From: Cyanophora paradoxa CCMP329
Lineage: Eukaryota; Plantae; Glaucophyta
Direction: 5' to 3'
DNA: 64,000 bases
Assembly: GCA_004431415.1 (NCBI GenBank)
Contig: QPMI01000523.1
Span: 62,001-126,000, forward strand
Positions 1 through 64,000 of this stretch are shown in pieces (positions within the stretch are counted from its first letter, which is position 1; every line of letters starts with the position of its first letter). The position numbers and the translations under genes were made by a program. Below the pieces are notes generated by a model. It was given only the letters and a program-made list of their open reading frames with translations, ran no database searches and was not told the DNA's origin.

Positions 1-52
1 GCTCGCGAGGACCGCGCCGGCGGCGGCCCAAACAGCAGGCAAGGCGCTCGGG

Positions 53-2137
53 ATGACAGCCTGGGCGGCGGCCCGGGGCCTTCTGCGTCCGGGAGGCGGT
101 CTGGGCGCGCTGCTTGTGCGGCGAATGTCATTCGATCCGAAGTTGGTTGGGGCGAAGCCCCGCAACTTCAAGCCCATCGAGGAGCGCATACGTACGCGCC
201 GCCATGCGCGTCTCTGCATGCAGCTCCTCACTTTCGTGCAGTTCCTTTCGCCCGCTTCCTCGGAAAGCCCGATTTGAAGCCCGGCGAGTCCCTCGACCTT
301 TCCCGAGATGAGCTGACGGCGCTGCTCACCACCACGGACGCGGTCAGCATTCCTCTAGATCTATTGATTGGATTGCAGCGTTTTCGGCGCCCGTCATGCT
401 GCCGCAGGCGCTCGAGGCGTCTCTGTACGCGCATGCGAACTCTGTCACGGAGCGCGTCTTTGGCAACAAGGTCTACTTCCGCGGCATCGTCGAGTTCTCC
501 AACGTCTGTCAGAAGAACTGCGAGTACTGCGGCATCCGGAAGAGCATGCCCGCTGCGCAGCTCCGGAGGTCGAACTCTCCCCGCCGCTGACTGGATCTCT
601 CCTGCTGAGCCGCTCCGCATGCAGATACACAATGACGGCGGAAGAGATCGTTGACTGCGCGGAATTCTGCTACAGGCAAGGCTACGGGACGCTCATGCTC
701 CAGAGCGGCGAACTGGATACTGAGCGGCGGCTGAACTTTGTCATCGACGTGATCAAGCAAATCCGCGAGCGGTGCGCGCAGCAATCGCTTCCTTCTACGA
801 GCGGGGGCCGAGAGGGGGTCGCCGATCGGGGCGCGCGCAGGTGCCGGGAGCTGGAGCGCGAGCACCTGGGGCTCCCCGCGGACACGCCTCTGGACAAGCT
901 CAAGGGCCTCGCCGTCGCGCTCTCGATCGGGGAGCTCTCCGCAGACAAGTACCAGAGGCTCTTCGACGCAGGCGCCGTCCGGTGCGCTTGCCTCCTCTCC
1001 GCAGCGAAGAGGGATCCCTACGGCCCCGCCTCCGCGTGACGCGCGCGCCGCGTTGCAGGTACCTGCTTCGCATTGAGACGTCGAACCCGGCGCTTTACGC
1101 CAAGCTGCACCCCGCCGACCACAAGTGGGAGACCCGCCACCGCTGCCTCCTGGTACCCCGCGTCCTCCCCCCCCGCGCGTCTCCTCTTCGCTCTCGCTGA
1201 CGGCTACGCGGGACGCGGCGGGCAGGACCTGAAGCGGATCGGGTTCCAGATCGCGTCGGGGGTGATGGTGGGGATCCCCGGGCAGACCTACCAGGACCTC
1301 GCCAACGACCTCCTCTTCCTCAAGGAGCTCGACGTCGACATGGTCGGCGTACCCCCGCGGCCGTTCATCCCCCCTCCCCTCTGAAACGCCCCCAGATCGG
1401 GATGGGCCCGTACATCTACCAGGAGAACACGCCCGTGGGCGAGCAGTGGAAGAAGGAGTTCGGGTCGCGGCCCAAGGACGTGCGCACGTACCCCCTCCCG
1501 CTGCGCGCCCCCTGGTCGCTGACTCGAAGGCGGCGCAGGACCACAACGCGTGGCTGCTCTCGACGGCCTCGCGCATGTACTCGCTCGCGCGCATCCTGAT
1601 CCCCGACTGCAACATCACAGCCACGACCGCCCTGCAGGCGGGCCCCCGCCTCGCCCCGCCCGCCCCCGAGCCCTCGCTTCTTGCTCTCTGAACGGACCGC
1701 TCGGCAGGCGATCCACCCGTCGGGGCGGGAGCTGGGGCTCAACCGCGGCTGCAACGTCCTGATGCCCATCCTGACGCCCCTCAAGTACCGCGAGAACTAC
1801 CAGCTCTACCAGGGCAAGGTGCCCCCGCCCGCCCCGAGCCCTCCATCCCCCTCCCTCGCAGCTCATCCCTCCCTTCCCCCCGCAGCCGTGCGTCGACGAG
1901 GGTGCCACCGAGTGCCGCAAGTGCCTTGTCTCCCGCGTCGGTGCTCCCCTTTGAGCCGATTCGATCCCCTACCCCCCCTCACCGTCGGCTTCGTTCGCAG
2001 AGTGGTCCGGGAAGGACCTGGCGCTGGGGATCTGGGGCGACCCGCCGCACTTCTTCCGCCGCGCGGGGCTCGAGCTGCCCTCCGAGACCCCCATCCTCCC
2101 CAAGCCCGCCCTCACCGACAAGAAGGCCCACCACTAG
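53..2137 (+). CDS. hydE: [FeFe]-hydrogenase maturase HydE (radical SAM), multi-exon
   Basis: Spliced exons give RGIVEFSNVCQKNCEYCGIR (CxxxCxxC), TLMLQSGE, YLLRIETSNPALYAKLHP, GVMVGIPGQT, GMGPYI and YRENYQLYQGK; stop TAG at 2135-2137. Arg/Ala/Leu-rich N-terminus resembles a presequence. Confidence 0.9.
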
Positions 2138-2883
2138 CCGGCCCCCGCCCCCGCCGGCGCCCCCCGCCCGCTCGCTCGCTCGCCGCCTCGCCGGCCCTAG
2201 CCCAGCCTAGTTCGACGGCTGGCCGGCCGGCCCCCTCATATGCATCCCCACGGTTCTAGATCTATCTGATCGTTCGTATCGATCGCCTCTCCCTTAGTGA
2301 ACGCAGCTGCAGGAACCTTCTTTTCAATAGCACAATACCTTCACCTCGATATACAAGCTAGCGCTGTGTTGAGAATGAAATCGATCACGGCCCTAAGCTC
2401 GGGATGTCCTGAAGGCGGGAGAGGGGCTCGCAGAACTAGATCTAGACGCCGTGGCAGTGCACGTGGTGGCGAGCGGGAGCGGCCAGGGCAAAGACGACAA
2501 GTACAGCTGGCTGATCGTGGCTCGCGGTTGAGATCCAGGGGCCCGGGCCCCCGCGAGCGAGCGAGCGAGCGAGCGTCGCTCTGGATGAACAGCGCTGGCT
2601 GTTGGGCTCCGAGGCTCGATCCGAAACCAAAGGGCCCGCCCCGCCGATGCTCGTCTCGTCGTTCCGGATCCGACTGTCATGATGAGCCGACGCCTGCCAC
2701 AGGCAACCAGCGCCGTGGCCATCACAGGCTGCCGGGCGATGCCGACAGCCCCTCTGCTTCCTCTTACGCTCGCGCGCCTTCGTCTGCGCTCCCCGCCGAA
2801 CGCGTCGCGTGCACGAGCTGGCCGTCACACGCGCTGGCCGGGCCGCGGCCGCGGCCGCCCGCACCTCGGCTTGGAGGGCGGGG

Positions 2884-3449
2884 CTAGACGCGGCCGCGGC
2901 CGCTGCAGGCGTCGCAGCGGAACATGCCCTCGCCCTCGCAGGTCGGGCATCCTTGGCTAATACCCTCGTCCATGTCCACGCCTGGCGGACGGAAGCACCG
3001 CGGGTTAGCAGGCGCGTCGGCTTTAGCTAGGCAGGAGAGCACCGAGGCCGTTGCTCGGCGATATCACGCCCGTGCCGCCGCAAAGAGAACACTTGGCCCA
3101 GCCCATACCGTTGCACTTCTCGCACTGCAAGCGCGTTAGGTTCGGATGCGCTGCACCTTATAAGCCGCACCCGCTTCTTCTCGGCCTCTGCGCGCGCCGC
3201 GGGCGACGGCTTCGAAGTCTCGGCGCTGCACGCGCAAATCGTGGCGCTGGTAGCTACAACAAATTTTCTCGTTGTGATGCCTGGCTGGCGTCCCCGCGTC
3301 GCTGCGAGCCCGGCTGGCGGCGCGGCGACAAAGGACGGCGGCGCGAACTGGAGCCCCAAAGTTGAGATCCGTCTAGCTTGTAGACGTTCTGTCTGCAGCC
3401 TGCATGTTTCTCGAAGTACGAAGGACGGCGGCGCGCGCTGGGTGTTCAT
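2884..3449 (-). CDS. DnaJ-type zinc-finger protein (4x CxxCxGxG), probably plastid-targeted, at least 2 introns
   Basis: Not in the ORF track as one unit. Manual splicing gives ...AEKKR|CEKCNGMGWAKCSLCGGTG...L|GVDMDEGISQGCPTCEGEGMFRCDACSGRGRV*. N-terminus has PPSFV motifs; start codon uncertain. Confidence 0.75.
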
Positions 3450-3579
3450 CTCTGGGGGGTACAGGAGGTGAAGCCTTGGAGGGGGGGGGTACAATGGGGG
3501 GTGAGGTGGGGGGGCGTAAGCAGGGTAATGATCAAATTTCATTAGCCGAAGGTTCCTCACGCATTCCATCTCACAGTCT

Positions 3580-3587
3580 TATATAAA
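3580..3587 (+). promoter_or_regulatory. candidate TATA box between the divergent Zn-finger genes
   Basis: TATATAAA in a GC-rich context, ~130 bp from both ATGs. Confidence 0.4.
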
Positions 3588-3711
3588 CCAGCTCGCCTGC
3601 AGTCCAGCGGTAGAATTTGACATTTGCGAGCACCTGCACCGTCGTCTGCAGCACCGCGGCTTAAACGAACAACTCCTCAGCAGCCTGCAAGCCTCCCCGC
3701 ACCCGGTCATA

Positions 3712-4272
3712 ATGATCTCCATGCCCAGCTTCGTACTTGCACCTGTTCCTTCGATCGTGGCGCCCGCTCGCCGTGTGCCCGCCGGCGCCGGCCGCAGCGT
3801 TGTCACCTGCAGCTACCAAGACCAGCCCCCGAGGTCGAGGAACGCGTCGACCGCCCGTCGTCTCATGGCTGCCGGAAGCTCTTCTACTTCTGAGGTGCGC
3901 TCCAAAACGCTGTCCCGCCCAGAGCCCGACCGCCAACCATTGCATTATTGCGCCCACCGCGGCCGATTCGTGTTTGAAGCGGCTGCCGCCCCCGTTCTGC
4001 TTTTCACATTGCACATAGAACGCCCCCGACAGAGCAATTACTATGCTGATCGCCGCGACGCCTCGCAGAGCTCGAGCTCGGGCTACGTATGCACTTGGTG
4101 CGAAGGTTCTGGATTCTGCATGTGCGACGAGTGCCGCGGGACCGGCTTCCGAACGAACAAGTCCGGCATGACCAAGACATGCGGACAATGCTCGGGCTCC
4201 GGTGGCTTCTCGTGCGGCTGCTGCGGCGGCCGGGGGAAGACGCCTTCGCCCCTGACCTGTGACTTTATGTGA
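3712..4272 (+). CDS. DnaJ-type zinc-finger protein (4x CxxCxGxG), probably plastid-targeted
   Basis: CTWCEGSG, CDECRGTG, CGQCSGSG, CGCCGGRG; N-terminus MPSFVLAPVPSIVAPARR resembles a transit peptide; may contain an intron. Confidence 0.8.
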   Translation: MISMPSFVLAPVPSIVAPARRVPAGAGRSVVTCSYQDQPPRSRNASTARRLMAAGSSSTSEVRSKTLSRPEPDRQPLHYCAHRGRFVFEAAAAPVLLFTLHIERPRQSNYYADRRDASQSSSSGYVCTWCEGSGFCMCDECRGTGFRTNKSGMTKTCGQCSGSGGFSCGCCGGRGKTPSPLTCDFM

Positions 4273-5044
4273 GCGGGCTCGCCTTGCGCAGCACACTGTG
4301 ACAGTGGTGCGCATCCGTTTGTGCTGTTCTCTTCAACTTACGCGCTTTGACACCTCTCTCGCAGCACAAGCAGTCTTGAGGTGATAGCGGACTCGACCAT
4401 TCATCCCTTTCGAAGCCAGCTTTTCGCCGCCCCTTTCTTCTTTCGTGTACAAATCTAGCTCATGTAGCTTTCATCAGCGGGCGGGTTGATAGGTCGGTCG
4501 GCAGTGGATTCCGGAAGTGCTGTATTTGTATCATCGCAGTGTGAGTTTAGTGATTTTAGCCGGGCGTAGGTCCTGCACACGATTTTGACAGCGCAGTACT
4601 TCTGAGCATCCTGTATTGTTATTTTTGATAGCTGCAGCTGCATTCCTTTCTTACATGTACATTGTCGAACCTCATGATCATGATCAGATTTTAGCCTAGT
4701 AGGGTATCTTTCGGGTTTTCTGGGCACTTTCATCTTAAGGCATGGTACCAGTCGTCTATCAGCTACCGTAGTACATCGGCAATCTGGCAGATGCCCGAGA
4801 ATCCGATTGATTATGAGTGACGTATACATCGCAATCGCAAGTGGAAGCCACTATCACGCTCCGCTGGTATCGACACTAGCTGAGTCTAACTCCTGGTCAT
4901 GATGGGTAAGCCTACAGACAGCGCTTGGCTTGAGAATTCAATGATCATCTCATTTAACAGCATCATGGCATGATGCCATGATGGTCTCCTTGCAAAAGAG
5001 GGCGAGGGAGCACTGCGGCTGTACATAAACAGGTGAAATGTGAG

Positions 5045-6888
5045 CTAGCGCTGCGCCTGCAGCGCGGCGCCGCCTGTACATTGGGACGGGTCGGGCCTCG
5101 TCGTCAGCGGCCGTCGGGGAGGCGCGGCGGGGCGCCGGGGGAGGGCCTGGCCCTGGAGGAGGAGAAGAGGCGGCGGAGGAACTGCCAGGCGTCGTCGCGC
5201 TGCTCGGCGGCGGCCCGCGCCGTCGCCTTCTCGTGGCGGAACAGCACGAAGGAGCGGAAGACGCCCGCCTCGATGAGGCCCCGCCGCCCCGTCCTCCGCC
5301 CCCCCTCCTCCCCGCCCTCCCCGCCCTTGCCGCCGCCGCGCCGCTTCCGCACGGCGCACTTGGGGCAGCCGCGCCCCAGCTCCGTGCGCTCCGCGGGGCT
5401 CAGCTCGTAGACGTGCCGGCAGAACGTGTCCTGGCACCTCCACCTGCCGCCCGCCGGCGCCCCGTCAGGGCCCCCGGGGCTCGAAGGCGGGGGCGGCGGC
5501 GCACCAGTGGCGCTCGCGCGAGTCTGCGGGGACGCCCCGCGGCGAGACGCCGCCGTTGAGCTCCTCGTCCCACTCGGCGGCCAGGTCGGGGTACTCCGTC
5601 GCGAGGCACCGCGCAGTCGCCACGGAGGCCCCGCCGGCGCACGCCGGGCACGTCTCGCCCGCCCCCTCCCACCTGGCGCGCGGGGAGGTGTGAAGCGGTG
5701 GGGGGCGCGGGGGGGCGGGGCCGCTCACTCTCGCCCGCAGGCGGCGCAGAGGTGCGCGGGGCGCGCTGGAAGCGGCGCGGGGCGCTCCTCACGCCCGGGC
5801 ACCCGCAGGGGCGCCCGCAGGGGCGCCGCCTCCGCCGCCTCCTCCGCCTCGCCCTCGACCTCCAGCTGCGGACGGAGCGGGTCAAATTGGAGTGCGCGGT
5901 AGAACGGAGCGCGGGGGATGGGCGGACCGCGTCGTGGGCGGGGGCGGGGGCGGCGGGGGCCGGGATGGGCGCGGAGGCCGAGGCGGCGGAGGAGGCGGCG
6001 AGGCAAGCGGGGCAGCCGGCGTCGTGCTTGCTCGTCCGGGATCGGACGGTCGCCTGCCAGCGGTGGCCCTGCTCGCACCTCCACCTGCGCCGCCTCGGCT
6101 TCGGGACCGACTTCGGAGGCCCGGGCGGGGAGGGCGGACCAGGCCTTGCTCGTGGACGCGATGGAAACGGTCTCGGGCGACTTGGACTTCGCGTTGAGCT
6201 CCGCGTCCCACTGCGCGGCGATCGCCGGCCGCGCGAGCAGCAGGCTCCGCTCGCGCTCGCCCTCCGCCCCGGCCCGGCGCGAGCCCGATGGCGCGGCGCT
6301 CGGCTGGGCTGCCGCCGCGCACTTGGCGCAGCTGTCCGGCGCACGCGCCGCCGTCCTCCGCTTCGGCTGCGCCTTCCACTGGTGCCCGCACCCGGGCGCT
6401 GCGCACGTCCACCAGAAGAAGCTGGTGGACGCGGCGCTCACTTCGGTCGCCATGAGCCCGTTTCGCTCCTCGTCGAACTCCCGCGCGATCGCTGGCGCTG
6501 CCTCCGCGAGAGATCGGCCCGGCCGGGGCTTTGGCGGGATTCGCCGCAGCAGGGTGCGCCTGCTTACGCTGCTGCTAACGGTAGCACTCTTGCGTGGCTC
6601 TCCAGAAGAGCCAGTGACGCTCACGGGCGCCGCGCCCGTGCCGCCAGCGGACGGGCACTCGGCGTTGTACGGCGCGGAGAATTCAAAACGCCGGTGCTGG
6701 GGGGGTCTGAAGCCGCGAGGACGGATTTCTACACGCCGAATGACCGTGCTGCGGGCGCGCACGCGCCACGCTGGACTCCCGGCGGCACGGAGGACTCGGC
6801 CGCTTATCGCGGCCTGTGCTGAGCGGGCATCCGCAAAGACAGCCACTGCAGCCGGCACGAACGCTGGCCCGGTGGCTAGCAGCACCAT
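5045..6888 (-). CDS. Zn-ribbon repeat protein (DUF4379-like, 3 repeats), probably plastid-targeted, multi-exon
   Basis: Three repeats of the form SL..P.IA.E(W/F)D.E.N....V...S....WW.C..GH.W.A....R......C..C; N-terminus MVLLATGPAFVPAAVA. Confidence 0.7.
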
Positions 6889-7126
6889 AACGTTCGAGCG
6901 GGAGCCACTGATGGGGGGTATTACTCTCCCGAAAAAAAGGAGGTACTGGGACTCGCAGCAACCGCGCCGCCTGAGCCAGCAACTGGAGGTAGACGAGCGA
7001 TGCAGCTGGAGGCGGAAGCGGGGTCGTCTCCGCGGCCGCGCGCGGGTTCGGGCCGGTCGGGGAATGGATCGGACTGGGCCGAAGCGGGCACTGCCGTCAC
7101 GCGCACGACCGACACTCTTCAGGTAC

Positions 7127-10100
7127 ATGCTTAGCGAGCGCCCAGAGCTCCCGCGCGCGCGAACCACCGGCGCTGACCCCTCTGACCGCCCGCAGCTACG
7201 CGGGCTCGTGGACGTGGAGCTCGAGGAAGACATATCCGACATCTCCGACGACGAGGGAGTGTCGACGCACCGCCACAGGCGCCAGCAGCCTGAGTCCCGC
7301 AGCTCGAAGCCGGAGCACCCCGCTCCGCGCGCAGCAGCGCTCCGGCCAGCCCTTCTGCGACGCGGTGACCTCGCGATCGAATCCGTGGACGGGCACAGCG
7401 ACGAGGCGCTCAGCGTACGTGTCGCGCTGGGCCAAGCCGCCGCTCCACCTCCAAAGAGCTGACGTCACGGGCAGCGCGAGGAGCGCGTGAAGCTAGCCGC
7501 GCGGTACGTGGACGACGCTCTCAACCACCGCACTCAAGACGCAAGCCTCCACAGGCCCGGGCGCGGCCCCGCAAAGTGCGCTTCTCACTCCCGGGCAGCG
7601 ATCAAATTTGAACCACTTCGCGATCGCGCTGACCGCGGGCACGCGTCGGCAGGGTGTACGCGCACTACCACAGCGCCTGGGCGCAGCGCTTTCTGAAGGC
7701 CCTCGCCGCGCTCCACATGCTCCTGGCGCTGTGGGAGCCGCCCAGCGCGCTCTCGCCGGAGCCCTACCCGTGCCTCGGCCCCGGCGGCGCCTGCAGCCGC
7801 GACCCCGTCGCCCGCGCTCTTCTCGGTCTCGAGCTCCTTCTCGTCGCTTTCCACTGCGGCGAGCTGGCCGCGTACGCGTACGCGCACGGCGCCCGCGAGA
7901 CGCGGCGGAACCGCTGGGCCCTCGTTCGCGCCTGCTGCGTCGCGGTGCGACCCCGGCCCAGCGGGCCGCTCGGCCGCCCGCTTAGCTGCTCGCTAAGGTC
8001 ATGATCTTGGACGTTCTGGTGGGCCTGGGCACTGGCGCGACCGCCCCGCGCTTCTCCCGCCCGCTCCGCGCGGCGGTGCTGGCCTCGCACACGCGCCGCA
8101 TGCGCACGACCGGCCGCCTCATCGCCCGCGCCTGGCGCGCCGTGCGCACCCCGTCTCTAACAATCGAATTTGATCTCTCACGCTTCGAATTCGATCCAGG
8201 TGCTCGCCGTGGCGGCGCTGGTCGCGGCAGTATCCCTCTGTTTCGCCGTGGTCGTCTCGCAGCTCGTGCACGCCTCCTACGACGACGCCCACTACGGCGA
8301 GTGCGCACACCCACGCCCCGAGGGCCCAGGGGGGGGGGGGGTTACGAGGCTTTCCTGTTCCGACCGGGGTACGCCGCCAGCTCATTCGGGAGCGTCGGCG
8401 CCGGCTTCGTGACGGCCCACGTGCTCCTCACGACGGAGAACTTTCCCGACGCGCTGTACCCCGCCACGGAGGGGGGTAGGGGCTGGTGGTGGCTCCTCTT
8501 CGCCCCCTACGAGGCCCTCGGCCTCTACGTCGTCATGCCCGTGCGCGTACCCCCCTGCCGCTACGCCCCGCGCCGATCCGAACCCGCGCGCGTCTCTCGC
8601 AGGTCCTCACGGCGCTCCTCTACGAGACGTACCGCGAGGAGCAGCGCCGCCTCATCGTCGAGGACGCGCGTACCCCCTTCTTCCTCCCCCTCCCCGCACC
8701 GTTCGAACCCATCTCGCAGCGGGTGCACGAGCGGCGGGCCCTCCTGGCGGCTTTCCGGGTGCGTAGCTTTTCGAATAGCGCGATCGCTGCCTTGTTTCGA
8801 CTCACCCCTGCTTGCTTCATGATCAGGCGCTGGACGGGGAGAGAGGCGACGGCGTGGGCTTCCCCGCCTGGGAGGCGCTCATGGCCCACGTCCTGCCCAA
8901 GGCGCCCCTACCCCCCTCCTCTTCCCCCCCCCCCCTGGGGCCCCCTGAACCGCGCGCAGGAGCCGGAGGCGCACGTCCGCCTCCGCTTCAACGCGCTCGA
9001 TCGCGACCGCTCCGGCTCCTTGGGCGCGTACCCCCCGCCGTCCGCCCCTTCCCGCGGCGTGGGGGCGCCCTGATCCGAGAGCAGACGTGCTGGAGTTCCT
9101 AGACCTGCCCGAGGCGCTGGCGCTCGAGATCCGCCCCCGGGAGGCCGCCCCGGCCCCCTCCTCCTGGCTCCCCGCCCCGCTCCCCCGCCTCGCCTCCCGC
9201 CGCCGCCCGCCCCGCCCCGCCCCGCCGCCCGCTCCGGCCCACGCTCCGGGCCCGCGCACCCTGGGCGGCATGGACACCAGCTTCCCCCCGCCCCCGGCTT
9301 CGGCGGTGACGAGGACGACGAGGACGACGAGGACGAGGCGCGGGCGCCCGCCCCGCGGCCCGCTCCCGCCGCACCCGCCGCCCCCGCTTCGGCCGCCGCC
9401 GCCCCCGGCGCCTCCGCACCCGCCCCCCGGCGCGCCTCCCGCGCCTGGGCCCTCTTCCGGGGCGCCTCGATCGCCGCCCAGCTGGGTCCGCGCCCCCCCC
9501 CCTCTCCCCCTCTCCTCCCCCAACCCCCCGCAGCGGTGCTGTGCGTGTACGGGTCGGAGGCGCTGGGGGGGCCCTGGAGCGATCGCCAGGTCGCCGCCCT
9601 CTACTACGCCGACAAGGCGAGCCCCCGCGCCCGGCTTTCTGTTGTCCCCCTCTATTCCTCCTCCCTCCCTCTCACCGCCCTCGCCCCCTCGCTCGGCGGA
9701 GCCCGCGCAGGCCCTCCTGGCGCTCTTCGGGGTGGAGATGGCGGCGCGGGCGGCCGCCTCCACGCCCCGCGCCTTCTGGCGCTCTGGCCACAACCGGTCC
9801 GCCCCGCCCCGCCCCGCCCTGCCCCGCCGCCTCTCCGCCGTTGCCCTCCGACGCGGCGCCCGGCGGCAGGTTCGACATGGCTCTGCTCGCCGCGGCGCTC
9901 GTCGAGCTCCTCGCTTTCGGCCTCCGCGGGCCCCGTCCGCACTCGTCCCGCCCCGCCCCGCCTCATTAGGATTCTCAAGTTCCCGCGGGAGAGCCGGGGG
10001 CCTCACCCGCGGGGCGCGCAGGGGACTCGATCCAGGCCGTGCGGGCCCTGCGCGTCCTCTCCCTCCTCTCCCTGCCCCCCGGCCTCGCCCCCCACTTCGC

Positions 10101-12490
10101 CACCCTCCTCGCCGCCCGCCGCTACTGGCTCTCCCTCATGGCCTCCGCCCTGGTACCCCCCACCCCGATCTCCTTCCCCCCTTCCCTACCGTCTAACTAG
10201 TACCCCCTCCCGAAAGGCGCTCCTGTACGCGTACGCCGTCCTCGGGATGGAGGCCTTCGGCGGGGTACGCGCTTCCCTCCCTCCCCTCCCGCCTCCCGCC
10301 ACCGCCTTCTGACGCCCCCGGCAGCTGGAGCGGGCCTCCGGAGCCCAGGCGAGCTCCCTGGCCCTTCGAACAGCTAACTAAATAGAGAGCCACCTATCCA
10401 TCCTAGGGCGGTTGAGCCACCTATCCGTCCTAGCTTCAATCTCATCTAACTACTTCTAACTTCAAACTCTTAACAGCTAACGAACTGGCCTCCAGCTGCA
10501 GCTATAGCTATCTAACTTCTCGCTAGCCAACTCGGCATCTCCTCGTTAGCTTTGCAGGCAACCTCCAGCCGTGCCGCGAGCTGACGGAGGCGGCGCAGGC
10601 GAGCTTCCGGACGCTGCCGAACGCGGCGCTGGCCGTCTTTCAGCTCCTCACCCTCTCCAACTGGCAGGGCGCGCCCCGCCCCGCCCCGCCCGCACCGAGT
10701 CCCAGAGACTTTCCCGGCCGCTGCGCGCCCCCCCCCGACGCGGCCCGCCCCCGCCCCCCTTCCCCGCGCGCAGTGGTGATGTACGAGTACGCGGAGGCGG
10801 CGGGGACGCGCCTCGTGGCCCCCTTCTTCCTCTCCTTCGCCACCCTCTGCAACCAGGTCCCTTCCGCCCTCTTCTCCTGCCGCCCTCCGCCCGGCCCCCG
10901 GCCCGAGCTGCGGCGCCCCGGCCGCCCCCGGCAGGTGCTGCTCTCGCTGCTGCTCTCGTGCTTCCTGGAGGCCCTCCGTACCGTCGCCCACCTCCGCCGC
11001 TCCCGCCCCGACCCCCGCGCCCAGGCCCGCCGCCCTTGCCCCGCCCCGGCCCCGCACCCCCGCCCCAGGTCCCCCTGACCTGCCCGGCCCCGGCAGGTGT
11101 ACGAGGTCTCCGCGGCCGTCGCGGGCGGCCCGGGCCAGGGCCCGGGCCCGCCAGGCCGCCCGGGGCCCGCCCCCGAGCCCCGCGTCACCGCCTACGACGT
11201 GCGCCCCACCGCCCGCGCCGCCGGGGACCGGGGGCGGGGCGGGGGTGCGAGCGGGGCGGCGGGTGCGGGTGCGGGCAGGTGCGGCGCGTGGTGCGGTGGG
11301 AGCGGGTGGCGTTCGACGCGGAGCTGGAGGCGATGGGCCACGACGAGGCCCGCGCCCTCTCCCAGGTACCCCTTCCCCCCCCCCCCCCCCCCCCCCCCCC
11401 TCCCTCTTTGACGCCCTCGCAGCTCTGCGGGATCGACCTGCTCGCCCTGCGCCGCGCCAAGGCCGCCGACGCCCCCGCCTCCTCTTCGGCCCTTGTGCGC
11501 CCCTTCCCGCTCCCTCCCCCGATACTTCGACCCGACCGCTTCGGCCTGATTCGATCCGAACGGCAGCGCCACCGCCCGCCCCCCGGCGCCGCATCCGTAC
11601 GCCCCATGCCGCCCGCGCCCCTCCTCTCGTTTCGTCTGTGCCCCGGCGACCCGCCCCGACCGTCAGGACGTGCCGGCGGCCCCTTCCCGCGCCCTCTCCC
11701 GCACCGTCAGGTACCCCCGTACCCTCCTTACCACATGCCCCGTACCCCATCCCGATCCTTCTCACCAATGTCCCCCTCCAGCTTCTCCCGATCCGAGTGG
11801 GGCTCCTTCTACCGCGCCCCGTCGGACGCCGCGATCGCACAGGCGCGTACCCCCGCCCCGCTGCTTCTCCCCCCGATAACCGGTACCCCGCAGGCCCTGC
11901 ACCACGTCGACTCGCGGAGCGCTCTGCTGCCGCGCCGGGAGAGCCCCTCCGCTTTCCCTGCCCCCGCCCCGCTCGCCTCGGTCCCCGTCCTCGCGGCGCC
12001 GCGCCCGCCGCGCCGGAGCCCGGACCCGGAGGCCGCCGCTCCGACCTCGCCGGGGGCGGCCCGGCGCCGGCGCCGGCCGCGCAGCAGCTCCGCAAGAAGC
12101 TCTCGATGAAGCGGCTCTCGTCGGGGCCGGAGGGGCCCTCGCCCGCGCCGCCGCCGCCGTCATCGCCGAGGAGGCCGCTGCCGCGCGCGTCTGCGTCAAC
12201 ATCTTCCCGGGGGACCTCATCGGCGGCGTCGGGAGCCCGCGGGGCTGGGCGCCCTGGGCCCGCCCCTTCCCCGCCCGCCCCGCCCGCCCGGCGCCCCTCG
12301 CGCCCCGGGCCCGGACGCCGCCGCCGCCGGCGCCAGCGAGCCTCGCCGGCCCCCCGCCGGTCGCGGGCGGCGCCGCGGGGGCGCCCCAGTCGCGTGCCAC
12401 GACGCCGCCAACGGCGCCGGCGCCGTTTGCCGGCACCTCGCCCACGATGGGCCTCATCGGGGCGAGCTTCGCGGGGCAGCTGCAGCCTAG
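7127..12490 (+). CDS. two-pore channel (TPC) family protein, many exons; 3' end approximate
   Basis: KLAARYVDDALNHR; S4-like RPLRAAVL; pore I LLTTENFPD; EF-hand-like FNALDRDRSGSL; pore II AVFQLLTLSNWQ followed by S6 FFLSFATLCNQVLLSLLLSCFLE. Confidence 0.75.
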
Positions 12491-13265
12491 CGCTACAAAC
12501 TCGCGCCAGGGCCCGCCCACCCCGCCCCCCGTCCGTCTCTGAGCATGCATACGAGGTCGTCTGGTCTAGTCTGGTTGATTTGAAGACAACGTTTCCCGTC
12601 ACTAACAACATCTACAATCAACGAGGGCCCACGCGCTGCGTATTCACAAGCCGTACGTAGTATGAAAGGTGATGGAAAGCTTATATATGTAAAGCCCTGA
12701 GCTGCATCTTACAATCGCGCATCTGCTGTGATAGTGAGGAGTACACACACGCGCTGCTGCTGCTGCAAGCAGCGCGCCACTGTGAATGGTGTCGCGTTGT
12801 AATATGTAATGCCGGTTTACACGGTGGTACAGCGCTGAACGCGCGCGGCTGGTTTGAAAGAGATCTGGACCGAGCTCAAGCGGCCTCCTACAGCTACCTA
12901 CTATTGAAAAGTTGACTCGCAATCTGCCGAGCATTCAATCGAAATACAGGGCAGAACGGTGTCTGCAAACTGGAGAGCCTAGCCGATTCTGCGACTACGT
13001 TCTGTGTATACGGACCCGGAGCAGTTGTGAAGTAGAGACACCCAAGCGCGACACTACTCGCCCCTTGAAAAAAAACGCACAAAAGAGCGGAATATGGACA
13101 CTGGGATGGACACTAAAACGGCAAAGTATTCTAGGGATGCAGGAAAATAAAAAGAGCCCTGTGCATGGAGATGGGGAAAACCAAACGAAGGCTGCTATCT
13201 AGAAAGGCGGACGGATCGATCCGCTCGGGGCGCTCCGCTGCGCCGCGCCGCTCGCCGGCCGACGC

Positions 13266-16200
13266 CTACGACCAGGCCTCCACGATGTAGCGGCTCGTCT
13301 GATATCACGCGGCGGATCAGCGTCTTCTAAAACCACCGAGACAGAACAGACGGTTCACCTTGCGCATCTCGTCGATGTACTTGGAGGCCATCTCGCGGGT
13401 GAAGCCGTCTTCCTTGCCGCCCTCCGACATGGCCGTCTCGATGGCGGCGCGGATGTCCTGCGGGACGCGCCCCGCCGGCCCGCAGAAGAAGAAGTAGCCG
13501 CCGCGCTTCACGAACGCCTCGTACAGCAGCTCCGGCTCCGCCGCGATCTTGTCCTGGATGTACACCTGCGCGGGCGGAGGAGGGTGAGGGGCGGGGCCCG
13601 AGGCGGGAGCCGGGCCGGCGGACCTTCTTGGGGCCGTCGCGGGAGAAGGCGACGCGGAGGTGGGAGAGGGCGCCCTTGGCGACGAACTCGTCCCAGCGGT
13701 CCGAGTAGAGGTAGTCGCCCTTGGAGTGGCGGCACCCGAAGAAGAGCACCGACCAGCCGACGCGCTTCCCGTGGTCCACCTGGAAGGAGCGCTCCTGCAC
13801 CATCGCCCGCATGGGCGCCAGGCCCGTGCCGAGGCCGGCCATGACGATGGGCGTGCTCGGGTGCGGGGGCATGCAGATGCCGACGCCGGGCTTGAGGGCG
13901 ACGCTGATCCAGTGCGGGCCGTCGACGAGCTGGCGGAGGTAGCCCGTGCAGGTGCCGAAGCCGACGCTCTTGTCCGGCTTCTCCCAGTCGACGATGACGA
14001 TGGAGAGCTCGAGCTTGCCCACGGCGACGTGCGGCGACGAGGCGATCGAGTAGTAGCGCGGCTTGATGGCGGGGATCATGTCGAGGAGCTGGGCGAGGGG
14101 CGGGCGGGCCGAGGGGTAGGCCTGGAGGACGCCGGCGTAGGTGACGTGGCCGAGGTCCTTGAGGAGGACGGAGAAGGCGGCCGTGCCGCGCCACGTCTTG
14201 CGCGCGATGCTGTCGAGCTCGTCGCGCTGGTGCACGTCCGTCGCGAACTTGGCGAGGGCCCCGAAGAAGCGCAGGTTCGGCCGCCCGAAGACGTCAACGC
14301 AGTCGCAGAACTGCGCCCCGCCCGACAGCCCCCGCTCAGCGCAGGCCTCGGCGGGAGAGCTAAGCGGGGCGGGGCGGCGGGGCGGGCGCACGTAGTCGAG
14401 GAGGGAGGTCTGGGGGCCCATCGGGGGCTTGGCCTTCGCGTCGCCCTTGAAGTGCTCGTTCACTGCGACCGGGCCGGGTTAGCCAGCTAAACAGGGCGCA
14501 GGCACTCATGGGGGGAGCCGGGCGGGGGCGGGCGGACGCTTGAAGGTGATGAGGTCGCTGGGCTCGAGGGCGTAGAACTTGAGGAAGGCCTTGACCTCCT
14601 CGGGGTCGTTGCGCGCGTAGATCGCCAGCGCGTCGCCCACCGTGTACTTGAGCGGCTCCGGCACCTGGTCCACCTCGAACACGATGTGCCGCACGTCGCG
14701 GTCATAGCCGTCGGGCGTGATGCGGACGTTGGACTCGACGCGGATGAGCTGGCCCATCGGGTCCGTTACGATCGGCTTCCAGGTCTCGTCGAACTTGCGG
14801 GCGCCGCCCTCCTTGGGCCCGGCCGTGAGGAAGACGTGGTGCGAGGGGAGCGGGATGGAGCCGTCGTCCTTGACGGGCGGGAGCTTGAGGGTCTTGTAGG
14901 CCTCGGGGGCCCACTTCTCGAAGCCCGTCTCGAAGCGCTCCTCGTCCTGGTCGTCGCCGACGCCGCGGGCGAGGAAGCGGTGCGCGCCGAGCTCGGCGAG
15001 GCGCTCCTCGATCTCGACGGCGGCGCGGTTGAAGTGCGCGTACGACGAGTCGCCGATGCCCATCACGCTGTAGTGGAGGTTGCGGAGCCAGCCGGGCGGG
15101 TGCTTCTTGCTGCTGATGCCCGTCCAGAAGTCCTTGGCGTTGTCGGGGATCTCGCCCTGGCCGGCCGTCGAGACGACGACGATGAGCGTGCTGACGGTGG
15201 CGAGGTCGTCCATCTCGAGCTCGTCGGCCTCCGTGCACTTGACGGCGATGCCGCGCGCCGCACACTCCTTGGCCACCACGCGCGCCAGCGACTCCGCGTT
15301 GCCCGTCTCCGACCCGTAGATGATGCGGATCGCCTTGGGCGGCAGCGTCCACTCGACGGTCGGCGGGTACTCGACGACGGCCGCCGGCTTGGCCTCCTCC
15401 GCGTGCGCCGCCTCCTCCTTCTCCTCGTGCATGCCGGCCGTCAGCGCGCTGAACGAGGCGTCCAGCGCCTTCTTCTCCATGTGGTCGTGCGCGTGCCCGT
15501 TGCCGTTGCCGTTCTCGTGCCCGTGGCCGTGGCCGTGGCCCTGCGAGGAAAGTTCAGACGTGGCGCGGCGGCGAGGCGAGGCGGCGCGGCGCGGCGCGCA
15601 CGTTCTCGGGCTTGACGTGGTTGGGCCAGAACTCGGTGTGGAGCAGGTGGTGGCTCTTCTCGCCGAGCGGCTTGCCGAGGTACTCCTGGTAGAGGGCCTT
15701 CACGGCGGGGTTCTCGTGCGACTTGCGCACGACGGCGCGCTCGTCCGACGTGTAGAGCGCCTGCATCCGCTTCTTTGCGATGCCCTTGTCCTTCGACTTG
15801 GGCTGCCCGGGGCCGCTGATGCACCCGTTCTGGCACATCACTTCGCGCGCGCGCGAGCGAGAGGGACCGTCAGGCTTCTTCTGCCGGGCGCGGAGGGGGA
15901 GGGCGGGCAGGGCGCACTGATTTCAACGAAGTGGAAGGGGCACTCGCCGGCGCGGGTCATCTCCATGATGCGCTTGATGCTCGTCAGGCCGCACACGACG
16001 CAGAACTTGAGCTCGCCGACCCCGGGGACATCCAGCGCGCCTGCGCGCGGCGCGGGGGCGGCGTCAGGCGCGGGCGGGCGGCGAGGGGCCGGCGCTCGCT
16101 CGCCTTCCTTGACGCCGAAGAGGCCGCGGGCGTCCCGAACCTCCACCTTCTCGAGGGTCTTGCCGGTCGCGAACTCGTACGCTGCGCCGCCCGGGTCAAA

Positions 16201-17782
16201 CGCGCCGAACACGCGAAAAAACCCAAAGAACCCACTCGGACTCACCGGTGCGAACGGCGGCCTCCATGACACCCCCAGTCACACCGAAGATGGCGCCGGC
16301 GCCCGTGCCAGCGCCCATCCAGCTCGCGAACTGGCCGGTCGGGCCAGAGCCGTCTGCAGGCCGCGTCAGAAAACATCAGAGGGAACGCACGAAAAAGAAA
16401 GGACGGAGGCTGGCGCACCGAGCTCGTCCCAGTCGATGTTCATGGCGCGGAAGATCTGGCCGATCTCGCGCGTCGTGATGACGTGGTCCGTCTTCGAGAT
16501 GGGGTCCTGCAGCTGCGGCCGCTGCGCCTCCACCTTCTTGATCGAGCACGGCATGATGGACGTCTGCGGCGCGGCGCGGCGCGGTCGGCGGCGCTCAAAA
16601 AGGGGCGCGAGGCCTCCGGCGCACCACGACGATCTGCGAGACATCGATGCCGGAGCGCTCCGCAAACATGCTCTTGATGAGCGCGGAGTTCATGCCCATC
16701 GGAGACTTGCACGATGAGACGTGGTCGATGAGATCCGGGTAGTCCTCCTCCACCAGCCGCTGCCAGCCCGCGCAGCACGAGGTGAACATCGGGAACTTGC
16801 CTCCAGACTTGATCCTGAGCCGCGCACATGTGAGCGCCCGCAGAACCAACCCCAAAAGGAGGAGGAAAGCACGGCGCACTTCTCAAGCAGCTCAGACGCC
16901 TCCTCCATGATAGTGACATCGGCGGCGAACCGCAGATCAAAAACTGATTCGATGAAGGGGTCGGAAACAGCACAAACCGCGAGAGAGATAAAAGAAAGTA
17001 CCGTGATCAAAACCGATCTTGTGCAGAGCCTGGACGAGCTGCGCCGGCTTGATGGAGCCGGGCGGGAGGTCAAACTCCTCCGCGATAGAAACGAAAGTTG
17101 CGGGCGCAATCTGAGCGCAGTGGACCTGCCAGCGGCGGATCAGATCCGGAAAACGAAAGAAGCGCGCGCTGTCCTCACCCGCTTCTCCAGCCGCTTGTCC
17201 TCGATCCGACGGAGGACGACCTGCGCGTCCTTCTTGACCTTCTCCGAGGGCCGCTCGTCCTTGGACTTGTGGTCGTCGTCCTCGGGCTTCATCTCCATGC
17301 GGAGCTTGGCAATGAGGTTTGAAAGCGCTTCCTCGTCATCGTTCGAGTCCTTCAGAATGGTAGGCATCGCCGCCAGCACAACGTCAATGAGATGCTGCAT
17401 CTTGGGGTCCGCCGGCGGCTTCATCGACCCCTGGCTGCCCTGGCGCTGGACGGCGCTGCGGGAGGCGCCGATCACGCACGTACGCCAGAAGAAAGCAGAA
17501 ACGAGCGCACCGAGATGCGAATCCGATGCCGTTGAGGGCAGCGAGCGAGTTGGGGCGACCCGCCTGATCAAAAGTGAGAAGAGGCGCCGGGCATACGCGC
17601 AGCACCGGCGGCGTCATTGCGCGAGCTCGAACCTTCGTTCCATCGACTTGATCCTGTGAGCCACGGCGCCCATCGAGCTGTGGCGGGAAAGGGTCAACAT
17701 GGCGTCAATGAGTCGCGAAGGGCCAAGCGACCGCGCCGAGGCGCGAACAAACCTTCTCGGTGCTTGCTGGCTTCATATCCAT
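13266..17782 (-). CDS. hydA: [FeFe]-hydrogenase H-domain fused to flavodoxin + FAD/NADPH-binding (CysJ/CPR-like) domains, multi-exon
   Basis: H-cluster motifs FTSCCAGW, MPCSIKKVE, EIMMCQNGCISGPGQP; also ADVTIMEE, GVTGGVMEAAVRT, SHENP, HHLLHT. Then a His/Gly linker, flavodoxin IIYGSETGNAE, FAD motif RYYSIASS, GLGTGLAPMRAM, LFFGCR, AFSR, YIQD and C-terminal YIVEAWS*. Start exon inferred. Confidence 0.9.
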
Positions 17783-19292
17783 CTGCTTCTCCGCGCTCTA
17801 GGCGAGGATTCCAAGTTAGAGACCGCTGATGCGCCCCGTCGTCCTTTGGGAGAGGGACGCGCAAAAAGCGTACCTGGGCACTCGACAACTTTTCCGCGCC
17901 CATGCACGCACAGGCGCCGCCCCCGGCGCAGCAGCTGCGTGGCGAATGAGGAAAAACGGCATCAAGGAGAGGCGAGCGGGGAAGGGTTGCGCGCGGCGCG
18001 GGCGCGGTGCCCGGGTGGTTAAGAAAGATGCAGGGAATGACACTAGCGCACCCTTCCCGGGCCATGACGATCTTCTCGGTTTCCATGTGAAAGTTTCCAC
18101 TCCCGCGCTCCCGCTTCCGGCGTTCGTTGCTGCGCTGCCGCTTTCCCTGCGTGCTATTGTACGCTTGCAAGGGTGCTTGTTGCGCTGCTTCAAATTCGCT
18201 GAGATGAGGGGCTCGCTTTGCAGTTCCGAAGTTTGTATACGCGTCTACGCTGCTGGCGCTAAAGACAAGTCGACTTGCCCGGGGGGGGAAGCAGTTCCAT
18301 TGAGCGGCACCGGGGTACAAGACATGACGTATGACGCTTATCGACGTGACTCGGTGACGGCGTGACGCCAGCGAGAAGATCAGAGGGAATCGCGGCTCAA
18401 TCGAAATATCGCCTTTGGGCCCCCCCCATAATTTTTTCCCAGGTCGCCCTCCGAATTTATCCTGAGGGCACCTACCCGACAAACCTCCCCTCAACGCTGC
18501 CCCAACCGTCCCAGCACCGTGCCCTCTCCGTGCCCGCTCGGTGATTGGTCGGTGTCGCCCCCTTCCCCGGCGGGCCCGGCCCTGTCATATATATATCATA
18601 TAAACAGTCCTGCCCCGTGGCAGTGCAGCCTCGGGTCTGAATCAGGTCCTGGGAAATGGGTAATAGTAATTAGACCTATTGGCTATAGCTACCCGGCACG
18701 ATCTGCATTACCATTAATATATAGTTTGGTTAACGGGCCCGGGTAACACTAGATGTAAATCGACTTGAGACAATATGAAGGCATATATGGTCGGGACTAG
18801 GGATGGATGGGTAAAGCGGAAGGTTACCCGTGGATACGACACTTCGATAATGAGAGGTATAGGATAAATGGCTTCGTGAGGGGTAGGGCTTATGTACACG
18901 ATCGACCGTCGGGCACGGTCGTTCGTACCCTGAGGGGTACGTGTATAACAGGACCGGTCAGAAGCGGGGAGCGCGGCTGAGTCTTCATCACGCGGGCAGG
19001 GGAAGCGGGAGCCTGTCGAGCGGAAGAACGTGGCATGGATAGCGCTTCAGGCACGGTCCTCCCGGGTGTGTGGTGGTGTTGGCGCAGACGCCCGTCGGCG
19101 TTCCGAGGCTGACATGTGACGAGCAGATCTAGAAGTTGCGCAGGACGTTGCGCAAGAACCAGTGAACAGCATTCGCCTAAGATTTTCGTGAAGGCAGAGC
19201 GGGCATCCAGCCCTATCGCTACCCTGGCGGCCCGAAGTGGTGCACATATGATATACCTGATATATGCTTTTGCCGGCGCCGGTGCAAGGATC

Positions 19293-20770
19293 ATGCTTAT
19301 CAAGGAGGTCATGGTCGCAGGCATGTCGTCAGAGGCATCGAAAAGTTCAGCATCGTCGGCGAGCAAGAAAAGTGCGAGCGGCCCAAGACCGGCAGCACCG
19401 CTCAGCTGCAGCACATCCCCGTCGAATATTTCTCAACGGCCGTCGGCGGAAGTGAAACCGGAGGGGGCATCGAGCTCCCCTCAGGGGACTCGGACAGGTG
19501 CACCGCGGATAGGCGCATGTACCGCTACAAGTTTTATGTCTATTAATTATGGCGCAGGCAAGGGTAGAGAGCCTTTGACGGGACGGCCATCTGCTAGGGA
19601 GGGAGGTGCATCCGCGGTCACCGCTCCAAAGGGTGCGATCTACCCACTTCGTACCCCCGCTCGAGCTCGGTAGATCCGACCTGCCTGCAGGCAAGGATCC
19701 AGAGCAGGGGGACGGCGAGTCAAGGGGCGGGGCGAGGGGATCCGCTTCCAAGTATTCAACGGGTACGTCGTCGGCCGGCCCGAAGCCTTAGTCGAGATCG
19801 ATCACGAGGCACAGTTTGACGTGGCGGACGCAGATAAGAGCATCGCCTCTCCCTCGGAAAAGCAGGCGGAGGGCGCTGAATCGATAGGAGGAGATGGTGT
19901 ACCCGAGGGTGCATCTTCTAGCGGCTCGCCAGCGCCCTCCGCCGGCAGCCCTGAACCCCTACTCTTACCGCCCCTCTGACCTGCGTACAGAATCAAGCCA
20001 TCCGCCGGCGGGGAGAAAGTACAAGTGTCCCGATTGTTTCAAGATCTACGTAGCAGCAGGGAAGCATGTTACGTGTTGCGACGGCCTGCCAGGTGCGAAC
20101 AACACAGCCGAAACGAATGATGCAATAAAAGACGAGGTGCACGCATTGACACGCTGACGCACCCAACGTAGAGGATGCAATCGTGGAGTCCGGGAAGGTT
20201 GAGGAACGGAGCCTTCGATGTTCGCGCTGTCGGCACACGTTTGTGAGGCAGAAAGCATTTGATCATCATGTGAAGAACCACATCAGAAAAGGTAAAGCGG
20301 CGAGACAAAGTAAAGGAGTCGTGGGTTGTGATAAGGGTTCTTACGATAATCTGTCTCAGAGGAAGATGCAGAAGGGACCGAGAAGGAGACGGAGGCATCT
20401 GAAGCAGAAGAGGACAGTGCCTCACCTCCGCGTACTCGGAAGAAATCAAAGACGGCTGCAGCAGGTCGGTGAAGAATTGTACTCTTCGAGCGTATTGTAT
20501 ACGTTGAAGCGTTCACGAGCAGGGGACGTCGAGCATATGCAGGAGGGTAAGCGATGATCGAATCTGCTCATTCTTTGCGTACGCCGACATGGACTGTGTA
20601 CATGCAGGTGCCAGCACGCATTCCGAGGGTTCCAATGCGCCTCCTGGAGGGGGAGATGCGGCCCAACCGGCTGTACCGGCACCGGATCCTGCCCTGGTGT
20701 TGGGGTGGACACGCGCAGAAGTCAGCAGGTGGATGAAAGGAACCTTCTCACTTGAAGGGGATTCGGCAGA
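19293..20770 (+). CDS. 5' exons of a C2H2 Zn-finger / SAM-like domain gene interrupted by the viral element
   Basis: Exons with CPDCFKIY and CSRCRHTFVRQKAFDHHVKNH (C2H2); last exon WTRAEVSRWMKGTFSLEGDSA(E) joins in frame to 48466. Start uncertain. Confidence 0.5.
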
Positions 20771-20775
20771 GTACG
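20770..20775 (+). repeat. left target-site duplication AGTACG
   Basis: Identical hexamer at 48398-48403, directly outside the TIRs. Confidence 0.95.
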
Positions 20776-21567
20776 ACACATATGAATATTCATATTTTAA
20801 TCCCTCGGCGTTCCGCCTCAGGATTAAAATATGAATATTCATATGTGTGATTCGATGTTATATCAATAAAATCGATTAATTTATTTGAATTTTCACATGA
20901 ATTTTCATATTTTTATATGCAATTTCAATTAATTTAATCGATATTATATCGATAAACTCGATTAATCGATATTGTATCTTAATTGTAGTTAATCGGAATT
21001 ATATCAATAACTTCGATTGATCTTAATTGAATTCTAAATGAATCTAATCGGAATTATATCAATAAATTCGATTAAATCATGTTCTTTTCCGATTAAATCA
21101 ATTAAATATTTAACTTTGTTACCATAAGTGGTCTAAGTTGACTCACTTTTCATAAACATTTTGAACTCTTAGTCTCCTTGAATTTCTTAAGATGACTCAA
21201 CTTAGTCAACTTAGTCAACTTTGTTACCATAATCAATCAGGGTGGACTCACTTTTAGATCAACTTTGAAATTTCAAGCAAAATCAACTTTGATTTCAAAA
21301 GTGGATCTTCTAAGTGGACTCAAAATGTTCACTTTGTGATACATGTTAGCTCAAATCCTTACTGTTTATGGTCAGGGTTGACTAAGTGGGGGGAGTTGAC
21401 ACATTTTGTGAAATCCTTTTTAGAAAACTTTTGGTCCCAAATATTTCCTGTGAAATTTGAGTCAACTCAACCCACTTAGTCAACCCTTGCATTGAATTCG
21501 TAACAAAATCCATATACTTTTACTACTTTTACGATTAATATGAGTCAACCTTGAGTCCACTTAAATA
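20776..21567 (+). repeat. left terminal inverted repeat (792 bp)
   Basis: Reverse complement of 47606-48397; I saw 4 mismatches, all in the inner ~170 bp; weaker similarity continues to ~21600/47568. Confidence 0.95.
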
Positions 21568-21832
21568 ATAGGGTAATAGGGGGAATCTAGGGCAGATGCT
21601 GAGTGTTATTGTAAGGAAATCGAATAGTATTCGAAATACTTGACATTGCTTAATGTAGGGTGCATTCATATTTCGGCTACATCATACAGTAGAATTCTAT
21701 TGTAACAAAAGCTACTGTAGAAAGAAAATCATTGTAGAAAGCTATTGTAGGAAAGGATATATTATATCCTTTTTTAACGATTGCCATTGTAATAAAAAAG
21801 GTAAATTACCCTGTTTATCATTATAGAAACCA

Positions 21833-22231
21833 TCAAAACGGGAATCTATCATGTTTATGTCTCTCAGTCTTCTCAAATGTTAAGAAATTCATTGTTTTAT
21901 CGATCTCATCTGCAACTGCTTGTGTTTTATGCTGAGCTTCTTTACCACAACTGAATATATCAATTGCTAACATGCCTTCATTGGAATAACAATGAGCTGT
22001 GCAATGGCTTTCATCTAATAGCAGAACCAATGCAAAACCAGGAGGTGATAGTTTGCCATCAAATATCTCACAATGCTTATGAACAATCCTAATACCTTGT
22101 CTCAATACTGCTTGTTCAAGGGTTCCCATAATCCAATTACCTAGGAAGCTAACATGCTCATAACCTGTTGCTATAGCTGATTTAGCCTTGTAATCAAGCA
22201 TAACATGAAAGCCTCTGTATTTAGTCTCCAT
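21833..22231 (-). CDS. speD: S-adenosylmethionine decarboxylase proenzyme family (prokaryotic class 1B, pyruvoyl)
   Basis: GFHVMLD, self-cleavage motif LLLDE|SHCTAH, AIDIFSCG; 132 aa. Confidence 0.85.
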   Translation of the reverse strand: METKYRGFHVMLDYKAKSAIATGYEHVSFLGNWIMGTLEQAVLRQGIRIVHKHCEIFDGKLSPPGFALVLLLDESHCTAHCYSNEGMLAIDIFSCGKEAQHKTQAVADEIDKTMNFLTFEKTERHKHDRFPF

Positions 22232-22254
22232 TAAGAATACCTTAGAAAAATTAA

Positions 22255-22527
22255 CTAGTCAAACCTAATGCAAATATCCCTATACTCTACTCTGATTGAT
22301 GAAGTAGCTCTTTTCCTGTGTGCTTGACTCTTTCTTTTGTTACAGTCCCTGCAACCTGATCCCTTCACATGATTAAAGGGATAGGTAAGGATCACCTTAT
22401 TACACTGCAAACATCTCACAGATACTTTCTCTTGAGCTTTGATGTAATGTGTCTCACTGTAATCGAATTTATCTTTACCATGAACTGTCATAGCAGCATC
22501 AATAAACTTTTTTGTTTTACTATCCAT
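22255..22527 (-). CDS. single Zn-ribbon repeat protein (DUF723-like), paralog of the repeats in 35040-35980
   Basis: FIDAAMTVHGKDKFDYSETHY...CLQC...NHVKGSGCRDC; no nuclease domain. Confidence 0.7.
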   Translation of the reverse strand: MDSKTKKFIDAAMTVHGKDKFDYSETHYIKAQEKVSVRCLQCNKVILTYPFNHVKGSGCRDCNKRKSQAHRKRATSSIRVEYRDICIRFD

Positions 22528-22549
22528 ACTCTATATATAACCAATATTC

Positions 22550-23383
22550 TTATGGAGCAGTATCCTGTCCAAAAATGGGGAAATATCGATTTGTGCCATA
22601 ATACTCAGCATAGGTATTCTGCCTTGCAATAAAATCGGTTCTCTCAGCATATAATACACACTTGTAGATACCAAACTTGGTGGCTCTCACCAGAAACTGA
22701 TAGTCTTCCAAACCGAAATTGACTCCATGATAAGCAATACCAAAATTATCATATGGGGTGATCACAACTGCAAAATTAGGAGTTCCACCCTCTACTTGAC
22801 ATACAGCATATACATCTGGTGGGATATCCACAACTACCTTGTAGTGGTCACCAATTTCAACAAGAGAGTCTACTACTGCTGTTTGTTCATTCACAACAAT
22901 TGGGAATATCTTTATAATGTATGGGGCATTCATGCTGGGGACATAGGTTCGAATTCTTGTGTTGGGATCAATGGGATTGGGTTGATCATTCACAAATAGA
23001 GGCGCTCCAACAGCCCCACCAACCCTAAGACCATCACCAATATAAGCTCCCCCCGATTTGCAGTTAATAGCTCCCGACCTAGATTCAAAAGAATAAGTAG
23101 ACAGAGGATCTCCATAGCTATCTGGGTCTCCATAATGAGCAGAAAAGTTTGCATTTGTGACAAGTAGCTTAGTTGTCTTAACTATTCCATTATTTTTATC
23201 ACATCTGAGTTCTTGTAATCTCAGCTTGTGGGTGGAACCAAAGGTGTTCATTGTAGGTTGGACCTCTGTGGATTGGAGACCTTCCACATCATCAAAGGTA
23301 GCATGTTGCAGAACATGGTTTGCTGGTGCAGCTAATGAAAGCTGAGGTGTAATTATTCGTTCAAGTGGGGGTTGCTCAGCCAT
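22550..23383 (-). CDS. fibre-like paralog 4 (shared N-terminal domain, distinct C-terminus)
   Basis: Shares LRLQELRCDKNNGIVKTT..LLVTNAN and KSGGAYIGDG with the three upstream paralogs. Confidence 0.65.
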   Translation of the reverse strand: MAEQPPLERIITPQLSLAAPANHVLQHATFDDVEGLQSTEVQPTMNTFGSTHKLRLQELRCDKNNGIVKTTKLLVTNANFSAHYGDPDSYGDPLSTYSFESRSGAINCKSGGAYIGDGLRVGGAVGAPLFVNDQPNPIDPNTRIRTYVPSMNAPYIIKIFPIVVNEQTAVVDSLVEIGDHYKVVVDIPPDVYAVCQVEGGTPNFAVVITPYDNFGIAYHGVNFGLEDYQFLVRATKFGIYKCVLYAERTDFIARQNTYAEYYGTNRYFPIFGQDTAP

Positions 23384-23406
23384 TTTACATTAAAGGGATA
23401 TATCTT

Positions 23407-24261
23407 TTATGGGGTTGGGTCATCAATTACATCTGGTTCCATGTAAAATCCTGTTGTGAATATATCAGCAACATGTACACCACGAAGTGCTGATACAGCT
23501 GCTATATCTGTTCTCAGTCCCATAATCATAGTATTGTATACTCCCACCTCAGTGACAAACAGATCATAGGTAAATGTCAAATTGTTATAAACACAATATC
23601 CTCTGCCAAAATGGTTCGAAGCTTGAACAAAGAATAAGTAGTTGTGACCTGGTTGATTATTATTGGCTCTACACATGGAAAGCATTGAAGTGGGAAGAGG
23701 AATATTTCTTCTTACTCGATCAGTTCCTGTAATGGAAACTAATTCCGAATTCTCAAGAGTTACAGAGGATGCAACATAGAAATGCAAAAAAGGTTGCTGT
23801 GCAACAGGTGTGTAGAAACGAATTCGTTGGGGATTCTCTACATTTTGTTCAAGAGTATCTGGGACATCATTATACGAAACTGATGAAGAGAGTTGTCCTG
23901 AAACACGACAACCACCACCAATAAATGCTCCTCCTGATCTCACAGTAACAGCAGCAGAATTCTTGTCGAAATCGAGGGCTTTCAGATCAACACTGTAAGC
24001 ATCAGGACCTCCATTAGTAGGTTGGAAGAAATTCGCATTTGAGACAAGGAGTCGAGTTGTTTTAACTACACCCGAATTCTTATCTGCTCTCAGTTCTTTA
24101 ACTCGAATAATCGAATTCTTATCAAATGAGTTACCATTGGAATTGGGTCTCTCTGTGGATTCTAAACCACGAACCTCATCATTAACTTCATGCTGGCGAA
24201 AGTGCATAGCAGGGGATCCAAGGGAATATATTGGAAGTTGAACTCGATTATATTCACCCAT
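23407..24261 (-). CDS. fibre-like paralog 3
   Basis: Likely start MGEYNRVQ; IRVKELRADKNSGVVKTTRLLVSNAN and RSGGAFIGGG. Confidence 0.65.
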   Translation of the reverse strand: MGEYNRVQLPIYSLGSPAMHFRQHEVNDEVRGLESTERPNSNGNSFDKNSIIRVKELRADKNSGVVKTTRLLVSNANFFQPTNGGPDAYSVDLKALDFDKNSAAVTVRSGGAFIGGGCRVSGQLSSSVSYNDVPDTLEQNVENPQRIRFYTPVAQQPFLHFYVASSVTLENSELVSITGTDRVRRNIPLPTSMLSMCRANNNQPGHNYLFFVQASNHFGRGYCVYNNLTFTYDLFVTEVGVYNTMIMGLRTDIAAVSALRGVHVADIFTTGFYMEPDVIDDPTP

Positions 24262-24299
24262 TGCTTCTTTTACTAAGAAGGAAAGAAAAATAATGTACA

Positions 24300-24563
24300 C
24301 TACTCTTCTGTGACATTGTTATACTCGATGCCTTTCTTTACAGTTCCCCTTTGGAATGCCTGTAAAACAATCGCTTCCTTGGAGGTAGGTATTTGGATAC
24401 CAGCTGAAATGCAAGATTGAATTTCTTTCTGAACAATCTCATCAATTGCAATTCTTGCCCTGTTGTGAACCACATTATCAATCCAATCCTGAACAGAAGC
24501 AGCGCAATATTCCATTCCCAACTTCTCAATATCAGATAGAACTACTTGGTATATATTTGACAT
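24300..24563 (-). CDS. small protein resembling phage fibre-associated proteins
   Basis: 87 aa with WIDNVVHNRARIAIDEIV; follows the C1q-headed fibres. Resemblance is from recall, not a search. Confidence 0.5.
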   Translation of the reverse strand: MSNIYQVVLSDIEKLGMEYCAASVQDWIDNVVHNRARIAIDEIVQKEIQSCISAGIQIPTSKEAIVLQAFQRGTVKKGIEYNNVTEE

Positions 24564-24584
24564 CTCTACTTAATAGAGAGAAAA

Positions 24585-25604
24585 TTATGTGATACTTAGA
24601 AGTTCACCTGTGAAAAGTGTTCTACTTGAATAACTACCTGTGGAACCTGTGACAAGTGTTACATACTCACCAGCAGGAACATTGATAATTGCACTGAGAG
24701 TAAGAGGTTTGGTTGTGATAGTGGAATTAGCTTCTACTGAAATGTTAACTCCATTGGGTAAAAGATTATTTTTCAGAAAACTAAGACTTATTGCAGCACT
24801 TGTTGTTGAATTGGTATATGCTGTAAATCTATAATCACCTGCAACAAGAGCTGTAAACCTTCCATTAGTAACATCGAATGACCCTGTATTATTTATCAAA
24901 ACGGTTGTCCAATTGATCAGAGCGGCTGCACTTGTAGCAACATGAGTATATCCAAGTTGAACAGAAAATCGTGGCTGAGAAACATATTTTAAATAGCTTG
25001 AATTCAGAGTCAAACGATTGGCTTCCAGAGTTGCAACTACATCACTATTGCGTTTCAGAAGAAGATTTACATTCGCTCCTGTATCTATTTCAGGAGTGAC
25101 CACCTTGGTTGATGCTGTTATTATTGATTCTGTGGAATTGGGAATACTAATTCCAGCATTTGCTGTTACCAATCCTGTAAATGTGCTTGTTCCTGTTATG
25201 CTTACTTGATTGGCTGTAAGGGTTCCATCAATCCTCGCCCCATCTCCAATATAAGCGCCTCCACTTCTTACTACAAGAGCTGAGTTATTGATGGTGTTGT
25301 CAAAGGTAACAATCTTTGGTGTGGTGAACCCTCCCACATCATCATAAATCGCTGAATCTGATAAAATCTGACCTGATTGAACTTGGTTCTTGTTTGAGAC
25401 TATTAGACCTGTGGTTCTCACCTTGCCTGCATTTCGATCACATCGAATTTCTTTGCATCTGATCACAGAATGTTGAGAGAATGAATCGGCTCCTGTGGTC
25501 TCTGTGCAAATGAAACCTGGGGTAGCATCTGTTACTGTATGGTTCAGTTGATGCAATTTCGGCGCTGCATAACAGAAAACAGGAACAGCTATTTGTGTAG
25601 ACAT
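24585..25604 (-). CDS. fibre-like paralog 2 with C-terminal C1q-like head
   Basis: Shared N-domain; G/T-rich shaft; gC1q pattern PRFSV...INWTTVLINNTGSFDVTNGRFTALVAGDYRFT...FTGELL. Confidence 0.75.
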   Translation of the reverse strand: MSTQIAVPVFCYAAPKLHQLNHTVTDATPGFICTETTGADSFSQHSVIRCKEIRCDRNAGKVRTTGLIVSNKNQVQSGQILSDSAIYDDVGGFTTPKIVTFDNTINNSALVVRSGGAYIGDGARIDGTLTANQVSITGTSTFTGLVTANAGISIPNSTESIITASTKVVTPEIDTGANVNLLLKRNSDVVATLEANRLTLNSSYLKYVSQPRFSVQLGYTHVATSAAALINWTTVLINNTGSFDVTNGRFTALVAGDYRFTAYTNSTTSAAISLSFLKNNLLPNGVNISVEANSTITTKPLTLSAIINVPAGEYVTLVTGSTGSYSSRTLFTGELLSIT

Positions 25605-25626
25605 TCTTTATATTATACAAACAATA

Positions 25627-26685
25627 TTATGTAGCACTTACCAGGTAAACCAACAAGATGTGATTGTTTGGAAAGTCAATACTACCTAACATACAGTAAA
25701 TTTGAAGACTGTCTCCCATGGTGAGGGTAATAAGAGCTTCGTAGCACATCTGATTCCTGCTTGATTGACTTGCATATGAAAGAATCAGATTTGTATTGTT
25801 TCCGTTTATTCTTAGTCCAATCTGGGAGGCAGTTGCAGTAATGTCTTCCGTAATTGTAAAATAGACCCTATAAACTCCTGAAACAGGGGCTGTAAATGTT
25901 GCTGGATACAGTTTGTCAAAATGACCCTCATTATTCACAAGATATGTTCCAACTGGAAAAGAAAGTGTTGGGGTGCCGGAACTAACACTTGTTCCAAAAA
26001 TCTGAGCGTTTGCTTGTTGTCCTGAAATACACATTCTTGGGCAATAGCTGCGTTTAAGACCACTGTTTGTTGGAAATGTGATTGCTTTCAGATCTGTTAT
26101 TGTCTTTTCGAGAGTGAAAATGATATCTCCGTTTCGTTTATAATTCACATTTGCATCTGTCCCATTATCCATCTCAGGTGCATTAACTCTTGTAGTAGCT
26201 ATTCGAGTAACATAGTTAACATCTCCTGAGAGACCACCATTAAAGGTCATCAATCCTGTGAATACACTTGTCCCACTCACATTTAATTGGTTTGCTGTAA
26301 CAGTTCCTGCTACATTTGCTCCATCTCCAATGTAGGCACCACCACTCTTCACCACAAGAGCAGAAGTATTGCTTGTGTTACCAAAAGTAATTATCTGTGC
26401 TGTGGTGAATCCACCCACATTATCATACACTGCTGAATCGGGGACTACCTGACCTGCTTGAACTTGGTTTTTATTCGAGATTATAATGCCTGTGGTTCTA
26501 ATCTTGCCTCCATTTCGATCACATCGAATTTCTTTGACCCTCAGTATACTGTTCTCTGTGAAAGAGGTATTACTTGTAGTTTCAGTGCAAATAAAACCGG
26601 GTGTGGAGTCGACTACTTCATGAGAGGTGCTGTGGAGTGATTTGGCTGCAAGTTCATAGTTTGGAATCTCTAAAAGGGAGGTCAT
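25627..26685 (-). CDS. fibre-like paralog 1 with C-terminal C1q-like head
   Basis: Likely start MTSLLEIP; shared N-domain; NNEGHFD...TFTAPVSGVYRVYF...LTMGDSLQIY. Confidence 0.75.
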   Translation of the reverse strand: MTSLLEIPNYELAAKSLHSTSHEVVDSTPGFICTETTSNTSFTENSILRVKEIRCDRNGGKIRTTGIIISNKNQVQAGQVVPDSAVYDNVGGFTTAQIITFGNTSNTSALVVKSGGAYIGDGANVAGTVTANQLNVSGTSVFTGLMTFNGGLSGDVNYVTRIATTRVNAPEMDNGTDANVNYKRNGDIIFTLEKTITDLKAITFPTNSGLKRSYCPRMCISGQQANAQIFGTSVSSGTPTLSFPVGTYLVNNEGHFDKLYPATFTAPVSGVYRVYFTITEDITATASQIGLRINGNNTNLILSYASQSSRNQMCYEALITLTMGDSLQIYCMLGSIDFPNNHILLVYLVSAT

Positions 26686-26704
26686 CTTTATAATTACGAA
26701 ATAG

Positions 26705-29700
26705 TTAAATTGCGACAGCAATGTAATGAATTGTAACTGGAAATCCTGGTCTGTCAAAAGAACTTAATGGAACTATGTCAAGCTCACAAGTGAAATAGCT
26801 ACTGTAAACTTGTTTAAGCCTAACATACATTCGATAGTAGTAGGCTGTCTCATTGTGTTGTATACCAGTTGTTACAATAGGAGGGTTAGCAAAGCTGCTG
26901 TTGAAATTAATAGTGAGGTTAAACCTATGGTCAGGATTTGCCCAAAGATAAGGAGTAGTGTAAACATACGTTCCTGCTTGGATTTTCCCATTAAAATATG
27001 CATTGAGTTGACTGGAAAGATCTGCCTCTGTAATACATCGACTGATGGTCGCATTATTTGAGGGTTCATAGCATAGAAATTTCTTGCATAGGCATTTCCA
27101 CGAACAAGTAAGGTTTTATCAAAGTAATTCTGCGAATTGTGGAAGAACCATGTTTCTTCAAACATAGGTCCTGCTGGTTCTACAATCTGACCTGATCCTA
27201 CATACATTGTGTTGTTGGCTCTGATTGTGGTGGCTGTGAAAGGATCAAGAGTTGGTCTATTGGTCAAATCATTGTAGTTTCCTGAGAAAATTGCAGGTTT
27301 GTTATAGATATCTGTATTCCAATCATGAGTGTGTGCAAAATCTGTAATCTCTGCCTTTGTGTGGGTGTGACCAACATATGCAACATTTCCAAGATCTGTA
27401 ATCTCTGCCTTGGTATGGGTGTGACCCACATATGCAACATTTCCGAGATCTAAGATCTCAGATTTAACATGAGTGTGAGCGAAATTTGTGATATCTGCTC
27501 TTGTGTGGAAGTGTGCAAAATCTGTAATTTGTGATTTGGTGTGAGTGTGTGCAAAATCTGTGATTTCTGCCTTTGTGTGGGTGTGTGATCTATTATTTAG
27601 ATCAAGGAAACTACCCGAAAATGCAACAGGATGCAGATTTGCAGCAGTGGGTTTATTTATGAGATCATTATAATCTCCTGTGAAAGAGATGGTCTTTAGT
27701 TCACCCCTTCCTACATAATCAGAAGGGAGATCAATCTTAATGGGCATAATAGCTGGATCATCAGGTATCTCATACTCACCTCCTGGATGAACCACAGGAA
27801 AGGTTTGATTGCTTTCAGTATGGACAAAGAAGTTACATGCTGTTACTGTTCCATCAATAGTCCCACCTGTGAGAGGGAGGTAATTGCCTGTAACACCAAT
27901 ACCTATACCTGCAATGATTGTATTTAGTTCTGTTTCATCTATGTAGTTCTGAGCTTGAAGGTAATCCTCTGTGACTACTCTCGAAATGCTCTCATTGTGT
28001 ATGTTTTTTGCAGCCATTCTTTGATTGGCTTCCAGAACCCAACCATAATCTGTTTTAATCCATGCAAGCTCTGCCCTTCCATAATTATCATTTGCAGTTC
28101 CCACTATGGGAATGTAGGAATACTTATCTCGACTGAAAACTATCATTGGTCTTGAGCCATCTAAGCTGCTTACATCTGCTACATGAACCTGTATAGCAGA
28201 GTTGTAATTTTGGTAGGTTGCTGGGTCTGTTGGGACTCTGAATGTATCTGTGGGAATGTCAGCCTCCATGTAGCTTGACACAAAGATATTTGGTATGGTT
28301 GCTCCTGGTGGTGGTGGGGTTTCAAAAGAGCCTGGTAATGTCCTAATATGAAGTGGTCCTCTCATAGCTGAATTTGCAAGTGTCCCTTCCACATGAACAT
28401 AGTGGTGATTCAAAAAGATCCTTTCAGGGACATTGCAAGTCTGGTAAAGAGAAACTCCCAGAGTAGCAAGAGGCTCTACTTTTGCGAATTCTGGTTGGTC
28501 ATTGATCTCATCCCAAGTATGTTCATGTTTGCTTGGTGGGAACTCAGTTGGAATCCCATCAATTTCTCCCCAATCATGCCTGTGATCCTCTGGTGGATAC
28601 TTTTGAGGTTTGCCTAAGATCTCATCCCAATCATGATTGTGATCCTCTGGGGGATACTTTGCAGGTTTATTATTAATTTGTTCATAATCAGGAAAGAACT
28701 CCCAGATCTCAGGTCGAAATCCATCTGGTAATAGTTCCTCATGGGGTTCATAAGGTTGCTCATAGTCAACAGCTGGTGGATCAAGACCATCTGGCAAATA
28801 CTCCTCATCAGGTTCATAGTTCTGCTCATACTCAAACTCTTGTGGATCTAAGCCATCTGGTAGTATCTCCTCCTCATTGGGGTCAAATTGATCATATTCA
28901 TATTCTTGTGGGTCAAAACCATCTGGTAAATACTCTTCCTCATCTGGGACGAATTGATATTCATCAAGCTCTAATATATCGACTTCAGGAGGTAAATACT
29001 GCTCATCTATTTGCTTTCTTGGTTCAATTATAGGTTTATTGCGAACTTGCTCCCAACTCACAATATGCTGCCCAAAAGCAACTGTCTCATCTGCTGTGTA
29101 CTCTCTGCCTGGTTGCTTTTTCGGTGTTAAATCCGGTGGATCCATGGAAGAGGGAAGGGAACTGGGACAGGTCCATAATACTCAAAGATCTCTCTTATGG
29201 TCTTCTCACTTACAAGCTTCTCACCATTTGCATACACATTACTGCCATGGATATTTCGCCATTGCCTGGTTCGAATTCCAAGGTCTTTCACATTGCTATA
29301 CAAAGGCAAAAGGTGCCTATCCATTTCAACAAGATCAGGATGTAAATGGATTGCTACTGGCTGACTGGGCTACTGTTGATTGTAATTGATGGCTTTTTTT
29401 GATGGACATCTTTTGGAGTAAAGAACCCAAAAGGCTCATTCCTTGCAAAGTCATATGTAATATCCTTGGGGTAGACATCATTTGTGTAGGAGACCTGATT
29501 TGTATTGGCAATGGGACCCACTTGCAATACTTGGGGGACCTCAGCTTTTGCAGTGCTGCCCTCATTGTAAATTCGCAAAGCTGTGTTCTGTTTGCCCTGC
29601 TCATCTTGAACATTGAAAACCAAACGACCACTATCAAACCTGGAAGGTATATCTGGATGAGTGCCACTGGTTTTTAGTTTCCTAGGTCTCCTTCTTGTTG

Positions 29701-29950
29701 CTTTGATCTCTGCCACTTGGTTTGCTTTCACATTACCCAAACTAAAGGCTACACTGACATCCTCTTTATCTGGATCGGTTTGATTCACAGATAAAGCATG
29801 CTCCCTTGATTGAGTCTTTGATGAATTATCAGAGCTGTGGTCAATTGAAACTGAACCCTTTACTTTAATATTATCAAAGTTCACATGCTTGGTGCTGCTT
29901 GCATTATCATCTTGAATGGTTTCTAGATTTGGTGGGTAATTGAAGCTCAT
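26705..29950 (-). CDS. large tail-fibre-like protein (~1080 aa), split by ~3 frameshifts
   Basis: Joins ORFs 29354-29950, 29127-29324, 26872-29145 and a terminal frame (TINFNSSFANPPIV...IHYIAVAI*). Contains acidic LPDGxDP repeats, PPEDHxHDWxEI repeats, HTHTKAEITDF repeats, YLPLTGGTIDG and FSGNYNDLTNRP. Confidence 0.7.
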
Positions 29951-29993
29951 GGCTTTTACTATATGGATTTATAAAATTCCTGATAAGTAAAAG

Positions 29994-31549
29994 ATGCCTC
30001 TCAAGGTCGTTTTAAGTCTTTCTGGCGGGGGTGCAAGGGGCATTATCATAACCAGGCTGCTAAAAGAAATCGAAAATCGAACTGGCAGGAGAATAATCGA
30101 TCTTGTGGATCTTGTGAGTGGAACTTCCACTGGTGGGATCATTGCAATAGGTTTGAATATAAGGCATCCTGATAAACCAGGTGAACCTAAACTGACAGCA
30201 AACGATTTACACAATATTTACCTAACTCAACTGCCCTTGATTTTCGCAAATCCTCGAAATATAATCGAAAATGCCCTTTTTAATACAAAGTATGATGTGG
30301 GACCCTTGGAGACTGCAATCAATTCAGTTACTGGTGAATCACTAATACAGGATTCCCTAAAGGACATTGTGATTACATCCTTTGATACTCAGAATATGAA
30401 ACCAATATTTATCACAAATGACAACAATTACAACTTTATGCCCTGTAAGATTGCTGCTAGGGCTACTTCTGCTGCTCCTACATACTTTTCACCTGTAAGC
30501 ATTGTTGATTTCAATCGGGGAGTATATGTCTGTCTCATTGATGGTGCCATTTCTGGAAACAATAATCCCAGTGTGTGTGGTTACAGCCATGCAAAGAAAA
30601 TTTACAGTGATGATGATGATATTATAGTAATAAGTATATCTTGTGGAGAGGTGGACCCACATTTAGAGTCTGATTATGTGGGTTATGCTTATGAGACTGT
30701 CAACAGCTGGGGCATTCTCTCATGGATTGCCTCAACAGATGGAAGCCCATTGATTAACATGCTCATGGCTGCAAGTGAGCTTTCTGCCCTTGATAAGATG
30801 GAGGAGTTGTTACCCTACAACTATGATCAGGATTATGGGAGATACTATAGGCTATCAGTCCCACTTCCAAATCATATAGTAAGCTCCCTGGATGACACTT
30901 CTAAAATCCCAGACATGCTTGCATTCACTGAAACATACATTGCAGCAAACAATGATATGATTAATAAGCTTTGCAGCATTCTAGTAGCAAACTATGAATT
31001 AAAGAACCCTTCAAAGGCTTACATATCATCCACTCTCACTACATCACCTCCTTTGGATGCAAATTGGTATCAGCTTGCAGATGATGCCTTCACTGCCTCA
31101 TCCTCTGTGACAGGTAAAGAGCCTTTCATGGCTAGACCTTCAGCATTTGGCTGGGAAGCTGGAGCCTATGCTCCTGAGCAGATATGGGAAACCCCCACTG
31201 AATACCTTCAAGTTGCTTTCCCATATACTTTCGAACTCTCCTCTGTTATTGCCTATGGTTCAGGGACACCAATGCTTTTATTAAGACTTTCAATGTGGCA
31301 ACATCCACTGATGGGATCAACTGGTCTTTTATTCGATCAGATGGGCAGAACAAAATATATGTCTGTGAGAACATTAACAATGCTCACAACTCAGGTGATG
31401 TTGCTTTATTGAGTGGATTTCCTCTCAGCATCAAGGATGCTTTTTACATAGGTTTTTCTCTCAGAATCAAGTATATTCGCATTTATCCCCTTGTGTATGT
31501 GAATGCTCCCACAATGAGAGTGGACTTTACAGGTGCCTTTATTCGATAA
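29994..31549 (+). CDS. patatin-like phospholipase fused to a C-terminal F5/8 type C (discoidin) domain; one frameshift ~31270
   Basis: LSLSGGGARG, GTSTG, ATSAAPTYF, IDGA; C-terminus FTASSS...W...EYLQVAF...FIKTFNVATSTDGINW...KYIRIYPLVYVNAPTMRVDFTG. Confidence 0.85.
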
Positions 31550-32471
31550 ACTCCAACTGAAAAGAATTGTCGATTCCATTCATATCAATCAGTTCACCAA
31601 AGTAATCTTTAAACTCCACAGTGAGTTCCCTTATCACCAGGTTTCTGTCATTTATCTGAATGAATTCGGCATGCTCACCACTATGGTAAACATAGCCGCC
31701 TATATCTTTACTCAATTGCAGTCTAAGGATTGCCCCCTGGTTATGTGGTTGCGATTTCGGGATTATATTGTGTCTGCTGGCAAAGGGGGACAGCTCTTTA
31801 ATATGCATGTACAGATACTGCTCAGCATTCATATCAGACATCTTCCTGCTGTCAAAATAATATTGCAAGGGCTTTGAGGAGAGTCTGGGTCCTGAGAAGG
31901 TGATTCCCCATGCTGGGTGATCAGGTGTAATAGGTTTGCCATCATACTTTAAAAGGTTCTCAGGTCGATAGGGAGATCCACCAGCAGGAGGAGTGCTATA
32001 ATAACCATTGGTGTATTCAGTAGAACTCACACCCAAAAGCTTCCCTATTCTCTGGTTGCTTGCAATAAAACGAAACTCATGGTTACTGTAAAACTCCACT
32101 TTATAGGTAGTTGGGTTATAGAATATCTTGAACTCAAAAGCTACTGTTTTGCCTGCAATGGTTTGGAAGCTTGAATAGTTCAGCCCATAATTATAAGGGT
32201 GTGTTACCCCAAAATGACCCTGGTTAATGTAGCCACTGGGAAGGGGATACACTTTCTGTGTGATGATTTCATTGTATGAACCATCTTGGTAATTAAACTG
32301 AACTGTTAGATGATCAGTTCCCACACTGTTATAGATACTGTTTGGAATCTCTGCATAGAGAACCCTACATTCCCTTGGTCTCTCTACTGGAGTTGTGAGA
32401 GTGACCCTGTAAGAGTTTTCATTTTGTCCTTGGCTTCTATCCCTGCTATCAATATTAACAAGTCGATTCAT
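31539..32471 (-). CDS. minor capsid (penton-like) protein A
   Basis: N-terminal VNIDSRDR...YRVTL...LYAEIPNSIYN and C-terminal LTVEFKDYFGELIDMNGIDNSFQLEF, typical of Polinton/PLV pentons. Confidence 0.75.
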   Translation of the reverse strand: MNRLVNIDSRDRSQGQNENSYRVTLTTPVERPRECRVLYAEIPNSIYNSVGTDHLTVQFNYQDGSYNEIITQKVYPLPSGYINQGHFGVTHPYNYGLNYSSFQTIAGKTVAFEFKIFYNPTTYKVEFYSNHEFRFIASNQRIGKLLGVSSTEYTNGYYSTPPAGGSPYRPENLLKYDGKPITPDHPAWGITFSGPRLSSKPLQYYFDSRKMSDMNAEQYLYMHIKELSPFASRHNIIPKSQPHNQGAILRLQLSKDIGGYVYHSGEHAEFIQINDRNLVIRELTVEFKDYFGELIDMNGIDNSFQLEFIE

Positions 32472-32500
32472 TTTAATATATAAATATAGATAAAAGAAGA

Positions 32501-33511
32501 ATGCCTGTGGATTACATCGAGGTTAGCTCATTTAATACAATCTCTGGTGATGGTCCCACATCAAGCTTTGTGGCTAGACTCCCAAGTTCTTATGAGAATG
32601 TGAGGGCTGTGAGACTGGTATCAGCCGAATTTTATAACAGCATCCCTATGGTGAGTGGTGAAACCAAAGTTGGAGATGTGACAGTTGACAATGCATTTAG
32701 CATTTATTATTCTGAACAAACTCCTGGAGCTGGAAGCTCAGGAATTCCAACAGTTCGCCCAGCTGCTGACTATGAACAATGGAAACAATTCATTATAAGT
32801 CGAAACACCCCCATCCAAAGCCACCAACAACTGGTGAATGTAATTAACTCTAAATTCGAAGGCAGAAATCCCCAACCATCCATTCGCTGCAAATGGGATG
32901 AATCACTGAAACGAATTATATTCCACTCAGCAGTACCATTTTACTTGGCTTTCTCAGTAGCTGTGAACCCAAGCCAACAAACAATCCAAAAGCTGTTGAG
33001 TTCAGCTAGACTGCTGGGTCTTGATCCTGGAAGATATGGTAACTCCCCAATCCAATCACAGGTCTATGATGCTCTCACTGATGGAATCTTTACTGGTGGT
33101 CGAGTGAATGGCATTATATCTTCTTTTGAGCCTGAGAAGACCAGGGACAGTGTTTTGTTTGTGAGAGTAAAGGAGCTGGGTGATCTGGTGCAATGTGGGG
33201 ATGGTCTTCTGACTGGTTACTTCCATAAAATAGTGGTCCCTGACAAAGATTATGGTGAGCATGTAGTTTACAATTCGACAGAGGCTCATCCACTTTACAA
33301 ATACTATAATAAGAAGGTTGGATTATCCACTTTCTCGGTTGATATTGTAAATGCTATTAATGAACCAATTGATTTTGAGGGTCAACCTGTTCATCTGACC
33401 TTTGAAATTCGCTATGGTGATGAGCCAGCAGGAGACCCAGTTTATGAATACTTTAAGATGCGAATGTCACAGCTTCACCCTTCCTATCCAGTAATTACAA
33501 GCTTCGCATAA
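32501..33511 (+). CDS. minor capsid (penton-like) protein B
   Basis: IEVSS...FVARLPSSYENVRAVRLVSAEFYN; LFVRVKEL; FSVDIVNAINEPIDFEGQPVHLTFEI; immediately upstream of the MCP. Confidence 0.75.
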   Translation: MPVDYIEVSSFNTISGDGPTSSFVARLPSSYENVRAVRLVSAEFYNSIPMVSGETKVGDVTVDNAFSIYYSEQTPGAGSSGIPTVRPAADYEQWKQFIISRNTPIQSHQQLVNVINSKFEGRNPQPSIRCKWDESLKRIIFHSAVPFYLAFSVAVNPSQQTIQKLLSSARLLGLDPGRYGNSPIQSQVYDALTDGIFTGGRVNGIISSFEPEKTRDSVLFVRVKELGDLVQCGDGLLTGYFHKIVVPDKDYGEHVVYNSTEAHPLYKYYNKKVGLSTFSVDIVNAINEPIDFEGQPVHLTFEIRYGDEPAGDPVYEYFKMRMSQLHPSYPVITSFA

Positions 33512-33564
33512 ATTAAGGATCATTGGTAGATTTTTTATGTTGCAGTATAATAAAAGAGATAATC

Positions 33565-34928
33565 ATGGATATCACTTCCACTCTTCAAAGACTTTCGCTG
33601 AAAGAAGCCCTAACAACCCCAGAGGAGGCGAAAGCCTTTTTCCTGGATAACTCCCTTATGCTTGGACTCGAATCCAAGTCTAAGCCAGTTCTAGTTGTTG
33701 TGAATCCCAGCAATACTTTGAGAATAATGTTGGAAATCGCATTTCCTTCAAGCTACCTCGCTACAATTTCTGTGGAAAACTCGAACTTGCTTTCGACCTA
33801 CCAGAAATCACTTTTGCTGGTGAAGATCTAGTTCGCAATGGATACACTCGCCCAGTTGGTGCTTTAGTTCAGCGACTTGAAATTACCTATGGATCTTACA
33901 CCTACCACATTCCTTCTGATTTCCTTGCTCATTTCCCCCTGGTCTATTATTCGGAGGATCAACTAGCTAAAAAGAAACGCTCAATGGGCATGGTTCATGG
34001 AATCCCTGCTCATGGAACCAACCGACTTGGTGGCTCATTTTTCGTTGAAATCCCAGTGCCTTGGCTAAATCACTATCTTCCCCTTGGTGCTTTATCTGGT
34101 GAAATGGTTGTTACTGTTTGGTTTAAGGATGCTGGAAAGGGTTATGTTGAAACTTCCTATGGTGGTCGCTCTCTCCCTGTTGTTGGTGGACAGCTGCTGA
34201 TAAGACAGAAGATGATGGTCTTGGTGATACTGCTAATGCTACACTTGCCCATGTTGGTCAAAACATCACCACTTTCAGTCTTGGTGCAACAACCCTGCTA
34301 TTTCAATTACTTCTCCTCGCCTTTACATGCATGCTATTAATGTTTCTGATGAGCTTTTCGCTACTGTAATTGAAAAAGTAAAGACTACTGGCATGGCTAT
34401 TCCCTCCCTTGATATTGGATTTGTAGATGCCATTGCTTTCCCTGCCAAGGGCAATGCCCAGCCCAATCGAATTAACCTCTCTCAAATCTCAGGTCTTGTC
34501 TATGCTCTGCTTGTTTCAGTTCGTGATTATGAGACTGTTGACAAATCCAATGGCTCCCACAGTGTTCTTAAGACCTATGCCAACTCCAAAGAGATAACAT
34601 TCACAACTGAAATAAATGGACAGCGACTTTTGCCACTGAGCCAATTTCTCTACTCAAAGGAGCTGAGCTAATTGCTGATGCCTTCAAATGCTCTAACATG
34701 GATAAGGTTGCAGATAAATATGTCCTTTCAGGACTCCCATTCTGCCTTGATGGAGAAAAGGCAATTCGAAATATTGCTCAAAGTGGATTTGTAGACCTGA
34801 CTAATTCCTCATCTTCATTCCTCACACTCTACATGCCCACAGATAAGACAATCAATGTTCAAGTTCGCGCTTTAATGCATAGTTTCATAATTGTCGACAA
34901 AGATGGTTTGAGGCGTATCAATCTTTAG
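33565..34928 (+). CDS. major capsid protein (double jelly-roll, ~450 aa), split by ~4 frameshifts
   Basis: Reassembled beta-rich protein with ISFKLPR, EIPVPW...YLPLGALSGEMVVTVWF and SGFVDLT; located between penton and ATPase. Confidence 0.7.
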
Positions 34929-35039
34929 AGTCTACAGTAAAGATTGTATGTATTTACTGCATTGTTCTGCAAAAAATGATTTCTTTTTATCTTCTTCTCA
35001 TCATTTAAAGAGAAGTCACATTTAGAATATAAAAGCAAT

Positions 35040-35980
35040 ATGCTGCCTCTTACAACTTCAGATTTCATTGAGCGAAGCAAGGGTAAGTATGGAGACAAAT
35101 TTGGGTATGCGAAAACAGAATACAAAAATGCAAAAACAGTTTTAACAGTTACCTGTAACACTTGCCAGAAAGATTTCACATCTTTACCTCACCACCATCT
35201 AAAGGGTAATGGAGGTTGTAAGAGTTGCAAAAGTGATCTCTACCATAACCTATTTGTAAAGCCAGTCGAGAAGTTCATAGAAGAAGCTCAAGTAATTCAT
35301 GGTGACAAGTAAGATTATTCACAGGTAAAGCAAAATTACAAAAATGCGAAAGTGAAGGTAGCAATCACATGTAAGAGTTGTGGAAATGTGTTTCAGCAAG
35401 AGCCATATTCACATCTTAGAGGTCGAGGTTGTCGAAAATGTGGTCATCAGGAAAAGGGTGCAAAATTGAGGAGCAATACTTTGGAATTCATCTCAAAAGC
35501 AAAGAGCATCCATAGAGACAAGTATGATTATAGTCAAGTTGAATATAAAAACAAGTTTAGTATCGTCAAATTGAAATGCAACATTTGCTTGAATGAATTC
35601 CAACAGGAAGCAAGAGTACATTTAATGGGAAGTGGCTGCATTGCTTGCAAAGCTTCTAAAGGAGAGAATGCAATTGCTTCCATCCTCAATAATATTGGCT
35701 TAGAGTACGAAAGAGAGTATGCTTTCAAGGACTGCAAGGCTCTAAGAGTTCTCCCTTTCGATTTCTATATGCCTGCATTGAAAATAGCTATTGAATATGA
35801 TGGAAAACAACACTTTGAACCTGTTGAATACTTTGGAGGGAACAGGATTTTGAGAAACGAAAACTAAATGATGCTATTAAAACTAGATACTGTGAAGCCA
35901 ACAACATATTACTCCTAAGAATCCCATATACTGAAACAGATATAGAGGGTTGCATTAAACGATTCTTATCTAACCTGTAA
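35040..35980 (+). CDS. Zn-ribbon repeat (DUF723-like x3) + PD-(D/E)XK endonuclease, frameshifted
   Basis: Repeats FI.KAK.IH.DKYDYSQVEY..C..C..F.Q..HL.G.GC..C; C-terminal LPFDFY..KIAIEYDGKQHF and DAIKTRYC..NNILLLRIPY. Confidence 0.8.
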
Positions 35981-36039
35981 ACCATTTTCAGTCTCTCTGC
36001 ATTATTTTTATCTGTCTTTATTTAGAAAGATATACAACA

Positions 36040-36735
36040 ATGACTGATTTGGATGAATTTTTGGCTGGTGAAATGATAGAACCACCATTTCGTGTATTGG
36101 CAATAGGAAAATCAGCAACTGGTAAATCAGAAGCTGTAAAGTATTGGTTGAAGCAGTTGCATGATGCCAAAAAGATTGATGTTGTATTAGTTGTGAGTGG
36201 TACCAGCTTCAATCATTTCTGGGATAAAGTTGCAACATTGCAACTGGGAAAATGGGATGCCCCTTACATTGCTAAATTGCTAGATGAGAGGCAAGAGAAA
36301 ATAGAGAAAGGTGAACCTGTTAACCAGTTATGTGTAGTTTTAGATGATTTAATCGATAATGAGATAGTCGATCTCACAAGGGATAAAATAATCGGATCTC
36401 TGTATTCCAGAGGTCGCCATTCGAAAATATCCATTATCTGCATCACACAAAAGCTAAGAAAAGTCTCTTCGACTATTCGAGTCAATTCTGACTATGCTAT
36501 GTTTCTCAGTGCTGCTAATCGCAAAGAACTTGAAGCCATAGAGGAAGAATACAATATAATGCGAAATAAAGAGGATTTCTACAAGATGTTTGAAGAGTAT
36601 GTTCACTCCTATCAATATATCATTTGGTCCTCTGCAAACTACTCAGTTAAATACTATGTAGATAAAGCTGAGCTTGTGAAAGATTTCCCATTTCCTCGCT
36701 TCCACAGGAAGCCAAAAAGAAAGAGGATGAACTGA
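36040..36735 (+). CDS. genome packaging ATPase (A32-like, FtsK-HerA)
   Basis: Walker A GKSATGKS, Walker B CVVLDD, RGRHSKISIICITQ, IRVNSDY. Confidence 0.9.
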   Translation: MTDLDEFLAGEMIEPPFRVLAIGKSATGKSEAVKYWLKQLHDAKKIDVVLVVSGTSFNHFWDKVATLQLGKWDAPYIAKLLDERQEKIEKGEPVNQLCVVLDDLIDNEIVDLTRDKIIGSLYSRGRHSKISIICITQKLRKVSSTIRVNSDYAMFLSAANRKELEAIEEEYNIMRNKEDFYKMFEEYVHSYQYIIWSSANYSVKYYVDKAELVKDFPFPRFHRKPKRKRMN

Positions 36736-36849
36736 AACCACCAGAAAAAGAGGAAGCCCCCAAAGAAGTGAAAAGCCAAGTCCATAGCAATAAATTGATG
36801 CGATATAAACGCGGTTTATAAAATTATCTCTCATTCTAATAAAGATACA

Positions 36850-37584
36850 ATGCCTCCCAAACGAAAGATAGGGATTCCAGCTGGGGCTGTTGGCTATTCA
36901 GGTGGTGGAAACAATGGATCCATTAACACAGATCCACTGAAATTCAATGGTATGAATGAGGTAAAGCCCTCACAGCAAGAAGAGGACCCCCTAAATGCTG
37001 CCTATGAGGAATCAGTCGATGACAAAGCCCCACAAAGTTCAACTGCTGACCAACTGAACATTTCCCCTGAGACAGCAAAGATGAAGTCTGTTGCTGAGGG
37101 TGCCAGGCGAATTATTGGGGCTGCTGATGACAAAGGTTTAGGCTTGCAAGATCTTTCACTGGCTCGCAAAGGTGAGGGTCTTAGTAAGGAATCAGACAAG
37201 GTAATTCAGTCTATGGCTGGTGAAGTCACATACAAGACTGCTCCCACTCAAAATATTCATCGAATTCCCAAGGCTCAATGGGATGAGATGACTGCTAAAC
37301 TCAAAGATCTGGAAGCCAAATCAAGTGCCTTGGAGCAGTATGTTACTGAGAAGAAAGAGAGAGCCAAGCTAAAGGAGATGCTTCGAAAGGAAGTTTATAA
37401 AATGGGAATCACTGGTGTCCCAGATAAACAGTTTATTGCTAAGAAAGAGAACCAAATCGATGAGCAGGCAGTAGATGAAATGAAAACAAAAACCCAAAAG
37501 GGAACCATTGAACCTGGTGCCACCAAAGCTGAAGTAGAAAAGGGAGTTGCCCCAACAGTATATAAAAGACGAGTTTGGCTTTAA
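36850..37584 (+). CDS. hypothetical viral protein (244 aa, charged, coiled-coil)
   Basis: Clean ORF with the element's typical AT-rich upstream context. Confidence 0.6.
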   Translation: MPPKRKIGIPAGAVGYSGGGNNGSINTDPLKFNGMNEVKPSQQEEDPLNAAYEESVDDKAPQSSTADQLNISPETAKMKSVAEGARRIIGAADDKGLGLQDLSLARKGEGLSKESDKVIQSMAGEVTYKTAPTQNIHRIPKAQWDEMTAKLKDLEAKSSALEQYVTEKKERAKLKEMLRKEVYKMGITGVPDKQFIAKKENQIDEQAVDEMKTKTQKGTIEPGATKAEVEKGVAPTVYKRRVWL

Positions 37585-37606
37585 TTATCTCTGTTTTATT
37601 AGAGAT

Positions 37607-37879
37607 ATGGACATAATACGAAAGTTCTTCGAGATGTTCAGTCTGCATGTGGTGAGCAATTGCCACAGTGGATGTTGTGAGACAACAGTGGAGTTTGAGA
37701 TGTCAGATAATGAGGATAATGCCTCAGAAGCAAGAGAGAGAAGGAGATCAACAGTTTCTGTGGAGTCAATGCCAGCAGACCCCACAGAGTATACATATGA
37801 GCAACAGGAGTATCCAAGGAGAAGTTCTCTGTCAGCAGAAAACGTTTTCTCTGGGAATATAAATGGAGGATACTATTAG
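37607..37879 (+). CDS. hypothetical viral protein
   Basis: ORF from MDIIRKFF with the shared upstream motif. Confidence 0.45.
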   Translation: MDIIRKFFEMFSLHVVSNCHSGCCETTVEFEMSDNEDNASEARERRRSTVSVESMPADPTEYTYEQQEYPRRSSLSAENVFSGNINGGYY

Positions 37880-38108
37880 TTTAATCGAGTTTACCAGTGA
37901 TGAACCTGTTACTGAGGGGTCTATAAGACACATTCTGGCAATGCAGAAACGATATAGAGATGACCCAGCCTATAGAGAGTATAAAAAGCAGCAAGCCTTG
38001 GCATCCTATTATCGAAGAAAAGCCCAAAAAGAGGAGCAGAGACCCAGAGGGAGACCGATTAAATATTATTTGCCTACTGATAGTAGCAATGGACCCCCAG
38101 GTCTATAA
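37863..38108 (+). CDS. small basic protein with AT-hook-like motif
   Basis: QKRYRDDPAYREYKKQQALASYYRRK...RPRGRPIKY; paralogous to 38260-38586. Confidence 0.55.
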   Translation: MEDTISLIEFTSDEPVTEGSIRHILAMQKRYRDDPAYREYKKQQALASYYRRKAQKEEQRPRGRPIKYYLPTDSSNGPPGL

Positions 38109-38259
38109 GATAATCGAGAAAAAGCGGTCTCAGTATGCCACTGAGGCAGCTATAAAAGTTTACAGACAGGAACTGGTGTTCGCAACAAAAATGACTTAAA
38201 GAAAAAGTAGATAGGTTGTATTGAGGAAAAATTATTTTCGTATCTACTATTAAAGAGAA

Positions 38260-38586
38260 ATGCCGAATATCCGCAAGATACTCACAGATGATGAAAAAGC
38301 AGAGAAGCTGAGACTGAAAAGGGAGCAAGATGCCCAAAGAAAACGCGAAGCCTATCATAAAAAGAAGGAGGAACGATTATCCCAAGGAGCCGCTACAGTT
38401 CACACACCAGAAGAACTCAAAAAGATTGCCCTCAGACACCAGAGGAAATACAGGGAAAATGAAGAATATCGCGAACAGAAAAAGGCGAAAGCGCTGGAAT
38501 ACTACCACAAGAAAAAAGACGAACTACCCAAGACACCCAAAGAGCATAAACCGGTTGGAAGACCTCGGAAATATATCGAAGAATAA
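38260..38586 (+). CDS. basic protein with C-terminal AT-hook
   Basis: QRKYRENEEYREQKKAKALEYYHKKK...KPVGRPRKY. Confidence 0.65.
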   Translation: MPNIRKILTDDEKAEKLRLKREQDAQRKREAYHKKKEERLSQGAATVHTPEELKKIALRHQRKYRENEEYREQKKAKALEYYHKKKDELPKTPKEHKPVGRPRKYIEE

Positions 38587-38804
38587 ATTCTCGATCGAAA
38601 CAAATTTTGTAGAAATCGATTTGATCGGAGGCAAAAAAATGACAGCTTTCTTCCCTCTTTTTTAAAACTGTACCTATATATCGAGACAGTATCCCGACCC
38701 AAAACTACTTAAGGACTTGGCAAATAATAGGATATATATAAAAGACAATTCCTCCTTCCGAAATTATTTTCTTCGTTAAAGGTAGAAGTCCCCCAAAATC
38801 GAAA

Positions 38805-41396
38805 ATGAACAAAATCGAGAAATTCGCCACCCCTGTTGAAAATGCTACATTCCTTAGTACTCTCATTGGTGATCGCAACAAGGTCACCCATGTATTTGAT
38901 TCTGCTGAAGATGCCCTTGAAGCCATTGATAATAGCAAGGTTAAGACCTGGGCTGAATGCATTCAGCCTGAACAAGTCACCAGAGTTTACCTGGACCTGG
39001 ATAAATTCGCTGATTTGAAGGAGAACATTGCTGAAAACTATGCTGAGGCTGAAACTGTTGTAAGAGAGATGAGAGATAAGCTATGGAAGCGATCTGGGAC
39101 CACTTCGATTAACGATATTGCTGTTGCAGTTCGCCATAGAAGGGTTTATTTGATCAAGGAGGATGTCACCAAGTTCAAGATCTCAGCCCACTTTATCATT
39201 AAATCGCTTGCATGCAAACATGAAGATATCCCCAAGCTTTTCAAAGCTATGGGATTGGTGAAAATGAGGATTATGACAGTGGAGTTTACAGCTCCACACA
39301 GAACCTTATCTGCCTCAATTGCTGCAAAGGTGAGACTCTGGATGCTCAAAATAAATCAAAGAAAGATGTTGATAAAAACGTTTGCTTTAAGAAATTCGTT
39401 GACTGTGACAAAGTGTTAATGCGAAATGAGGACTTCTTTGTATCTTTCTTCTCAGCTTCTACTAAACTTGTGGATGAATCGAATATTTCTGCATTCGCAA
39501 ATTATAGCCCTGAGCCAAAACCAGTTAAAAAGGAGCCAAAAAGTGATAAAGTGAAGACTGAGAAGGTAGAAGCTGAAAAAGACACTGAACCCGAAAATCC
39601 TGTTACTTTCGAACTGCTACAAAGTGTTATAATGGGTCTGAATGGTGAGAGAGCTAATGAGTATAAAACTTGGATTGATGTAGGACTGGTCATCATCAAT
39701 GTTGGGGAAGACAACAAGTTCACCCCTAAAATGCAAGCTGAACTCTTCCACCAATTCTCAGAACAGAGTGACAAGTATGATTATGATGAATGCCAGGAGA
39801 AGTTTACACAGCTTCGCAGAAGCAAGAAGAAGGCTGAGCCTGGCAAAGTGTTGACCTTCAAATCCTTGGTTTATTGGTTGAGCAAAGATAACAATGAGCT
39901 TTTCAAGGAACTCTTCCCCAAAAAGTATGCATTCCTACCAGAGGACACAGATGAAATCGATTACAAGACTGCAAGTATCCCTCCTTTGGCTGAACATTAC
40001 AATGTGCATAAGAGGTATTTCAATGCTCGAATGCATCATGTTGAAAATGTTGGTTGTGTGATGCTCTGGGATGAACAACTACTTTGCTGGATGCCCAAAG
40101 ATATTGGGAAGCTCTCTACAAAGCATTTCCCCCATTGATGCATAAGGTGATTGTCAATGAGGGAACAGATAATGAGAAAGAGAAATGGGAGCAATCATTT
40201 AGGAAATGGATTGTGGATCCAACAGCCACAAGATCAACTTACATGGATTTCCTTCCCCCTCCTGCTTCTCTCAGTGCAAAATGCAAGTCTGTATTTAATC
40301 TCTATCCAGGAATGAAGGTCGACCATCAGCAATTCGAAAATGCTCCAGAGGATGTAACTGCTGAGATGATTAAGCCTTTCCTAGATCACTTGTTCTTAAT
40401 GTCTGGTGAGGATCAAAATACCTATGAATATCTGTTGAAATGGTTTGCCCACATGCTGCAAAAGCCTGGGAACTCAATGGAGTATCCTTAATCTTCATTG
40501 GTGAGCAGGGAACTGGTAAAAATGTGTTGGTTGATACTTTCCAAAAGAAGATACTTGGAGATGCCCTAAGTTATGCAACTGGAAAGCCAAAAGAGGATCT
40601 GTTTGGTCGATTTGCCCACAATAGAGAGGATAAGATCTTGATTGTTGTGAATGAAGCCTCAGGCAAGGACACATTCGAAAATAATGATATGCTCAAAGAT
40701 CTCATAACTTCTGATAAGATTGTAATTGAACACAAAGGGATAGATTCATACACAAAAAGCAACTTTGCCAGGATTATATTCACCAGCAATAACAACATTC
40801 CAGTGAAAATTGAAGCTGGAGATAGGCGATTTGTGGTTGTTGAAGTTAGTAAGAAATTCGCAAAGGATAGGTCATACTTCCTTCCACTTGTAAAATGGCT
40901 AAATGATCACTGCAATATTCGAAACATTGCCCACTATTTGAGAACCAAAGTTGACTGTGAGGATGTGAACTGGATTGCTGATAGACCCCTTACAAATAAA
41001 TACTATTTAGCCCAACAGGTGTGCGCTCCAATCATTCTTATGTTCACTAAGTGGCTTGTGGATCGAGGCTTAATTTCCGAGAATAAATGCAAGTCTGGTA
41101 GCCTTGTGGAAACCTGGAAGTGGTTCCAGGAGTTTATTACCAGCAATAAATATAAAAACGATTATAATAGTCGCCGATATTATACTGAAATGAGAAGTGT
41201 TACATATATCCAAGTGAAAACTACAAATGGCAAACAATACTATCATTTCCTATTCCCACAAGTATTTGAGGAATTCAGAAAGATGAAGCTTGTAGATGAT
41301 GAGACTATTGAGGAAGAAGCTAATCCAAGGATGAAACAGGACCTACCTGCTGCTGATCCTGATGCATCAGATTATGATTCAGATGTTGAAGTTTAA
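38805..41396 (+). CDS. AEP primase - PriCT-2 - SF3 helicase (D5-like), 3 frameshifts
   Basis: RVYLDLD, SAHFII, YDSGVYS; PriCT-2 EYKTWIDVG..FSEQSDKYD; Walker A IGEQGTGKN, IVVNEA, IIFTSNN, DRRF. Confidence 0.88.
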
Positions 41397-41482
41397 GTTT
41401 AGTCAAAGGTGGACTCACAGTTGATTCAAATTTATCATAAAAGACCCAAACAGTCTTTTATTTACGGTTTATTTATCGATTA

Positions 41483-41588
41483 GGTTGACTAAGTGGGGGG
41501 AGTTGACTCATTTTTTCACAGATTCTAAAAAAGGACTCTGCCCTAAAAAGAAATAAAAAGTGCCTCAACTCCACCCACTAAGTCAACC
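41483..41588. promoter_or_regulatory. internal copy of the TIR inverted-repeat module (candidate origin)
   Basis: GGTTGACTAAGTGGGGGGAGTTGAC is identical to 21376-21400, with an imperfect inverted partner at 41564-41588. Function is inferred. Confidence 0.6.
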
Positions 41589-41639
41589 AAAAAATGATTT
41601 AAGAGATAGAAAAATATATTTATATGTAAGTAGTAAGAA

Positions 41640-41990
41640 ATGGCTGGAACAGATCATGATTCTGGATCGATCTATATGATTGAGAGTGAAGAATTGAATA
41701 AAGTTTATATAGGGAGAACCTCACAGCCACTACAAAAAAGATGGAGACAACACAAATCAGGTCAAATGCCATCAACAGCAGACCTATGCAAGGCTTCGGA
41801 TGTGAGGTTTTCAGTCCTTTATTCAACTAAGAAGGGTGGGCATGAAGACCTTATGAACAGAGAAGCATATTACATGTATCTCTTTGAACCTTGGATAGTC
41901 AATCTACAAAAACCGAAATCTCGATTTAGGATTAATAGGTTTTTGCGATTTCATTCAGAGGAAGCCAATGGATCCATTAAAACATTTTAA
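41640..41990 (+). CDS. GIY-YIG endonuclease
   Basis: GSIYMI...VYIGRT..LQKRWRQH...E...N. Confidence 0.85.
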   Translation: MAGTDHDSGSIYMIESEELNKVYIGRTSQPLQKRWRQHKSGQMPSTADLCKASDVRFSVLYSTKKGGHEDLMNREAYYMYLFEPWIVNLQKPKSRFRINRFLRFHSEEANGSIKTF

Positions 41991-42049
41991 ATTGCGTTTA
42001 GAACATCCTAAAATAAAATATCCCTTAGAATAGGAACAAGTTAGGAATA

Positions 42050-45000
42050 ATGCCCCGAATTACCAACAAACTCATAAGGGAGAAGAAATGGGAACTCATG
42101 GGATTGCTGGGAACACTATATGCAGCCCATGAAATAACAGAGGATGAATATGACCGGGAAATAGATTAAATTGCAAGGGGCAGACCCACTTTAAGCAGAT
42201 TAACCAGAAAAGCAAATAACCTATATGATAAAATTGAAACCTTGGATGAACTGGATAGGCTTAGGCAAATAGAACCAGAGGCAGAAGATGGAACAGCCAT
42301 GAATGAATTATATCGCTGGCTCACATACAGAGCCAGAAGGGAAGTTGTTGTAGATGTGATTGAATTCCTGGATAGAATTGCTACATCCCTTCCAAATCGA
42401 TTAAAGCAGGGTTTAGATCAATTCAGGGCAATCAAGGTTCGCTTGTCTTTTATCTGCAAGTTCGTTAAAGTGAGCAATCCACAGGTTTGGATATCGAAAT
42501 ACATTTACAGTGATTACTTTGTATTAACCAGGTCGAGAAATATTCGAACTGAGCTGAATAAAGCAGCCCAAATGTGTCAGGAGCAGATGAATGTGGTTGA
42601 TAGCTATCGCTTAGAAAGAATTGAAATACTCAGAGTGGCTATTATGAGTTATGCTCCAACTGGTGGATGCTTTCTACAAACCCCAGAGTGGATTGCTAGG
42701 AAGAGAGCCACAGTGAATATTCGAAATATAGATGATTCCTGCTTCGAAAATGCGATTTTAGCCTCGATTTACAGAAAATCTATTAACTCCCATAAGAGGA
42801 ATGAGCTTTCACAATATCGCAAATGGAAATACTCAGCAATCGCTTATAATCCGCTGGCTCTCAATTTCGACAATATCCCATTCCCTGTTGCCTGTGATGC
42901 TGAAATAATTGATAAATTCGAGGCTCAAAATGCAGGCATTAGCATTAATATATTCGGAATCGATGGAGAGGTTGTTTATCCCCTGCATCAATCCAGTAAC
43001 CCAGGCAGAAAGCATAAGGTTAATCTCATGCTGATATTTGATGATGAAGGGAATGGTCACTATATTACAATCATGTCCCTTTCAAGGCTATTGAAAGTAA
43101 ACCATGAAACATACAATGATCAGAAGTTACACTACTGTGATACATGCTTATCTCGATTCAGGTCTGAGGCTAAACTCACTGCTCATGTGGACTCAAACAG
43201 ATGCATTGATTGGAGACTCTCAAAGGGAATCACCCCTAAACCTGAGACCACCATAGAGTTTGGACTGAAAAACCTCAGGAAAACTGTGTGGCTTCCTGTT
43301 GTGGTTTACTGCAAGATTGAACATAGAAGCATCCCCATTGATGCATCGAAATCCAAGAGGGAAGTCTCAGCAGTGAACCTTAGAGTAGTCACTGGGGAAG
43401 ATGTTCAAGATTTTCGATTTGAGGGGCAGGATCCAATGGGAGGTCTCTTTGAATGCTTGGAGTCCAAAGCAAGAGAGCTGATCGATTTTCTGTTTACCAA
43501 TATTCCCATGAATGAACTCACAGATGAGCAAAAGGCTATTTACAGAGCTACCAAACACTGTTACCTTTGCAGTGAGAGGTTCACCAAGGAAAACTTCAAA
43601 TGCAGGGATCATGATCACCACACAGGTAATTACATTGCTCCTGCATGCAGAAACTGCAATCTCCATAGGAGAATCTCAAAGCAAACCAAAGTTGCAGTTG
43701 TTGTTGACCAAATGGATGACTGTGGGACATTCATTTTCAGAAAAATAGCAGGCATGGGTGATAAAAAGCGAATCGAAATCCTTTCGAAAAACTTTGATCA
43801 ATACCTTTCATTGCAATGGGGTCTTTACAAGTTCATTGATGCAAGTAATTTTATGGACTTTGGGGCTGCTGATGTAGATGAGTTAATGAGCAAATTCCAG
43901 GCTTTCAGAAGGCTTTCACACTCAGTATATGGACTTGACCCAGTTCATTATGTATCTGCACCTGGGCTATCTTGGGATGCTATGCTTAGGACCACCAAGG
44001 CAAAAATAGAACTCATCAGTGATGTAGAGCAATACGAATTTGTTGAGAGGGGAATCAGGGGTGGCTTTGCAACAATGCCTTGTAGGTATGCTGAGGCTGA
44101 TGGTGAGAACTCCCATATAATGCTGTTTGATGCTAACAACTTGTATGGCTACTGTTTGAGTCAGCCAATTCCAGTTGGTGATTTTAGATGGGAGACCGAA
44201 TTCAACCCACAAGATAACAGATCCAGTTTCCTGGAAGTTGATCTGGATTACCCAATTAGGCTATATCTAGACCACAGTGATTTCCCCCTAATTATTAACA
44301 AGAAAATAATAGATTATGCCGAATTATCACAATATCAAAAGAGCCTATTAGATCTTTCAGGAGAAGAACTTGATAAAACCCCTAAGCTTACTGCAACCTT
44401 TGGCTCTGTGACCAACTATGTGATTTCTGAGCCTCTTCTACAGTATCTGTTAGACAAAGGGGTGAAATTAAAGAAGGTTCACAGGGTCCTATCATTTACT
44501 GTGGCTCCTGTAATGAAACCATATATTGAGCTGAACACTGAGATGAGAAGGAGAGCAGTGAATAAATTCGAGGCTGATTTCTATAAGCTCATGAATAATT
44601 CAATCTATGGGAAATGCATTGAATCTTGCAGGGGTAGATCTGTGGTTAAGATTGCAAACAGTGAGAAACTGTTTACGAAATATGCAGCCTCTCCATTGGT
44701 GAAATCAACAAGCCCCATAAACGAAAGAGCAGTTGCCTTTGAGTTTTACACAAAACATGTGAAGCTAGATAAGCCAGTTGCCATTGGAGCCTATGTTTTG
44801 GATGCTGCCAAACTGCATAATTACCAGTTCTTCTATGATACTATAAGGTCCCAATGGTCAAAAGCAAAGTTACTATTCCATGATACTGATTCCTTTTGTC
44901 TATATATCGAATCTCAGACCCTCCAAAAGGACCTGGGAATATCTCTTATGCATTGGACCTTGGAGGTGATTCAAGAATGACCCCAGGTAAATACAAAAAT

Positions 45001-45294
45001 GAGATGCCAGGTTCTGCTATATTGGAGTATGTGGGTCTGAGAGCCAAAGTTTACAGTTTCAGAACTGCTGAGATTGAGAGAAGTAAGCTCTCTGGGACTT
45101 CTACTGAGGAACTCCAATTTAATGATTTTAAGCAGTGTTTATTTGCAGGTATCAGCAAGACTGTGACTGCAAAGCAGAAGAGAAGGGCAGATCACACAAT
45201 AATAGATACTGTGAGTAGAAGGGTTGCCCTGAACTGCTTTGATGCAAAGAGATACATCTTACCAGATGGTATTAATTCTGTTCCTTTTAATTAA
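42050..45294 (+). CDS. polB: protein-primed family B DNA polymerase (Maverick/adintovirus type); in-frame TAA at 42167-42169, frameshift ~44935
   Basis: Motifs LFDANNLYG, KLMNNSIYGK, HDTDS, GLRAKVYS; N-terminal VNIRNIDDSCF/GHYITI region, a C2H2 finger and an endonuclease VII-like CxxC..RDHDH..G..C..CN. Confidence 0.92.
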
Positions 45295-45297
45295 GAG

Positions 45298-46683
45298 ATG
45301 CCAGCAACTGCAAGAATAGTTAGAAGAACCACTGAACAACTGCAAGGTAACCTACTGCCCATCACAATTCCAAAGGAGGAAAAGGGAGAATCTCGAATTG
45401 TTAAAAAATCAGAGATGAAAGAACTTGTCCCAGTAGAGATTCCAGTTGCAATTGCAGTGAAAGAAACCAGCAAGATTGCCAAGAGATTCTATGATGTGAG
45501 AACTGGTTACAAAGGGCTTCAAGCTATGAGGGCTGAGTTACCAGATGAATCCTATAAGCAGTTGCAAGAGTTCTATAAAAAGCAAGAGGTAGTTCAGATC
45601 AATGCACCTGCTATATCTAGGAAGAGAGATCCCATGGTCCCAATAAGGCAACCCCTTGATACCTATGTGATTGATTTGCTCTTTTTCCCAGCTTATAAGA
45701 AACAAAACAATGGCTATGATACCTTTATGACTGCAATGGAATCTACACTGAGAACTGGGTATATCATACCTATAAGGGATAAATCAGCTCTCACTACATT
45801 AGCTGCATTTAAACAGCTTGAAATGAGAGTGGCAAGACCCATAGTAAAAGTTCAATCAGATGCTGGGAGTGAATTCCAAAATCGAATATTCCAGGAGTAT
45901 TTATCTAGTAAATTCATAGAACACCAAGTGAGTGGAACTGCTGACCATAGAAGCCAAGGTCGAATTGAAGCCTTTAACAAGCAGATTAAGAGACTGATCA
46001 CAAACTATTGCATAGCTAATAACACAGCTAGATTCTTTGATGTGTTAGGTGATATTGAGTATAATTACAATAATACAGTTCACTCAGCTACTAAGATGAA
46101 GCCAGGCGAAACTACAGAGGAGCATTATAGGTATATAGTGGGATTAGAAGATGAAAGATTCAAGAAATCAATAGCTTACCTTGATACCATGCAGCCTGGC
46201 ATGTTTGTTAGAGTGAAAGTTGAGAAGAACCCCTTTGCTAAACAGGGTAACAATTGGTCTAGGATGGTTTACACTGTTGATAGTAGGGAAGGCTTTAAGT
46301 TTAAGCTAAGGAGTCCCACTGGTGAGATCATAGAAAACAGGTTTGCTTTCCATGAGCTGTTGCCTGTGAATGCAGTTGAATATCTAGAAACCCCTACAGT
46401 GGATGCCTTGGAGCAAGCTAAAGAGGAAGCCAGGGCTGATGCTGCTATAAGGAGAGAAGGCATAGAAGCTGCTAATGAAGTCCCAGTTAAGCCTTTGATA
46501 GAGGCTAGGAAGGAGAAGGCTGGGAAAGTTAACAGGGAACTCAAAAAGCTCACTATAGCAGGAACACAGAAACTTTCAGAAGTGAATAGCCAGAGATGGT
46601 ATAATGACTTTCAGACTACTAAGGAGTCATATACAGCCCCTAAACCTCAAAGAACACTAAGAGAAAGGACCAAAACTAGCTAG
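45298..46683 (+). CDS. retroviral-like (rve) DDE integrase
   Basis: YVIDLL (D), VQSDAGSEF (D), GRIEAFNK (E), YNNTVHSATKMKP, SH3-like GMFVRV..NWS; uninterrupted; consistent with the 6-bp TSD. Confidence 0.93.
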   Translation: MPATARIVRRTTEQLQGNLLPITIPKEEKGESRIVKKSEMKELVPVEIPVAIAVKETSKIAKRFYDVRTGYKGLQAMRAELPDESYKQLQEFYKKQEVVQINAPAISRKRDPMVPIRQPLDTYVIDLLFFPAYKKQNNGYDTFMTAMESTLRTGYIIPIRDKSALTTLAAFKQLEMRVARPIVKVQSDAGSEFQNRIFQEYLSSKFIEHQVSGTADHRSQGRIEAFNKQIKRLITNYCIANNTARFFDVLGDIEYNYNNTVHSATKMKPGETTEEHYRYIVGLEDERFKKSIAYLDTMQPGMFVRVKVEKNPFAKQGNNWSRMVYTVDSREGFKFKLRSPTGEIIENRFAFHELLPVNAVEYLETPTVDALEQAKEEARADAAIRREGIEAANEVPVKPLIEARKEKAGKVNRELKKLTIAGTQKLSEVNSQRWYNDFQTTKESYTAPKPQRTLRERTKTS

Positions 46684-47605
46684 TTTGCTAGGCGAAAACT
46701 CGTTTTTTCCAAATATATGTATGACTGATATACATATATGCATATGATATACACATAGTCTTGTAGATCTTATCAAGCGCTTCACAGCGCTATGCAGAAC
46801 GTTGCGTTTTGATGATCTGGTGATGAGATATAACAGTTTGAAGATGCAAAAGTCACTTGCCATAGTGGGCTTGGTGAAACACTAGCCCAGGAGTCGACTT
46901 GGAACCAAGTCGTTTTTGGCTCAGCGGTTAAGACGCTTGGATTTCCGAGTCGCCATTCAAATCCGCTCGGGAACCTTTACTTCGTTCGCCGTGAAACTTG
47001 AAAAGTTAAAAAAAAACGCGGTTTTTTCTAGATTAATGCTGTACCCGTCTGGAAAATCATTATTCACGTTTGCTGCGATATCTCAGCACCAACTTATCAA
47101 ATCGATGCGCTTTAAACGTCATAAAATCGAGCATTTCAAGGCGGTCTGAGCGCTTATCAGCCATATCGACATTTCGATAACTCTGACTCGAAATCGCGAT
47201 GAAACCGATTTTGAATTTTGATTTTAAATTCGATTAAAATGCATTAAACGTGAGTTTTTAATATAGATCACCAGGAAGTTATCAAATCGATGCACTGGCG
47301 GTAAAATATAATGACATATATCATACATAACAATAACTTGCAATCACATATACGAATCTCGATGTGTATACATCGCTATTACGATTAAAGCGAGTTTTGA
47401 AATTCAAAATAATTCGATTAAATTCGATTATAACTCAAAAATCGCGAGTTTTAACCATATACTTATCAATTCGATCAACGTATGATATCTTATATTCCGC
47501 TATATTGTATTGCTTCGATAAACGTGATCACATATATGAAAACATCAATCTAACATTGCATTTAGTAAGCATCTCCCCAAGATTCCCCCTATTATATTAT
47601 ATTTA

Positions 47606-48397
47606 TATTTAAGTGGACTCAAGGTTGACTCATATTAATCGTAAAAGTAGTAATAGTATATGGAATTTGTTACGAATTCAATGCAAGGGTTGACTAAGTG
47701 GGTTGAGTTGACTCAAATTTCACAGGAAATATTTGGGACCAAAAGTTTTCTAAAAAGGATTTGAAAAAATGTGTCAACTCCCCCCACTTAGTCAACCCTG
47801 ACCATAAACAGTAAGGATTTGAGCTAACATGTATCACAAAGTGAACATTTTGAGTCCACTTAGAAGATCCACTTTTGAAATCAAAGTTGATTTTGCTTGA
47901 AATTTCAAAGTTGATCTAAAAGTGAGTCCACCCTGATTGATTATGGTAACAAAGTTGACTAAGTTGACTAAGTTGAGTCATCTTAAGAAATTCAAGGAGA
48001 CTAAGAGTTCAAAATGTTTATGAAAAGTGAGTCAACTTAGACCACTTATGGTAACAAAGTTAAATATTTAATTGATTTAATCGGAAAAGAACATGATTTA
48101 ATCGAATTTATTGATATAATTCCGATTAGATTCATTTAGAATTCAATTAAGATCAATCGAAGTTATTGATATAATTCCGATTAACTACAATTAAGATACA
48201 ATATCGATTAATCGAGTTTATCGATATAATATCGATTAAATTAATTGAAATTGCATATAAAAATATGAAAATTCATGTGAAAATTCAAATAAATTAATCG
48301 ATTTTATTGATATAACATCGAATCACACATATGAATATTCATATTTTAATCCTGAGGCGGAACGCCGAGGGATTAAAATATGAATATTCATATGTGT
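47606..48397 (-). repeat. right terminal inverted repeat (792 bp)
   Basis: Reverse complement of 20776-21567. Confidence 0.95.
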
Positions 48398-48403
48398 AGT
48401 ACG
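48398..48403 (+). repeat. right target-site duplication AGTACG
   Basis: Matches 20770-20775. Confidence 0.95.
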
Positions 48404-48465
48404 TTGTCCATTAGATATTTTAGACAATCCTGAATACATCTAATATTAACATTTTAACTTCGCAG

Positions 48466-48891
48466 GTTGAAGTGCCTGCAACTGTTGTCCTTCACAGGTC
48501 GAGCTCTGCTGATGCACTCGGCGAAGGAGCTGCGAGGCCGGCTGGTGGAGTTTGAGAAAAAGGAGGGGATGCGCCTCGACGGCGCCAGCGACGCGGGTCT
48601 CAGTTACGGACTCGAGGCGGTCCTCTTCTCATTTGACAAACATGTGCGTTCATCCGCCAGCAACCTGCAGAAAGACGGTAATAAGTATCGGGATTGTTTC
48701 TGTGCAGGTGGCGCTACTCGTGGACAAGGCAAAACAGACGTGGGCCCTTCCCGTACCCCCCCCCTCCCCCCCCCCCTTCCAACTCCGTATCCCTATATAT
48801 GACATGTACTGATGGGCTCATTATCGGCAGATGCCAGGATGCAAATACCGTGGCAGAAATCAAGCGCCACTATGCCTGCCGCGACGTTTGA
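48466..48891 (+). CDS. 3' exons of the interrupted ZnF/SAM-like gene
   Basis: Acceptor ttcgcag ends at 48465; LKCLQLLSFTGRALLMHSAKELR completes a SAM-like pattern; later exons approximate. Confidence 0.5.
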
Positions 48892-48920
48892 AGACGAACG
48901 GTAGTACTCGCGGAATTTAA

Positions 48921-49081
48921 GTGAGCCTGGTGATTGCGGAATGTGAATTGACACATGGAAATGAAGTGCATAAGCCTTCCCATGTAGCCGAGCCGCTCGA
49001 TCGTTCATGGCTCGCCGGATTGCACCTAGGCACCATATGTATATGTAACAGAGGCTGGGGAACGGTTGAAGTTATTTAATG
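48921..49081. repeat. diverged ~160-bp repeat, copy 1
   Basis: Colinear identical blocks shared with 55715-55870. Confidence 0.8.
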
Positions 49082-49262
49082 CACACTTAATTGAGCTTGC
49101 CGGAGTAATACTGGACAATGAAACGGTACAGTTAAGGATATAAAGCAATATGAAAGTACAGGTAGGCTGGGAAGAGCAGGTAAATCGAAAGTTGCAATTT
49201 TCTGCATCTGATTGGGTGTGCCAAAGGCAAGGTCGGCCTTTGATATATATGTAATTATATGG

Positions 49263-49778
49263 TTATTGCGACTGCCGGAGGTGGCTCCGGAGGGCGTCCT
49301 CCAATTCTACGACGCGAGATTGGTGCTCCGCCACCCATCCGTATGCCTCGTTCAGCTTGGTCCTCACAGGGCACGACGGGCCGCATGGTGCGGCAGCTGT
49401 GCGCGGGATGGCGTTGCACCAAACAAGTCGATCCCCGGCGAGAGCTTCAGATCCGGCGATTGCTAAGCGGAGGGCAGCGGCAGGCGACTCCTCAACTAGA
49501 GCTTGCTGGAAAAGTGCGGAAGCAGCAGCCTTCCTCGCTTCGACGGGGCGGGTTGAAGGGTCCACCTGGCCAGGAGCCAGCGCTGGCAGCTCGCGCTCGA
49601 AATTAAAGCGTCTCGAATGAGCGTCGTACCAGTCGTCTAAGTTTGGCTGAACGACAGTGGGCGTCTTGTGCTCATGGTGTCCGCGGCGGTTGCGGTTGAT
49701 TGCCGATGGGGCGCTAGCGGGATGTGCCGAGCTACCGGAGGCTTCGAACGATGGCCCGGTCTTGGCACGTTTTGCCAT
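49263..49778 (-). CDS. orphan protein, paralog of 53182-53793
   Basis: Both share DW..AH.RR.NFERELP.L.PG, FQQAL, EAL.G.RLVWC, CG.SCPV..KL..A..WV and RV.ELED..RSH. Confidence 0.7.
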   Translation of the reverse strand: MAKRAKTGPSFEASGSSAHPASAPSAINRNRRGHHEHKTPTVVQPNLDDWYDAHSRRFNFERELPALAPGQVDPSTRPVEARKAAASALFQQALVEESPAAALRLAIAGSEALAGDRLVWCNAIPRTAAAPCGPSCPVRTKLNEAYGWVAEHQSRVVELEDALRSHLRQSQ

Positions 49779-50193
49779 TGCTGTCGAATCCGGAGTTTAT
49801 AACGTGGGTCCTGATTTTCAGGGTACCCGGAGCGCACGGCGTCCTAAGGCAAAAACACGGAAGGCTAGACGGCTCCGTTTACAGGGCACAACTCAGATGT
49901 CGAACGAAGACGATTACCAGGTTCTGCGGCGGGTGAGTCGCACTCTAGCAGTCAAGCACGCGCTGCCCGAAATCGTTCTTACTGGGCGTCCTCTACGCGC
50001 AGAGGCAGGCAATCGAGCTTGCGCACTGGAATGAGGAGAAACGGAACGAGGTTCAAGCGTGTCAACTCGCAGCTGACGAGGTGCGTGCTGCTCGGAGGAT
50101 CGCTGCGTACGTTGCCAGGTTGCCGCAGTGCAACTCAGCCGGGTTTCGGAAACGTAGGGATGCAGTGTCGTCGAACACCAGCAACCGGTTGAA

Positions 50194-51424
50194 ATGTGGA
50201 GGAGACAAGAACGCCGCAAGGGGAAGCATAAGAAGCAGGGGAAACCGGCCTTGTCTGGCCGTGGCAGTGCGGACAGCAGCAACGTCGAACGGGCGGCGGC
50301 CGCAGGAGCAACAGCGACATGCGCAACGCCGGCCGGTCGTCCAGGCGGGACCATGGGAGGGGAAAGCGCTGCCGCCGGCGGCAGCATGCACAGGGGCTCG
50401 GGCACGGTTATCGCACCGGCCGGGCGACCCCTGGATGCGTTCCGCAGCGTACCAACGGCCTGTGCATCGATGAAGCCGACCGACAAGATGATCATATCGG
50501 AGCTTGCCCGAGGCATCTGCCCTGTGTGCGGGAGGAGGGCCAGCAGAACGCAACGAGTCCTATCCGCGCAATCGAAAGCGGCTTTGTGGTATGTAGGTTA
50601 TGATATATAGGATTTCGGAAGAGATAACGTTGATGACGAGTGGGGCACAGGGGCATGTGCTCTTCTGCACGTCGGAGGGTGGAGAGCTGGGAGCAAGGAT
50701 GAAGGAAGCGCTCAAGGAGGCCAGCGAGGCGATTGATATTTTCTACCGCGGGACGTCTGCGCATGCTTTCATCGAGGCTCAGCTCACCAATGAGCTCCGT
50801 GCCATAAAAAGCAGAATCGAGAGCTTCACGCAAGACCACCTGTGTTCGTCAGACCGAGCGGTGCTTGGGCTTCGCAGGATGATGCTCTCGCCGTCGCCAA
50901 CTCCTACGGTTAGGACACTGGCATTAATATTTTACGCAGCGTCTCGGCCCCCCGTATGTGGCTGACACGTGCACTGCCCACAGCAAGGGGACGGAGGGTC
51001 CGCAGAATACGCGTCGGCCATCACACATGCTGTGTGCGCGGCAATCAGAGACGCGAGATCAAGCGTGGAGCGGGAGCTGGATTGGATGCGGAGGATTTCC
51101 AGCAAACTCGCCAAGCTTGATGGCGGCGCCTTCATCGTTACATGGGAAGTGGACGCTCTGCGGAAACTCGTAGGACAAGGAGGGAGACGCAACAATCAGT
51201 CAATCATCCCTGGATATTGCAGCCTTGCACCATTTCAGTTACTACGTCAACCCCATCGTCAACCCCGGTCGGAACATATCGTCAACTCCGGTTGCAAAGC
51301 ATCGCGATCGGCCGTCCCCCTACATTCCTCCGATGGGTATGTTATCCCTGCCCGCCTCTTTTATTTCGTCGTGCCGTCTGATGTGAACGCCAGCGAGTAC
51401 GAAGACGGGCAAGACTTCCAGTGA
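50194..51424 (+). CDS. hypothetical multi-exon gene with a CPVC knuckle; limits uncertain
   Basis: Consecutive protein-like frames separated by short GT..AG segments. Confidence 0.35.
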
Positions 51425-52427
51425 GGTGAGCATTCTTAGTTTCCGGCCCTCTCTGCCGCTCTTTACTAGACACATGAGTGGTTATAATTATGTGATCACT
51501 TGCGATTGCCATACCGATGCCTCTGCAGAAGGACACTTCTCACCTGAGAATCGGTGATCTCCGGAGTGCGTCAGTTGTCGGTCCATGCGGCCGGCAGACC
51601 AGTACAATTACGTCACTCTTATCTGCACATGCAGTGTGCCGGGACACGATCGACTTCCTGCTCGTACGCTGCGCATCGTCCCAGGCCGATTCAGTCAGCA
51701 TCCTGGAGCTCCTCAATTCTACGAGCACCATCGTTAGTGCTTTTTCATCATAAACGCGCCCGTAAGAACGGCCTCATGACAAGGCATCTCGTCTTCCACG
51801 CAGGCCCGCGAAATCATTGTTAACAAGCCTGGCATCCTTCAACTGAGTCGATCCCTGAAAGGTATCTCGTATATTTTGTACGCATGCATATAGGTGCGTG
51901 TCGAAGTCTCTATATGATGTTCGGAATTCGGCAGTGCTCGTCGATGCCATTGCCGACTGTGAGACCGCGGAAATGGTGGCGGTACTGCTCTAGATCTAGA
52001 GCTTTTGATGTTCATGAGTATTCGAACTCACACCGGCCCTTACTAACAATTTGCAGTACTGTAGTTCTGTTTTCTTGGGATGTCACCGGTAGTATAGATA
52101 CATTGGGATTGCATTTTTTCTAGTGTAATCGAGGGCAATTTACGTGGATGGTTGACGCTTGAGATTTATGTTCCATGGCATTGAAGTTATAGTTCACACT
52201 GGCTGGCTCCAGCACTAGCTTGGTATCATGACATTTCGATCTCGTGCCCCTCACCGTGGTACGGTGGTGCTGCGAGCAGCATGCGCGCCTGACATTGCGA
52301 GCAACGAAATGGGGGTTTGAAAAGTCGCTCGATGATGCGTACCCCGTTGGTCTAATTCGTGCCGTTGCTAGGATAAATACAGTTGCCCTTTCGAAAGTAG
52401 GGCACGATCCAGCGTACACCGGCAGAC

Positions 52428-52935
52428 ATGCCGCGTGTGAAGAAGAAGCCGCGGAAATCCGCCAAGGCCGCTCCGGCCGCCCCGCCCAAGGCCAAGAAGC
52501 ACACGAAGACCGAGTCGCCGGGAAAGAGACCTTACCGCTATCGTCCAGGTGCGGATGCCAATTATGGTAAGCAGTTAGGGAGGCTGAACGAGGAGAGCAG
52601 GTACTGTCGCGCTGCGGGAGATTCGCAGATACCAGAAGACGACGGAGCTCCTGCTTCGCAAGCTTCCGTTCCAGCGGCTCGTGTTCGAGGTCGCACACGA
52701 TCTAGGCGCAACGGATAAACGTTTCCAATCGTCGAGCGTCCTCGCGCTGCAAGAGGCCAGCGAGGCTTATCTTGTCGGCGTTTTTCAGGATGCGAACCTC
52801 TGCGCCATCCACGCCAAGCGGTGCGTTGCCTGAAGGGATGTGTGCTTAATTTCTGATCGGTGCATGGTGCTCAGGGTCACAATCATGCCGAAGGACATGC
52901 AGCTCGCCCGTCGCATTCGCGGCGAGCGCACCTAG
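52428..52935 (+). CDS. divergent histone H3 variant (exons 52428-52548, 52601-52820, 52875-52935)
   Basis: Spliced: ...[97 protein letters not shown]; introns of 52 and 54 nt. Confidence 0.93.
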
Positions 52936-53181
52936 AAAGAGAGAAGAGCCGTACGGTTATACCAGTATCTCTGGCGCACCGGAGTGCATGTAACCCGCAA
53001 ATTCGATGGTGTTATGCCTGTATTGTGTTCTCAAGTACACAACGGCGAGCTCGCTGAGTGCATGAGACGAATGTTTGAGAGCAATTGCGCCTTTTTGTAC
53101 GAAATCGTCATCATGATCACTCGACAACCGACTGTGCTCGACACGAGTGACAGTGGGCAACTAGTGTATTAAATAGAGAGA

Positions 53182-53793
53182 TCATTCATCGTCAGATGAG
53201 GCCTCCAGAATTTCCTGGATCCGCTCGAGTTTATCGATGGCCCGATTGCCTTTCGATACATAACCCTCGTGAGGTCCGTGAGAGCGCACGAGATCCTCCA
53301 ATTCGTACACACGGGTTTGAAGATTTTTCACCCAGGTCCACGCCTGCTCCAGCTTGAGTTTCACCGGGCATGACTGACCGCACATGCTAGACATTTGCTG
53401 GTTGGCGCAGCACCAGACAAGGCGCTCTCCGCAAAGAGCCTCCGCACAGGCAATAGCGGCAAGCAAAACGGCCTGCGGTGACGTAGCAGCTAAGGCTTGC
53501 TGAAAGTGGGCTTTGGCCGCTGCTTTTTTAGCTACGGCTGTGCGCTTCGACGGATGGATTTCGCCGGGAGACAGCTGTGGTAACTCACGCTCAAAGTTAT
53601 ACCGTCGATTATGCGCATTGAACCAGTCCGTCGGCGGGACTGGACTGCTCTTTTTACACGGCTGTTTCCTGCGTCGGTGGTGGCTGACCCCTGGTTGCCC
53701 GACGGGGAGCAGGTCGGCTGCTGTCGCGGTAGAAGGGCTTTCAGCAGAGTTGCTAATCGACGCCGTCGGCTCAGACTTCTGGCGTTTCGACAT
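53182..53793 (-). CDS. orphan protein, paralog of 49263-49778
   Basis: Likely start MSKRQKSEP; conserved blocks as listed for the paralog. Confidence 0.7.
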   Translation of the reverse strand: MSKRQKSEPTASISNSAESPSTATAADLLPVGQPGVSHHRRRKQPCKKSSPVPPTDWFNAHNRRYNFERELPQLSPGEIHPSKRTAVAKKAAAKAHFQQALAATSPQAVLLAAIACAEALCGERLVWCCANQQMSSMCGQSCPVKLKLEQAWTWVKNLQTRVYELEDLVRSHGPHEGYVSKGNRAIDKLERIQEILEASSDDE

Positions 53794-53993
53794 TAGGTAA
53801 CTGCCGATCGAATTAGGGGTACGTGCTACAAGCGTTCGAACCTGCGTTACTGCACGCGAGCTTACAGTAGCCGACACGGACACGTTGACGGCAGCCAGGG
53901 TGCAATTGGCGTTTCGACAAGCGATGGGGGACGCAGCAGCACAGACAGGGTTGCTTTCCAAACGTAGGCGGATGAGAAACGCGTGCCCGCACA

Positions 53994-55361
53994 GTGCCCC
54001 TAAAGCGTCGCCTGATTGAATACGCAGGCCCGCGGCTTGAAGAGGTGGGACATGAGCCATTGTCGTACTCTTCGAGTGCGATGGTACCTGTGCAGGACAC
54101 CCGCTATTCGGATCCGGACGTCAACTACGAGATAACAATCGGAGAGGAGCGTGCAGGGCGCAGGGACGTCGGCACATTAACGGAGTTTCCGCGTCCTTAT
54201 GGGTATTATAAGCGTCATCCGCAAGCAGACATCGATGAGTACGTGCTGTGGTCGTTCATGTCAACCGAGGCATGATCTGAGACCGACGCGATGAAGACGT
54301 CGACGTCCCAGTATACGTGTGCATATACATGCACCTCATTCTGGACAGAAGGTTGCCGCGAGTGACGTGTGTCAAGGCATGATGTGTAATTAAGTCGCAG
54401 CGTGCGCAGCTTCGGGTGCAGTTTAGACCAACGTCATGTTTTCACGACAACTTCAAGTATTTCTGCCAGACCTTCAACCTATCCAAAGGCGCTTTCGTGG
54501 TTGGAGGGAAACAATTGCAAGTACGGCCTGTCGACTGTCCCGAGTCCGTAGGGATAGAGGACGGCGACTTCATAACCTACGTTATGGATGGCAAAGGGGA
54601 GAAGCTGAAGCGGTGCGCGTGGTACATATGCATATAGGATGGGAACTCATGGATTCACGGAACAATTCACAGGGAGGAGGAGTTTGAGGCGTACGTTGAA
54701 TGAAAGGACATCAGAAATTCGCGGGTCTGATTATCTCCACTTGAGCAGAGTGGACGAGGAGACTGCTATGGAGGTATGGATGACGGGCAGCGAGGGAGAG
54801 CGTACCATGCAGATGGTGGAACACCACGCAGAAATATTTTAGATCTGCGATCAAACAATGGCGGTACCGATGTTTGTGTGTGAATCGCAGGGACGAAAGG
54901 TGAACCGATCGACCGGAATGTACTGGTTGCCACCGAGACGAAGGTTGAGTTGATGCTCGGGGGGAATGAAGAGATGCAAGCTCACGATCGTGCCCGTACC
55001 GCAGGGTGTGTCTGCAAATGACTGTGATGGCGACGCATGATAGAACTTTACATGACACATGTGATGTGCACAAGGTGACGATTCGATGAACGATAAACTG
55101 CGCACGAAGGCGAACCAGTAACACGCTGGTTCGCAGTGTGTCGTTTCCGCAAGGACCTACGAACACCTTTCAGAGACGATGCGGCGCTTCACGGATAAAG
55201 TTATTATGCCCCACAGGCACGTATTCGCAGGGTATGACGCAGTTGAATTCGAGTACCAAGGGAGGCCGCTTCTGAAAGGGGATACTCCGGAAAAACTAGA
55301 GATGAAACATGACGACGAAATTAAGTGCGTGAGCACTTACATGATGGCATGCGTTACATGA
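53994..55361 (+). CDS. protein with tandem SUMO-like domains, multi-exon; limits approximate
   Basis: VRPVDCPESVGIEDGDFI and FEYQGRPLLKGDTPEKLEMKHDDEIKC resemble the SUMO/Rad60-SLD C-terminal signature; no terminal GG. Confidence 0.55.
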
Positions 55362-55714
55362 CGGTCGTGCACCAGGGTTATACCCACCTTATGGGGACAG
55401 CACATCGACTGCAGTCGAGCGCGCATTTCATATGTACAAGACCTGGTTTGCAGCTGCCTCCGACTTCAGCTACATTCATCCGACGCGCCGTCCGACTCCA
55501 AATAGGGGCGTACACCAGAACGCATTGTAATGCAATCATGATGTACTTCAGGACTCTAGCGGCACACTGAAAGGGGCCCGAGGGAGGGACGAATACTGAT
55601 GATTTGCAGTACTCAAGCAGGCATCTCAGAAGACAAGAGCTACGGCCGCGTACAGGCGACCCGACGCGCGGAGCCTTTGCGGCAGGGCCGGGGCGGACGC
55701 CGGGGTGCAGCGGT

Positions 55715-55870
55715 GTGAGCTTGCTGATTACAGAATGTGAATTGACACATGGCGATGAAGTGCACTAGCAGTCCCACGTATTCTATCCGCTCGATCGTTC
55801 ATAGCTATCCGGGCTGCACCTAGGCACCATATGTAACTGATGACGGGCGCTCGGTTGAAGCATCTTAATG
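55715..55870. repeat. diverged ~160-bp repeat, copy 2
   Basis: See 48921-49081. Confidence 0.8.
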
Positions 55871-58800
55871 AGGTGCGGGCAAGGCGGGGCGGGGCTGGAT
55901 GTGGCAGAGAAGGGCGGGGCGGGGTGATGCACTGATGGGTGGGGCGGGCCGAGCCCTGCTTGGAGATTCTAATCTAGTCGGGTATATTGTCGGAAGGGCA
56001 TGGCTGCCATCTTCCTGTGTTGTCTATTTCGACAGCGAGATCTGCAGGCGTTGTCTGGAATGAGGGTGTCAATAATTACGAGATGTAAAGGTAAATCGGG
56101 CACAGACCCCATCAAGGATGGACTTGAAGAACTCGTCAATGATGAGATCGTGGAGACCTGCTTGTCTTTGGCAGAATTGGAATGGGCATTCCCTATGGAA
56201 AGGAATTCATTGTGATCGTGATCATGAGTGCAGGACGAATAGCTGACCAATCTTCATTATGAAGGGAGAATATCAAGTGCTCGTTGAAATCGAAACACTG
56301 CGTCGGGATAAGAATAATGTGGAATTTATGATGGGAATGCGACCACGTACGTGCGGGTGAACGCAGTACACGGATTGAACTGGCACTCTGATACGTTCTG
56401 ATGTGTAGGGACAGGACAGATGCAGGCGGAATTTCGTATCGAGTGCCCAAGCGATAGCTGGCAGGCGTCTGGTGGTGAGACGTGAAGAAGTAGAGGTTGA
56501 AAATTTACGTAAGGGAAATACCAAATTCACGTCCGGCTTGCCATGGCCTGAAGATGTGGATAGGCTCGATCTGCAGAAATCGTTGCAGAACCGTTCCATC
56601 TTCAACGATTATGATGCGATCAACAGGCGGTGTGTTTCTCAGAAGAGTAGTGACGTCGGAGAAGTGACTATAGTCACGGATCGGTCCTCTATAGTCATGT
56701 GGCTGCTCGATCCTCTGCATCGTTCCTCTGAACATCCCAGGTGAGATCCCATGGCACGCTTTTGTTTTCGCCATGATCAAGTAATCGGAACCTGTTGAAA
56801 TATATAAGTTAAAAGTCGTCTTTATTTAGACGGCAGTCGAGGATCGGGCATGAGCATGCTTACTTCGAGCCGGGTATCAGCCGCCCTGCGAATGAGCGCG
56901 CTTCGAATGTACGCCGAGCAGCGGTTGCAGCGCTTGTGTTCGCCTTGCTGGCGCTGGCGTTGGCGAAGGAGCGCGCCGTGCACGGTACGCGTTGCTTCGC
57001 GCTTAGCGGTGGGTTGGCCTAGCTGGAGATTGCGCTGGCTAATGAGCGCGCTATGAACGATGCGACGACCTGCGCGTGTAGCGCACGGGGTGTCGTTCAC
57101 GGCGCCGGAATGCATGCTGTACCCCTAATTGCCGGACTTGACTCTTGCAGAGACGCCTAGGCATGTCGTTGACGAATACTTCGCGTCCCATACTCGATTC
57201 CGGTTCCAAGAAGCGATCGAGAGGTATGTTCTCCGTGTGCTTGCTCCGTTCGCTGCTGATGCGAGTGCATGCTGCGATTTGCGCCATCGCAGATACGTCG
57301 CCCACATCCGATATAGTGCTAGCTGCTTCTTACGCGAGACCGAATCTCGATTTAGCTTCTTACCGCGACATTTCTGAATCAGTGAGAGTCAGCGGCCGCG
57401 GTTCCATCACCGTACTGGAGGCCATGAGCCACATGACCCCCGACGTTTTTATAATCAAGAATCCCTGCACAGGCGCCATCGTAGCAGTACCACCTGGGCC
57501 TGCAGCTCTGCGCGTGAGTAACAACGAGTATACTTCTGCGTACGATGTGATTGCGTCCGTTCAGCTTACGGACTGTAATGGAGGTACCTGTACGCATGTA
57601 ATCTTGGATGATGATCAACTATTAACCCCATCTTCACCTCAGAGTACGACTTGATGATAAAGGCCTTCGATTGTGCTGGCAGTTGGGACCCCGATCGCCG
57701 GTGGGCCGAAATCTACATGAAGTGGAATGGAACGGTCGTCAAGCACGTCGTAAATCGACCTGATGTGGATCCAGATGGATGGCCGCTGCATGATGATATG
57801 TACCACGGAATGTACGACGATGTCGGTCAGAATTAGGGCAAGGACGCGCGCCGTACTACATATACGTGTTATGGCAGTCAGTTCACAGTTTCGTATCGAT
57901 TACTGTTTCCTATCTCTGACACCTTCTATTCTGCGCTCTACTACTTAGTTTTGTCTGTATTTATTGAATGCGCACATTGGCACTTGCTACCCTCAGCTTG
58001 CTTCACTTGACTTCTATTCCAATATCATCCACTCATACTACCTCGATCCCTCCTCACATGTACATGTTTCGTACTATGCTAGCTGACTAGGCCTGGACTA
58101 CAGTATAGTAAGCTTAAGCCGCCGGAAGAGAACTCTGCCGGGTCCGATCCCTTGCTGCAACAGAGGCGTCGAATGCAGAGCTTACCACACCGCGGCCGCA
58201 CCCGTGAAGATGCGCACATGAAGAATATGGGTCCGATCACCACCGCAAGGAGGTTTAGAGATCACATGCTGTAGTTACTTGGGGTTGGGGGGAGTGAAAG
58301 AACTGTAGTAGCAGGGGTCGCAGGAGTTCGGCAGGAATAGTGTACGTAGCGACGTACTCTGTTGGGGTCCGATTCCCTTGCTGCCACCGAGGCGTCGAAT
58401 GCAGCGTTGAAGGCATCGTAAATCTCTTGTGTGAGAAGCGGCAGACCGTTGTGTGTGAGCTGCCGCCTAGCGAAGAACTTGATGAGGTCACGTCGGAGCC
58501 TCTCGTACCAGGCGTAAACTCTGCCGCATGTGTAACCGCCAGCAGCGTACACATGCACGTTCGCAAATTTCTTCATGAACTGGCCGCAAACACAGTATTA
58601 ACTTTTCGGGTGAACTCGACACCAGCCGCGATGATCGTATAAAATAGAAACGCACGGGGTGCACTCCTGAGGGAAGCAGACCGGTGTCCCCTTCGCAACC
58701 AATCCAATCCAGGTGACGCGCCCTCAGATTCCTGCGCACAACATTTGAGTGTCATCAAAGTAGTTGCAGGACGCCAGCTGCGGAGGCAGGAGGCATTATG

Positions 58801-61243
58801 CACTCGAGTTCGGATCTTGATCGCGGGTTAACGTCTTCGATGCCTGAAAGCGATGACGCAAGAACGCGATCGCGGAGGCCAGCAGTAGTATTTATTGTAT
58901 GCGAGAGAGTACGTACTCCAGCTCCCGTGTCTTGCACGTATTTCAAAATCCGGGGCACGGAGTAATACGGATGATGCGTGGTTAATACGTGACCATTTTC
59001 AACGTAGTAGAATGGGTGCAGGAGGCCCAGGTAATCCACGTTGATGGAATTGTGTGCGTGATGAGGGTCATACACGCTGCAAACGTTGCGACCGGGTGGC
59101 TAAGGTCGTCTCCTGGCACGTAGATTGCACATGCAGCGAGGTCGTACGATGATACTATACGCTCAATAGTATTCGAACCCATGACACTGATCTGAGCAAC
59201 AAGATTTGAAAATCAAAATGAGACCGTTCAGAATATTCTGCATGTAACAGGCACCTGCAGAGGTAGGACCCCTGGGGCCATGATCTGGACGCCGTAGCAA
59301 AAGGTGCACAGAAGACATCCACGGTTTTATTCTTTGGTAGGTAAGGCGCGACTCGTTCTGCGGAGGCGCGGGCTGCAGCTTGGTAGAAGGCGGTGACAAC
59401 GCGAGTGAATTCTGCAACGGTCGAGGCTTTTACGTAGATGTCGATATCGTTCCTGCAGGCTACTATCAGGACGAACGGTTCGCGCTCACGTTTTCGCGCA
59501 TGCATGCGTACAGTGCCATTCGGTAGGCTATCGGCGGGCACGTGATGGCTTTGAAGGGAGGCCACCTGTGCGTGTAGAGAGGATGCGTATGTATGTATAC
59601 GTAGGCATGGAACGATGAGCGAAGGACGGACCTGATATGAACACGCAGCTTGGTATGTCAGAAGGAAGGTACGAAATTAAGCGTGGTCGCGGAGACGCTC
59701 CCGAAAGCCGCAGGTGTGCATAAAAGCCGTCCATCACAGGCAAACCTGGTCCAATGATCCCATGATCCCGGCAGCCATCGTCAATGGCCCTTCCGAGCAT
59801 ATCACCGCTCTGTAAAAACTGGGAGTAGGAGCACGCATGACATTAGCTATAGTACCATGTGTTTACCGGATGCGCAAGCAAAGTATAGAACATGCGTGTG
59901 TGCGAACCTCGGTGGCGCGATACATAGATCGGTGGTGGTGGGCTTGTACAAGGCACTCAGATTAAAGCGCGCCGCGAGATATGATGCTAGCTTTCGCCGA
60001 GGATGATTGATCGCGCCTGTGATATCGTACAAGTCGTACATGGCCGCCGAGGAACAGGATATACGGAGAGAGACTGCTGACAGCTATTCTCGGAAGTGTC
60101 GCTGACGGAGCGATAGCACAGGGGCAGATGCTCGCGTCGGGAAGGATACTGGGAAGGAAGAGACGACGGAATGGTTTTGGGTATTTGGGCTGTGACGCGG
60201 ACGCCCTCATACGAGGGTACAGGCCCGAAGAGTAAAAGTGACCGTTGTACAAGCACTAGGAGAGATCACTGAGGCCAAACAATAGCGGCGCGTTATGCAG
60301 AGCGGAGAAGTGCCGAGAGCGAACGAGGAAGAGACGGCTTCGACCCCCATAGGAACACACACGTCGGCAGAGTCAGCAACAAGCGCACGTAAGGCAGTTC
60401 AAGAAGCGGCTGATGATACGCAAACGGACAAGCGGCCAGAACCAGAGGTGCGTGTGCATTTGCTGGCGGATTGAAGAGATCGCCCAACGAGTACGCCCAT
60501 GCGCGCATCGGGCTGCGCAGGGAGACCGGAGAGATGATGATAGCGATTGCCCGTCGTGCCACTGGCGGAAATCTGGCAGAGTGCGGAGGTGCAGATCTGG
60601 CGTTGTGTAAAACCTCTGCATCTGAAAACGACTGACCGGCTGCTATTGTTGCGGCGTTGTAAATTGCAGGCAAGGCATGTAAGATGGCGGATGGCGAGGT
60701 GCAAGGCAGCGACAGCGACAGCACCAGTGACGACTCAAGTAAGTGAATCGAGAATTTCATGCCCGCATGAATTGCTATCAGATTGATGGCTTGCATTTCC
60801 GTATTGATTGCAGTACTGACGACCCCGATATTCCCAATTCTTCCTATTTCGGACGGGACTCTATAAGAATGAACGGCCTCCTGACGAGGCTGCAGAAGTA
60901 TCGATCGAAATGGTAATTTTGACGGAGGCAATTGATGAATTGGCATCCAAGCGACCAGGAAATAGTTGCTCTGACATGAGAAAGAGCTCTGTGCACGCAT
61001 GGTGTTCATGCAGTTTTTTAAGATCGAGCATCAAGCATCTTGAGACGGCAATCCAGTTATTTCCGAGTCAAGAACAGGCATAGGCCTGCCGACTCTCGAT
61101 GTGTATCCGAATATCAATCATAGTGTATGAAGTATAGAATTACAGGCTACATAGGGGGAGCGGCACGGGTCCAGAGGGCGGTGTTCATAGGTGAGAGGAC
61201 GTTGGAGGGCAGATGCATAGCTATAGGGCGAGGGGCAACGGCT

Positions 61244-63581
61244 TCAGTGACGACGCGTAGCCGGTGCAAATGTTCCGAATCGGAGTCCGGGTCGGCGATC
61301 TTGAGGCCGCCGAGAGCGGTCTCTAAATCCTATGCTCACAGACCGAGTCACGGGCGAAGGCTTCCCTATAGCACTGGAGGGTGCGGGGTGCACCTGCCGC
61401 AACTTGCATGCCTGATCATTGGAGAGGTCATCGTCGGCGGCTCGCACACGCAATGCGGCCCGGAGGCGGCAAAGGCGAGAGCGGAAGGAAGCAAGGACGT
61501 CGGGCTCCAGAGGTACCGGTAGCTTCATTTCGACCAAGTGAAGCTCGCGCAGACTGGTCATGTACTGCGCAATGAGCTGCGGGCGAGTCAGCAGAGAGGC
61601 GGGTCGGAAGCTAAAGGTTTAGAAACAAGGCACTGGCTGCTACACCTTCATAATTGCGTCCACGACGAAGGGGGCGTTTCCAAACCAAATCCCGCGCCTC
61701 CATCCCAGCCGTGCAGATGAAGGGTGTGGACCTTGTTCAGGGCGTTCCAGGCACTGGTTTGATCTGGAGCAAATGCTGACCGCACTCTCCAAGTACTGCA
61801 AACGAGCGGGGAGCGGGAGCGGGGATTGGAATGGATTGAATGCAGGGGTTGTGGCGCGGACTCACTCGCAATTCTGTGCAGCGCTCGATCACGCTCTCCA
61901 TGGCGCCACCTTGGTTCTCATCTCCACGCTGACCGAAGTCGAGAGCGTGGAGGCGGGGCGCCAGGGGACAAGTGGCCATGGCAAAGTGTCCTCATCCACC
62001 TCATCGAGTACAAGCGATTGGAGCTGTGTGAGCGCGGGATGACGTTGAGGGCTCTTTGTATGCTATCGACCTCATTGGAACCGGCAACGCCGAGCTGCAG
62101 CGCTGAGTGCGCGAAGGCGCTGTCAGCAGGGGTAGCAAGCGAGCTGGAGAGAGCACCCGGACATGCGCACACTTGAGGGCAGTAATTCGGCCTAGTGGGG
62201 CAAAGTCGGCGATGTTGCGAGTTCGCAAAGCGAGGTGCTCGAGGGTCAGTAACTGTACGAGCGGCTCGAGGAGACCTGGAGAAGCGTGACCTCCTCTTCA
62301 CCGTTGTCTTCATCATCTGGGTCCGCTCCGATAGAAAACACAAGGGAGAGTGCTGCGGCATCGTGCGGGTGCGAACATTAAAATGGTGATGATGGGTGCG
62401 GGGGCGCGTAGAAATACTAGGCAATGGAGTGGTGGCAGGCTGTGTTGTGCACGCAAGCGGAGGGAGGGGGGGACGGGGTCGAAGGGGGAAGTGGGGAGGA
62501 ACTTACATTTTAGGGGAAGGCTGACGAGAGGGCGGAGGGCGTCAGGGGCAAAGTACGTTGTCTCCGGATACAAGTTTCCGAATATGAATTGAAGATGCAG
62601 CTTATGGAGGTACTTCAAGGGCCCTTTCGCCAGGAGGTCAAATGCATTGAATACGACGATTGGGAGCAGGCCGCCGCTAGAGGATGGCTCCGACAGGATG
62701 CTCGCCCGTAACTCTGTGAGAGCAGGGCCCTTGGTTGCCAGGTATTCGAACGCAGGCTGGCTTAGCGATATCTGATCGCGCTCCAAACCGTAGCGCGCAT
62801 CTAGATCGAGACAGGTGAGGTTGACGAACGATGGATCGCTGAGGCACGCGACGTTCTCCGGCTTGAAGACGTAGGTAAAGCCATTCATCCCATCCAAGGC
62901 AAGTCGGATGGCGCGCAGAGAAGTCGGAGAGAAGCGGACGAACGGAGTCAAAACGCAAGTTTGGACTGGATTATCAAGGACGACTTCTGTGGGCCGCGGG
63001 TATGGCCGCTGGAATCTGGGAGGACGGTCCTGCGATGCAACGGCGTGTTGGATTCATGGGATGCTCGACCTCGCAGGGACGCACTAGCAGTAAGATTTCC
63101 ATGTGGACATCCTCAATTCCCGGCACCGCCGCTGCCGCGCGAATGCACGCATTGGCGAGGTCATCCAGACGATGTTCCGCCTTTCCGAGGCGGCTTTCCA
63201 CGGTCTGCAGACTGAAGAATGCCCGCGGCGCCCGCAGTAGGGTTCTGAACCGACGACAAACTTGCCCGAGCGGGACGAGCACGTGCATGTCAACGCGGTC
63301 GATGCGCTTTGATTCCAACGGATGCTCCGGCATAGATAAAAGTGATTCGGCGTACGAGCAACAGCCGCCGGGCAACACCGTCCCGACCACGAGCTGGCTT
63401 GCAAGCGCAATTATCTTGGCGAGTAACTCGTCCGGCAGACATAAGATGTTGACCTGCGGTTGCCATCTCCCATGAACAGATTATGACAGGGCATGTGATC
63501 ACAAGCTATAGCGGCACGCGTACGCACGACATTTACATTCAGGTGGGAACTATGCGCAACACGTCGTCGCCTCTTTCCCAT
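61244..63581 (-). CDS. F-box protein with LRR-like C-terminus, multi-exon; 3' end uncertain
   Basis: MGKRRRRVAHSSHLN|VNILCLPDELLAKII...LGQVCRRFRTLL (F-box); NLTCLDL, ALTELRA, YLHKLHL, SLRELHL. Confidence 0.65.
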
Positions 63582-64000
63582 CTGCTGGAAGCTGAGCACT
63601 TCGAGCCCGTTCGGGGAGACTTTAATTTTTTTGGAGGGGGGCGTACGTGAACTGAGAGTGTTGGTGAACGATCGGGAAAGTAGAGTTAGTTCTGAATTTG
63701 AAATTTTCGTCGTCCCGTCATTCGAGCTTCTGTCGACGTGCAATGGCTCGCCTTCCGAAGGCTGCTGCTGCTGCCGCCTCAGCTGCAGCGGAGAAGACGG
63801 ACAGCGTGCTCGAGAAGAAGAAGTCTGCCGTAGGCGCGTCACCGTCGAAGCCTGAGATCGGCGAGTCAGCCGGCAAGTCACAACTCCCTGACATCGACCC
63901 CGAGCTCGAGTCGGAGTCACCGCCGGTGCCCAGCAAGCCGGTGGGCGGCACGGCGCAGGTTGCGCTGACGGGGTGCGTCTGCATTTAATCGCTCGCCGAG

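What the first reader, a model, noticed from the sequence alone, without database searches (positions are those of the whole stretch)
20776..20848. 73-bp terminal hairpin with nested palindromes at both genome ends
Seen: a perfect 28-bp stem (20776-20803 with 20821-20848) around CTCGGCGTTCCGCCTCA, which holds a GGCG-TTC-CGCC mini-hairpin (GAA loop on the other strand). Each arm contains the 16-bp palindrome ATATGAATATTCATAT. The structure is mirrored at 48325-48397. Established: Polinton ends are usually short simple repeats for protein priming, while fold-back ends typify parvoviruses and poxviruses. Inference: self-priming or hairpin-telomere replication, with resolution possibly by the EndoVII-like domain of PolB or the GIY-YIG protein.
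Basis: partly seen in the sequence, partly recalled or inferred. Interest (0 to 1): 0.85.

Follow-up and report, generated by a model that had tools for sequence, protein, structure and literature searches.

The report
Hairpin ends on an integrated virus
A 27.6-kb virus-like element inserted in a eukaryote's genome ends on both sides in an exact 73-base DNA hairpin, shared by its sister copies in a mostly fixed orientation, which likely lets a single-stranded copy prime its own replication; similar ends were already reported in a protist in 2026.

Summary
Observation confirmed. The hairpin forms the first and last 73 nt of an integrated Polinton-like virus (20776-48397, 803-bp TIRs, 6-bp target duplication). 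Public contigs show the empty site and at least five other insertion joints. The hairpin is unchanged across 7 runs. One loop orientation dominates (X1: depth 4800 of about 4900-5000), with 2-3 low-depth joints in the opposite sense, so AAV- or poxvirus-type 1:1 flip/flop is not supported. Only the 3'-ending strand can close its loop with T.G, tandem G.A and a GAA triloop, which fits a 3' fold-back primer or cap. PolB keeps its terminal-protein fold and vOTU residues. Its exonuclease motifs and the conserved Ser-Gly of the priming loop are lost, in its closest relative too. The EndoVII-like insert occurs in 110 of 120 homologues, so it is no specific sign of hairpin resolution. Terminal palindromes with the same priming hypothesis are in print for Halocafeteria virophages and PLVs (bioRxiv 2026), and this scan noted two other Polinton-end hairpins on other DNA. 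Best reading: self-priming with orientation-preserving end regeneration (0.45); no step is shown biochemically.

The parts
20770..20775 (.). Left copy of the 6-bp target-site duplication
   Evidence: empty site with a single copy
20776..20848 (.). Left terminal hairpin: outer arm 20776-20803, 17-nt loop 20804-20820, inner arm 20821-20848; the - strand (3'-ending) carries the GA-rich loop
   Evidence: no substitution listed in 7 runs
20780..20795 (.). 16-bp palindrome in the outer arm (second copy 20829-20844 in the inner arm)
20807..20817 (.). 4-bp GC mini-stem with 3-nt apex (TTC on +, GAA on -); hairpin centre 20812
20776..21578 (.). Left TIR (803 bp ungapped; about 825-830 bp gapped at 98.3%), with 55-nt AT-rich repeats and an internal inverted pair 21374-21403/21458-21487
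21833..22231 (-). S-adenosylmethionine decarboxylase-like ORF
   Evidence: Pfam PF02675
24585..26685 (-). Two paralogous C1q-domain, fibre-like ORFs (24585-25604, 25627-26685)
   Evidence: PF00386; 300-nt repeat D2
29994..31412 (+). Patatin-like phospholipase
   Evidence: PF01734
33565..34928 (+). Major capsid protein gene, broken into several reading frames in this copy
   Evidence: one piece 59% identical to P0125, whose model matches PBCV-1 double jelly-roll MCP at E 4e-19
36040..36735 (+). A32-type packaging ATPase
   Evidence: PF04665
38805..41396 (+). Primase-helicase (PriCT-2 and D5-like SF3 helicase; AEP part inferred) in four ORF pieces
   Evidence: PF08707, PF19263; PHROG primase hits
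41640..41990 (+). GIY-YIG nuclease, 116 aa
   Evidence: PF01541; homing-endonuclease PHROGs
42299..45294 (+). Polinton-type pPolB: TP fold, vOTU Cys148/His254, exonuclease motifs lost, EndoVII/HNH-like insert, Pol A/B/C motifs kept; C-terminal part in a second frame (44977-45294)
45298..46683 (+). rve integrase; D126 and D188 (invariant) and E224 form the likely DDE triad
   Evidence: PF00665 (below curated cut-off); alignment
47595..48397 (.). Right TIR
48325..48397 (+). Right terminal hairpin; the + strand ends 3' here, with T48397 pairing A48325
48398..48403 (.). Right copy of the 6-bp target-site duplication

Best explanation
The 73-nt hairpin is the exact terminus of an integrating Polinton-like virus, and its 3'-ending strand likely folds back on a single-stranded intermediate to prime (and shield) its own copying. 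SHOWN: the palindrome runs to the last base of the element; integration makes a 6-bp duplication; sister copies share the sequence; one loop orientation dominates. INFERRED: (1) an excised or strand-displaced single strand folds so that its 3' T pairs with the first base of the inner arm, leaving TIR interior as template for the exonuclease-less PolB or a host polymerase. (2) The 3' strand's loop closes with T.G, tandem G.A pairs and a GAA triloop, which would favour this orientation. (3) The resulting closed end is reopened without inverting the loop, either by a cut at the old 3' end or by asymmetric resolution as at the MVM left end. The 5' strand would then be rebuilt by terminal-protein or primase priming before the rve integrase inserts it. 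The nuclease is not identified.
For: Exact coincidence of palindrome end and element end, with the empty site. At least five other host joints start at the arm end (loose ends). No change within the 73 nt is listed in 7 runs, while the TIR interior has several; the expected number in 73 nt is below one, so this point is weak. Strand asymmetry of the loop comes from the sequence. Tandem GA mismatches stack unusually strongly (PMC8163305, passages), and GNA triloop hairpins resist 3' exonuclease (PMC13037366, passages). The near-invariant Ser-Gly of the TP linking loop (Ser in 74 of 82, Gly in 70 of 82 aligned homologues) is Asp-Ser in a loop 4-5 residues shorter, here and in P0005. That loop is where linking residues sit (PMC11161782 section 6). 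A D5-type primase-helicase is present, matching the reported link between palindromic ends and non-pPolB replication genes. A single-orientation parvovirus left end has been reported (PMC1185569, passages; that paper questions the result).
Against: PolB keeps the TP fold (model pLDDT 90.5; best Foldseek hits are Y-family polymerases, E about 3e-3, above the 1e-3 cut) and the vOTU Cys/His. Ser102 and Tyr103 remain at the loop in both proteins, so protein priming may be intact. The ACAC start would suit sliding-back initiation (recalled knowledge). ViennaRNA separates the two strands by only 1.1 kcal/mol. The triloop is closed by G-C, not the C-G of the most stable mini-hairpins. Simple nick-and-extend resolution predicts 1:1 flip/flop, which is not seen. 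No HUH nicking enzyme was found (31 ORFs against Pfam; 15 against PHROGs). No relative with intact ends was found, so covariation is untested.
Confidence: 0.45

Rival explanations
1. Ordinary protein-primed replication. The palindrome works as duplex DNA: two 16-bp palindromic binding sites 49 bp apart plus a doubled integrase attachment end. The rare opposite-sense joints are loop inversions between the 28-bp arms, or integrations of the hairpin alone.
For: TP fold, vOTU Cys148/His254 and a Ser/Tyr at the linking loop are retained. Fixed orientation is what protein priming predicts. Each arm carries a perfect 16-bp palindrome.
Against: It does not explain why the inner arm matches the outer arm exactly to the last base, nor the one-strand loop asymmetry. 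The conserved linking-loop Ser-Gly is lost in both lineage members.
Confidence: 0.25
2. Cruciform or hairpin-telomere model. The palindrome extrudes, a junction resolvase (PolB's EndoVII-like insert) cuts at its base, which is the host border, and excises a genome with covalently closed ends that is copied by the D5 primase-helicase as in poxviruses.
For: The four-way junction would fall exactly on the host/element border. The EndoVII-like motif is intact. A D5-type helicase is present. One low-depth contig breaks at 20811, one base from the hairpin centre, in X1, X6 and X20.
Against: Symmetric resolution gives both orientations (PMC8956199, passages), but one dominates here. The insert occurs in 110 of 120 homologues. 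No RuvC-type resolvase or protelomerase hit was found. Integrated ends carry the whole palindrome on both strands, which needs an extra opening step.
Confidence: 0.15
3. A fold-back repair accident in the family founder, inherited by all copies, with no role of its own.
For: All copies seen are nearly identical, so descent alone explains sharing. The preprint names this alternative.
Against: The accident would have had to stop exactly at a base that then serves as the integration end in every joint seen. Such ends occur in five Halocafeteria subtypes.
Confidence: 0.15

Closest known systems
Terminal palindromes of Halocafeteria seosinensis endogenous virophages (subtypes 1, 2, 5, 6) and PLV subtype 4 (bioRxiv 10.64898/2026.07.28.741278; passages and whole of section 7 read)
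   Same: Palindrome inside the TIR, next to the TSD, in rve-integrating elements; same hairpin-priming hypothesis; D5-type replication gene.
   Different: 73 nt against 52 nt (subtype 5). There the palindromes go preferentially with non-pPolB genes; here a pPolB is present but remodelled. 'Flip' and 'resolv' occur 0 times in that text, so orientation was apparently not examined. Its supplements could not be seen.
Polinton/Maverick protein-primed replication (TP-vOTU-Exo-Palm pPolB; PMC11161782, sections 5 and 6 and passages read)
   Same: pPolB with TP and vOTU, rve integrase, 6-bp TSD, long TIRs, double jelly-roll MCP, A32 ATPase.
   Different: Exonuclease motifs lost, linking-loop Ser-Gly replaced, extra primase-helicase, no maturation protease hit. 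The ends are a hairpin rather than AG-type microsatellites (that end type is recalled; Kapitonov and Jurka 2006 was not held).
Parvovirus rolling-hairpin ends (AAV ITR; MVM/LuIII left end)
   Same: Base-paired 3' end able to prime; mismatched loop; a single orientation as reported for the LuIII left end.
   Different: No HUH Rep/NS1 found; 27.6-kb element with its own polymerase and integrase; no 1:1 flip/flop as in AAV (recalled).
Poxvirus flip-and-flop hairpin telomeres (PMC8956199, passages)
   Same: AT-rich imperfect palindrome; D5-type primase-helicase in the genome.
   Different: No A22/RuvC resolvase hit; orientation strongly biased; the element integrates with the open, full palindrome.

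Membership tests
Polinton-like viruses | [quoted passage not shown] | tested here: met
   Window gene is broken; its intact 59% homologue P0125 models (pLDDT 60) onto PBCV-1 Vp54 at E 4e-19
Polinton-like viruses | A32-type packaging ATPase | tested here: met
   PF04665, E 5e-11
Polinton-like viruses | Minor capsid protein | tested here: inconclusive
   ORFs 31539-32471 and 32501-33511 beside the MCP have no Pfam or PHROG hit; not folded
Polinton-like viruses | 15-40 kb, long TIRs, integrase with matching TSD | tested here: met
   27,622 bp, 803-bp TIR, rve integrase, 6-bp TSD
Polinton/Maverick in the strict sense, or virophage | Capsid maturation cysteine protease | tested here: not met
   No hit among 31 ORFs scanned against Pfam; a remote homologue could be missed
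Protein-primed replicons | TP domain with a hydroxyl linking residue in the alpha2-beta4 loop | tested here: inconclusive
   Fold kept; conserved Ser column holds Asp101, loop shortened, Ser102 and Tyr103 adjacent
Protein-primed replicons | Protein covalently bound to 5' ends | not testable with these tools
   needs free DNA
Halocafeteria-type palindromic ends | Palindrome within the TIR adjacent to the TSD | tested here: met
Halocafeteria-type palindromic ends | Association with non-pPolB replication genes | tested here: inconclusive
   Both a D5-type primase-helicase and a remodelled pPolB are present
Parvovirus-type rolling hairpin | 3' end base-paired in a terminal hairpin | tested here: met
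   T48397 pairs A48325; predicted fold only
Parvovirus-type rolling hairpin | HUH Rep/NS1 nickase | tested here: not met
   none
AAV/poxvirus-type symmetric resolution | Flip and flop ends in similar amounts | tested here: not met
   X1: window orientation 4800 against shared next word 4800; X20: 50 against 3.3 + 5; X19: one contig in window orientation
Poxvirus-type hairpin telomeres | Covalently closed ends | not testable with these tools
   only contigs, no raw or long reads were served
Poxvirus-type hairpin telomeres | RuvC-type Holliday junction resolvase | tested here: not met
   none; an EndoVII-like insert is present but general to the PolB clade

The most novel reading that the evidence does not exclude
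This lineage has moved from protein priming to hairpin self-priming. Its PolB has lost the priming serine and the proofreading exonuclease, extends a 3' fold-back stabilised by G.A pairs, and reopens the closed end without inverting it through its own EndoVII-like domain. That would be a Rep-free, orientation-preserving rolling-hairpin cycle in an integrating double jelly-roll virus.
Probability: 0.18. Interest if true: 0.85.

Novelty: new variant of a known kind. Interest (0 to 1): 0.5.

Why it matters
How most Polinton-like viruses leave the host chromosome and start replication is unknown. The hairpin-priming model proposed in 2026 had no orientation test in the text I read. This family supplies one: many near-identical copies, a polymorphic insertion with its empty site, and an organism with at least 20 public runs holding the element. 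The contigs argue against symmetric flip/flop resolution. The PolB differs from its relatives at exactly the priming loop and the exonuclease, so short oligonucleotide assays can separate hairpin priming from protein priming.

Tried and rejected
No whole genome is held, so sister copies could be seen only through contigs. An exact search for a 20-nt piece of the arm in viral contigs gave 0 matches. Single-protein locus searches found nothing (integrase in viral contigs; PolB in metagenomes). Alignment-based scans gave 77 distinct loci (11 + 46 + 21, one shared), all distant (mostly 21-39% identity). Of 154 locus ends, 1 has a perfect terminal stem of 12 bp or more (L018, 25 bp). It overlaps the start of the integrase ORF at a contig end and was rejected as a likely assembly fold-back. 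Most of these ends are not genome ends, so this null says nothing on conservation. The DNA following the apex break (20811) has no match in the window. The ESM Atlas gave no answer. A sequence search of P0125 against PDB found nothing. In passage searches of the Tetraselmis PLV, PgVV-14T and PLV-framework preprints, 'hairpin' occurred 0 times and no terminal palindrome was mentioned; the cryptophyte paper had 0 hits for 'palindrom' and was not searched for 'hairpin'. Only 7 of the 20 holding runs were laid. X17's TIR contig starting one base off the window orientation was not counted as evidence, since X19 and X20 of the same sample show the window orientation. Whether the frameshifts are decay or assembly error was not tested. 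No complex was predicted, because no binding claim is made.

Full report
Observation. The stem, loop, nested palindromes and mirror copy are exactly as described. They are far beyond chance: the best stem in 300 composition-matched resamples of the TIR was 13 bp against 28 observed, and the folding z-score is about -14. A 6-bp duplication lies directly outside both outer arms. The element is therefore 20776-48397 (27,622 bp, about 40% GC inside host DNA of 50-80% GC), and the hairpin is its first and last 73 nt. Both ends have the loop in the same sense relative to the TIR.

The element. It encodes an A32 ATPase, an rve integrase with a likely intact DDE triad, a Polinton-type pPolB, a primase-helicase, a GIY-YIG protein, a patatin, C1q fibres and an AdoMet decarboxylase. 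The capsid gene is broken into frames. Its only close homologue, P0125 (59%, from a eukaryote proteome set), models onto the PBCV-1 double jelly-roll. No maturation protease was found. It is a Polinton-like virus. In this copy the MCP, primase-helicase, PolB and one nuclease gene are interrupted; whether by decay or by assembly error is untested. The host was not identified.

Other copies. Twenty runs of one coded organism hold 0.65-0.68 of the sampled words. Seven were laid, as contigs only. The host flank runs straight from 20775 into 48404 in X7, X17 and X18, confirming the boundaries and showing that this insertion is polymorphic. TIR and hairpin depth exceed host-flank depth 5- to 20-fold (X17 167/31; X1 about 4900/255). 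That is not a copy number, but it points to a multi-copy family. At least five other host joints begin at the arm end. No substitution or indel is listed within the hairpin. Back-calculation of hidden records gives at least 4250 of 5000 depth for words with a base beyond the outer arm in X1, so most hairpins there are joined to flanking DNA.

Flip/flop test. With 31-letter words (word length inferred from the 31-nt records) and 28-nt arms, two words on each side phase the loop. In X1 the word joining the window-sense loop base, inner arm and TIR (20820-20850) has depth 4800, the same as the next shared word (20821-20851), which leaves little room for the other sense. In X20 the same word has depth 50, against 3.3 and 5 for two records in which non-TIR DNA abuts that arm. 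X19 has one 713-nt contig through the whole stretch in the window sense. Opposite-sense joints: X17 record 10 (4506 nt, whole hairpin, GC-rich DNA behind 20848); X20 record 15 (30 letters on the hairpin side, one short of the tool's bridging rule; the same loose end in X6, another study); and X20 record 17 (a single word). They may be true flop ends, solo hairpins or rearranged ends; contigs cannot tell which. A 1:1 mixture, as symmetric resolution predicts (PMC8956199, passages), is not seen. One low-depth contig in X1, X6 and X20 leaves the hairpin at 20811, next to its centre at 20812.

Strand asymmetry. The strand that ends 3' reads T-GA-GGCG-GAA-CGCC-GA-G in the loop: a T.G wobble, tandem GA/AG, four G-C pairs and a GNA triloop. 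The complementary strand has C.A, TC/TC and TTC. Tandem GA steps stack strongly (PMC8163305, passages). Only GNA triloops formed exonuclease-resistant mini-hairpins in a 64-loop screen (PMC13037366, passages), though that screen used a C-G closing pair and this loop has G-C. Nearest-neighbour folding shows only a 1.1 kcal/mol gap. This is a post hoc but testable sign that the single-stranded 3' end is the working form, and it would explain the fixed orientation.

The polymerase. 285 homologues were found and 120 listed; the named ones are mostly from animals. The N-terminal 320 residues fold confidently (pLDDT 90.5), with a loop at residues 98-102 between alpha2 and beta4. The best structural hits are Y-family polymerases (E about 3e-3), consistent with the TP origin from the little-finger domain given in PMC11161782. 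Among 82 aligned homologues that loop has Ser in 74 and Gly in 70. Here and in the closest relative P0005 (48%) it is Asp-Ser-Tyr and 4-5 residues shorter. vOTU Cys148 and His254 are kept. ExoI, II and III are lost in both proteins; P0005 is one of only 2 of 120 lacking both ExoI and ExoII patterns. Pol A, B and C motifs are kept. The EndoVII/HNH-like insert is in 110 of 120 homologues, and HNH inserts in Polinton pPolBs are in print (10.1101/2023.08.22.554363, passages). Protein priming is thus neither shown nor excluded, and the insert is no specific sign of hairpin resolution.

Mechanism. The most likely role is a 3' fold-back primer and cap on a single-stranded intermediate, with ends regenerated without loop inversion (0.45). 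Rivals are plain protein priming with a duplex binding role (0.25), cruciform excision with closed telomeres (0.15) and an inherited accident (0.15). Only the anatomy, the boundaries and the orientation bias are shown.

What is known. The Halocafeteria preprint reports palindromes within TIRs next to TSDs in four virophage subtypes and one PLV subtype, and proposes hairpin priming (bioRxiv supplements are closed and may hold the palindrome sequences). Literature searches for PLV, virophage or Polinton hairpin ends listed no other paper on the point in their top rows. Kapitonov and Jurka 2006 was not held, and its model is known to me only through the preprint and PMC4046053 (passages). PMC12220804 (passages) supports 6-bp TSDs for rve integrases; for PMC12721341 only the abstract and outline were seen. 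Two earlier notes of this scan describe longer end hairpins in other Polintons (unchecked). No orientation test, loop asymmetry or altered TP loop appeared in what I read.

Verdict. The feature is real and exactly terminal, and belongs to an already reported kind. What this case adds is a pPolB remodelled at the priming loop and evidence against symmetric flip/flop. New variant of a known kind; interest 0.5.

Noticed in passing
window 41472-41590: Internal copy of a TIR motif (32 nt at 97% to 21376-21407) with an inverted partner at about 41556-41590, between the helicase and GIY-YIG genes; possibly a protein-binding site, promoter or origin.
   Followed up: partly
window 20811 (contigs in X1, X6, X20): A low-depth contig leaves the hairpin one base before its centre and continues into unrelated DNA starting with TG; either a cut at the hairpin tip or an insertion into the loop.
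   Followed up: partly
window 20815-20844 (X1): Depth arithmetic implies one hidden record (depth about 76) that diverges at 20845, i.e. possibly one copy with a changed inner arm.
   Followed up: no
window 33565-34928, 35040-35867, 38805-41396, 42050-45294: Several genes are interrupted by frame changes or stops although the TIRs are 98-99% identical and the insertion is polymorphic; either a defective copy moved in trans or assembly error.
   Followed up: no
window 21833-22231: The element carries an S-adenosylmethionine decarboxylase-like gene next to the left TIR.
   Followed up: no
window 20848-21098: Four AT-rich repeats of about 55 nt directly inside the hairpin (family D7), rich in ATCGAT-like sites.
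   Followed up: no
window 21460-21550: Summed contig depth peaks here, with diverged contigs (13 differences in about 103 nt), suggesting that other element families in the host share this TIR motif.
   Followed up: no
window 26872-29145: Long ORF with acidic repeats and phage-tail-like repeats (PF12789); tandem 54- and 36-nt units at 27336-27605.
   Followed up: no
window 13327-15480: Host diflavin reductase-like gene (flavodoxin, FAD- and NAD-binding domains) in two ORFs.
   Followed up: no
window 48404-48470: The host DNA right of the insertion is AT-rich (28% GC over 67 nt) against 50-57% nearby. A 121-nt repeat at 83% links 48921 and 55715.
   Followed up: no
L063 5755-5831; L004 10649-10804: Long internal AT-rich hairpins (36 and 47 pairs) in distant PolB- or integrase-bearing viral contigs; not terminal.
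   Followed up: no
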